Below the pieces are notes generated by a model. That model was not told the origin of the DNA. It made no database searches and worked only from the letters and a program-made list of their open reading frames with translations. A stretch of 64,000 nt of DNA from Selaginella moellendorffii (taxonomy: Eukaryota; Plantae; Lycopodiophyta): positions 1 to 64,000 of the forward strand of contig NW_003314437.1 of assembly GCF_000143415.4 (NCBI RefSeq), in the 5' to 3' direction. The position numbers were made by a program, and so were the translations under genes. Of this stretch, positions 1-64,000 are shown piece after piece (position 1 is the first letter of the stretch; every line of letters begins with the position of its first letter).

Positions 1-495
1 TGCTAATTTCCAGAGCTTTCTCATGGAACCCAAGGAGAGCCTCTTCCCGCAATAGTCCACTTTCTTTTTTTTATTGAAACGACCAAGGAAACAAACAGCC
101 TGTCAAACACACTTGAGGAGAGTACTTACCTCCTAAACCTGATCAGCTGCTGATGGTGAACGTATCACCTGGCTCTTTTCAATCTTGGCATATGCAACTC
201 ACTGTCCTTGGCAAATAAAAAGGTTCTGCAGGATGCTCATCAGTGCTCTGGTATGGAGTGCTGAGCTTGTTGACCACATGCAAACCAGCCAGTTCTCGCC
301 TCTCTAGAATGTTCCTTTTGACAGAAGAATAGTACGCAATGGCCAGCTCAATCCAGGGCATTGGAATTTGAAGACATCGCAGCCAATTCTTGCATTTACA
401 AGAACATACAATGGAGGCTGAAGTGGAATCCAGAAAAGCTTACCTTCCATATACCAACTTATAGCATGGAAGGAGAGTCCCGCAGCCAAGTTGTG

Positions 496-563
<68 letters not shown>

Positions 564-690
564 CAGCTCACAATCTGCCCTAAAACTTTCCTTGATTTGG
601 AACGTCATTAAAAGCGTTGCCACCCCTTTGGCACCTGATCTATGCCGTCTATTTGAAGTTTTTGAATTTGAACCGTTAGATTATAAGGAT
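1..690 (-). mobile_element. Helitron 5'-terminal segment (partial, runs off window start)
   Basis: 500-686, a (GA)n tract followed by gcagctcacaatctg...gaaccgttagattataag, closely matches 14178-14386, the 5' terminal region of the minus-strand Helitron at 7308-14392. Confidence 0.5.
500..559. repeat. (GA)n microsatellite
   Basis: Perfect GA dinucleotide run; a homologous run lies at 14178-14226. Confidence 0.95.
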
Positions 691-1683
691 ATCAAACTCT
701 TTATTTAAAGTTGCTATTTTGGCATCGGCGTCACATATTCCATTTTAAGAATATCCATTTTTACTTATGGTAGATACTATTAATCTGACTGTCCAAATCT
801 GTGACGATTGATATAGACGGCCAAGATGGCAATATGGGAGGTACTGTTTCAATTCTAGATTTGCAACCGCTCCATCGACTGGGAGGGAATGCTTTGCTTA
901 AGTATGCTTTGCAGATTGATATGTAGATGGTACGTTTCATTTATCCNNNNNNNNNNNNNNNNNNNNNNNNNNNNNNNNNNNNNNNNNNNNNNNNNNNNNN
1001 NNNNNNNNNNNNNNNNNNNNNNNNNNNNNNNNNNNNNNNNNNNNNNNNNNNNNNNNNNNNNNNNNNNNNNNNNNNNNNNNNNNNNNNNNNNNNNNNNNNN
1101 NNNNNNNNNNNNNNNNNNNNNNNNNNNNNNNNNNNNNNNNNNNNNNNNNNNNNNNNNNNNNNNNNNNNNNNNNNNNNNNNNNNNNNAAGCCGAAACCTAC
1201 ATTTGTTCCTTATCCAACACCTTTGAGTGAGTTCCTTCGATTTAGACACTAGAAAAAACTGTAACGCGTTCATTTTTGGACAGCTCTGGAAGAAGTCCTG
1301 GGAACGGCACTGGATAACGATCCTAAGCGGCTGAAAGTCCCAGCCTATTACAACGAGGTTGTGTTTGTTTCTCCATTTGCAAAGGTTTGAGAGGCTCACG
1401 GCTTTCTCTGTGTGGCCATAGTTGTGCTCGATGGTCAGCGAGAACAAGCTTGATGCCTTCCAGACTTACGCTGGGAAAAAAATCGCTGGCATCCGCCTGC
1501 GCAGGTGCATTTGACAGATCGACGTGCTCTGCTCGGAAATGCGACGAGGATTGGGAGTGAAAGGCGAAGAGGCTATGGTGGATGGAGCTCACGACAGGGA
1601 CAACGTCTCGGACAACGAGGGGATTCACGTTGTCATCGACGACTAGAATCAAGGTTCTTCACTCTTCTGGTGGGATCGCGCAG

Positions 1684-3220
1684 GGACGTACACCTGGAGC
1701 AAGCCTGTGATGAAAGGAACGCACCCTTCTCCTCGAGACAGCCACAGCTCAATGGCCGTCGGGTATAAGCTCTATGTGTTTGGTGGTACCGATGGAACCA
1801 GCCCGCTCAATCATACTCTTTGTTTTGGATACTGGTAAGCTCCGAGTTGTATCGATTTTTTTTTCTTGTTCTTATCATCCGATGCAGCTACCAACACTTT
1901 GGTGATGTTCCTGCTCCGAGAGAAGGACATAGCGCGTCTCTCATCGGTGACAACCTGTTCATGTTTGGAAGAAGTGGGAAATCCAACGATCCCTCAGAGG
2001 AGGAGTACTACAACGACCTCCATGTTTTGAACACGAGTAATATCCTGTTAACTTTCCTTGTTTTCTTCTAAACTTTTTTTTTTCCCTGTAGATACTTTTG
2101 TCTGGAAGAAGATTTCTACCACTGGAGTCTCGCCTATTTCTCGGGATAGCCATACCTGCTCTTCCTATAAGAACTGTTTCGTTGTCATGGGTGGCGAGGA
2201 CGGTGGTAATGCCTATCTAAACGACGTTCATATTCTGGACACAGGTACATACATTGTGCTGGTTTTAAACTTGCGAATTCATTTGCGTTTCCAGAAACAA
2301 TGGCATGGCAGAGGTAAAGACGACTGGTGCCGAGCTGATGCCAAGAGCCGGGCACACAACAATCAGCCATGGAAAGTATCTTGTCGTGTTTGGAGGATTC
2401 TCCGATGATCGCAAGCTATTCAATGACGTCCATACTCTTGACTTAAGTACGTGCGCTTGTAGGTAGATTTGTTTCCTGTTGGTCTCTCATGGGGCTTTTA
2501 TGTATTTTGTAGCGACTGGTGTTTGGGCGACTTCGAATCCCTCTGGTCCCGGGCCTTCTCCACGTTTCTCCCTTGCAGGAGATTCTGTGAACGCAGAGCG
2601 AGGCATATTATTCTTCTATGGGGGATGTAACGAAGAGCTTGAAGCTCTGGATGACATGTATTTCCTCGACACAGGTTGGCTTCTTCTTTTATTGACATTG
2701 CTGCCATTCTTGACAATATGGTTGCCGTTTTTCTGTGAAGAGATGCTGAGGGAGAAAGATCCATCAGAACCAAAGCTATCCATGCGTAAGGAACTTAAGA
2801 GAAGGCAGCAAGAGTATCGTGCCACGCCATTCATGCTAGACAAGCAACGGGATGCGGACAAGAGCTTGGTTTCATCTCACGGAGGTATCTGTGGAAAACC
2901 TTGGACCTCTCCAATATTTCCCTGTCAAACTCATGCTACAGAGTTTCAAGCTCACGTTCAGCCACTAGGCGAGAAGATGTTCAAGGCTAGAGTAAGCGAC
3001 GTATTCAACTAGAAGCCTCCATCGATGGGAAGCTCTTCCATGGGCTGCTCTTCTCGTACAAGCCTGGCTTTGCTCAGGCAGTGCTATCTTACATGGCGAG
3101 GTTTGTTTCGTTTGATCCTCAGTTACTCTCTAACGCCAGGAAGGAAAACATCACAGAAGGAAACCACAGGACGTCCAAAAGGCCGTAGTAAAGGCCAAAC
3201 CGAGCAGAGAGGAGTCTGAA
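1684..3220 (+). pseudogene. Kelch-repeat (Rab9 effector/Tea1-like beta-propeller) gene fragment, multi-exon, disrupted
   Basis: Kelch blades TWSKPVMKGTHPSPRDSHS...LYVFGG, PAPREGHSASLIGDNLFMFG, PISRDSHTCSSYKNCFVVMGGEDG, PSPRFSLAG...FFYGG separated by short GT-AG introns. Frameshift near 1812 and stop/frameshift at ~3010, ahead of the C-terminal EASIDGKLFHGLLFSY motif. No 5' end seen. Confidence 0.8.
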
Positions 3221-3299
3221 GAAACCATGCATTGTGCGCATCGACGCAGATGACTGCATTTTGCCTCCATTGCAAAACCCTATATTTTTGTACAGCCAG

Positions 3300-3813
3300 A
3301 GCAACTTCTAGATGATGCTTACTACGCCGTGAAGAAATTTGGTTAGAAGGTGCTCACGCGGATCTTATAACCTCTGGTCCCTCGAAAACAGTAGCGTGGT
3401 TAGGATCCGACTGGCCTGTAAGCCTGTCAATTACTTTTTCTTTGGCGTTACGTGAATGGTTTGTCTCAAGGTGGTAGCCGTGAATCCAGTTGGAGGGATC
3501 TGCTCTGCCATGGAGAGAACACCTTCGGGCTGGAGTCATCCCTGGATTCCCGAGGAAAGGATTTCTGCATGGGACGCAGTGGCAGGGTAAGAGAAAACAG
3601 ATGAGAAAACTGAAATGCAGTTCGTGTTTTTGGATTCACAGGTACACATCCTCGGCTGTGTATGCAGCTGCATTAGAGGATTTGGTTGGGTCGCTGACGC
3701 AAGGAAAGTTTGCCGACTTTGTAGTGTTGTCTGAGTCTCATTTTGGACAGGGCACGGGCATTTTTCCTCGAGTGGTTACGTTCATTGGTGGAAATATTGC
3801 CTTCATTTCTTAA
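3300..3813 (+). pseudogene. C-terminal fragment of amidohydrolase-3 (LAF3/YtcJ-like) gene
   Basis: Spliced reading LGSDWPV / VAVNPVGGICSAMERTPSGWSHPWIPEERISAWDAVAG / YTSSAVYAAALEDLVGSLTQGKFADFVVLS matches the family C-terminus. Only the last exons are present. Confidence 0.75.
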
Positions 3814-3859
3814 GGCGTTATTCCATAATTATGTGGTCTTTTAAATATAGCATATTTGC

Positions 3860-4090
3860 AAGAAGATTGGTGAGGAGAAAGCAGCCAGAATCATCAAGCA
3901 GCTGGTAAAGACTTTCAAATAGATTTATTTGAGAGGCGTGGGTCACCAGGATCTCAAGCTCGACAACATTCTTTCCAAGCTAAACATGTGCGAGAAAGTG
4001 GTGATCAGCACCTTTAGGAGATATCACAACAGCGAAGTACATGGCAGCTGAGGTGGTGGAGAACAAGGATTGGAGCTCTACATGGCAGCC
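3860..4090 (+). pseudogene. Ser/Thr protein kinase catalytic-loop fragment
   Basis: GVGHQDLKLDNIL (degenerate HRDLKxxN) at ~3935-3972, with stops/frameshifts on both sides. Confidence 0.55.
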
Positions 4091-4499
4091 TACTCTACTT
4101 TCTTACAGACAAAGCCATGAACTGTTTTTAAAAAAGCCATTTCTGAAGGAATAAGACAACTGTTGTGTATGTACGTGTTTATAGACACACCTTTGAAGCC
4201 ATGAGCTTGGTTTGATTCAGTACATGATATTTGTACATTAACTCAGGGCATAGAAATGATTTCCGTGTTTGATTTTATTTAGTGTTTTGCTCTCTCTCGT
4301 AAAGGTATTAGGTAAAAAACAAAAAAGTCTATATGTCGCTCTAGATCACAATCCTAAAAACGCTTAAAACATTCAAAAGGAAACGTGCAGGCAGAAAACA
4401 GTAAAACAGAAAAAAAGAGTGACTTGCACATACAAGAATCTCTATTCTATTGTGCTATTGCTATGTTTGCTTGAATACAAAACAGAAAAAAAAACCAAA

Positions 4500-7233
4500 A
4501 ATACTTATCAATAAGAAACAGCATCGTTGCATGATGATCTAAACAGAACTAACACCTACCAAAGCTATTCTACTTGCAATAAAAAATCAAATTCAAATAA
4601 AATTTTTAATAAAAAGGTAATAAAAATTTCAAATTCAAATTTAATGATGATTAAAAAATGATCTTATATTCCCCAAAATTTGCATTATTATTTAATTGCA
4701 TTATTGTCCATTTCTCTGGAGATGAATAGTAGCAAAATTAAGATAAATTTAACATTGTTTACAAGCATAATTTCTGACATTGTAAAATTAGAAAAGAAGA
4801 TCTATTTCTCTTGGGTATGGTATATCTCTCAGTAGATATTTCAACATACTCTTTGTTCTATAGAATGAAACCTTTACAGAACAAAGAGTATTTGATTAAT
4901 TTGATACTACATTATTAAAATTAAACATAAGTTTGTAGTACAAAGATGGTACAATAGAATGACTATAGAAAATAATATATTTCGATCAAATATAGAAATA
5001 TGATAGAAAATAACTTCTATTCAATGCTATTTTCCTCTTCTATTCAATAGAAGAGTTGAATAGCTCCAGCTATTACAGCTCCTCAAAAACATTGTTATAA
5101 TGCAATAATATTGAATAAAAATAATTGAAACATAGAGATAATAATCTTAATTCATATTAGCATTATCTTAATATAAAACTATATACAGAAATAATGATAA
5201 TGACATATAATATATAATTTTAACTTTTCATTAGTTACTCTTAAAAGTATGAATATAAATACTATGAATGGGGAGGATGTCAAATACAAATATAAAAATA
5301 CTATAAAAATAAAATAACATCCTATGTACTTATAGAGAATTTATTATATGTAATTTTTTGAAAACATAGAATTCAGAAATCATAAAAATATTTTAAAGTA
5401 TAATATGAAGAAAATAGTTTATATAACAATATGATATATTCTAACTTAAAATAGATAACTTAATATTTCTAGCTTCTTCTTCTGTATAATAATTTAGTTT
5501 CTATCAGTAATCTAATGGTACTTATTAATATATAACGGAAATTAAATACATTTAGTTGTCATGCCTAAGATATATTCTAAGATTTATTTCATTCATCATC
5601 AATTGAAACTTACATATATGAAATGTATCGATATACCATTCATGACTTTTCTGATATATTATTGTTCTAGAATAAAGAAAAGAGTTGTAAATAATCGAAT
5701 CCNNNNNNNNNNNNNNNNNNNNNNNNNNNNNNNNNNNNNNNNNNNNNNNNNNNNNNNNNNNNNNNNNNNNNNNNNNNNNNNNNNNNNNNNNNNNNNNNNN
5801 NNNNNNNNNNNNNNNNNNNNNNNNNNNNNNNNNNNNNNNNNNNNNNNNNNNNNNNNNNNNNNNNNNNNNNNNNNNNNNNNNNNNNNNNNNNNNNNNNNNN
5901 NNNNNNNNNNNNNNNNNNNNNNNNNNNNNNNNNNNNNNNNNNNNNNNNNNNNNNNNNNNNNNNNNNNNNNNNNNNNNNNNNNNNNNNNNNNNNNNNNNNN
6001 NNNNNNNNNNNNNNNNNNNNNNNNNNNNNNNNNNNNNNNNNNNNNNNNNNNNNNNNNNNNNNNNNNNNNNNNNNNNNNNNNNNNNNNNNNNNNNNNNNNN
6101 NNNNNNNNNNNNNNNNNNNNNNNNNNNNNNNNNNNNNNNNNNNNNNNNNNNNNNNNNNNNNNNNNNNNNNNNNNNNNNNNNNNNNNNNNNNNNNNNNNNN
6201 NNNNNNNNNNNNNNNNNNNNNNNNNNNNNNNNNNNNNNNNNNNNNNNNNNNNNNNNNNNNNNNNNNNNNNNNNNNNNNNNNNNNNNNNNNNNNNNNNNNN
6301 NNNNNNNNNNNNNNNNNNNNNNNNNNNNNNNNNNNNNNNNNNNATTATCTTTGGATGAATATAAAAGAGAATATTAGTTTGCTCTGGAATCTAGAATCTA
6401 AACCATTCAGCTTATGAGGTTTAATATAAATGTGGTAGCAAGCTAGATAGATATTTATGTATGTTTAAAAATGTAAAACCAGACACATAATAGAAATTCT
6501 ATTATTCTTTAGTAAACTATGAATGTTAGAGGCATTATTATAGTTCAGATAAAAAGAATTTAACTCAGTATGCAGTTAAAATTATAATTTCTCAAACTAA
6601 CCTATTAATTTTTTGGTAGTCTATGATTCTTTGGTTTTGTGAAAACTCAATTGCTTTTCAAGCATGGCAGCAATTCTGTAGATTTGTTTAGGGTTGTGCA
6701 CCATGTTATAAAGGTAATAAAAACATCAAATTTAAATTTAATGATGATAAAAAATGATCTTATCTTCCCCAACACTTGCATTATTATCTTTTTGAATTAT
6801 TGTGCATTTCCCTTGAGATGAATAGTAGAAAATTTTAGATAAATCTAACTTTATATACAAGAAAAATTTCTAAAACTGTAAAACTAGAAAAACAAGATTT
6901 ATCTATCTTGGGTATGCTATACCTCCCAGAGATAAATTATATCAAGATCTAAAATCAAGCTTTGAATATGAGAGCTTCTCGAGTGAGAGTCTCAAAATAG
7001 GGGGAATAATATATGTTAGTCATCATTTCTATTGTCACTTGAATATTCACAACAATGAAATTATAACTAAATTTTTTATTGAGAATTCATCTATGATTTC
7101 TGATTTATCATTTATCTGATAATAAATTATAATGCATCTGATAAATTTAACCTTGTATACAATAAAATTAGAAAAGAAGAACTATTTATCTTGGGTATGC
7201 TATATCTCCCAGCGGAGCTGGGGTCTCTGCTAG
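4500..7233 (+). mobile_element. Helitron 3' region (plus strand)
   Basis: Ends with hairpin CCCAGC-GGA-GCTGGG (7208-7222), then CTAG (7230-7233), then T. The AT-rich body is homologous in reverse complement to 14466-15050. Confidence 0.7.
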
Positions 7234-10200
7234 TTCAGAAATAATATTCTAAAAATGGAATAAAAGACGCCAGATGCCATATGCCATATGCCAATAGCAC
7301 GTTTAAACTAGCAGGGATCCCAGCTCCACTGGGAGTAATAGAGAATATTTTCAATTTGTAAAAATGTAATTGTAATTGTAATTGTTCAATCTATTTCTTT
7401 TTTTTTGCTTTCTCTTGGCATGTTTATTTTATAGATTGCTATTGAGACTTACAGCTTTGATTCCAATCTATGTATTCTACAGCTTTACCAGGTTTGCAAG
7501 TCCTTCATGCCTTTTTAGTCATTTTTTTCCTGCACTAACTGGTTTTTCTCATGACCAGTTTAAGCCACAAAATCACGAACATCATGCAGCAATGGTAGTA
7601 GTGACGGTTTGGTGACTCTTCTATAAAAATTCTTAAGCACAATTCTCAGGAATGGAGCTCTACCTCAGTTTCACAGAAATTTCTCAATGAAAAAAGTAGC
7701 ACTACTGGAAAACTTTATAAACTAAATGATGAGGAATCGAGTGAGCACGTCAAGGAAAAGACTACACATACATCAAGTGGTCATCATGTAGAGAGCAATA
7801 AGAGCAGCAGGAGATTGGATTGGTGCTGTGTAGCATTTAAAAGGCTGCAAAACAGAGGTGAGGCACCAGACACCAAGAAAAAGAAAAAGAAACGAAAAAA
7901 TGATCAAAAGAATCATTGAACAAGAGCAAGGTAAGCCAGAAACTTGCTTAGAAATCTCAGCTGGCATGAACAACAAAGTTCCTTACCTTGTTACTACTAC
8001 CAGTTGCTATTGAGACTTACAACTTTGATTCTAAGCAGTGTCTTTTACAGCTTTTGTTTTTTCCCACGACCAGATTGAGCAAGAAAATCACAAACATCAT
8101 GCAGCGACAAGTTGGTGACCCTTGTGCGGAAATCCACATTTGCAGCTAAGTTCTTAAGTGTTGTGTCATAACTCTCAGGAATGGAGCTCTACCTCGGCTG
8201 CATTCAAAACTAAAGAATGAAATCAGCAAATGTGATGACAGATGATGTACCTGCTGACAAATCTAGCAGATGGTGTCCTCTTTTGTGTTGCACCAGTGCT
8301 ACACACACTTTTGATGAGCATACTACCAAACACAAAAGAGAGAAAAAAATGAGAAAGAGCCAGAAACTCGCTTAGAATTCTCAGACGACACAAAGAACAA
8401 AGTCCCTACCTTCAACCTGCCGCAACAAGAGCACGGAATTTCGGGATTCCCAGCCTCATCCTTTGCATGCTAGATTCTACTTTATCCCTGCTGGGATTTT
8501 AGCGATGGTGGCTTTGCAAAGTGATCCTTGTGATGGTGGTGATGCTGTTGAACATGAACAAACTGGTTTTGGATCAGCAGCAATGAGCTGGTTCCATTCT
8601 GATGGAAATGGGATTCACCCAAACCAACACCAAGTCTCTTGATGTCCGTGTGTGGAGAGCAAAGAACACAACCAGCATGTCTTTGATTCCATGGCAGCCA
8701 GGAGCATTGTGCCAAGGAACTTACAGCCAGGTAGGAGATATCAAACAAGGAAAACTCTAACTCAAGAAACTTGGCCATGCTCAGCAAGGGATGTGCAATT
8801 CTCACAGTCAACTTGGATGCATAACTCAATGCAATCTCGACAACATCAAATGAGTTATATTAATTTTAAGATGGATGCTATTAAAAAACTAATCTTGAAG
8901 ACTAAAAATGATTTCAAAAATTATTCTTAATTATAAAAATATTAATATTTCGAGATATCCTCAATTATTTCTTTTTTCAGATGTATATAACATAAAATAT
9001 TTCTCTAATTGGCAAAAATAAATTTATTTTTAATATTAATATTAATATGTATTTTAAAAGGAGTAGCAACAACTTTATATTTTATTTCTTGATTCAAATA
9101 CCAAATCCATTATCTGGTTTTTAACTAATAAACTTCTACAAGACTAATATAAAATTCTTAAATGTGAATAGTCAAATTTGCTACCTGAGATCTGCATACT
9201 ATTAAACCTACTAAGTAAATTTGTCCTAAATGCTAAAACATTTATATTAAACCTCATGACAATAGAGAATGATTCTTGGTATGTAATAGGTATAAGCTAT
9301 CTCATACACATACAAATATCAAATCCATTTCTTAATAATATATTATAAATTAAATAAATATTAATGCACCTATAATAAAGAAAGTACTTTACTAATAGAT
9401 CAAGAGTAATATAAAAGATAACTACTATAAAATTTAAATGATGAAAAAAAAATACTTGAGAAGAAAAAATATAGAATAAGAAGGAATTTTATAGAAATAA
9501 AAATTAAAAATGTTAAAAAGAGTGGTCTAAATGAACAGCTCATGAAAAGAGATTCAGGTTATAAAGTAGTAGAAAAACTCCCTATTAAATATATAGATTG
9601 TTAAGAATAAAGTTGAAAATAATAAACTATTCTTCATCAGGATTATAATTAGGTGATATCATGCTAGAAGTTATGATTATAAAAGCTTATGGAAGTTATG
9701 ACTTCAAAAGCTTTAACAAAGTTTGAAATTTGCAATAATTTTATTCAATATTATCTCTAGCCAATGGATTTGAAATCATATAAAACTAACAATTTAGAAA
9801 ATTTCATTTCAAATATAAAATTAATTTTTAAAAAAAGAAATTATATAAATCAGAACATGATTATAAAAAAACATAGATTGTAAAAATATTAATATTTTTT
9901 TTATAAATTTAGATGTAGCACAAAAATAATAATATTATTATTTTTGTTTATGGTACCATATTTAATATAGTATAATAACATTATCAATGCTGGGAGCAAT
10001 GAAAATTAGTGACTAAAGTCTCAGCTACACTAGGAGCATTGTGTTTATTCCTGATATTTTAGTTATTTCAAAGAGTTGTAATTATAATTGAAATTTTTAA
10101 CATGATCATAATGATAACATACATAGTTAATCATAATATAATCTTTATATTAAAAATCCCTTCTACAATTGACTCTATCACCAATACACATCAGAACATA

Positions 10201-10965
10201 ATGAATAAAACTAATAACACTATATGACATTTAAAAATCTGATTGTTGAGTGAAGTCTTGGATCTTCTATAAATGGAATTGCCCACTATGGAATCCCATG
10301 GCCAGATGAGTCATTTAGAGTTGTAGATTTGGTAACTAACTTTTTCTTTGTTTTGAAAACTATATAATTAATAAAATACATTATCACTTGTTGATTCATT
10401 CAACTCTAGAAATTTTCTGCTTAATAAAGTGTTACTTTAAGTACACTAAAATATAATAATGTTAAAAAATATAGATTTAAAACTCACTTAAACTACACAT
10501 ATAAAAATTGTTATGGAGTTTAGTAGTTAAATTATTATATTACATATCATTAACATTAATTCTGTATATGTTTTTATATAGAGAAAATGCTTATTCATTC
10601 ATTCAACACTCATATTTTAAGTTATGAACTATATCATTTTTTACACTACTTTATTTAATTTTTAACCTTATAATATATATATATTATTGTATCTACTATA
10701 TATGATCTTTGTACAACAAAATTATGTTTAATTTTACTATCAAATCAATCAAATACTCTTTGTTCTATAAAGGTTTAATTCTATAGATCAAAAAGTATGC
10801 TAAAATATCTGCTAGGAGATATAGCAGGCCAAAGACAAATAGATTTTCTCTTGTAATTTTACAATGTTAGAAATTTTATTGTATACAAGGTTCCTCACCT
10901 GAGCACAAACTGAGAAAGGTTTTATCATCAAAATTGTGATAATATTGTCATCCAGTTTATGAGGT

Positions 10966-11470
10966 TTATAATGTGTTCATATGAAGCTCATCTTTCACAT
11001 CTTTTAGCATTTTAAATGCCTTTGCATATGGATTAATTTCTTGTAATAAAGCATCTAATTCATTCATCAATCCTGTGTCACACTTACTGTTATATTTATT
11101 TTTCATTCTTGTTTCTGTAGCTTCTAGTGTGTCTAAAATATAAAGCTGAGAATATTTTGCATCATGACCTTGCTTAGGACGAAAACTGGCAATTGAATGG
11201 TATACTTGTCCATGAATTTTGAAATAATATGGTCCATTGCCAATCATTTCATCAATATTTGCCCCCATAGATGCAAATGCCTATAATTTCGAATTAATTC
11301 TTTAAATTTTCCTCGTTGGTCTGTTTCATCTAATAATTTATGAATCAGTTCAGGGAACTCAATTTGTTTTCCTATAGACACACGTCCACCATGACAGCAT
11401 TATGATTGTGTTTTTGTAGCAAAAAGAAAAACTTTACAATAATCACAATGTTTATCCATGAGTTCAATAT
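10966..11470 (-). pseudogene. Helitron RepHel N-terminal remnant
   Basis: CDYC...CCHGGRV zinc-finger-like segment, then AFASMGANID...GPYYFKIHGQVYH...YSQLYILDT...LLQEINPYAKAFK, typical of the Helitron Rep N-terminal region. Stops, frameshift and truncation present. Confidence 0.85.
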
Positions 11471-12336
11471 AATCTGCTTTACATTTACCGTCTATGCAAG
11501 AATCCTAAATGTTTAGTGTTTTCCATGCTTTCTGTTCCATTTCTAGGATTTACTTCATTAACAGGTAGGGTAACAAATTCAACAGTGTTTATAGAAGTGT
11601 TTTCTATGGATATCAATCTTGGAATTGTTGGGGGTTTTTCAAAGGATACCAGGTTTCTCACACTTCCATCCATGCTTTTTATTCATATATAGAGATGAAT
11701 TCAAGCTTGCTGAACTTCTTTTTATTATACAGCTTTCATGTAAAATTAGATCACATGTTTTCCTCTTTCTTTTGCCACCCATTGATTTATAGGAGATTTT
11801 ACAATCTCTTTTAGAAATAGAAGCTTAGACAGTGTGTACAGGCTATAGATGGTGAAAATAAGTAAATAGACAAATAGCCAGACCACAAGAAAATAGAAGC
11901 ACACTGAATGTTTAGGACTTTTTAATTATCTCTCAGAGAAACACAGAAACAAAATTACCTCTTGACAAATGCATAAGGCAACCTAATTGTGTAGTCCTTT
12001 TTTCTATGATTTGAAACAGTTTTTCTTAACCTATGTGTCTATTTAGTTACACTCTCAAAAAGCCTTTGACAGTAAAGAGGTTTACCACAGCTTTTTAAGG
12101 TAATATTGTGACATTGTAATAATCTTATCTAATATTGTGATAAGTGATCAGAGGAAATAACATCCCCTTCAACCACGACATCAGAAATGTGAACTTTGCA
12201 ATTTGTTTGATTCTAACATACAGTTGCCATCATAGTCCCATAAACTAAATATGCCTAGAGGCAATGTGATCCCAGAGCCAGCCAACACAGATCCTAGGCT
12301 CTGCCCTTGATGCTCATGGAAAAAACTCAGTTAAAA

Positions 12337-12710
12337 CTGGATCTTACAAGTACAAAACAAAACAAAGAAAAATGCTACCTGTACACTGGTTTGGAGAGCT
12401 TGATCAACGTATTTTAGTGGTTGTTTCTCCATTTGAAGAGTTCCCTTCAGGATAAAAGTCTATTGCTAAGCAAACATGAGTCGCAATCTGCAAGGAAAAA
12501 GTCAATTTAGAAAGCAAGATCAATCCCCTGGATCTTACAAGTACAAAACAAAAAAAGAGAAAAATGCTACCTGTACACTGGTTTGGAGAGCTTGATCAAC
12601 GAATTTTAGTGGTTGTTTTTCCATTTGAAGAGTTCCCCTGCAGGATAAAAGTCTATTGCTAAGCAAACATGAGTCGCAATCTGCAAGGAAAAAGTCAATT
12701 TAGAAAGCAA
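12337..12710. repeat. ~190-bp tandem duplication inside Helitron
   Basis: ctggatcttacaagtacaaaac...gtcaatttagaaagcaa occurs at ~12337 and ~12528. Confidence 0.9.
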
Positions 12711-12776
12711 ATCTTTCTTTCAGCACATGCGCAATTAACCTGTTCAAAAGATGCAGGAACCTTTCAACTCTACTAA

Positions 12777-14030
12777 ATGTACACTTGCATCACAAAAAGG
12801 CTTTTTATAAGAAACGAGTATGAAAAAACTCACCTTCCTGTGTCACCAAAACCAAGAGATTTAACAGGCCGAAAATGGTGGAGTCAGTTTCTCACCACTA
12901 GTTTGAATCTGCATTTAAAACAAGCAAGAAAACTGGAGAAGTCATCAGACTAAACATGAGCTCATGAATCTTTCTAATAGCATCCCAAGAGTTTAGATAA
13001 ACGACTTTAGAGTGTTTAGCCCAAAGGTCATTGGCACGAGCAAAAGAAAAAAAAATCTTGAACTCCCTCTGTTACGCGCTCCTGCACAACAAGAATCAAG
13101 TTAGCCACAGAGATCAAGAGAAATGAGAGATCATCTTAAAACCTAGATCCATATGCACGCTGGGAATCTTGTTGCAAGCCCTTGGCGTGACAGGATGAGA
13201 GATCCAGGAGCACCAGGTAGTCTCTTCGTTGCTTGATCATATATGAGCTGCCCAAGCATGGACTCCTTGTTGTACATAATAAGAGGCAGTAAAATATGCA
13301 CATGTAAAGAAGCACTGAGAATATGCATACATCTGAACCAGGTCTGCAGCTGCATCATGTCTTGATAACACTGTCACCTCCAAACCTCGCAGCATATCTC
13401 TGGCCTAAAGAAATCGTCAACAAGAACAACACAAGAAAGAGAAAACATACCATAAAATTCGCAGTCTCTTGATCTTCCAAAGTCATATCAAACAATGACA
13501 TGACCACTGAGTGGGTATAAATATTTTTCCTTTGACAAGGCTGTATGACACACACAACATGGCGAACAGGAGGGATTGTACACTTGCATCACAAAAAGGC
13601 TTTTTAATCCCATAAATAAGAAACGACTATGAAAAAACTTGCCTCCCTGTGTCACCAAAATCAAGAGATTTGACAGGCTGAAAATGGTGGAGTCAGTTTC
13701 TCGCCATTAATTTGAATCTGCATTTAAAACAAACAAGAAAACTGGAGAAGTCATCAGACTAAACATAGGCTTATGAACCTTTCTAATAGCATCCCGAGAG
13801 TTTAGATAAACGACTTTAGAGTGTTTAGCCCAAAGGTCGTTGGTTGTCTAGACACGAATAAAAGAAAAAAAATCTTGAACTCCCAAACAGCCCTCTGTTA
13901 CTTGCTCCTGCGCAACAAAAACCAAGTTAGCCTCAGAGATCAAGAGAAATGAGAGATCAGCCATACGCACACTTGGAATCTTGTCGCAAGCCCTTGGCAT
14001 GACAGGGTGAGAAATCCGGGAGCATCAGCC
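12777..14030. repeat. ~430-bp dispersed direct repeat pair (12777-13215 / 13578-14025)
   Basis: tgtacacttgcatcacaaaaaggc...gcaagcccttggc occurs twice with scattered differences. Confidence 0.85.
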
Positions 14031-14173
14031 AGTCGGGAAGTCGTCATGGAGCTGGAGATCGTGTTCTTCAGACTGTCCGCCATTGACCTGTGCATCTGTT
14101 GCGAATGGCGATGAACAATCAACGATCCAGCCTTCTGCAAAGGGTACGCACACTCCTGCTGCTGCGTTCACCG

Positions 14174-14229
<56 letters not shown>

Positions 14230-14465
14230 ATTGAGAGATTGCAGCTCACAATCTGCTCGATTACCCTAAAAAATTTACTTGATTTGGAGCGTCATTAAAA
14301 TCAAATTGAAGCGTTGCCACCCCTTTGGCACTTGATCTATGCCATCTATTTGAAGTTTTTGAATTTGAACCGTTAGATTATAAGTATAGTGAGAAATAAT
14401 ATTCTAAAAATGGAATAAAAGACGCCAGATGCCATATGCCAATAGCACATTTAAATAAGGGAGTA

Positions 14466-16620
14466 CTAGCAGAGACCCCAGCTCCGCTGGGAGATATAAC
14501 ATACCCAAGATAAATAGATCTTCTTTTCTTATTTTAGAATGTTAGAAATTTTTATTGTATAAATGTTAAATTTATCTCAACTTTGCTACTATTCATCTCC
14601 AGAGTAAAACTTTGCTCTAATAATGCAATTAGATAATAATGCATGTGTTGGGGAAGATAAAATCATTTTTTTATCATCATGAAATTTAAATTTGAGTTTG
14701 TTTTTATTGCCTTTTCAAAAAGGTGCACAACCCTAAACACATCCACAAGATTGCTGCCAACCTTTAAAAAAAATTGAGTTTTCACAAAATCAAAGAATTA
14801 TACCAAAGAATAATAGGTTTTATAACTGGTTTGGTGAAGTTATAAATTTAATTGTGTACTGAGTTAACTTCTTTATTACCTGAATTGTAATGATGCCTTT
14901 AAAATTCATAGTTTACTAAAGAATAATAGAATTTCTATAATGTATCTCGTTTTGCATTTAAAAACATACATAAGCAAATTTATCCAGATTTCTACCACCT
15001 TTATATTAAACCTCATAAACTGGCAATAGAGAATAGTTCTAGACATATTGAGAAATTATAAATTGACCAAACCTAAGAAATGTAGAATAGGTACTTGCAA
15101 CATAAGAAGATAATGTAACTTTTCTATAAAAGTTTTAATTATGCAATACTCTTAAAAAAATATTCAAACTATAGTTATATGGTGAGTGAGAACCACCAAA
15201 TTCTTTATACATTTTATATACATGAAAGAAAAACTGTCCCTTATTTGCTATTACTTGTGCCAAAGTTTTGTTTTATTTGGGTATGTATAAAGGATCTAAA
15301 AAGCTTCTGGTGCTTCTTTTTTCCTTTTTTGCTAGTGTATTGACAGGATTTTATTTTTATATAATAGATAAATAATCTCAAAGGCTAATTGTGCCAAGGT
15401 AGAAATAATACTGTGCCATGACAAATCATGGAAGATGAGGAAAGATAAAGTAAAATATCAAAGCTCTAGTTTACCATCCACCTGGAGATATAAATTTTTT
15501 AATATTAATACTATTATGTATTTCAAAAGTGTAGGAACATCTTTATATTTTATTTCTTGCTTCAAATACCACATCCATTATCTGGTTCTGAACTATAACC
15601 TTATACAAGCCTAATATGAATTCTTATATTTTAATATTCAAATTCACTACTTGAGCTCTGCATTATTATTAAACTCACTAAGTAAGTTTATACAAATTGC
15701 TACCATATTTATATTAAACCTCACGGAAATAGAGAATGGTTCTTGGTATCTAATAAGTATAAACTATCTCATATACATACAAATATGAACTCCATTTCAT
15801 AGTAATATCTCAAAAAATTCTACCTCTTATATATTTTCTATTAATCTTCTTGCTCATAACATTATTTAAGTTTTTAGCATCTTTACATAGGTTTTATCTT
15901 TAGTTAAAATACTGACGCATAGTTTATATAAATAATTTGTTATTGCTCTAGATTTTCTCTGCAATTGTAATATGTCAATCCCTGAGAGTTGTTACCTAAG
16001 CATGACTAAAATATCTAGTTTTTTCATAAGGGTAAATTAAGTTTAAATAAAATACAGAAGTTAATTGTTTCCAAATAGAGCACGATTATGTGTCATATTT
16101 GCAAGATCCTCTGGAAAAGATAGAGAATAATTTTTTTTAAAATATAAAATATTAATACACCTCAAAAACCTTTCCAACCAGAACATGCTTTAGTATTAGA
16201 TCAAGAATGTGTAATACATTTTGCAACACTAAGATTACTATGAAAATTAAATAATGAAGAGACAAAATACTTGTGAAATAAAAACGTAAAATAAGGAGAA
16301 GGAAAGCTTTTAGAAATACAAGTTTAAAATACTAAAAAGTCTGATTTATATGAACTTCTTAGTAAAAGTGATTAGGCTATAATGTAGTACAATAGCTCTC
16401 AATTAAATATCCAGATTGACAGGAATAATGTTGAAAATAATAAACCATACTTCATTAATATTATAATTAGGTGATATCATGCTAGTAAGCTCTATATGCA
16501 TTTCAAACACATTAAACAATTTTAAAACTTTTAACAATTTTCTTAAAGATTGTCTCTAGCCAAACATTAAAAATCATATATCGCTAAAAATCTTGAAACT
16601 TTAATTTTATAAATACCATA
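14466..16620 (-). mobile_element. Helitron 3' region (minus strand)
   Basis: CTAG at 14466-14469 with hairpin cccagctccgctggg. 15480-16600 is homologous to 8925-9830. Confidence 0.65.
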
Positions 16621-17046
16621 ATAATTAATTTTGCAATACTACTTATTATTTAGCAAATAATATTGAAAACTCTTGGCATCTCTAAAATGGGAGGAAAACG
16701 TCCACACGAGATCTTTCTACGAGTTTCAAATCTAATCTAGTCCCTAAATCTAAAACTACACTACAAGAAGAATGCACTTACCTACTTGTGCCAAGCCAAG
16801 TAGAGACTATGAACATGTGTTTGAAGGTGCTAGTCCCACGCTTTTGATTCCTTGAAGGTGGTGGGTAAATAAGACATTGCCATTGCCATGAAGAGCCAAA
16901 GAGATAGGCAAAATGACAATGTATTGCAATGTATTTTGTATTAGGGATAAGTCTAAAAACATTCTAAGTCCTACTTTTATAGTCGCTGCTGCTCACATCA
17001 AGGTTAGGAATACAGTCCTAACCTTAAACCTTTCAAGTTTGTGTTT

Positions 17047-18909
17047 CTAAGCTTGAACTTTTGAGCTTGTTTTTTTCCTCTTTCTCCACTCTCCTATGAC
17101 TGTCTTGTGCTGCGTCCTGCAGTCACTGCTCCATTGCTGCATCCTGGGTAGTCGTTCCCTCATGTGGTTCCTCCTCCTCTTCCTCCTCTTCATAAGTCTG
17201 AGCTGCTTCCTCAAGCGCACGAATTCTTTCTTTTGCTGCGAGCAGCTCCTTGTTGAGCCTTGCATTTTCCTACTCGTACTGCTGCGCAAGATCAAAGGAT
17301 TCCTTACAGGATTTTGGAGTCAGGATTCCATGACTGCGAATGCTCTTGATGGTGGCGTTCAGCTGCTTGAATCCATCCTCGAGTTTGGAAAGGCGCTGCT
17401 CCGTTGGCTTGATGAATGTCTTCTTGTATAAGCTCTCGATGCCTTCGTGAGTGTACATGGCAAGCTTTGAGTCGTGATATTGCTGGAGGAGGTTGTTGGG
17501 GAGCTTGTTCCCATGACTGCTGCGATCCTGCTCCTCACGGTCTCGTTTCTCCGGTGTGTAGCGGCATGGAGGGCGGTTGTGGAGGTGTTGCTCTGCTCCA
17601 TCTTGCTGTCCATGGTTGTGTAAGCAACCAAAGGGAACGACTCGAGAGATGATCCGTTGGGGTTCAAATATAGAGGGAAAGGGCCCATGAAAAAGAGTGC
17701 ACCCCCTTTTCCAATTGGTTAAGGGTCTTGGGAGCTTACAGGTTGTCCATCTCGTCCGCTTTGTCGATTGGTGAGAGCCCGTGACTTGCTTTGTCAAAAC
17801 CTTTCTCGTTGTCCTTGGCCATGGTGGTTATCACAACCATTTCGGGCTCAAGGTTACAGTCCTGTGTTGCTGACTCAAGACTGCAAACTTGAGCCTCTGA
17901 GAGCTGCTTCAGATCAGCTTTGTCAATTGGAGTGCTTTCGTCTTGAGCGTGTATCTGTGGCGGTGGAATGTCCTGCATGTGATCCACTGGGTTGTCTTCG
18001 TCATGGGGTGGTTCCTCTTGCGTGTTTTCGCGCTCCACAAGTCCCTGCTCCTTTGGAGTTTCCTTCTGGAATTCTCCTTATTCGTCCTGAACTTCCACTC
18101 ATTTTTCCTGTGCCTCCTCCTGGTTGTCCACATCTTCTACTTGATTTTCCTGCGCCTCCTCCTAGTCGTCTTGCTCCTCATCCTCTTTTTCCTGTGCCTC
18201 GCTCCCGTCGCTATGGTCGTGCTTCTCCTTCACTGCTTTCACCTGGGCGTGAGGGACGATCACCAATGCTCTGTCATTGTTGACTGACAAAGCCTCAATA
18301 TACGGGAACATCGTTGTTGTAATTTTCTTCTTACCCTCTAGCGCATTGTAAACCTGTGAGAGTTCCCTATGGAACTTGGTGTAAACGTATGCTCCCAAGT
18401 CGACCTGGACTCTATTGTTCAGGTCCTTGTAGATGAAGGCAACATTCTTGCTCACTGATGTCGCCGTGCGTCGAAATTCCAATGTTGCGAGAAGGAATTT
18501 AAAAATCCCTCAGAATTTTTCCTTCACATTGGAGAGCTGCAGAGACGCTGTTGTCTTGTAATTTGCTGCATGCTTCATGATCTCTGGATCAATGGCTCTG
18601 TCTCACAGAGCTGTCACTCACTTTCCCCTATTCGGTAGTTGAAGAGCTTTGGTGAAGTCTTCTTCTTCAATCGTGATTTTTCCGCCTTTTATGCCTCTTC
18701 TGAATGTTGCCTTGTTTCTGTAAGAAGAGATTATGCTTCTTTACTTCATTCAAAACTAACAATTCATTGAAAGACCAAAGCCTCTGATTTCCAGCTGGTT
18801 TTGGAGGCTTTGGTGGATTGGGAGCAGTAAAAATTCCCCCTACTGAATTGAGAACCATTATATAGAAACTTTTGCTGATATTGAGTGGAGAACATGATCT
18901 CCAAGTCAT
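17047..18909 (-). pseudogene. Frameshifted retroelement-associated ORF (acidic/coiled-coil-rich), function unknown
   Basis: Overlapping minus-strand ORFs (18162-18482, 17736-18038, 17270-17797) appear to form one broken reading frame with acidic and coiled-coil tracts. No diagnostic enzyme motif. Confidence 0.3.
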
Positions 18910-19268
18910 TCAGCTGCTACTCTCCCATTCTTCTCAACCCTAAAACCAAGAATTGACACAATAGCAATAGTGGCGGGAGGAAATAACTACCATATCAGTG
19001 TTTTAACTTGCTATTGCAAGTTTGATAATGGTCAATGAGCCAGTTTTAAAAAACATTCAAATTGATTTCACCATCACTTTGTAAAAAAAAGGATGGTGAC
19101 AGTGATATATACTAGGGCAACATCACTTCAAATTGCAGATATGGCCATCACAATTTGACTGGGACGGTCACATATGCAGTGTCTATTAGAGCTTAATTTT
19201 TCATGTAATTTTTTTATTATTGTATTGGCTTCATACTAAATCTTGAAAGTAATTGAAAAAGAGTGTTA

Positions 19269-20260
19269 TGTAAGGAACCAACTCCCCGAGGTAGCGTAGG
19301 TGTAAGCTATAAATTTTTCCTTTCCAATTTGCTAGCTTACCTCATTTATTCGACCACCACTACTTTGGTCTTAATTAAATTCACTTTCCAAGGTTCCCAT
19401 CTATGGTACTAGCTCCTACTTGGTTTTAGCTACTCATTGCACAAACAATAGATTATTAGCCATTCATCTACAGATTCCTAAATTTTCTCCCAATCTTCCT
19501 CCCTTGGTTAAATTGAACTTAAAGTTTGACTACACTCCCCGTAAGCACAAAAAGCCAAACACACCAAGCCTCTAAATTCCTAAACTCCCTTGGTACAGGA
19601 AAACTTGATAATGGGACCTTCTAAATCCTACACTTGAGTGTATCATTTGCTTCAAGACCCTAAGGGGAAACACCATGGTGTAACAACTCGATATAGGGAC
19701 CCCTACTCCCCCACTTCCATCATGAAGGGAAGGCCCAAGCCTCTAGGAAAGGGTGAAGACCAATGAGCTACATGGTACTCACATGGGGCACCATTCTACA
19801 TGAGTTGGGAGCATTGTAGTTGATTACACTTTCGAGAGTGGGAGCTACTCTTAAGCACTTCCTTAGGTGGCTTCTTTGGCACCATTTGAGTCCATGGTCA
19901 CTCCCATCTAAGGCCCCCCCTAACCTTTAGTCTCAACCTCAAATTAGTTTGGAAGCACTATTAGAGAGTTCCTTCAAGATTAATTCTTAAACCTCACTAT
20001 CCCTACTATACTTTTTGCAGCCCCCTGTCTAGGAGATGATTGCTTTGGGCTTTCACCCCACGACTTATGTTAGTATTTGGACTTGGTTTTGGACTCGATC
20101 TTGGACCTAATTTGTCTCAGTCGAATTCCATCTTGGACTCGGTCTTGGACCTGATCTCAAATCGCAGACTGGGTCTCAAACTTTATCTCAGACTCAATCT
20201 GAAACTTAGGCTTGAAGTTGGTCTCGAACTTGATCTTGAACTTTGTGCTCTCTTATAAAC
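19269..20260. mobile_element. Degenerate LTR-like sequence (family B)
   Basis: Starts TGTAAGG and shares the ctttgggctttcaccc core and GGACTC/GGTCTC repeats with family A LTRs. Homologous to 44065-44460. Confidence 0.45.
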
Positions 20261-21927
20261 TTTTTAGATTAGATTGAAGGCAGTGCAAATGCAAGTTTGA
20301 GGTCTAGTCAAAGTTAAAACCGAAAAGATTAAATTCATAAAGACAAAAGATCAAACACAAAGATCATCTTCTTTTTTTTAAAAGATGATTCGCAACAAGG
20401 TGTGACTTATTTGCTTGAGGTCATATCCTATAGTCAAAGTCACTAATTTGATACATGTTGGTTGTGGTGGTCTTACAAGTGGTGCATCATGAAATGGATA
20501 ATAGTGAAGCATTAAACCATTTTACTTAGGCTTGTTATTGGAAGGCTTAAGTTGCAATGCTCAGTTCTTTTCTAGGAAACTCTGTTATTGCTCCTTGAGT
20601 AGCATAGTATCGGATTAGTTTTGAGTTTGATCAGAAAGAGAGTGGCATGAGTTTGACGATGTTGTGAATAAAGTTAGTGGTGTTAAGTGTTCTAAATCTC
20701 TATTGGTGGGGTGTGATATTTATCTTGCATTTTGTTAATAATAATTGGCATTTGATATTCACATAAACTTTTGTAGTAGTGATATAAGAATTACTTATGG
20801 TATTGCTCAATTGATGATCAAGTCATTGTGATTTTTATATCATATCCTAGTGATCCTAAGTAATGTTTTTAAAAAGTTGCATAATCAATAATGATCAACA
20901 TCAAAGTGGTTAATGTAAAGCTAGTCTAATTGCAGCTAAGGTACCAACATAAGTTTAGCATAATGGATCATCTTAGATAACCCAATCAAAACTATTATAA
21001 GGTTACAAGGCTTTGCCTATTGAGTTTTAAAAGGTTGTAACATTTATTTGTTATAACATCCTAGTTTATTTAATAGCAATTGGAGTAGATTACTGGATGG
21101 AGAAGATGTGTAGTTGAGGCATTCACATTGTTAGCACTTTTGTTAGTGGAAGTGGTATTATTATATCAAATAATGAGAAGATATCTTTATAACTTGATTT
21201 TTCATATCATTTTTCTTGTTAGTGTTATGGTTTCATATTGGATCTTGAAGCTAATTGAAGAAAAATATTAGTGCGATATGAATATCCAAAGATAAGGTTT
21301 TAATAATCAAGTTTTGGATATTCATTAGCATTTATAAATATTATTGTTAGTGTTGGTATTAAATATATGGGTATATTGTTAAATACTATGCATTTTATTG
21401 GGCTTTGAGAATTTGTATAGAGGTCAAGAGGAAGTTGGTTAAGTCTTGAAAATTTGCATTCTCATTTTTTATCTAGGATGAAAAATGTTCTATATATTGT
21501 CTTAGACTTTTCTAATGGCTAATCTATTGATTATATTGTCTGAAAACCATTTTGTTTTCTTAAGCTATTAGTAAAGGGGTTGGGGCTAAAGCAATGTAAG
21601 TTTAAAATTAGCAAAAAAAATGGTTGTAACACTTTTCTAAAAAGGTGACCCTTGTGCCTTTTTTCTATACCATTATACTTGATAATAGGTTGCACTTTAC
21701 ATTTGGTTAGACTCTATAAGAGTAGTGAACTCTCATTAATCTCGACTTAATCTTGATGGCCCTACGCCTTAGTTGAGGATGGATGGTGATGTCCAACGTA
21801 GTTATTTGTGATTGAGGTGTTAATACCTGTACTATAGCCTTGTCCATTAGGAGGTTCTGTACTTATATAAGTTCATCTCATGGTCTTAACCTTAGTTTCA
21901 GCTGAATATTGATCATGTATAACTATC

Positions 21928-24900
21928 TGTAAGTGACTAAATTTTCCATTCTAATTTAGTCAGTTAACCAGACCTTCAACCATTTGAAAGATGCTTACTC
22001 ACAACCTCCATAAGTCCTATTTTGGACTTAGGGACTTACTAGCCCCAAGAATGTCATCCATACCAGTCAACCATTGCACTTAGTCCAAGTGCTCCACGTG
22101 CCAATCCCATGACTAACACCCCAAGGTACCACCGACATATTAGCCCATTATGCTAAGGCCATGCCCATTCACCTTGGTCACACCGGTGGTTTGACACCAC
22201 CTACATCACAGTCCTGTCTCTCAAAGACTGGGCCATCCACCCATGAGTGATCATCCCAGATCTACTCTTTAGCATCCTTAGGATGCCCGTAGACATAGAG
22301 AATAGCCTTCCTCAATATTCCTTTTCCGATCCTCATTAAATCCCTTTCTGCCCATGGCTGTATTTGCCAACACTGCCACTGGATCGAGGCCCATAGACCC
22401 GACCACTAAATCCCATGGTCCTTTGGGACTTCCTCACCACATGACTATATCCTTGGTCACTACACTAGAGGACTACTCCTCTTCCTTTCCACAGTCTGGG
22501 CCTTTGGGACAACATTTCGGAACACCGTGGCCCTACGTGAGCTTTATGGGTACTCTCCCCACCTTCCACCTTTGGGTGCTCTAGCCATGGGCTTAGAGCG
22601 AGGTTTTGTTGAGCCACGCCAGGTATCTAAGTAGGTAGTGCCACCCACACTTGGGTTGAGAGCATCGACCATTCGATCTCCCGGGGGAACTAAAGCTGAC
22701 TCTTGAACACTTCACCAAGCTACCCCGCTTGTCGATCCATATTCACTCTAGTCTTGGACTTCTCAGTGGTCAGCTCATCACCCAACACCTGGGTACAGCC
22801 TTCCTGGGCCAAATTGGCCTTTCCTAGCTAAACTGGCTCCATTGGGCTCCAACCCCCAGACTCTCCCTACTATACGTTTGGAACCCCCCGCAGCCCCCCC
22901 TCCCCCCCCCCCCCCTGGGGGACAATCGCTTTGGGCTTTCACCCAACATCCTGTATTAGTATTCAGACTCGAACTCGGACTTGAACTCAGACTTGGACTC
23001 GGTCTCGGTCCCGATTTCGGACTCGGACTCGGTCTTGGCCTCAGTTTTGGTCTCGGTCTCGGTCTTAGTTCCATCTCGGGTCCATCTCGGACTCCATCTC
23101 GGACTCCATTTCGGGTCCATCTCGGACTCCATCTCGGGTCCATCTCAGACTCCATCTCGGGTCCATCTCGGACTCCATCTCGGGTCCATCTCGGACTCCA
23201 TCTCGGGTCCATATCGGACTCCATCTCGGGTCCATCTCGGACTCCATCTTGGGTCCATCTCGGACTCCATCTCGGACTCCATCTCAGGTCCATCTCAAAT
23301 CCATTTCAAACTCCATCTCGGATCCATCTCAGACTCCATCTTGTGTCCCTTTTCTAGAAACTCAGTTATTGCTTGCTTCATCCTTGTTCCTCGAGCACTT
23401 TGTTGGGAGTTCCACTCCCACTCTTGACCTTTCAAGTCAGAGCTTTTAGTCCAAACGTGTTGCGCTTGTTTGGTTTTCGCTTCGGCCACTACCACATGGC
23501 ACCCTTTCGGCTTCACTTTGGGGCTTAGGGATTTTGTGTCTCACAACTCCACCACCGATAGACAAAGTTTGATGTCCTTATCGAACGATAAACTATTTTA
23601 TAAAGTAATACCAACATGTATTATCCTTTCCATTCTTGGCACCTCGCCAATATTCGTCAATGGTTTGATACTGAAGGCTCACCATGCCTTGTCCATCCTC
23701 TAAGGAGCATAGTCTCTCCAACTTAGACACTGATTGGACCACTTGTGGTGGTTCTCTCCTTTTATTGGTTTAGTTCTCACTAAACTTGTTAGAGACACCG
23801 TTTCTATCTCAATCCCACTACTCTTTCTTGAGTAGTCTCAGTTTCCATCAATATAGCCTTTGCACTTTAGAACTTTTACTTTTGACTTCTCAAAGTTAAT
23901 TTCCTAGGTGTCTTCGACACCTTGCATTGCACATATTGTGCAACTCCACTTCCCCATCTTAGGAAGTTCTCTACTTGAGGGCACCATCATCCTCTCTTCT
24001 ATTTCATGCCACTTTGGGCACTAAATTCCAGTTATCATAACTTATGCTAGAGCTGTCCACGGCCCTATCATTAGGCTAACTTACTGCTCCTCCCTTGGAG
24101 CTTCCACTTTCACCGAATCGGAGCAATTGAGAATCCATCATTGGAAACATATTGCATTTCCTACAATTTGTTAGCACCTAACACAATAGTGTTCTTGGCC
24201 TAACTTTGCCTTTTGGATTCTTTTTCATGATTCCCATGGCTCTTTTCTTAACCACTAGTCTTTTGCTCCTATCCTTGATGGTTGCACCCAGCAACATTGG
24301 ATCGTTACCTCCATTCTTGAGGTATTCTTTCAGTTCCATAGCAAAGACTTTGCTTTGCCAAGTTAGAGGGTGTTCGCCCCTAGTACGTTTCTTTAACATT
24401 TTTTACTGTGGGCTCTATCCCTAGCCCAACTTTGTGACCCTCCCATGGGTCTCTTATAGAGACTAAATTCTTCGGACTCACTATGCCATCGCATTGTCAC
24501 AAATCATTTCCCTTAAGTGTTCTTCCCACTTGGTTACCTTGACCAAGCCACACCATCATCAATAGTTCAAATCAACACTTTGAACTAGGAACTTTATCCC
24601 TTAACCTCACAAGGACCTTATTTTTGTTTTAACCATGAGATCATCTAATGATCTAACTTTAGCACTTTAACAGGTTTGCCTATAGGTATTAAGTCTTCCA
24701 GACCTTTAAGTTGTTCACCATGACCCCGGGGGTATCCCCCACACTTGGCAATGCACCCAAGCCAGCCCTTTCGGCTAAGGGTCCATAGCAACTGAGACTG
24801 GATATCCCCATCTCGTTCACCACATCCTTGGTGCCACTCGCACCAAAGTGTTCAAGTTAAATATGCTGAGCCACACTAAGCAATTTAATCATGTATCATG

Positions 24901-27900
24901 ACTCTGGGGCATCCCTCGCTTGGCGGTGTGCCCAAGCCAGTCTCTTTACTGAGAGTCCATGACCACCGAAAAATGAGTGTCCTCATATTTCAAACCATCA
25001 CAGCGCCCTAGTGAGTTGGGACTCAAACCCAAACACTAGAGGGTCGGGACTCGAACTCAACCTCCGTATATGCATCTACAAAAGGCATCATCCAAAATGC
25101 CTGGCATGACTCCCCACGCCGATGCACCAACTTATAGTTAAAGCGCGCTATAGGTCACAACTTAGGAACCTAGTTCCTTCGCACTCCCAAGTCCTCTCAC
25201 TTGACAAGTCTGTAATCATGCATGGACTCCTCCATGCTTGGCCCCATGGGCCACCTTTTTGAAGTTGGCTCCTTCAACTAGGGTATTTGTTCCCCTGACT
25301 TGCCAATCTCACTTAACAAGTCATCCGACCACCGTAACATGGTTCATGCATAAGCATAAAAGTCCTTAACCATCGACTTTCGTTCAAAGTCCTCTCTTTG
25401 AACACTCGAAAACTACTTCCCTAACCTTGATAGCTTCGCCTCTTGGCAAGCTTCAAAACCACACTTCTGCTGCGCCACTCTGATTTTGCATGCTCTATAA
25501 ACCATTTACACTTGGTTTTCTAGGTATTAAGCTACCTAGAATTGTCTTTGGGAACCTTTGAAGGAACTCTGTCCCTTAGCTTGCTAAGGCCTCTCCTTCC
25601 ACAAGCTTTTAAATTGCTATATGGTTTAACATGGACAATTCCATGCTTTAGACTCTCCATAGCATTACAGTTGCTAGTAACAACATGCTTGAGCACCCAC
25701 TTGATTCTCCATTCCTAACTGGCATAACCACCCTTGGTTATGCAATTCAATTCTTATGGTTTGGTTCTATCCCCTTACTACTTGCCTTTGGTCTCACACA
25801 TTTTCTACGGTTATTCTCCTCCAGAATAGGAGGATAGCTTTGCACTTTCTACTATATGATAGCAAGTATTCTTAGGGATGAACCTACTCGATAGCCTAGG
25901 GAGTAGTTCTTCAATCTGGGTATGCTTAACTTATAATCCCACACACCGGGATTAATGTTGCTACTTATGGGATTTTATATGCCTATCACTAGCCTTGCCA
26001 AAATTCCATTTTGGCTTTGTCCAATTCGGGTAGACAGTCTTCTTCTGTTTCCACAACCTTGAACGTTGGGATAGCACTTTCTATCCATCATTCGCTAAGG
26101 ACTTAGTCCCTTGGGCCTTATCTATTGCCCTCTCGACACTAAACACTACCTCATGGTATTCTAGAGTGTTTGGGTGTCCTAATGATGGCCTCCTTGACAA
26201 TGAATATTTCCTTTTACAACATTGACTCACTATATTGCAACATAAGCAATTTATCCCCTGTAAGAGTATATCTAGCTTCTTTATGCCATTAAGAAGTCTT
26301 GGGTAACTACTTTCTACCCGTTTAATCAATTATCTTGCACCTCTTGCTTAGTTGCCTCATAGTTGTCAAGTTTTACAACTTATTGCTTGGTGCTTCCACA
26401 CCTTCATCATTATCTGGATCACCACACTCTAACTGCATGCCTTCTAGCTTAGGCTATGCCATTTCTATTTCCATTAGGATTCCTTTGGGAAAGGGTTCTC
26501 GTGAACCCATCAACTTCATCTTAAGGCATCATACTTTAGTACATTCGGTGTCTCTGCACCATCAGCCCCACGAGCCTACCTTTATGACACTTTTTACTTG
26601 TGTTTAGGTCCTTGCCAAGACTGATACGGTCCTTTTTCATGCCAACTATCTGTTAGCACTGCACTATAGAGTTTATACACAACTTTGTGTCAAAGTTATT
26701 TTCTTCTGGGAACACCTTTCCCACAACTTTAGTATGGCACCTTCTACCATCAATGAGATGCCCATTGTTCTCATGTTTGGATCTTATGATCCTCCCCATT
26801 CTTTGTGGGGAGATCCTCAGTCCAAATGCTTTTAGCAACCCCTTAGAACCATTCCTTGATTCTACTTGAGTCATTTAGCATTTTTGGACTTTATAATCTA
26901 AGGACCCATAAGGTCTTATTTTGAGGTGCTAGTTTGCTGGAATACAACTTCTTGTATTCGTGCCGTATTCACAAGGACCATCTTTTTAAGTGTTACTCCA
27001 ACACTTGATTTTGTTCTCTGGGGGCAAAAAAAACACTTGTCCATGTGATGAGAATACCAACACATCCTCTAAATACACCCCCAACTCCTTGGGTTATTCC
27101 AGCATTTATTAAAGATAGCCTTGGCTACCATTTCAAAGACTTGTGTCCTCTTCCGTATTTGACCTCCCACGATCATCAATTTTGGTCTCAAATTTATGAC
27201 CACCAGCCTCAACTACATGAGGGTAATCTCATGACTCTTTTATTGTTTTGGAGTCTGCATCTTTCCTGTGATCCCAACTATAGTTGTTTACCACAACTAC
27301 ATTAGCCCGTTTGCTAAGTCAAATGCTCATCTGGATCACACCTTCAACTTTCTGAGGAAACCCTTATACTGTTCCCAAGATCCCAAAGTCATTCCCTTAC
27401 TGGCCCTTTTCCATCTACCACATTACGTACAAGTTCACGTATGAACTTGAGTGGAGAGCCATGTCCTCTCGACATGCTACTCCTCAAGGATAGGTCCGTA
27501 CCTAGGACCTTCCACTTCTAATATAAGTGGTGATATACTTGGCCACCAATAAGAGTCGGACTAAAGAACAGCTCCAATACCAAGTTGTAAATGACTAAAT
27601 TTTCCATTTTACTTTAGTCACTTAACCACACCTCCGACCACTTGGAAGAGTCTCACTCACAACCTTTATAAGTCCTATTTTAGACTTAGGGACTTACTAG
27701 CCCCAAGAATGGCATCCATGCCACTCAACCATTGCACTTGGTCCAAGTGCTCCACGTGTCCGATCCCATGACCGACACCCCAAGGTACCACCGACATATC
27801 AGCCCATTACGCTAAGGCCATGCCCATTCACCTTGGTCACACTGGTGGTCTGACACCACCTACATCAAAGTCTTATCTCTCAAAGACTAGGCCATCCATC

Positions 27901-28965
27901 CATGAGTGATCATCCCAGATCTACTCCTTAGCATCCTTAGGATGCCTATAGACGGAATAACCTTCCCCAATATCCCTTTTCCGATCCTCACCAAATCCCT
28001 TTTTGCCCATGGTCGTGTTCGCCAACATTGCCACTGGATTGAGGCCCATAGACTCGACCACTAAGTCCCATGGTCCTTTGGGACTTCCTCACCACACAAC
28101 TATATCCTTGGTCACTACACTAGAGGACTACTCCTCTTCCTTTCCACAATCTGGGCCTTTGGGACAACATTTCGAAACACTGTGGCCCTACGCGAGCCTT
28201 ATGGGTACTCTCCCCGCCTTCCACCTTTGGGTGCTCTGGCCATGAGCTTAGAGTGAGGTTCTGTTGAGCCACGCTAGGTATCCAAGTAGATAGTGCCACC
28301 CACATTTGGGTTGGGAGCATTGACCATTCGATCTCCCGGGGGAACTAGAGCTGACTCTTGAACACTTCACCAAGCTACCCCACTTGTCGGTCTGTATTCA
28401 GTCTAGTGTTGGACTTCTCAGTGGTTTGCTCATCACTCAACACCTGGGTACAGCCTTCCTATGCCAAATTGGCCTTTCCTAGCCAAACTGGCTCCAACCC
28501 CCAGACTCTCCCTACTATACTTTTGGAACCCCCCGCAGCCCCCCCCCTAGGGGATGATCACTTTGGGCTTTCACCCAATAGCTTGTATTAGTATTTGGAC
28601 TCAGACTTGGTCTCGGTCTCGGTTTTGGACTTGGATTTGTCTCGGTCTCGATTTTAGTTTCAGTCTCGGTTCCATCTCGAACTCCATCTCAGGTCCATCT
28701 CAGACTCCATCTCAGGTCCATCTCGGACTCCATCTTAGAATCCATCTCAGGTCCATCTCTGACTCCATCTCAGACTCCATCTCGGGTCCATCTCGGACTC
28801 AATCTTGGGTCCATCTTAGACTCCATCTCGGATCCATCTCAGACTCCATCTCATGTCCCTTTTCTAAAGACTCACTTATTGCTTGCTTTGTGCTTGTTTC
28901 TCGAGCAATTCGTTCGGAGTTCCACTCCCGCTCTTGACCTTTCAAGTTGGAGCTTTTAGTCCAAA
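21928..28965 (-). mobile_element. LTR retrotransposon (family A), degenerate ~4-kb internal region, 5' LTR truncated by the TIR transposon
   Basis: LTRs at 21928-23545 (TGTAAG...TCACA) and 27586-28965 (truncated). Degenerate tRNA-Met PBS (reverse complement TGGTATTGGAGC, 27571-27582). Purine-rich tract next to 23546. No intact gag/pol. Confidence 0.8.
22960..23340. repeat. 6-bp/12-bp tandem repeat array inside LTR (GGACTC, GGTCTC, GGACTCCATCTC)
   Basis: Direct reading. The same array occurs at 28600-28850, 31178-31675 and, reversed, 49470-49970. Confidence 0.95.
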
Positions 28966-28989
28966 AAGCTCTATTTCGTTAAAGTGGGA
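28966..28989 (+). repeat. Left TIR of copy 1
   Basis: Exact reverse complement of 44041-44064; identical to 52418-52441. Confidence 0.92.
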
Positions 28990-29625
28990 TTTATTCAGTA
29001 AAATGGGACTAGGTACAAATTTTCAAGTATTTGAAAATGACGTGAAATTATATGTTTTTTGTCCAGGGGCTAGACATATCTGGGGCATGGTGACTAGCGC
29101 GGTGACTTTATGTCCAGACTGAGTCCATCTGGTTGTATAATAAATCTCATTGTCAAGGTGAACAAGCCGAATCTGAAGCTAAAGAAGAGCGATGGCATGC
29201 GCGCACACACTATTTGTTTGTTCATTGAGCGTGTGGTGAGCTTTCCAAGATGAACGTCATTCCTATTAGCCAGACATATAACTTAATGGTGAGAACATTT
29301 AGATATTATTCAATGTTATCTTTTTCTAACGAATCTAATTGTGAAGGTGTAGCAAGAGGCATTGCTAGTCTGGAGAAGTCATTTAACTCATTTGACCCTT
29401 AGTGTATTTTCATGAAACTAAATAACATTCATATTATTAAGAAATTTCTCTAGTACCTTTTTTTTACGACATAGAGGCTTGCATTTCTTTCAAAGGTGAT
29501 TTAGTAAAAGGCCTGAGGGCACATGCCATTCTATTTCTCAGACCGGTATTAAGATATACTAGTGCAAAGGGAAAAAGGTATTTGGTGATCAAGTAAATGG
29601 CATGAGGGCACACGCCATTATAAGC

Positions 29626-29985
29626 CTAAGCGCTAGTGGACACCTCCTTTTTGGTACTCTCAGCGGTACTCTCATCCTTCTCCGGGTCAGTTGTTTTGCT
29701 TTGGATTGTTGTCTCTAACGTTACTGGGGCGTTCTCGATAGTTGTTAATGTTGCCGTTTGTTCAGAAAAATGATCACCTGGAGTATAGTACGGGGAGTTT
29801 GGAAGACTTATATATTCTACATCTTCACCTATCTCCTTCTCCGTCTCCTTTTCTGCCTCACTTACAGATTTTGTGCTTGCCATGAGAACGCTCTTCACCC
29901 TAAAATATGGAGTTCGTTGTGTTATAAAAGGAAACCAACACACACGCTGCAAGGGAATGATGGTACATAAAGCACGTAAGCCCAC
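29626..29985 (-). CDS. Small Ser/Thr/acidic ORF, possible exon of a third element gene
   Basis: 119-aa ORF conserved in copy 2 (53077-53436, one aa change). Followed on the minus strand by GT...AG intron-like segments containing the 22-bp palindrome. Confidence 0.3.
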   Translation of the reverse strand: MGLRALCTIIPLQRVCWFPFITQRTPYFRVKSVLMASTKSVSEAEKETEKEIGEDVEYISLPNSPYYTPGDHFSEQTATLTTIENAPVTLETTIQSKTTDPEKDESTAESTKKEVSTSA

Positions 29986-30174
29986 AATATGGGTTTATGT
30001 GCCATTAATATGGGCCACACGCCATATTATAAGATTTATGCACGTGTGATTGGTAAATGCATATGTCACATCATCTTTGTTTTACCTCACACACTATATC
30101 AAGCCTCCTCTGATTCAGATTCGGATTGTTCACCTTGAAATAAAATACATTAGAAACTTTGTAAAGGAATATTA

Positions 30175-31296
30175 TGTAAGCGACTAAATTTTTCCATTCT
30201 ACTTTAGTCACTTAACCACACCTCCAACCACTTGGAGGAGTCTCATTCACAACCTCCATAAGTCCAATCCAGGACTTGGGACTTGCTAGCCCCGAGAATG
30301 GCATCCATGCCACTCAACATTTGCACTTGGTCCAAGTGCTCCACGTGTCCGATCCCATGACCGACACTCAAAGGTACCACCGACATAGCAGCTCGTTACG
30401 CTAAGGCCATGCCCAATCACCTTTGCCACACTGGTAGTCCACTACCACTTGCATCACCGTCTTGGCTCTCCAAGACTAGGCAAACCATCCGTGAGTGGTC
30501 ATCTCAGATCCACTCCTTAGCATCCTTAGGATGCCCACCGACAAGGGGAATAGCCTTCCCCAATATCCCTCTGTCAGTTCCCACTAAGTCCCTTTCTGCC
30601 CCTGGCCGTGTTTGCCAACACTGCCACTAGATCGAGACCCACAGGCCCGACCACTAAGTCCCACGGTCCTCTGGGACTTCCTCACCACACGACTGTGTCC
30701 TTGGTCACTACCTCAGAGGACTAATCCTCTTCCTTTCCACAGTCTGGGCCTTCGGGACAACATTTCGGAACACCGTGGCCTTACGCGAGCCACCTGGGTA
30801 CTCTCCTCGCCTTTCGCCTTTAGGTGCTCTAGCCATGGGCTTAGAGCGAGGTTCCGTTGAGCCACGACAGGTGTCCAAGTAGGTAGTGCCACCCACACTT
30901 GGACTGGGAGCATCGGCCAGTCGATCTCCCGGGGGAACTAGAGCCGGCTCTTGAACACTTCACCAAGCTACCCCACTTGTCGGTCTGTGTTCACTCTAGT
31001 CTTGGACTTCCCAGTGGGCAGCTCCTCACTCAACACTGGGTCCGGCCTTCCTGGGCCAAACTGGCCTTTCCTGGCCAAACTGGCTCCACTGCAGTCCTCC
31101 CCCTACTATACTTTTGGAGCTCACCAAACCCCCCAGGGTCTGGGAGACGAACGCTTTGGGCTTTCACCCTCTCAGGCTCCGGACTCGGACTCGGACTCGG
31201 ACTCGGACTCGGACTCGGACTCGGACTCGGACTCAGACTCGGACTCGGGCTTGGGCTCGGTCTCGGCCTCGGCCTCGGTCTCGGTCTCGGTCCCGA

Positions 31297-31340
<44 letters not shown>

Positions 31341-31908
31341 CCGGTCTCGGTCTCGACTTCGGACTCCATCTCGGACTCCATCTCGGACTCCATCTCGGAC
31401 TCCATCTCGGGTCCATCTCGGGTCCATCTCGGACTCCATCTCGGACTCCATCTCGGGTCCATCTCGGACTCCATCTCGGACTCCATTTCGGGTCCCTCTC
31501 GGGTCCACCTCGGACTCCATCTCGGACTCCATCTCGGGTCCATCTCGGACTCCATTTCGGGTCCATCTCAGGTCCACCTCGGACTCCATCTCGGACTCCA
31601 CTTCGGACTCCAACTCGGGTCCATCTCGGGTCCACCTCGGACTCCACTTCGGACTCCAACTCGGGTCCATCTCGGACACTCCCACGTGTCATGTGTTGGC
31701 CCTTTTGGGTCCCCTTTTGGAGCCTCGCCTTTTGCTCGCTTCGTGTTCGTTCCTCGAGCACTTCGTTGGGAGTTCCACTCCCGCTCTTGACTTTTCAAGT
31801 CGGAGCTTTTGGTCCAAACGTGTTACGCTCGTTTGGCTCTCGCTTCGGCCACTACCATGTGGCGCCCTTCCGGCTCCACTTTGGGGCCTAGGGATTTTGT
31901 GTCTCACA
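30175..31908. mobile_element. Solo LTR (family A) with 5-bp TSD TATTA
   Basis: TG...CA ends. TATTA at 30170-30174 and 31909-31913. Empty site GGAA-TATTA-ATGAATC in copy 2 at 53613-53617. Confidence 0.95.
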
Positions 31909-31910
31909 TA

Positions 31911-34900
31911 TTAATGAATCTCACCTTGAACCCGAGTTATGAATGCTCTTGCTGCATCTCTTGCATGGTCTGGCAAGGTGATGGTGGCACTCTGCTTCCG
32001 CATCCAACCATGCACAACATTATCCACCGATATGCTCATGCTGGGATCCCTTGGATTCAGCACCCATCTCTTTTCTAGGCAATCCTTCGTATATCCGGAA
32101 CTTGGCTTGAACCACTCCACAGTTACATTGAAGGAGTTAGTTTCCGCGTCCTCCTCTGCATCAGTGATGCAGCGCCCCACCCATATCATTTGTTTTTTAT
32201 TACTGGGTCTGACAAGCACGACCATTCCTTTGCAGACCTGTACTGGATTGAATGCTGAATCCGGCTTCTTGTTCCTCGGCCCACAATAGTGATCCTCAAC
32301 ATCGTTATCTGTCACTGCATTTCCAGAGGACATTGTTCCGCTACTATCTGGTGCTCTGGGTTCTGGCCAAAAGGACTCTTTCAATTCTTCATATACAACC
32401 AGCCCATTTTGGATAGCAGATATAATCTTCTCCCAGTATTCGAGCAAAGGCTTGCACCTCTGAAAATAGGATTCTCCACCAAACACCAACCCCCTCTTCC
32501 AGAAGGCAATATGCTGTCTAATCCCGGCCACTATACTTTCCTGGTCTTTGAGTCCATCCGGGTGCATCGGCCGTGGGGAACCCTGAGGAATCATAGGTTC
32601 CCCAGTTATGGGATCTCTCTTGAAGAGTTCAATGCCGTCCACTGGCAGCCACACTGTGTCCCATTCTCTCATCTTGTACCTCATCACTGGAGCACCGTCA
32701 CACATGCTGAAATGAAACTGAAGAGGCTTGGAGTGGCCAATCAGCGTTTCGGATCCATCCCTGATGTAGCCTCTTACAAACCCCTTAAAGTCTGGAACCT
32801 CTGTCAGAAGTGCAGCTTCAACAGTGCCTTTGATGCAATTTTGGAATTCATCGTAGAGTTGTGGGAGGGTGAGGACATTGGATCGCCGGAGGGACTCTGC
32901 CAGGTGACTGAACATGGCATCGACGTCTTCATGAGTGTGCCCAACCATGAGAAAGCCAAGTGTAACCGTTTCAAATATGCCTTTGGCAACAAGCATCGCC
33001 AAGTACGCGAAGACGTACATGTTTTTGTTCTCACTGCCAGCATTGTCTGTTTGGAGCAGAAGATGGGGTGGAAGGCCACATCGGCCGCAAGAACTTCCTT
33101 GAGATTCTGCTTCGTTTGGATGAGGCTGTGCATTCACCGGGCGACCAGCCTCGTCGGAATGGCATGAGGCCTCACGTGATAACCCTACAATCTGACGGCC
33201 AACATATTCACTGGGATGGCATGGGGCCCCACGCGATACTGCAAGCCTTTGCTCCTCCTCCAGCTGAACCCTGTATGGGGTTCGATCGACAAGGGCCTTA
33301 TGCAAGGGTTGGCCGTTCAGCTCAGTCTGCGCACTTTGCAGAGACCTTAAGTGTTTTGCTAGGGACGCAATCATCATGTTTGCACCCCCGCCACCCCATA
33401 GAGGTACAAAGAAGTTCCCATAGTTCTGGGCACCATGCCCATGAGCGATTATGCCAAACAGAGACACAGGCAGCTGCATGGATGAAGAGATTGCCTTGGG
33501 GGCAGGATTGAGTCGAGGTAAGCACGTCTTTTTCTGGTCCATTTTGTCGTGGATGATGCAGAGGTAAGAGTCAGGTCTCTCCATGGAGAGAATCCTGTTA
33601 TGATAATATGCAGTCCTGCAGCTTCTCTGCTCGATGTTGTGGTCGAGCCGCCTTCTAACCAACGTCTCTCACTCTTGAGCGCTGCAAGAATTCTTCGACA
33701 AAGCCATTTTGATAGCAGTGCACTCGTCACACTTTGAAAAGCTGGAGTACTTTCCTATACTCACATCCCTGAACTTGTTGCTCCACAATCTACTAAATCT
33801 AGATTGGCTCAGCTTCCTGTAGCCATTACTCTGGAGTTCCCGATTCACATCTTCCAATATGGCCCCCTTGGTATACATGGAAGGGAGAACTCGTTGGGTG
33901 TCTCGTGTTCCATCTTCCAAGAGGCGGGTTTTATGTGGTTGCTGCTCGCTACATGTCTCGACAAACCTCTTGAAGATTGCCTCTCCATATACAACATGAC
34001 CCCTGGTTTTGTGCGTACCGTCGTTCCCATGGACTGCCTGTTGAACCCTTTGTTCCTCGAACTCAGTTTTGATTCTGTAGAATGTGGTTCGAGGGACTCC
34101 ATAAATGATTCTCCATGCCTTCATGCAGACCAAACCCCTCTGGAAGACCATGCCCCCCACCTGATGTTCTGAAGCATCAACAGATGACCGTAATGCCTCA
34201 TACACAAAATTGCGAGCTGCCTTCCAGGACAATGTCTTGTATCTTGCTCTCTCCTCTTCAATAGCATCCCAATCAGCATGTTGACAGCACCTCCTCTTGC
34301 AACAAGCAACTGTCGAGACCATTCGAACCTCCATCGCCATTTTCTGCCTTTTCGGTTCGTTGCTCAGATCCCTTTGGCTGCGCTTTAGGAAGGTGTACTT
34401 TCTTTTCCCATGAAGAGATGTTCTGTCATCAGTTGTAGTGGTGTTTGATTGTGAATCCTTCACATTCTCAAACACTAAGTGCCTCAATTTCCACCGCACA
34501 ATGCTTCCAATAGTCAGACTGTTTTCTTCTGTGTCAACAACCTCTAAAATCGCAACTCCAATATCATCCCAGCCCAATTCTTGAATAGCAACCGCATCTC
34601 TTGGATCGACAACTGTGGCTAAGCCCTCAGCTACCACCTCCCCCTCGGGGTTGTTTAGAAACACCTTGGCCTGAATCCATGTAGCACGGTTCTTAAGATC
34701 CACGGAGGGAACATGCGTCGCACTTGCGCTGTCCCCAACATCTGCTTTCTTCTGAAGATTTTTCAAGGCAACAACAACATTTACCCCGACGACCATCTCT
34801 CCTCGTTCAATAGCGACCACATTCCCATCGAAGACAGTCTCTACTGATACAGCAGCATTGCCTTCCCCAAGCCTTTGACAGTGTATAACAAAGTTCCGAT

Positions 34901-34979
34901 CCATAGACACAAGGGTCCCTTTTGCAACTCTCTTCCCACCATTCAAAATGTAAACCTTTTCCCCAACCCTGAAGGCCAT
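31911..34979 (-). pseudogene. Sola-like DDD transposase (~1022 aa), single premature TGA at 33669-33671
   Basis: The 436-aa and 583-aa ORFs are in frame across one TGA (CGA in copy 2). Motifs: CCKRRCC, VCMKAW..YGV, FSKCDEC, IIHDKMDQKKT, LQTDNAGSENKN, FLMVGHTHEDVDAMFS. The Sola assignment is by recalled motif similarity. Confidence 0.8.
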
Positions 34980-35344
34980 TCTGAAAGTGCAGAAAAGAAG
35001 TTAAGACCATACAAAAAATGATTGGAGAATGGCCTAAATCATAACATACCAAACAACCTCAATAGCATGAGGCCACATGCCATTATTCAAACATGCTATT
35101 GACACCCACGTGAAATTTCGCATTCACAAAATTGGCATGAGCCCTCATGCCATCTTGATATACACACAGCTGCAGGCAAGTAAAAACATACATGACAATA
35201 CGCTAGCCATGAAATTGCAAGGGCCCAAGATGGCATGTGGCCTCATGCCATTTCTAAATGTGGTCCTAAGCCATTCCATGGTGAACATACCAGGAAGCAC
35301 AAGTGCCGAATATCAAGAGGAAGCGGTAGCCACACCAAAGACAG

Positions 35345-35535
35345 TGCCGCTCGCAACACTGCAACTACTCGTAGCGCCGCTCGCAACACCGCAACTGCTC
35401 GTAGCGCCGCTCGCACAAACTGCCACTCGCATAAACTGCCGCTCGCAATGGCGCTCGCAATGCCGCAACCGCTCGTAGACACATAAACCACAGCCCACAA
35501 CGCCGCTTACACAAGCAGCGCTCACTGCGCTCAGC
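35345..35535. repeat. GC-rich short tandem repeats (GCCGCTCGCA/GTAGC) upstream of transposase
   Basis: 30-bp periodic units gtagcgccgctcgcaacaccgcaactgctc; conserved at 56645-56835. Confidence 0.8.
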
Positions 35536-36311
35536 GGAACCAAGAACACGGCGCACAAAAATGATAGACCTAGGAATGAGTTCGAGAATTCAAAAATAAC
35601 ACACGCTTGAACGTCACATCAAATCCTCTGACAAACCAGATCTTATGATTCCTCTGACAAATTTCAAACTGAGTAGCTTCTAGACTTTGCTGTCGGAGGT
35701 TGAACTTTGTCACATCATGTCCTTGCCTCGATCCAGCTGTGCCATGTCAGTGATTCGAACTTTGCCATGCCATGTCAGCGATCCGCGCCAAGATTATTCG
35801 CCGTGTAAAGGAATAATTACGCTGTGTGTGTACGTCCATTTATGGCAATATAAGGCCACACGCCATTCAAAGAATAATGCTCGACATAAGGCCACACGCC
35901 ATTCAAAGAATAATGCTAGTCGAGCATTTTTTGGTGCATTTTTGGGTTCAAAATTGCATGAGCCCACACGCTATAAAGTTTACCTGTACCAAAAATAGAA
36001 ACAGCTTTATTTACTTGGGAATTTAAGTGGTTGAGGCATTTTTAAACTTACAAACACATGCCCTACTTACATTCCTTTGGTTGCCTAAAATTCAAAAATA
36101 TTATAAACCTTTCTTTTTGCATTTTCAATGTTTTCAATTATGGTTTTTGATTTTCGTAGGACCAGCCTAGTAATCTATTTGCATCCCGTCATGTTTATAG
36201 CTAGCTTTCGTTCGTCCCCTTCGCTAGCCTGAGATACATCTGCTCGGCATCTGCCTCTTACAGCATTTGCCCAGAAAGGGCATCTTTCTTCACGCAGCAT
36301 TTGCCACATGA

Positions 36312-36343
36312 TTAGGGTTTAGGGTTTAGGGTTTAGGGTTTAG
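36312..36343 (+). repeat. Interstitial plant telomere repeats (TTTAGGG)~4.5
   Basis: ttagggtttagggtttagggtttagggtttag; three units in copy 2 at 57575-57595. Confidence 0.9.
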
Positions 36344-37556
36344 CAATTCAGTAGCTTGATAAACATGCAAATACAGAACTTGATGCAAAATCCTTTGATA
36401 TGTCACAATGCCCCTAGGACCATAAATACATTTCAATAGAGAGGGTCCTTTCATTTCATAACTCCTTACGTAGATCTTGGTGAAACCAGAGTTAGTGAAG
36501 TTAGTTTCTTGTGATCCCGCATCTGATTGTGATGTCCCTTTGCAGTTTCGATGGAAAGGTCAATGCACACCAAACTGTAAAATCTTGGAGCAAAATAACG
36601 GTCGGATCTATGGCAAATGCCCCTGAAACATTGTAAGGCTCGTGTGGTCTCATGTGGTGTCCGATTGAGATGCTTCTTTGCAGGGTCATCAAGAAAGACA
36701 TTGTATACCATTCTGTAAAATCTAGTTGCGATCTAACGGTTGGATCTCTAGAAAACTAAAAAAAATCTCGCGCGTGTCAGAATATCCTAGGAATATACTC
36801 CTATGTGCCCCTGAAAATGGCATGCGGCCCCACGCCATTCAAGAGATAACGGCAGATGACGCCGATAATTTTTTGGTGCATTTTTTGGGTTCAAAATTGC
36901 ATGAGCCCACACGCTATAAAGTTTATCTTTGCCAAATAGAGAAAAGTTTATCTGTGTCATGTGAGGTAGTTACAGTCCTTTGTGCTCGGCATCTGCCTCT
37001 TGCAGCATTTGCACTGAAAGGGAATTTTTCTCCATTCAGCATTTGGCCCTGAAAATGGCATGCGCCCACACGCCATTCAAGGAATAACGCCACAGGATGC
37101 CTGGATTTTTGGGTTTAAAATGTTTAGGGTTTTTTGGGTTTTTTCAAAATATTTTGGGTCCAACGTTTTTTGGGTTTCTTTGGTTCAAAATTGCATGAGC
37201 CCACACGCTATAATATTGATTTGAGAGAAAAATAGAAACAGATAGAATTTCTTTATTTAGCTGAACATCTGCCATTTTTGGAAATACAAGATGCTTTGGA
37301 ATATCCAATCATGCATGGTATAAATATAGCGAGGGTATTAAATGATATCCCAATCATGATCTTTCTTTTGGATTTCGCGTGCATGCAGTCCGAGGAATGA
37401 TGACGTTGCGGATTTCTTTTGGATTTTGCGTGCTTGCATGCGCGCGGCAATCCAGAAATTAATGGTGGCGCCTAAGTCCGAGGAATGATGACGTGGCGGG
37501 ATTACCAACCGTTGTGACATTTCGCGCGTGTGAGGTTAGGTTTTGCATTTTGCTTT

Positions 37557-37735
37557 GTACTCGCGCTTGCACACTCGCGCTCGCGCTCGCATCACACTCG
37601 CGCTCCCGCTCGCATCGTGCTCCCACTCGCGATCACGCTCACTTCTCTACAGGTTTCTCGTGTGCATCGGCGTCCACTCGCGCTTGCATCACACTCGCGC
37701 TCGCATCGCGCTCGTGTGCATCGGCGTCCACTTCA
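37557..37735. repeat. CpG-rich ACTCGCGC/TCGCATC repeats upstream of cargo gene
   Basis: Repeated actcgcgct(c/t)gcatcac units; conserved at 58810-58985. Confidence 0.75.
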
Positions 37736-38849
37736 AGACACACCCAGTTTGTAACTTCGCCGCCAACTCCACCGCCCACTCCACCACCCACACGCAGCCC
37801 ACTTGGCGTCCCGGGAGATTTCAGCACCACTCTCCAACTGTAAGTGGCAGAGTAGCCTTGCTGCTACGATCCGCTGCACACACAGTGCACATTCGCCAGC
37901 GAGTCCGGCCTCGATTGTCACGGCCTCCATTCGGCTTCAAATGGTAAGTCTTTTAGATGAAGTAGAAAATGGCATGAGGCCACATGCCATTCAGTAGCAA
38001 CATTGGCATGCACCGATTGGGCTCTCGAGTGGAGTCCGGTTACAGATGGCGTGTAGCCTCACGCCATCTTAGGATGCAGCCTCAAGACATCTGATGCAGT
38101 GGTGAATGGCGTGTGGCCTCACGTTATTTCCAGCTGCTAGCTTTTCATCTGTCAGCTCTAATTGTTGTGCATTTTTGAACAGGCGAGGAATTGCGTTCTT
38201 CTTCCAGCCACTGTCAATGTGGATGCAGAGAAGGGGGAGGAGCTCACCAGTTGGACTTTCGGGATGGAAGGCGAGGATCTGATGCTGTACAACACAGATG
38301 GTGGGAGAAAAGAATGCATGGGGATCCTCATCCAAGTGACAGACACTCCATGCAGTTCCATGCAAGAATATGGACTGGCACTTGTGGTAGAGACAGCGTC
38401 CGCCTTCAAGATCCACCTTGCACATCCTAGCGGCTTCCCGGAGGGGGGCAGCGGCTATGAGGAATTCCTAGAGGGAGCTAGGGAGAGGTTGTCCAGAAGG
38501 CCCACAATTTCAAAGACGCTGCGGGTCTATGAAGATCACATGGAATCCACGGACCTCACCTACGGCGATGTTCAAAAACTATATTCCAACATTGAGCCGT
38601 TGAGAGTGCCTCCAGTTTGCGAAGCGAAGGGGAAGGGGGTCGATCTGGAAACTACCCCGAAGCAGAAAAGGGTGGTCAAGCTCAAGCCGACGTCCGACTC
38701 TGCTGCTCCAAAAAAGAAGCTACTCGGTGATGCCATTGCCTCGGGTTCGAACACTACACCCACCAAAAAGAAGAGCCGCAAAGAGCAGAAAGAGCAAGAA
38801 GAGGCAGCAAAAATCGTCGCAGATAATAGTACTTGTTACTATTCCAACA

Positions 38850-39250
38850 AAGTATATACAATCGACGTGAGCCGTATCGACATCCAAAGCAAATACAACC
38901 ACAGGCTAGTATCTGATGAGTGGGTGGAGAAACTGAAGCAGAAGATGCTGGCAAGTCCAGTAACACCCGACATCGCAGACGTGATCCCCTACTACCGAAC
39001 AATGAAGGGCGAGACGAGGTTTCCAGACTTGATCAATAGGAAGGTGTTGGACGATCAGAACATCCGGTTCTATGCCATCTCCGGGCAGCATTCTAGCTTG
39101 GCGATGCAACAGATAGTTGTGGATATTATGGTGGGCGAGGAGGTGAAGAAAGTCTTCAAGACAAGAGTTGTCCGCCTGATAAAAGGCAACTCGCCCCTCC
39201 GATCTATCATATACATCTCCCACGCGCAGAATGTCAAGCAAGAAACGTGC
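38850..39250 (+). CDS. ParB/sulfiredoxin-like N-terminal domain (DGQHR-like variant SGQHS)
   Basis: YTIDVSRI...YNHRLVSDEWVEKLKQKM...P..ADV...RFYAISGQHSSLAMQQI follows the ParB N-terminal pattern: strand, R, helix, P-x-x-V, Y-x-I-x-G-x-H-x-x-x-A. Confidence 0.6.
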
Positions 39251-42200
39251 TACAAATCGGGTCTGCACGAGACATTGGCACGAACACGGAAGCTCTGGGT
39301 TCAACTGAAGAAGCCACAAAAACCAGGACAAGGACGTGCACTAGCAACTAGCGCCTGGCAGGTAAGCCTCGTTGCATGTGGCATAGCATGTGGCCTCACG
39401 CCATTTCCATTGCAGGAATTCTCGAGTCTTCTCTCGAAAACACTGGGGGTCAATGACACACTCAGCATCCATAACATTCTACACGCGACAAAAGTTGTTT
39501 TTGACAAATGGGTAGATGTGCTAAGGAGGTACCATGACGGGGAGTTGCTAAACTCAATGGGTGTGGAGGACGGCCGGAAGCCCAATGATTTGAAGCTCAA
39601 CGCCTTGCGTTTCTCGCGGTCTCTAGACGACGACGACCTTCTGACAGTGGCTAATGCTCTTCTACTTGGTGAGGTAGTCTTCAACAAGACCAAAATGACT
39701 CCCGGCCATATTGTGACATACGAGGACTTGTGCACGACTCTGAGAGCTCGTGCGCTATTGAAGGATTGGATCTTCGAGCAAGTGGCCGTGGCGAGGGTGA
39801 GCATCGACACCACGCAAGAGATGATGGAAGAGCTGGACTTGTCAAATGAAGACATCGACGAGTACGTGAAGGGGGCCCCCAAGTTCATCGATCTGCTGCG
39901 GGATGCCACGAAAAGTAAAGCTGAGAAGTTGGATTAGTATCCAAATTTCATTAAGAGGGATGTCGACCGCCGGCTTCAGAAACAGCTCGACCCCGCAGCA
40001 GAGGCCTATCGAGAACCTTACCGGGTATACGTGAATTCGGATGAGGATCAAAGGTGGAGGAGCATCGTTTCCCGCGGAGATGAGCAGGTCAAGAACATCT
40101 TTTGTGTGATGGACTTCACAAACGAGGAGATCACTCATGCAGACGAAGTCAGCTCCATCATTGACTTAATGGTGGGACTTGCGGAGGTGGAATCTTCAGT
40201 CCACTATATGATCTACGACTCCGAATCCTATCACAAGTTCTGGAAGGCCTTGAACGAGGTGAAGGCTCGGTTGAAAGGCAAGGAGATGCGGGAGATCCAT
40301 GGGATAATGGCTAAGAAGAAGATACCGACGAATGTCCGCATCTTCACAGTCGCCCTTGTTATTGGTCCTGCAGCAGAGTGGGACTGGAGTGACTTCCCAG
40401 CTTCGTTCAACAAAGCCGATCGAATTGATCTGAGGGAGGTCAATTTACCCGTGCCTGAGGAACTGAAGACGGCTATGGAGCTTTCGAATCCAAAGAAAGC
40501 TCCAGGTGCAGCATGGGAAATGCTCAGCTGGGTCTTCAACACAATAGCGGGTGACTCCAAGGGCAAATGCGTTGTCGAGTACAACTGCGGCGGACTATTC
40601 TTTCGAGCCGTACTACTCAAGGGTGTCCCGTGTGTTGCGGTGACAAACTCCATTGAAGAGGTGACTTCAATGGAGCATATAATTACAGTTGCCAAAGAAA
40701 AACAGTATCTTCTCTACGAACCTGGTGAGTACGCACTTTAAGTTTAAATGTTATCTCACAAGCTCTGTATGCAGGAGCGTGGCCACCCCCAGATGCTGAA
40801 ACGGCGTTAACAGCTACTGATGTTAGGCCGAGGTCACAACCTGCACAAGGTAAGGTCACGTGAGGCCTCACACCATTTTGATTATAGATCGTTGTGAATA
40901 TTCAGACACGAGGACTGAAAAGCGCACTGGTGGCGCGTCGAAGAAGGACAAACAGACAAGCAATAGGAAAAAAGGAGGTACAAATTATATTTGCAATGGC
41001 GTGTGGTCTCATGCCATTCCTTGCAGGAGACACTTCTTCAAAGGCAAAACAGGCAAGCACCAGCCAAGCTCAAACTGACAGTGGTCATAAAAAGCGAAAG
41101 CACGTTGGACAGTCGTCGGGATCAGAGGCGTTTGATTCGAAAAGGAAGAAGGGCAACGAAAAGATGATAGGTAATGCCTCGCGGTTATGGCGTGTGTGCT
41201 CATGCCATTCATTGCAGATCAAGGGCTGAGTGAAAGGAGCCAGTCACCACCTTCTGACTCAGATTCCTATGGCGGACTCCCCTTCCCCAATCTCAATGGA
41301 GAGGTACAATGGATGAGGGATGCTTTTCAAGTCAGGGCCACGTTTTTCTCATCTCGTCGTCTTCGAAGGGTGCAAGAACGTGCAGAAACCATGTTAAGAC
41401 AGTCGGGTGAGGATACGGTCCTAGGTCACGCACTAAAACAGGCTATGGATGTCTTGTACGGTCCTAGGTCACGCACTAAAACAGGCTATGGATGTCTTGT
41501 ATTTTGAGATGGAGACTCGGCCAAAGGATTTTCCAAGATGTTCCTGGAAAAACAAGCAATCCAGCCTGAGCAGCCTATGGAAGAAATGCAAGAGGGGGAT
41601 GAGGAGCCAGAGAAAGATAATGAGCAGGAAGAGCAGAAGGACGAAGAGGAGGACGAAGAAGAGGAGGACGAAGAGGACTTGGATGGTCCTCACAATGGTG
41701 ACGATCACAATAACGACGATAACGATGATGACGATGATGGCCAGCCTGAGGTGGCCAAAGAGCAGCGGAGGAAGGTCATACAAGACAAACCATCAGGTAA
41801 ATAATAGTACATCCATTCCTAACCTTTTACCATTTCTAACATTGTCCATGTAGGTCGCAGAAGAAATGGTAAGTAGAGATTATTCAGTTGAATTAAGATA
41901 CAAACTCTAGCCTTTAGTGTCGAGGAAGGATAGTGCCAAGCAAGGGTCGAAACGTATGTCCAATCCTTCAGAATCAGCAGTGCGCCCAAGTGATATCGGT
42001 CCTAGTTCCTCAATAGTAGTTGATGGTAAATACAGTATAGTCAATTCAATGTGCTAATGAGTTTGTTTTTAGTAGCACGGGAGGATACCATCTCAATCGA
42101 AGGGAGATATTTGGACATGCATATGGATCCGCCAGTGGACTCTACTTGCCTGCAAGAGTCATCAGAGCTGGTGGAGGCTACTATCCATATCAACGCCAAG

Positions 42201-42696
42201 CAAGCTGACCACGCTCCACTTGATGCTGCCCATACCACTGAGTCAATCTTGTCCACGTATCCAACTGACGGTGACCAGGCGCCATTGGACCCGCATGAGG
42301 CCGCCCCAGCCGCCGAGCCGGTCGTATCCTCATTTCCAACGTGTGCCCAATCGTCTGACTACGCGCCGTTGGAACCTCCCTACACCGCCCCTGCTGCCTG
42401 TTCGGTCATGTCCACTTTGCCAACGGAGGCACCAGCTGAAATGGCGTGTGATCACACGCCATCGGAACCACCCCATGCCACTGTTGAGCCAGTTGTACCA
42501 GAGTCTACAGCTGAAATGGCATGTGCCCACACGCCATCGGATGCGATTGACCCCACATTGCAGAGGAGAGTATTTCCGCCCTTCACGTTTCCTCGACCAA
42601 AACCCTCTGAACGACCATCGGGAGCACCATTCGCTAATATTGTAGATGGTAAAATTGACTTGTACCATTTTTTATGCTAACGCATTTCATTTCAGA

Positions 42697-43435
42697 GTCA
42701 CGGCGAAAGTACTGTATCGTTTTTGATCTGAACGGTGTCCTTTTCTCCCATGAGCGTGGCTCGTCCTCGAATGTCACTGCACCCTCCAAAGCCTGCGGTC
42801 GCAAGTTGGTCAAAAGAGACAGATTCACATTAATCACACGGGAGAAACTGCGGGATCTAATAATGANNNNNNNNNNNNNNNNNNNNNNNNNNNNNNNNNN
42901 NNNNNNNNNNNNNNNNNNNNNNNNNNNNNNNNNNNNNNNNNNNNNNNNNNNNNNNNNNNNNNNNNNCGGGTTCAATTTGCAATTGGGAGTTTGGACATCC
43001 ATGATGCGCCACAATGCATTAACGTTGCTACAGATGATGCACGATCAGACGCGAGTAATATTACCATTTGACTTTCTCCTAACGCAGGAGGATTGCTTGA
43101 CTATGGTCCATGTGAGGGGTAGCAAGCCCATCTTCGTCAAGGCAGAGGCTGTAGTGATGAACCGGACTGCTAGGTCAAGTGAAATCCTCATCATCGATGA
43201 CTCGCCGATTAAAACTGCAGCGAACACGCACACATATGCAGTGCACCCCATCTCTTGCAGTATGGAAACTAGGGAGAAGAAACCGTATGTTCTGGGGGAC
43301 CTTGCAAAACGGCTTGAAGCGATGGTGATAGAGAACCGGCCAGTCCAGGAGGTGGCTGCAGAAATCAACCAAATGGCAGATGGAACGGTATATCAGAAGC
43401 CATTTGATCGGACAGACACCAGTCATCATTTATGA
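42697..43435 (+). CDS. FCP1/NIF-type HAD phosphatase-like domain (last exon, contains N gap)
   Basis: CIVFDLNGVL (motif I), LGVWTS (motif II), IFVK, ILIIDDSPIK (motif IV). Confidence 0.75.
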
Positions 43436-44040
43436 CATGTATATTGTCTAGCCAAGCACTATCCGCATCTCCATAATCTGCTCAACCGGATGGGTTCTTC
43501 GACCACTGAACATGAGCGTGGACGTATTAGAGAAGAGATGGCATTACTATTGGGTTTAAATCCTGATAGTGTGGAGAGTGATGAAATTCCAAGATTATTG
43601 TATAGGCGTTGGAGGCAAAAAATAACAGTCTGAGATGGCATGTATTTATTTAAAAATGTAACTTATTATGGCATGGGGTTCCATGCCATTGTATTAATAT
43701 TAAAAGACAATTCTTTGAGAGGATTTGCATTATACTAGAAGTGTTACAGCATGTTATTGGAAGTCTACGAAGTTGTTTTATTAATAAGGGGAAAGTAAAG
43801 ATTGAATGGGGACTTGGGCTCCACCTAGACTCGGAGCAATTGAGCCAATATTAAAAGGATGGAAAGAAATTGGACGACAATGACAAGGAGAAGAGAGAGG
43901 TGAAGCAGTGAGAAGTGATTGAGTAGACATTTCCTTGTTTAAAATAAAATGGCATGTGCCTCAATGCAGTTGAATTTTGTTATATTTATATACTATATAA
44001 AGGTTTGGAAACCTTATTTTACAAGTGGGATAATGACAAT

Positions 44041-44064
44041 TCCCACTTTAACGAAATAGAGCTT
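44041..44064 (-). repeat. Right TIR of copy 1
   Basis: Exact reverse complement of 28966-28989. Confidence 0.92.
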
Positions 44065-44460
44065 AAGTACTTAAGTGGGGCACCACTCCACATGAACCAA
44101 GAGCACTGCAGTTGGTTTCCCTTCCAGGAGTGGGAGCTGCTCTTGAGCACTTCTTTGGGTGGCCCCTCCGGCACCACTTAAGTCCATGCTCACTCCCACC
44201 TAAGGCCCCTTATCCCCAATATGAACCTTGAGTCAGTTTGGACGCATCACTAGAGAGTTCTTTATGGACTAGTTCCTAGACCTATACTTTTGAAACCCCT
44301 TACAGCCCTCCCCCCCCCCCTACCCCCTACATAGGAGACACACGCTTTGGGCTTTCACCCCACAACCTATATTGGTATTTAGACTCAATCTTAGAACTCG
44401 ATCTTGGACCCAACCTCGGACTCTGTCTCGGACTCGGTCTTGAACTCGGTCTTGCACTGA
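44065..44460. mobile_element. Partial family-B LTR
   Basis: Similar to 19785-20150 (ggggcaccact...ctttgggctttcaccc...ggactcggtctt). Confidence 0.55.
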
Positions 44461-44461
44461 C

Positions 44462-47400
44462 CTACTGACATGTTGGACATGTTTTTACATAGTTTTGGAC
44501 GTCTTTAGCCATATCTGGCAAGTGATACTTCCTCTTGAGCAAACCCATTGTCTTGGGCACTCTACTGTGTCTTGCAAAAGGTCCGTCATGACACTCTTTT
44601 AAGGTTACCTTCCTTAGTTCCCCTTCTGGAACATACACCCTTGTTTGTTTATAAAAAATGAGTTTATTGTGTTCCACATAGCCTTTTTTCTCTTCTGTTG
44701 GCAACTCATCTCTCTGGTAACCTTCCTATGCCTCCTAATTCCTCAACAACACTTCTTATGTTAGACTATCATTCTCATATGCTATCCACACATCATCCCA
44801 AAAGGTTGTTGTCGCATTGAATATCACCAACTTCAAGCTCACTTTTTGACTTAAAGCATCCGCCATGATGTTGCTCTTCCCAGGTATATATGGAATCTCA
44901 CAATCAAACTCGGCCAAAATATTGGCCCACTGACCCTATTTCCCTCTCAGGTCAAGCTGTGACAAGAAGTGTTTTGTTGCCACATTATCCGTGTTAACTT
45001 TGAAGTGTCTCCCAAAGTAATGTTGCCACTCCTTGAGTGCCTTGACCACCACAAACAATTCCTTCTCGTGGGCAGGCCACTTTTGCTGAGCTTTGTCCAA
45101 CATTTCTGAGAAGAATATTATTGGATGGTTGTCTTGCTTCAACACTAGTCTGTGCTAGACCATTGTTCTTATATATTGTGTGCACATTATCCCAAAATGT
45201 TGTTGTCACAAATCACCAACTTCAAGCTTGTTTTTCAATTTAGAGCATCTGCCACGTAGTTGCTCTTCCCAGGTTTATACAGAATCTCGCAATTAAACTC
45301 AGCCAAAGCATTGGCCCACTGACTCTGTTTCCCTTTTAGGTTGGGTTGTGACAAGAAGTGTTTCATTGCTACATTATCCATGTAAACTTTGAAGTGTCAC
45401 TCCTCTGGCACAAAATTGTAAACTCCTCAATTTAAACTTCTTGAGAGATCATCCAGCCCAACTATTTAAATCCAAGGACACTTAACCCCAAAGCAAAGTT
45501 GTCATCACTCTTACTATCTAGTAAAATCTGCATTGGACTTCTATAGAACATGCCAATATTGATGCATGAGTGTCCTCAGGCTCCATCTTGTTCTACATAC
45601 AGTTGAGTTAATGAGCAATGATCAAAAGCTGCTTCCTCTAACTGGAATGGTCCTCCTAGTTATCCTCATGCTGTACATTTTACAACTTTGTAGTATTCAA
45701 CCTATCGTCATTAAAAGACTAGTCATTCTTTTCACTCTATCACTTATGCTTCAGCTATGGACAATCAGTCTTATAATGTCCAAACTCATTGCAATGATAA
45801 TAACCTTGGCTATAATTCTTCACAAAAAACTTCTACCTTTTTCTATCCAAAGTAGTCACCACAGACTTAAGCTTTGATGTTTGTTCCCGTTCTTATATCC
45901 ACAATGATCATCCCTAAGATTCTCAACATAAGGACTCAAACACTTGCAAGACTTGTGTTTATCATTGTCAAGTTGGCAAGCCTCATCAAAGAGCTCTTCC
46001 AAACTCTTTATAGGCTGGGAAAGTGGTATGTTGCATACTTTCACTATAAAAGCCATCAATGAAGAAGGAGTTGTTTCGATTTGGACCCTTCATTGGAACA
46101 TTGTCGCGAATGTGACTTTGGGTATTGAAAGATATTTGTCAGTCAGTCCTTATAGGCACTCTTTCCTTACTGCCATGACAACAGGAGGCCGGTACTGCTA
46201 GTTCACTTTATTAGCCCCTCTTGTCCAAGTGTTAGTAAACTGGACTTAGCATCTGTACTTGGCCGGATGAACATAAGGAAGGAATTCCTAAGTGTCTATT
46301 TAACCAAGCATACTTGGCCCGACTTGTTAGTTCTCTTTTGCTTTGTCTTGCACTGACTTGGCAAGAACCCTCACATGTTGAGACTAATCCCTCAATATTG
46401 CTAGATGATAGCTTACCGTGTCTACCAAACACCCTCGCTATCATGCCCTTTGTGTTAGTCTCATTTTGGTCCCAAATGCTAATTATGGAAAGTGTCTAAA
46501 TTTGCTCATTTGGCATATAAAGATTGGCCTGAACACAATAGTGTTCGTCCCATGTCCAAATTCACAATCTAATACCATTCCATATTTAGTAAGTTTGAGC
46601 TGTCNNNNNNNNNNNNNNNNNNNNNNNNNNNNNNNNNNNNNNNNNNNNNNNNNNNNNNNNNNNNNNNNNNNNNNNNNNNNNNNNNNNNNNNNNNNNNNNN
46701 NNNNGCCGGATATGGGGGCTTCCAAAATGTATAGTAAGGATAATGGTTGGAATGCATGTCCGACCACCTGAGACATTAGTTTGGCTCCCGTTGGGCTTTG
46801 TCGCTCCTTGTTCTACGTCTAGCTTGGGTCTAAGCCCAAGCTCCACGCTGCTCTAGTCAGTGGGGTACCCTCCTCCTTGCGTTAGGCCACCAGTATGCCA
46901 AAATTGTGCCAGACTCCGTCTAACACCATTTTGCATGTAGATGCTGGATATGGGGAGTTGGTGCTCGTGGGATTGTACCAGACCCTTGTTTCGTAGTGCA
47001 ACAGGCTTGGAGTTTAGTTCCAAATTTAAGTGCACTACAAACATGGCCAATCAAATGAGTAAGCTTTTCAATATAATCACAAAGCATCATTTTCCCTTGC
47101 TAGAAATGTCAAAGTTCTGTGCAAGCATTTTTCCATGTTATAGTGAAGGGTAAAACAAAAACAAAAAGAAACCTCAAACTCATCTATGGTAAATACTAAT
47201 GGTTTCTTATTTGCAACATGAAACTCTTCAAGCTAATTCCACTATCAAAGACCCACATGTAAAACCATTGGAATAGCCACTAAAGCCTTTGTATCTAGGG
47301 TTCCCCTGGCAGCCAAGAACTTCTTTATATTAGCTAGCTAAATTAGACACTTGTCCACACCACCATCACCAAAAAAAGTTGGAATTTTGAATCACTCTAC

Positions 47401-47653
47401 CGAGAAATCTTACTTAGAGCACCACCACGTCCAACCTCAACTACCTCAACATGCCCACTTGTAGTATCCATTATGCTATGCATCCCGTCTTGCATCTCTT
47501 GCTAATTTTGATTAAAGGTATGGCTAATGAACAACATCTAGAATAATCCAAACCTCTATAGCTCTATCAACACCTTCATTGGTAGCACTGTTGACAATAG
47601 GATTCTAACATTAATTTTGGTCAGCCATTATAACCAACTTATCTTTGATACCA
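44462..47653 (-). mobile_element. Degenerate Ty3/gypsy internal region (RNase H, integrase zinc finger, gag-like remnants)
   Basis: ECHDGP...YHLPDMAKDVQNYVKTCPTCQ; FFSEMLDKAQQKWPAHEKELFVVVKALKEWQHY...TDN; duplicated RNase H end at 45170-45400. PBS (reverse complement TGGTATCAAAG) at ~47643-47653. Confidence 0.8.
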
Positions 47654-47654
47654 A

Positions 47655-48092
47655 TATTATGACCCAGTGCTAAAAACAAAAGGTCTAGTCTCCCTAGACT
47701 ATACTACACCTCTATCTTGAAGTTCCACAACCCTCAAGCTACCTCAAAGGCTCCACTGCATCATTGCTCTAGGATAAGTTAAGTTTCTTACCTTACCATA
47801 CCTTAATATAACCTTGAGCTTCTCTTTGACCTACATTGACCATATTGTCAAAACTGGCACCTAATATGTTATGATCCAGCCCAAAAAGACAAAAATTTAG
47901 TCTCCCTAGAGTACGCTACACCTCTTCTTGAGGTTCCTCACCCCAGCCCTGAGCTACCTCAAAATCTCCATTGTGCCACCACTCCACTGTGAGCCCTAGG
48001 GTAGGTTAAGTTGTTTACTTTAACATGCATTAATATACCCTTGAGCTTCCCTTGACCGACATTGACCACGTGGTAAAAGCTAGTACCTAACA
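47655..48092 (-). repeat. Two abutting short LTRs (47655-47866 and 47867-48092)
   Basis: Direct repeats of ~210-225 bp (t[a/g]ttatga...cctaa[t/c]a). PBS on one side, polypurine tract (reverse complement GGAGGGGAAGAA) on the other. Confidence 0.75.
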
Positions 48093-49240
48093 ATTCTTCC
48101 CCTCCAACAAAGTCCTTATCCAAAGGACTAGTTGTACTAGTGATCACCCTTTCTAGGGAACCCTACTCAAGCTCTTGGTCCATCTTCCAAAGCAAAATAC
48201 ATCAAGCAGGCATTGGGCCCTTCACTCCAAAATAGTACACCTTTCGCTCCAATGCGCTCCAACACTTTATATGAACTAGCATACTGATGAGAAATTTTAT
48301 CACTCTTCCCATTTCATAAAGGTAATTAAGGTGTTCTGTCACTCACTTGATGGAAAGATCACTTACACAAAAACGAGATCACCTATCTTATATTCTCAGA
48401 ATTGGCAATGCTCATTAGCAAACTTCTCTATTCTATCCTGAGCTGCTTACAAATTCTATATGCATACCATCAAAATCTCATCAAGTTCTGTGGCTAGATT
48501 AGTTGCTTCAGAATCAAGCTTATTTTGAACATCCTTACTCAAATGCAATCCCAACTCTATCATTATTCAAAGATGCCTTTCAAATATGGCAAAGTAAGGA
48601 CTTAGCTTGATTCCACAGTGTTGGCTATTGTTATAAATAAATTGCACCAATAGAAGATATAAATCCCACTATCCCTAGCTTTGACTAATGCTACAATATA
48701 GCATATCCTCCACCACCTGATTCATATGCTTGATTTTCCCATCTATCTGAGGATGATCTCCATTTAAGAGTTTCAAAGTCACTTATATAGCATTTGCAAA
48801 CTCTTTCAAAATCCACTAATAAACTTTAAATCTCATTCACTAATAATATCCTTTGCAAACCAAAATCAAGGAAAACCTTCTCCAAGTAGACCACAATCAA
48901 GTTTGAGGTAGTGANNNNNNNNNNNNNNNNNNNNNNNNNNNNNNNNNNNNNNNNNNNNNNNNNNNNNNNNNNNNNNNNNNNNNNNNNNNNNNNNNNNNNN
49001 NNNNNNNNNNNNNNTACAAAGCATGAGCAATGGAGAGTAACTCTTGTTCTATGTAGAATAGTATTGCTCCACAGGATTCAAAATTTGACTCTCATATGCA
49101 ATAGGCTATCCCTCTTGCATGAGAATTCCTCTTAGTGCATAACCACTTACATCATATGTCACCTTATAAGGTTTTGATGGATCAATAATGCAAAATATTA
49201 GAGCTTCACTCAACGACCATTTTAATGCCATAAAACTCTT
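48093..49240 (-). pseudogene. Degenerate Ty3/gypsy integrase C-terminal half
   Basis: Reverse-complement translations HPQIDGK..MNQVVEDML, AAQDRIEKFANEH and GDLVFV, all integrase-like. Confidence 0.65.
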
Positions 49241-52200
49241 TGTGAGACACAAATTCCCTAGGCCCCAATGTGGAGCCGAAAGGGCGCCACGTGGTAGTGG
49301 CCGAAGCGAAAGCCAAACAAGCGTAACACGTTTGGACTAAAAGCTCCGACTTGGAAGGTCGAGAGCGGGAGTGGAACTCCCAACAAGGTGCTCAAGGAGC
49401 GAGCACGAGGCAACCAATAAGCAAGGCTCCAAAAAGGGACCCAAAAAGGACCAACACATGACACGTGGAAGTGTCCGAGATGGACTCCGAGATGGACCGA
49501 GACGGAGTCCGAGATGGAGTCCGATATGGAGTCCGAGGTGGACCGAGACGGAGTCCGAGATGGAGTCCGAGATGGAGTCCCAGCTGGACCAAGACGGAGT
49601 CCGAGATGGAGTCCGAGACGGAGTCCGAGGTGGACCGAGACGGAGTCCGAGATGGAGTCCGAGATGGACTGAGACAGAGTCTGAGATGGACCAAGACAGA
49701 GTCGAGATGGAGTCCGAGATGGAACCGAGATGGAGTCCGAGACGGAGTCCGAGATGGAGTCCGAGATGCACCCGAGATGGAATCCGAGATAGAGTCCGAG
49801 AAGGACCTGAGACTCGGACTGAGGTCGAGACCGGGACTAAGACTGGGACCGAGCCCAAGACCGAGACCGAGACTGAGACCGAGACCGGGACCGGGACCGA
49901 GGCCGAGGCCGAGTCTGAGTCCGAGTTCGAGTCCGAGTCCGAGTCCGAGTCCGAGTCTGAGTTCGAGTCTAAGAGGGTGAAAGCCCAAAGCGTTCGTCTC
50001 CCAGACCCTGGGGGGTTTGGTGAGCTCCAAAAGTATAGTAGGGGGAGGACTGCAGTGGAGCCAGTTTGGCCAAGAAAGGCCAGTTTGGCCCAGAGAGGCT
50101 GCACCCAGTGTTGGGTAATGAGTTGACCACTGGGAAGTCCAAGACTAGAGTGAACACGAACCGACAAGCGGGGTAGCTTGGTGAAGTGTTCAAGAGCCGG
50201 CTCTAGTTCCCCCGGGAGATCGTCTGGCCGATGCTCCCAGTCCAAGTGTGGGTGGCACTACCTACTTGGATACCTGGTGTGGCTCAATGGAACCTCACTC
50301 TAAGCCCATGGCTAGAGCACCTAAAGGCGAAAGGCAGGGAGAGTACCCACGAGGCCCACGTAGGGCCACGGTGTTTCGAAATGTCGTCCCAAAGTCCCAG
50401 ACTGTGGAAAGGTGTTCCCAAAAGGAAAACAACTTTGACACAAGTTGTGTGTGACCTCTATGGTACAGTGCTAACGGATGGTTGGCATGAGAAAGAGCAG
50501 TATTGGTCTTGGCAACACTCTAGAATACTAGGAGGTGGTGTTTGATGTCGCGAGGGTAATAAATAAGGCCCAAGGGACTAAGTCCCTAGCGAATGATGGA
50601 TAGAAGGTGCTATCCAAATGTCCAAAGGTGGCAGAGACAGGAGAAGACTGGTTACTCGAATTGGACAAAGCCAAAAAGGGAATTTTGGCAAGGCTAGTGA
50701 TGGGCATGTAAAGGCCTGTAAGGAACAACGTAATCTCGTTGTGTGGGATTATAGGGTGAGCATACTTGGATTGAGGAACCACTCCCTAGGCTATCGGGTA
50801 GGTTCATCCCTAAGAATACTTGCTGAGACATGATAGAAAGTGCAAAGCTATCCTCCTGGTCTGGAGGAGAATGACAGAAGGAAAGGTGCAAAGCCAAAAG
50901 CAAGAAGTAAGGGGATAGAACCGAACCATAGGAATCGAAGGGCATAACCAAGGTTGGTTATCCCAGCTGGGAGTGGAGAATCAAGTGGGGGCTCGAGGGT
51001 ATTGCCGCTAGCAACCGTGATGCCATGGAGAGTCTAAAATATGGAATTGTCCATGTTAGACTATATGGTAATTGGAAAGCTTGCAAAAAGGGAGGCCTTA
51101 GCAAGCTAAGGGACAAAGTTCCTTCAAGGTTCCCAAAGATGATTCTAGGTAGCTTAGTACCTAGAAAGGCCAAGCGTAAATAGTTCAAGGAACGCACAAA
51201 ATCAGAGTGGCACAGCAGAAGCATGGTCTTGAAGCTTGCCATGAGGCAAGGCTATCAAGGTTAGGGAAGTAGTTCCCGAGTGTTCAAAGAGAGGGCTTTG
51301 AACGAAAGTCGATGACCAAGGGCTTTCACGCTTGTGCAGGAACCATGTTACAGTGGTCGGAGGACTTGCCAAAGCGAGATTGGCAAGTCAGGGGAACAAA
51401 TACCCTAGTTGAAGGTGATAACTTCAAAAAGGGTGGGCCATGGGGCCAAGCATGGAGGAGTCCATGTATGATCACAGACTTGTCAAGTGAGAGGACTTGG
51501 CAGTGTGGAGGAACTAGATTCCTAAGCTGTGATCTATAACGCGCTTTGAGTATAAGTTGGTGCACCGGCGTGGGGAGTCACGCCAGGCATCCTGGGTGAT
51601 GCCATCCGTAGATGCATATACGGAGGTTGGGTTCAAGTCCCGACCCTCTAGTGCTTGGGTTCCAGTCCCAACTCACTAGGGCGTGGTGATGGTTTGGAAT
51701 ATGAGGACACTCATTTTTCGGTGGTCATGGGCTCTCAGTGTGGAGACTAGCTTGGGCACACCGCCAAGCGAGGGATGCCTCAAAGTTGTGATGCACGGTT
51801 AGATTGCTTAGTGTGGCTCAGCATATCTAACTTGAACACTTTGGTGCAAGTGGCACCAAAGACGTGGTGAATGAGACGGGGACACCCAGTCTCAGTTGCT
51901 ATGGACCCTTGGCTGGAAGGGCTGGCTTGGGCGCACCGCCAAGTGTGGGGGATGCCCCCGGGGTCGTAGTTAACAAGTTAAAGGTCTGGAAGACCTAGTG
52001 CCTATTGGCAAATCTGTTAAGGTGCCCAGGTGAGATCACTAGGTGATCTTGTGGCTAAATAAGGACAAGGTCCTTGTTTGGGCTAAGGAATGAGGTTCCT
52101 AGTTCAAAGTGTTGATTTGAACTATTGATGATGGTGTGGCTTGGTCAAGGTAACCAAGTGGGAAAAGCACCTTAGCGAAATGAGCTATGTCATTGCGATG

Positions 52201-52417
52201 GCATAGTGTGTCCAAGGAAAGTAGTCTCTAAAGAGACCTATGGGAGGGTCACAAAGTTGGGCCGTGGATAGAGCCCACAGTAGAAGATGCTAAAGAGACT
52301 TACTAGGGGTGAACACCCTAGTCTTGGCAAAGCAGAGCCTTTGCTATGGAATCAAAAGAATACCTCAAGGAGGGAGGTAGAGATTCGGTGTTGCTTGGTG
52401 CAATAATCAACGGATAG
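49241..52417 (+). mobile_element. Family-A LTR retroelement, inverted relative to 21928-28965, internally deleted
   Basis: 49241-50412 is the reverse complement of part of the family A LTR (starts TGTGAGACAC). 50413-52417 is the reverse complement of ~26715-24270 with a further deletion. Confidence 0.85.
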
Positions 52418-53614
52418 AAGCTCTATTTCGTTAAAGTGGGATTTATTCAGTAAAATGGGACTAGGTACAAATTTTCAAGTATTTGAAAATGACGTGAAAT
52501 TATATGTTTTTTGTCCAGGGGCTAGACATATCTGGGGCATGGTGACTAGCGGGTGACTTTATGTCCAGACTGCGTCCATCTGGTTGTATAATAAATCTCA
52601 TTGTCAAGGTGAACAAGCCGAATCTGAAGCTAAAGAAGAGCGATGGCATGTGCGCACACACTATTTGTTTGTTCATTGAGCGTGTGGTGAGCTTTCCAAG
52701 ATGAACGTCATTCCTATTAGCCAGACATATAACTTAATGGTGAGAACATTTAGATATTATTCAATGTTATCTTTTTCTAACGAATCTAATTGTGAAGGTG
52801 TAGCAAGAGGCATTGCTAGTCTGGAGAAGTCATTTAACTCATTTGACCCTTAGTGTATTTTCATGAAACTAAATAACATTCATATTATTAAGGAATTTCT
52901 CTAGTACCTTTTTTTTACGACATAGAGGCTTGCATTTCTTTCAAAGGTGATTTAGTAAAAGGCCTGAGGGCACATGCCATTCTATTTCTCAGACCGGTAT
53001 TAAGATATACTAGTGCAAAGGGAAAAAGGTATTTGGTGCTCAAGTAAATGGCATGAGGGCACACGCCATTATAAGCCTAAGCGCTAGTGGACACCTCCTT
53101 TTTGGTACTCTCAGCGGTACTATCATCCTTCTCCGGGTCAGTTGTTTTGCTTTGGATTGTTGTCTCTAACGTTACTGGGGCGTTCTCGATAGTTGTTAAT
53201 GTTGCCGTTTGTTCAGAAAAATGATCACCTGGAGTATAGTACGGGGAGTTTGGAAGACTTATATATTCTACATCTTCACCTATCTCCTTCTCCGTCTCCT
53301 TTTCTGCCTCACTTACAGATTTTGTGCTTGCCATGAGAACGCTCTTCACCCTAAAATATGGAGTTCGTTGTGTTATAAAAGGAAACCAACACACACGCTG
53401 CAAGGGAATGATGGTACATAAAGCACGTAAGCCCACAATATGGGTTTATGTGCCATTAATATGGGCCACACGCCATATTATTAGATTTATGCACATGTGA
53501 TTGGTAAATGCATATGTCACATCATCTCAGGCCACATGCCATCACGCCTCCTCTGATTCAGATTTGGATTGTTCACCTTGAAATAAAATACATTAGAAAC
53601 TTAGTAAAGGAATA

Positions 53615-56279
53615 TTAATGAATCTCACCTTGAACCCGGGTTATGAATGCTCTTGCTACATCTCTTGCATGGTCTGGCAAGGTGATGGTGGCACTCTGCT
53701 TCCGCATTTAACCATGCACAACATTATCCACCGATATGCTCATGCTGGGATCCCTTGGATTCAGCACCCATCTCTTTTCTAGGCAATCCTTCGTATATCC
53801 GGAACTTGGCTTGAACCACTCCACAGTTACATTGAAGGAGTTAGTTTCCGCGTCCTCCTCTACATCAGTGATGCAGCGCCCCACCCATATCATTTGTTTT
53901 TTATTACTGGGTCTGACAAGCACGACCATTCCTTTGCAGACCTGTACTGGATTGAATGCTGAATCCGGCTTCTTGTTCCTCGGCCCACAATAGTGATCCT
54001 CAACATCGTTATCTGTCACTGCATTTCCAAAGGACATTGTTCCGCTACTATCTGGTGCTCTGGGTTCTGGCCAAAAGGACTCTTCCAATTCTTCATATAC
54101 AACCGGCCCATTTTGGATAGCAGATATAATCTTCTCCCAGTATTCGAGCAAAGGCTTGCACCTCTGAAAATAGGATTCTCCACCAAACACCAACCCCCTC
54201 TTCCAGAAGGCAATATGCTGTCTAATCCGGGCCACTATACTTTCCTGGTCTTTGAGTCCATCCGGGTGCATCGGCCGTGGGGAACCCTGAGGAATCATAG
54301 GTTCCCCAGTTATGGGATCTCTCTTGAAGAGTTCAATGCTGTCCACTGGCAGCCACACTGTGTCCCATTCTCTCATCTTGTACCTCATCACTGGAGCACC
54401 GTCACACATGCTGAAATGAAACTGAAGAGGCTTGGAGTGGCCAATTAGCGTTTTGGATCCGTCCCTGATGTAGCCTCTTACAAACCCCTTAAAGTCTGGA
54501 ACCTCTGTGAGAAGTGCAGCTTCAACAGTGCCTTTGATGCAATTTTGGAATTCATCGTAGAGTTGTGGGAGGGTGAGGACATTGGATCGCCGGAGGGACT
54601 CTGCCAGGTGACTGAACATGGCATCGACGTCTTCATGAGTGTGCCCAACCATGAGAAAGCCAAGTGTAACCGTTTCAAATATGCCTTTGGCAACAAGCAT
54701 CGCCAAGTACGCGAAGACGTACATGTTTTTGTTCTCACTGCCAGCATTGTCTGTTTGGAGCAGAAGATGGGGTGGAAGGCCACATCGGCCGCAAGAACTT
54801 CCTTGAGATTCTGCTTCGTTTGGATGAGGCTGTGCATTCACCGGGCGACCAGCCTCGTCGGAATGGCATGAGGCCTCACGTGATAACCCTACAATCTGAC
54901 GGCCAACATATTCACTGGGATGGCATGGGGCCCCACGCGATACTGCAAGCCTTTGCTCCTCCTCCAGCTGAACCCTGTATGGGGTTCGATCGACAAGGGC
55001 CTTATGCAAGGGTTGGCCATTCAGCTCAGTCTGCGCACTTTGCAGAGACCTTAAGTGTTTTGCTAGGGACGCAATCATCATGTTTGCACCCCCGCCACCC
55101 CATAGAGGTACAAAGAAGTTCCCATAGTTCTGGGCACCATGCCCATGAGCGATTATGCCAAATAGAGACACAGGCAGTTGCATGGATGAAGAGATTGCCT
55201 TGGGGGCAAGATTGAGTCGAGGTAAGCACGTCTTTTTCTGGTCCATTTTGTCGTGGATGATGCAGAGGTAAGAGTCAGGTCTCTCCATGGAAAGAATCCT
55301 GTTATGATAATATGCAGTCCTGCAGCTTCTCTGCTCGATGTTGTGGTCGAGCCGCCTTCTAACCAACGTCTCTCGCGTAGAATGTGGTTCGAGGGACTCC
55401 ATAAATGATTCTCCATGCCTTCATGCAGACCAAACCCCTCTGGAAGACCATGCCCCCCACCTGATGTTCTGAAGCATCAACAGATGACCGTAATGCCTCA
55501 TACACAAAATTGCAAGCTGCCTTCCAGGACAATGTCTTGTATCTTGCTCTCTCCTCTTCAATAGCATCCCAATCAGCATGTTGACAGCACCTCCTCTTGC
55601 AACAAGCAACTGTCGAGACCATTTGAACCTCCATCGCCATTTTCTGCCTTTTCGGTTCGTTGCTCAGAACCCTTTGGCTGCACTTTAGGAAGGTGTACTT
55701 TCTTTTCCCATGAAGAGATGTTCTGTCATCAGTTGTAGTGGTGTTTGATTGTGAATCCTTCACATTCTCAAACACTAAGTGCCTCAATTTCCACCGCACA
55801 ATGCTTCCAATAGTCAGACTGTTTTCTTCTGTGTCAACAACCTCTAAAATCGCTACTCCAATATCATCCCAGCCCAATTCTTGATTAGCAACCGCATCTC
55901 TTGGATTGACAACTGTGGCTAAGCCCTCAGCTACCACCTCCCCCTCGGGGTTGTTTAGAAACACCTTTGCCTGAATCCATGTAGCACGGTTCTTAAGATC
56001 CACGGAGGGAACATGCGTCGCACTTGCACTGTCCCCAACATCTGCTTTCTTCTGAAGAGTTTTCAAGGCAACAACAACATTTACCCCGACGACCATCTCT
56101 CCTTGTTCAATAGCGACCACATTCCCATCGAAGACAGTCTCTACTGATACAGCAGCATTGCCTTCCCCAAGCCTTTGACACTGTATAACAAAGTTCCGAT
56201 CCATAGACACAAGGGTCCCTTTTGCAACTCTCTTCCCACCATTCAAAATGTAAACCTTTTCCCCAACCCTGAAGGCCAT
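53615..56279 (-). pseudogene. Sola-like transposase, copy 2 (404-bp frameshifting deletion; premature TAA at 53708)
   Basis: The junction at 55376/55377 removes copy-1 bases 33673-34076. TGG is replaced by TAA near the C-terminus. Confidence 0.85.
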
Positions 56280-59200
56280 TCTGAAAGTGCAGAAAAGAAG
56301 TTAAGACCATACAAAAAATGATTGGAGAATGGCCTAAATCATAACATACCAAACAACCTCAATAGCATGAGGCCACATGCCATTATTCAAACATGCTATT
56401 GACACCCACGTGAAATTTCGCATTCACAAAATTGGCATGAGGCCTCATGCCATCTTGATATACACACAGCTGCAGGCAAGTAAAAACATACATAACAATA
56501 CGCTAGCCATGAAATTGCAAGGGCCCAAGATGGCATGTGGCCTCATGCCATTTCTAAATGTGGTCCTAAGCCATTCCATGGTGAACATACCAGGAAGCAC
56601 AAGTGCCGAATATCAAGAGGAAGCGGTAGCCACACCAAAGACAGTGCCGCTCGCAACACCGCAACTACTCGTAGCGCCGCTCGCAACACCGCAACTGCTC
56701 GTAGCGCCGCTTGCACAAACTGCCACTCGCATAAACTGCCGCTCGCAATGGTGCTCGCAATGCCGCAACCGCTCGTAGACGCATAAACCACAGCCCACAA
56801 CACCGCTTACACAAGCAGCGCTCACTGCGCTCAGCGGAACCAAGAACACGGCGCGCAAAAATGATAGACCTAGGAATGAGTTTGAGAATTCAAAAATAAC
56901 ACACGCTTGAATGTCACATCAAATCCTCTGACAAACCAGATTTTATGATTCCTCTGACAAATTTCAAACTGAGTAGCTTCTAGACTTTGCTGTCGGAGGT
57001 TGAACTTTGTCACATCATGTCCTTGCCTCGATCCAGCTGTGCCATGTCAGTGATTCGAACTTTGCCATGCCATGTCAGCGATCCGCGCCAAAATTATTTG
57101 CCGTGTAAAGGAATAATTATGCTGTGTGTGTACGTCCATTTATGGCAATATAAGGCCACACGCCATTCAAAGAATAATGCTAGTCGAGCATTTTTTGGTG
57201 CATTTTTGGGTTCAAAATTGCATGAGCCCACACGCTATAAAGTTTACCTGTACCAAAAATAGAAACAGCTTTATTTACTTGGGAATTTAAGTGGTTGAGG
57301 CATTTTTAAACTTACAAACATATGCCCTACTTACATTCCTTTGGTTGCCTAAAATTCAAAAATATTATAAACCTTTCTTTTTGCATTTTCAATGTTTTCA
57401 ATTATGGTTTTTGATTTTCGTAGGACCAGCCTAGTAATCTATTTGCATCCCGTCATGTTTATAGCTAGCTTTCGTTCGTCCCCTTCGCTAGCCTGAGATA
57501 CATCTGCTCGGCATCTGCCTCTTACAGCATTTGCCCAGAAAGGGCATCTTTCTTCACGCAGCATTTGCCATATGTTTAGGGTTTAGGGTTTAGGGTTTTG
57601 CAATTCAGTAGCTTGATAAACATGCAAATACAGAACTTGATGCAAAATCCTTTGATATGTCACAATGCCCCTAGGACCATAAACACATTTCAATAGGGTC
57701 CTTTCATTTCATAACTCCTTACGTAGATCTTGGTGAAACCAGAGTTAGTGAAGTTAGTTTCTTGTGATCCTGCATCTGATTGTGATGTCCCTTTGCAGTG
57801 TCGATGGAAAGGTCAATGCACACCAAACTGTAAAATCTTAGAGCAAAATAACGGTCAGATCTATGGCAAATGCCCCTGAAACATTATAAGGCTCGTGTGG
57901 TCTCATGTGGTGTCCGATCGAGATGCTTCTTTGCAGGGTCATCAAGAAAGACATTGTATACCATTCTGTAAAATCTAGTTGCGATCTAACGGTTGGATCT
58001 CCAGAAAACTCAAAAAAATCTCGCGCGTGTCAAAATATTCTAGGAATATACTCCTATGTGCCCCTGAAAATGGCATGCGGCCCCACGCCATTCAAGAGAT
58101 AACGCCAGATGACGCCGAGAATTTTTTGGTGCATTTTTTGGGTTCAAAATTGCATGAGCCCACACGCTATAAAGTTTATCTTTGCCAAATAGAGAAAAGT
58201 TTATCTGTGTCATGTGAGGTAATTACAGTCCTTTGTGCTCGGCATCTGCCTCTTGCAGCATTTGCACTGAAAGGGAATTTTTCTCCATTCAGCATTTGGC
58301 TCTGAAAATGGCATGCGCCCACACGCCATTCAAGGAATAACGCCACAGGACGCCTGGATTTTTGGGTTTAAAATGTTTAGGGTTTTTTGGGTTTTTTCAA
58401 AATATTTTGGGTCTAACGTTTTTTGGGTTTCTTTGGTTCAAAATTGCATGAGCCCACACGCTATAATATTGATTTGAGAGAAAAATAGAAACAGATAGAA
58501 TTTCTTTATTTAGCTGAATATTTGCCATTTTTGGAAATACAAGATGCTTTGGAATATCCAATCATGCATGGTATAAATATAGCGAGGGTATTAAATGATA
58601 TCCCAATCATGATCTTTCTTTTGGATTTTGCGTGCATGCAGTCCGAGGAATGATGACGTTGCAGATTTCTTTTGGATTTTGCGTGCTTACATGCGCGCGG
58701 CAATCCAGAAATTAATGGTGGCGCCCAAGTCCGAGGAATGATGACGTGGCGGGATAACCAACCGTTGTGACATTTCGCGCGTGTGAGGTTAGGTTTTGCA
58801 TTTTGCTTCGTACTCGCGCTCGCACACTCGCGGTCGCGCTCGCATCACACTCGCGCTCCCACTCGCGATGACGCTCACATTCGTGCTCATCTACCTTCTC
58901 TACAGGTTTCTCGTGTGCATCGGCGTCCACTCGCGCTTGCATCACACTCGCGCTCGCATCGCGCTCGTGTGCATCGGCGTCCAGTTCAAGACACACCCAG
59001 TTTGTAACTTCGTCACCAACTCCACCGCCCACTCCGCCACCCACACGCAGCCCACTTGGCGTCCCAGGAGATTTCAGCGCCACTCTCCAACTGTAAGTGG
59101 CAGAGTAGCCTTGCTGCTACGATCCGCTACACACACAGTGCACATTCGCCAGCGAGTCCGGCCTCGATTGTCACGCCTCCATTCGGCTTCAAATGGTAAG

Positions 59201-59413
59201 TCTTTTAGGCCAAGTAGAAAATGGCATGAGGCCACATGCCATTCAGTAGCAACATTGGCATGCACCGATTGGGCTCTCGAGTGCAGTCCGGTTACAGATG
59301 GCGTGTAGCCTCACGCCATCTTAGGATGCAGCCTCAAGACATCTGATGCAGTGGTGAATGGCGTGTGGCCTCACGTTATTTCCAGCTGCTAGCTTTTCAT
59401 CTGTCAGCTCTAA

Positions 59414-62400
59414 TTGTTGTGCATTTCTGAACAGGCGAGGAATTGCGTTCTTCTTCCAGCCACTGTCAATGTGGATGCAGAGAAGGGGGAGGAGCTCACC
59501 AGTTGGACTTTCGGGATGGAAGGCGAGGATCTGATGCTATACAACATAGATGGTGGGAGAAAAGAATGCATGGGGATCCTCATCCAAGTGACAGACACTC
59601 CATGCAGTTCCATGCAAGAATATGGACTGGCACTTGTGGTAGAGACAGCGTCCGCCTTCAAGATCCACCTTGCACATCCTAGCGGCTTCCCGGAGGGGGG
59701 CAGCGGCTATGAGGAATTCCTAGAGGGAGCTAGGGAGAGGTTGTCTAGGAGGCCCACAATTTCAAAGACGCTGCGGGTCTATGAAGATCACATGGAATCC
59801 ACGGACCTCACCTACGGCGATGTTCAAAAACTATATTCCAACATTGAGCCGTTGAGAGTGCCTCCAGTTCGCGAAGTGAAGGGGAAGGGGGTCGATCTGG
59901 AAACTACCCCGAAGCAGAAAAGGGTGGTCAAGCTCAAGCCGACGTCCGACTCTGCTGCTCCAAAAAAGAAGCTACTCGGTGATGCCATTGCCTCGGGTTC
60001 GAACACTACACCCACCAAAAAGAAGAGCCGCAAAGAGCAGAAAGAGCAAGAAGAGGCAGCAAAAATCGTTGCAGATAATAGTACTTGTTACTATTCCAAC
60101 AAAGTATATACAATCGACGTGAGCCGTATCGACATCCAAAGCAAATACAACCACAGGCTAGTATCTGATGAGTGGGTGGAGAAACTGAAGCAGAAGATGC
60201 TGGCAAGTCCAGTAACACCCAACATCGCAGACGTGATCCCCTACTACCGAACAATGAAGGGCGAGACGAGGTTTCCAGACTTGATCAATAGGAAGGTGTT
60301 GGACGATCAGAACATCCGGTTCTATGCCATCTCCGGGCAGCATTCTAGCTTCGCGATGCAACAGATAGTTGTGGATATTATGGTGGGCGAGGAGGTGAAG
60401 AAAGTCTTCAAGACAAGAGTTGTCCGCCTGATAAAAGGCAACTCGCCCCTTCGATCTATCATATACATCTCCCACGCGCAGAATGTCAAGCAAGAAACGT
60501 GCTACAAATCGGGTTTGAACGAGACATTGGCACGAACACGGAAGCTCTGGGTTCAACTGAAGAAGCCACAAAAACCAAGACAAGGACGTGCACTAGCAAC
60601 TAGCGCCTGGCAGGTAAGCCTCGTTGCATGTGGCATAGCATGTGGCCTCACGCCATTTCCATTGCAGGAATTCTCGAGTCTTCTCTCGAAAACACTGGGG
60701 GTCAATGACACACTCAGCATCCATAACATTCTACTCGCGACAAAAGTTGTTTTTGACAAATGGGTAGATGTGCTGAGGAGGTACCATGACGGGGAGTTGC
60801 TAAACTCAATGGGTGTGGAGGACGGCCGGAAGCCCAATGATTTGAAGCTCAATGCCTTGTGTTTCTCGCGGTCTCTAGACGACGACGACCTTCTGACAGT
60901 GGCTAATGCTCTTCTACGTGGTGAGGTAGTCTTCAACAAGACCAAAATGACTCCCGGCCATATTGTGACATACGAGGACTTGTGCATGACTCTGAGAGCT
61001 CGTGCGCTATTGAAGGATTGGATCTTCGAGCAAGTGGCCGTGGAGAGGGTGAGCATCGACACCACGCAAGAGATGATGGAAGCGCTGGACTTGTCAAATG
61101 AAGACATCGACAAGTACGTGAAGGGGGCCCCCAAGTTCATCGATTTGCTGCGGGATGCCACGAAAAGTAAAGCTGAGAAGTTGGATTAGTATCCAAATTT
61201 CATTAAGAGGGATGTTGACCGCCGGCTTCAGAAACAGCTCGACCTCGCAGCAGAGGCCTATCGAGAACCTTACCGGGTATACGTGAATTCGGATGAGGAT
61301 CAAAGGTGGAGGAGCATCGTTTCCCGCGGAGATGAGCAAGTCAAGAACATCTTTTGTGTGATGGACTTCACAAACGAAGAGATCACTCATGCAGACGAAG
61401 TCAGCTCCATCATTGACTTAATGGTGGGACTTGCGGAGGTGGAATCTTCAGTCCACTATATGATCTACGACTCCGAATCCTATCACAAGTTCTGGAAGGC
61501 CTTGAACGAGGTGAAGGCTCGGTTGAAAGGCAAGGAGATGCGGGAGATCCATGGGATAATGGCTAAGAAGAAGATACCGACGAATGTCCGCATCTTCACA
61601 CTCGCGCTTGTTATTGGTCCTGCAGCAGAGTGGGACTGGAGTGACTTCCCAGCTTCGTTCCACAAGGCCGATCGAATTGATCTGAGGGAGGTCAATTTAC
61701 CTGTGCCTGAGGAACTGAAGACGGCTATGGAGCTTTCGAATCCAAAGAAAGCTCCAGGTGTAGCATGGGAAATGCTCAGCTGGGTCTTCAACACAATAGC
61801 GGGTGACTCCAAGGGCAAATGTGTTGTCGAGTACAACTGCGGCGGACTATTCTTTCGAGCTGCACTACTCAAGGGTGTCCCGTGTGTTGCGGTGACAAAC
61901 TCCATTGAAGAGGTGACTTCAATGGAGCATATAATTACAGTTGCCAAAGAAAAACAGTATCTTCTTTGCGAACCTGGTGAGTACGCACTTTAAGTTTAAA
62001 TGTTATCTCACAAGCTCTGTATGCAGGAGCATGGCCACCCCCAGATGCTGAAACGGCGTTAACAGCTACTGATGTTAGGCCAAGCTCACAATCTGCACAA
62101 GGTAAGGTCACGTGAGGCCTCACGCCATTTTGATTATAGATCGTTGTGAATATTCAGACACGAGGACTGAAAAGCGCACTGGTGGCGCGTTGAAGGACAA
62201 ACAGACAAGCAATAGGAAAAAAGGAGGTACAAATTATATTTGCAATGGCGTGTGGTCTCATGCCATTCCTTGCAGGAGACACTTCTTCAAAGGCAAAACA
62301 GGCAAGCACCAGCCAAGCTCAAACTGACAGTGGTCATAAAAAGCGAAAGCACGTTGGACAGTCATCGGGATCAGAGGCGTTTGATTTGAAAAGGAAGAAG

Positions 62401-64000
62401 GGCAACGAAAAGATGATAGGTAATGCCTCGCGGTTATGGCGTGTGTGCTCATGCCATTCATTGCAGATCAAGGGCTGAGTGAAAGGAGCCAGTCACCACC
62501 TCCTGACTCAGATTCCTATGGCGGACTCCCCTTCCCCAATCTCAATGGAGAGGTACAATGGATGAGGGATGCTTTTCAAGTCAGGGCCACGTTTTTCTCA
62601 TCTCGTCGTCTTCGAAGGGTGCAAGAACGTGCAGAAACCATGTTAAGACAGTCGGGTGAGGATACGGTCCTAGGTCAAGCACTAAAACAGGCTATAGATG
62701 TCTTGTATTTTGAGATGGAGACTCGGCCAGATGATTTTCCCAAGATGGTCCTGGAAGAACAAGCCATCCAGCCTGAGCAGCCTATAGAAGAAATGTAGGA
62801 GGGGGATGAAGAGCCAGAGAAAGATAATGAGCAGGAAGAGCAGAAGGACGAAGAGGAGGACAAAGAAGAGGACGAAGAAGAGGAGGACGAAGAGGACTTG
62901 GATGGTCCTCACAATGGTGACGATCACAATAACGACGATGACGATGATGACGACGATGGCCAGCCTGAGGTGGCCAAAGAGCAGCGGAGGAAGGTCATAC
63001 AAGACAAACCATCAGGTAAATAATAGTACATCCATTCCTAACCTTTTACCATTTCTAACATTGTCCATGTAGGTCGCAGAAGAAATGGTAAGTAGAGATT
63101 ATTTAGTTGAATTAAGATACAAACTTTAGCCTTTAGTGTCGAGGAAGGATAGTGCCAAGCAAGGGTCGAAACGTATGTCCAATCCTTCGGAATCAGCAGT
63201 GCGCCCAAGTGATATCGGTCCTAGTTCCTCAATAGCAGTTGATGGTAAATATAGTATAGTCGATTCAATGTGCTAATGAGTTTGTTTTTAGTAGCCAGTA
63301 GGGAGGATACCATCTCAATCGAAGGGAGATATTTGGACATGCATATGGATCCGCCAGTGGACTCTACTTGCCTGCAAGAGTCATCAGAGCTGGTGGAGGC
63401 TACTATCCATATCAACGCCAAGCAAGCTGACCACGCTCCACTTGATGCTGCCCATACCACTGAGTCAATCTTGTCCACGTATCCAACTGACGGTGACCAG
63501 GCGCCATTGGACCCGCATGAGGCCGCCCCAGCCGCCGAGCCGGTCGTATCCTCATTTCCAACGGACTCAACGTGTGCCCAATCGTCTGACTACGCGCCGT
63601 TGGAACCTCCCTACACCGCCCTTGCTGCCTGTTCGGTCATGTCCACTTTGCCAATGGAGGCACCAGCTGAAATGGCGTGTGATCACACGCCATCGGAACC
63701 ACCCCATGCCACTGTTGAGCCAGTTGTACCAGAGTCTACAGCTGAAATGGCATGTGCCCACACGCCATCGGATGCGATTGACCCCACATTGCAGAGGAGA
63801 GTATTTCCGCCCTTCACGTTTCCTCGACCAAAACCCTCTGAACGACCATCAGGAGCACCATTCGCTAATATTGTAGATGGTAAAATTGACTTGTACCATT
63901 TTTCATGCTGACGCATTTCATTTCAGAGTCACAGCGAAAGTACTGTATCGTTTTTGATCTGAACGGTGTCCTTTTCTCCCATGAGCGTGGCTCGTCCTCG
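59414..64000 (+). pseudogene. Cargo gene copy 2 (ParB-like ... FCP1-like), truncated by window end
   Basis: The 591-aa ORF differs from copy 1 at about 15 residues. Same TAG at 61187-61189; extra TAG at 62796-62798; DLNGVL exon starts at ~63927. Confidence 0.7.

Follow-up and report, generated by a model that had tools for sequence, protein, structure and literature searches.

The 22-bp palindrome (consensus ATGGCRTG-WGSSCW-CAYGCCAT) that recurs through a DNA transposon of Selaginella moellendorffii appears to be a family mark. Judging from sequence and modeling, we give even chances to its being a double-stranded DNA site for the ParB-like cargo protein of the element itself. Such a protein would form a coat along the element, probably leaving it expressed or poised to transpose. 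The reading that best accounts for its distribution, which we hold with about half confidence, is that the copies are putative self-recognition sites resembling those of VANC or parS, parked in free sequence. Palindrome counts beyond the element refer to the window, meaning the whole 64,000-nt stretch analyzed.

By its transposase, the element belongs with the DUF7869 DNA transposons, called Sola-like because DUF7869 is presumably linked to the Sola superfamily. Its main parts are as follows.

28966 to 28989, plus strand: left terminal inverted repeat of copy 1; the outer 4 nt may be target sequence.
30175-31908: solo LTR, in the inferred last intron of the transposase gene.
31911 to 34979, minus strand: DUF7869 transposase gene (Pfam DUF7869, E=1e-42), with an in-frame stop at 33669-33671 in copy 1.
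37941 to 43435, plus strand: cargo gene, at least 11 exons.
44041 to 44064, minus strand: right terminal inverted repeat.
52418 to 64000: element copy 2, 97-99% identical, carrying 23 palindrome matches and the ten GT-AG introns of copy 1, running past the window end.

The terminal repeats match at 26 of 27 bases, compared across an N gap (42867-42966) that separates the right one from the left, and the right one may belong to another copy. The end of the second copy at 52418 is identical to the left end of copy 1, an empty-site contig has the same outer 4 nt as the left repeat, and an 11-nt core of the repeat is common to DUF7869 loci L001-L003. No matched flank pair representing a target site duplication (4 bp, the Sola criterion) was found within the window. 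Homologs of the transposase are up to 43% identical over most of its length.

Palindromes were counted with a profile trained on 23 of the copy-1 sites. Copy 1 contains 25 sites, 22 of which score 24-37 bits; that at 40855 is degenerate (14.8 bits). Because these 25 sites compare with none in the 37,318 bp outside both elements and 0-0.05 per shuffle of the element, a chance origin is excluded. The solo LTR (1,734 bp) also contains none and, once it is removed, neighboring palindromes are at most ~1.9 kb apart. They are not concentrated near the element ends, where the same search found none in the terminal repeats. This confinement bears on the possibility that the element exploits a host transcription or chromatin factor as reader of the site. 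We consider this quite improbable: 37 kb of flanking DNA in the window lacks the palindrome, related elements carry palindromes that differ from this 22-mer, and 22 symmetric bases would be long for the site of a host factor.

The cargo introns account for a minority of the 25 copies: of the other 18, 14 are in non-coding DNA elsewhere in the element and 4 in coding exons.

29192 to 30025: downstream of the transposase; palindromes at 29192, 29508 and 29597, half-site at 30013.
33159 to 33237: exonic palindromes in the transposase at 33159 and 33216, in a poorly conserved insert.
34981 to 35290, minus strand: inferred 5' intron of the transposase gene, bounded by GTATGT..TTTCAG and immediately ahead of the ATG; palindromes at 35062, 35132 and 35230.
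35840 to 37211: intergenic region between the head-to-head genes; palindromes at 35881, 35953, 36817, 36896, 37055 and 37190, half-site at 35854.
42441 and 42516: exonic palindromes in the Pro/Ala-rich linker of the cargo.
43668 to 43970: downstream of the cargo gene; palindromes at 43668 and 43949.

Local duplication made five of the six intergenic palindromes. Densities per kb are 9.3 in introns, 3.1 in other non-coding DNA and 0.5 in CDS. Palindromes are thus depleted in coding DNA (non-coding versus CDS, p=9e-6), and introns are ~3 times denser than other non-coding DNA, a modest excess (p=0.005-0.023, n=7-10 sites). A sequence-only reading of this DNA had proposed that introns serve as parking places for DNA sites, to be refuted if their motif density were no higher than in other non-coding DNA; the avoidance of coding DNA and the higher density in introns both favor that proposal, with the sites putative. 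The same reading placed intron-like segments on the minus strand at ~29470-29640. The palindromes there (29508, 29597) are real, but the intron status depends on weak donors (GTCTGA, GTGTCC).

Removal of ten GT-AG introns with consistent phases leaves one reading frame in both copies of the cargo gene, with 2 leftover stops per copy. Damage in copy 1 comprises a stop at 39935 and a local frameshift near 41414-41532. The modeled introns, all on the plus strand, are listed below.

37944 to 38182: intron 1, 239 nt, phase 0; palindromes at 37969, 38046 and 38106; joins the ATG to the open frame.
39362 to 39415: intron 2, 54 nt, phase 0; palindrome at 39383, CTCAC at -18.
40725 to 40774: intron 3, without a palindrome.
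40850 to 40905: intron 4, 56 nt, or 38 nt if it ends at 40887, the frame being kept either way; degenerate palindrome at 40855.
40978 to 41026: intron 5, 49 nt; palindrome at 40996, CTCAT at -16; retention shifts the frame.
41171 to 41217: intron 6, 47 nt; palindrome at 41187, CTCAT at -16; retention shifts the frame.
41797-41853, 41869-41917, 42026-42075 and 42649-42695: introns 7-10, without palindromes.

Where present in introns of 47-54 nt, the palindrome occupies 41-47% of the length. The earlier reading, which assigned one copy to each intron that it listed, was correct as to these sites, but its list was selective (5 of 10 modeled introns, or 4 of 9 short ones, have the palindrome), and its segments at 37944-37994 and from 38102 onward both fall inside the single 239-nt intron with three palindromes. 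As a separate coding intron, 37944-37994 was rejected, its acceptor joining the ATG to a TAG. No splice joint was found in three raw RNA runs (~12% of each) and three contig sets that are possibly RNA, in which coverage of the element was almost nil. The sole deep RNA signal was a 40-nt rRNA-like piece. An Rfam search gave no match above threshold.

Intron 2 matches exactly a junction in a Selaginella RefSeq homolog (P0077, between WQ and EF), and its segment is a gap in the alignment with homologous proteins. Such a missing segment was seen for intron 2 only, the linker introns being in unalignable sequence. Distant homologs (~25% identical) share this intron position, and by this comparison the palindrome is younger than the position of at least one intron. 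That result largely refutes, for intron 2, the idea that the introns were created by insertion of the palindrome as an introner-like unit, which had also been put forward from the sequence. The similar distance of the palindrome from the 3' end in introns 2, 5 and 6 speaks for such an origin. Against it, flanks of intronic palindromes are mutually unrelated, sharing at most 22 of 50 bases with any other copy (the median of all pairs is 15), the introns are not alike over their whole length and five cargo introns have no palindrome. An origin by insertion should be considered extremely improbable.

Judging from sequence, a branch-point-like CTCAY in each of the four short motif introns is part of the palindrome and stands at the usual distance; one of these introns has an uncertain acceptor. 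The yTnAy pentamer that it contributes is at -18, -18, -16 and -16; four of the five motif-free short introns have a yTnAy at -15 to -19. We infer that palindromes are retained wherever sequence is free, and tiny introns would take them up because long coding stretches leave only introns free. A palindrome would fit a 50-nt intron because, in its usual orientation, CTCAY doubles as the branch point. In the intron-less 3-kb transposase frame, palindromes would be accommodated in a variable loop.

The same overlap would permit a different role, also suggested earlier, in which an RNA hairpin masks the branch point and controls how the cargo transcript is spliced. The arms in introns 5 and 6 fold as predicted (z -2.5 and -1.7) and would bury CTCAY, and at positions 6/17 G-U (6) is more frequent than A-C (2) on the transcribed strand. 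However, the folds of introns 2 and 4 are no more stable than those of shuffles (z 0.45 and -0.25), and any transcribed DNA palindrome folds. Six sites are between the two genes and four are in exons. The palindrome is symmetric along its whole length, yet in RNA the conserved inner positions 10/13 would have to close an impossible 2-nt loop and cannot pair. At position 10, 43 of 46 half-sites carry G, and 16 of 19 oriented sites have G-C as the 10/13 pair; positions 9/14 are mismatched in 11 of 19, mostly as T/T. With this pattern of conservation, a site in double-stranded DNA seems a better fit than a hairpin in RNA. The hairpin, weakly favored at best, is very improbable.

By structure prediction, the cargo protein would have a fold like that of ParB, the DNA-partition protein of bacteria. 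Its domain order is N-terminal, ParB/Srx-fold (SGQHS motif), helical, possible decayed methyltransferase-like, low-complexity linker and NIF/HAD phosphatase-like. The predicted model matches PadC (Z 9.7, rmsd 3.2, 100 aligned) and KorB (Z 9.0); its best Foldseek matches are Noc (E=3e-4) and ParB, and its Atlas look-alikes are DUF3723 clusters (0.96-0.97). Pfam recognized a ParB domain in none of 16 family members, and a PDB sequence search did not recognize that of the cargo. ParB proteins have the CTP-binding motif GxxR, the arginine of which is Ser in the cargo family; the motif reads GQHS, with GQH invariant in 16 of 16. No helix-turn-helix was identified in the helical part of the model, which is of low confidence and without a specific match, and a helical-domain search found no longer homologs. 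For the methyltransferase-like part, Atlas gave leads (0.88-0.89) to PF01555 clusters, the poor model (pLDDT 48) gave no methyltransferase match and no DPPY-type motif is visible. Proteins P0001 and P0003 were rejected as homologs, their matches being driven by repeats.

Intronic palindromes recur elsewhere. Two unrelated DUF7869 loci, L074 and L035, have their own palindromes in introns (2 of 4 and 1 of 1 mapped introns, respectively) and none in exons, without the branch-point overlap. They share one transposase intron position, which holds a palindrome in L035 and none in L074, and this also argues against introns created by insertion. The L062 repeat was rejected as an intron parallel, its copies being in intron-less frames. 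A ParB-like gene was found in 0 of 83 related transposase loci (including palindrome-bearing L001, L035 and L074), which, like the replaced arginine and the failure to identify a helix-turn-helix, counts against the cargo as reader, although most contigs are too short for such a gene. The plant ParB profile gave no match to accessory frames of L033, L052 and L062 (probability 0.1). Scans with ParB alignments found no locus in viral or metagenome contigs, and a transposase scan of viral contigs found none.

These loci bear on whether the DNA sites are read instead by the transposase or its spliced isoform, as with Spm TnpA, the ParB cargo doing another job. Repeated palindromes in DUF7869 loci where a ParB gene was looked for without success (L001, L035 and L074, with tandem arrays in L065, L067 and L077) are consistent with this, as are a weak Transposase_23 match at the transposase N-terminus (Pfam, E=0.025) and a preprint describing transposases that bind cognate motifs and activate their own copies (10.64898/2026.08.24.746577). 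Note, however, that L035 and L074 are only 4.8 kb and 3.1 kb, and that the divergent frame of L035 is cut off at the contig end. TnpA and the AtMu1 transposase are described as binding termini (10.64898/2026.08.24.746577), whereas the palindrome is neither in the terminal repeats nor clustered near the ends. We regard a transposase reader as somewhat unlikely. Spm resembles the present element in its family-specific motif clusters and in having an element protein as reader (a candidate here); unlike here, its motifs are described as clustering at termini and TnpA as derived from the transposase (10.64898/2026.08.24.746577).

Reading by the ParB-like cargo would have parallels in bacteria. ParB/parS, Noc/NBS and KorB/OB each pair the ParB/Srx fold that is predicted here with a long site of dyad symmetry, repeated many times on the DNA that encodes the protein. 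Unlike those systems, the element has no ParA, a replaced arginine, no identified helix-turn-helix and a spliced eukaryotic gene on a transposon. A fuller version, which we think unlikely, is a domesticated ParB/parS-like system of land-plant transposons. The ParB-fold protein would load at palindromes no more than 2 kb apart, spread, and shield or compact the element, and intronic bases would be DNA site and branch point at once, locking the tag into the reader's gene.

Among eukaryotic transposons, VANC21 of Arabidopsis is bound at motifs located in the introns and intergenic DNA of VANDAL elements (PMC5735166). As in VANDAL21, a multi-gene DNA transposon here has an element-specific motif in introns and in intergenic or terminal non-coding DNA; the family-specific distribution of VANC motifs is found for the palindrome too. 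VANC21 is an accessory protein bound at its motif, whereas the ParB-like reader is a candidate only; the VANC motif is 9 bp, non-palindromic and spread by tandem repeats, whereas the 22-bp palindrome is mostly dispersed in unrelated flanks; and VANDAL21 is Mutator-like, set apart by domains from a DUF7869 transposase with ParB-like cargo (PMC5735166). Sola1-1_Ec32 of Ectocarpus has a ParB-methyltransferase gene opposite its Sola1 transposase, the product of which is proposed to bind and modify its own element (PMC12477816). Both are large elements with an opposite-strand accessory gene for a ParB-like domain and a methyltransferase domain, the latter only a possible, decayed one here. The terminal repeat of Sola1-1_Ec32 is 282 bp (~24 bp here), and the string "palindrom" does not occur in the main text of the article (PMC12477816). 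Unlike there, the methyltransferase-like part of the present protein has no visible DPPY-type motif and is followed by a NIF/HAD domain, and the host is a seed-free land plant. For Plavaka PAG3 of Bostrychia moritziana, which has a ParB-like accessory protein, inverted repeats are proposed as binding sites. These form tandem arrays beside the gene, whereas the present sites are dispersed in introns and other gaps, and their effector, a 2OG oxygenase, belongs to an EnSpm/Plavaka element, unlike here (10.1101/2025.02.11.637652).

Marking and regulation of a transposon's own DNA are known from few cases, and the Bostrychia preprint names VANDAL as the sole known example of an element that binds its own sequence and modifies it (10.1101/2025.02.11.637652). 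Related designs are already published from algae and Arabidopsis; in the literature searched, which covers few subscription journals, there was no land-plant description of a ParB-like transposon accessory gene among the results listed. For the algal proposals of ParB-like accessory genes, the Selaginella element offers a precise candidate site and a bacterial-type candidate reader. In addition, it illustrates the way in which introns of 50 nt can accommodate a long site, and the recurrence of intronic palindromes in two unrelated DUF7869 elements suggests that the design is general.

The element occurs at 28966-44064, where an N gap interrupts it, and again from 52418 up to the window end. 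The two copies are 97-99% identical, and the element ends in short terminal inverted repeats. Its transposase gene (DUF7869, Pfam E=1e-42) is on the minus strand and lies head to head with the cargo gene on the plus strand. The second copy was covered throughout by contigs of one run (type unrecorded) at a mean word depth of ~110, which is not a copy number and suggests a repeated family. LTR-retrotransposon sequence surrounds both copies. The four outermost bases of what looks like the terminal repeat (52418-52421) are also present in empty-site contigs, so they may represent a preferred target and not element sequence. Other features of the element are:

30175-31908, copy 1: solo LTR within what is inferred to be the final transposase intron, missing in copy 2
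36312-36343 and 57574-57598: TTTAGGG plant-telomere-like repeats between the head-to-head genes
29629-29882, minus strand: possible third gene downstream of the transposase, a short acidic open frame that both copies keep intact and that had no match in a Pfam search
37837-37876 (second copy, 59090-59128): piece of 40 nt, upstream of the ATG of the cargo gene, that matches a very abundant RNA

Reads of this RNA continue into other sequence, and the 40-nt piece gives rise to a false expression peak. In Rfam it had a weak match (E=0.55) to the 3' end of eukaryotic LSU rRNA, and it appears to be a fragment of captured rRNA.

Scanning with up to 3 mismatches returned 47 matches to the palindrome, versus 0-2 in shuffles. 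Two of these (25101 and 51565) lie outside the elements and under the threshold of the motif profile, in which all 22 bases are symmetric (ATGGCRTG-WGSSCW-CAYGCCAT). Profile sites number 25 in copy 1 and 23 in the partial copy 2, with none in the 37,318 bp outside the elements and none in the solo LTR. With the LTR removed, the widest spacing between sites is ~1.9 kb. A 2.7-kb stretch coding conserved domains holds a single site, inside its only intron; the four exonic copies fall in a variable transposase insert and the Pro/Ala-rich linker of the cargo protein. Per kb, introns hold 9.3 sites, other non-coding DNA 3.1 and coding sequence 0.5. Note that the corresponding p-values (introns versus other non-coding DNA, 0.023, or 0.005 with the inferred transposase 5' intron included; non-coding versus coding, 9e-6) are optimistic, as sites are not fully independent. 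The sequence-only reading had placed the motif in many cargo introns, and a density there no higher than in other non-coding DNA would have spoken against it. The density is higher, and 5 of 10 cargo introns carry the motif; it is nevertheless not intron-specific, but an element-wide DNA tag with real, modest intron enrichment.

In both copies, removing ten GT-AG introns yields one phase-consistent frame that starts with the ATG (37941 in copy 1) and extends into the NIF domain. Of the two stops left in each copy, one is common to both; a contig from run X1 has a sense codon there. Retention of any intron except 39362-39415 would disrupt the frame or introduce a stop. Fern homologs of ~1,000-1,400 aa (12 matches, 10 with PF03031) hold ParB-like and NIF domains in a single protein, which requires the linker to be spliced through. 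The intron with the best homology support is 39362-39415, across whose junction the Selaginella RefSeq homolog P0077 reads WQEF. Of 20 homologs at this junction, 12 stop no more than 55 residues from the anchor, right after a valine near the junction, probably because gene calls ran into the same intron; five resemble spliced models, one reads on, one ends earlier and one lacks the anchor. An intron at 37944-37994, proposed earlier, was rejected since splicing would place a stop directly after the ATG; a single intron of 239 nt with three motif copies fits instead. No splice joints were seen in RNA reads, due to the near silence of the element in the runs examined.

It had also been proposed that the introns arose from motif insertion. 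Of 50 flanking bases, intronic copies have at most 22 in common with any other copy, and the position of intron 2 (39362) is old, making this origin unlikely. Local duplication is evident in five intergenic and two exonic copies (27-39 of 50 flank bases).

A hairpin acting in the pre-mRNA, another earlier suggestion, agrees with two of four short motif introns, which fold better than shuffles; the other two do not. On the transcribed strand, however, motif positions 10/13 form a G-C pair in 16 of 19 sites, though a 2-nt loop would result, 9/14 are mismatched in 11 of 19, and six sites are intergenic, all of which favours a double-stranded DNA site. The motif could still have a side effect on splicing. 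In its favoured orientation it supplies CTCAY at -18 in two introns (for intron 4, in its 38-nt form) and at -16 in two others, counted from the 3' end. This agrees with the -15 to -19 of four of five motif-free short introns; random placement would give the same in 19-45% of positions per intron. We infer that the motif doubles as intron branch point.

The ParB-like cargo protein is a candidate reader of the motif. Its central domain is predicted to adopt a ParB/Srx fold (PadC, Z 9.7; KorB, Z 9.0; Noc and ParB by Foldseek), with GQHS at the position of the ParB motif GxxR. No HTH appeared in the modelled cargo protein. The following domain gave weak leads to N4/N6 methyltransferases with no visible catalytic motif, leaving self-methylation unsupported for this element.

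We compared 83 DUF7869 transposase loci, the best 80 of 145 confirmed in a metagenome scan plus 3 from a genome scan. None shows a ParB-like gene, which weakens the case for the cargo protein as reader, although most contigs are short. Several loci among those of at least 2 kb have their own repeated palindrome. Introns were mapped in two of these, L074 and L035, chosen by eye; they are unrelated DUF7869 transposases, and their short introns carry palindromes of their own. Positions in these and in three other loci with palindromes are:

L074, 906-956 and 1700-1752: motif introns
L035, 3068-3136: motif intron
L065, 3342-3681; L067, 3271-3590; L077, 2184-3018: tandem palindrome arrays

Four introns (one GC-AG) give L074 a stop-free frame of 704 codons; two carry the palindrome, with 4 copies in 194 bp versus 0 in 2,112 bp of exon. 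The single L035 intron interrupts the Pfam domain (model positions 94/93) and carries the palindrome; four further copies lie upstream. The arrays lie downstream of the transposases, and every unit, 27 bp or 63 bp long, contains a palindrome. L062, L033 and L052 are GC-rich, mostly intron-less, multi-gene DUF7869 elements whose related accessory genes fall outside any Pfam family. A 13-bp palindrome-like word occurs 17 times in L062, coding frames included.

VANDAL/VANC resembles the element in motif placement (PMC5735166), and Ectocarpus Sola1-1 (PMC12477816) and Bostrychia Plavaka (10.1101/2025.02.11.637652) in a ParB-like accessory gene. The element is not a VANC member, and no land-plant description of such a ParB-like transposon system was found in the literature searched. 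A seed-free land plant is the likely host, given that the named cargo homologs come from Selaginella moellendorffii, Calypogeia and Adiantum.
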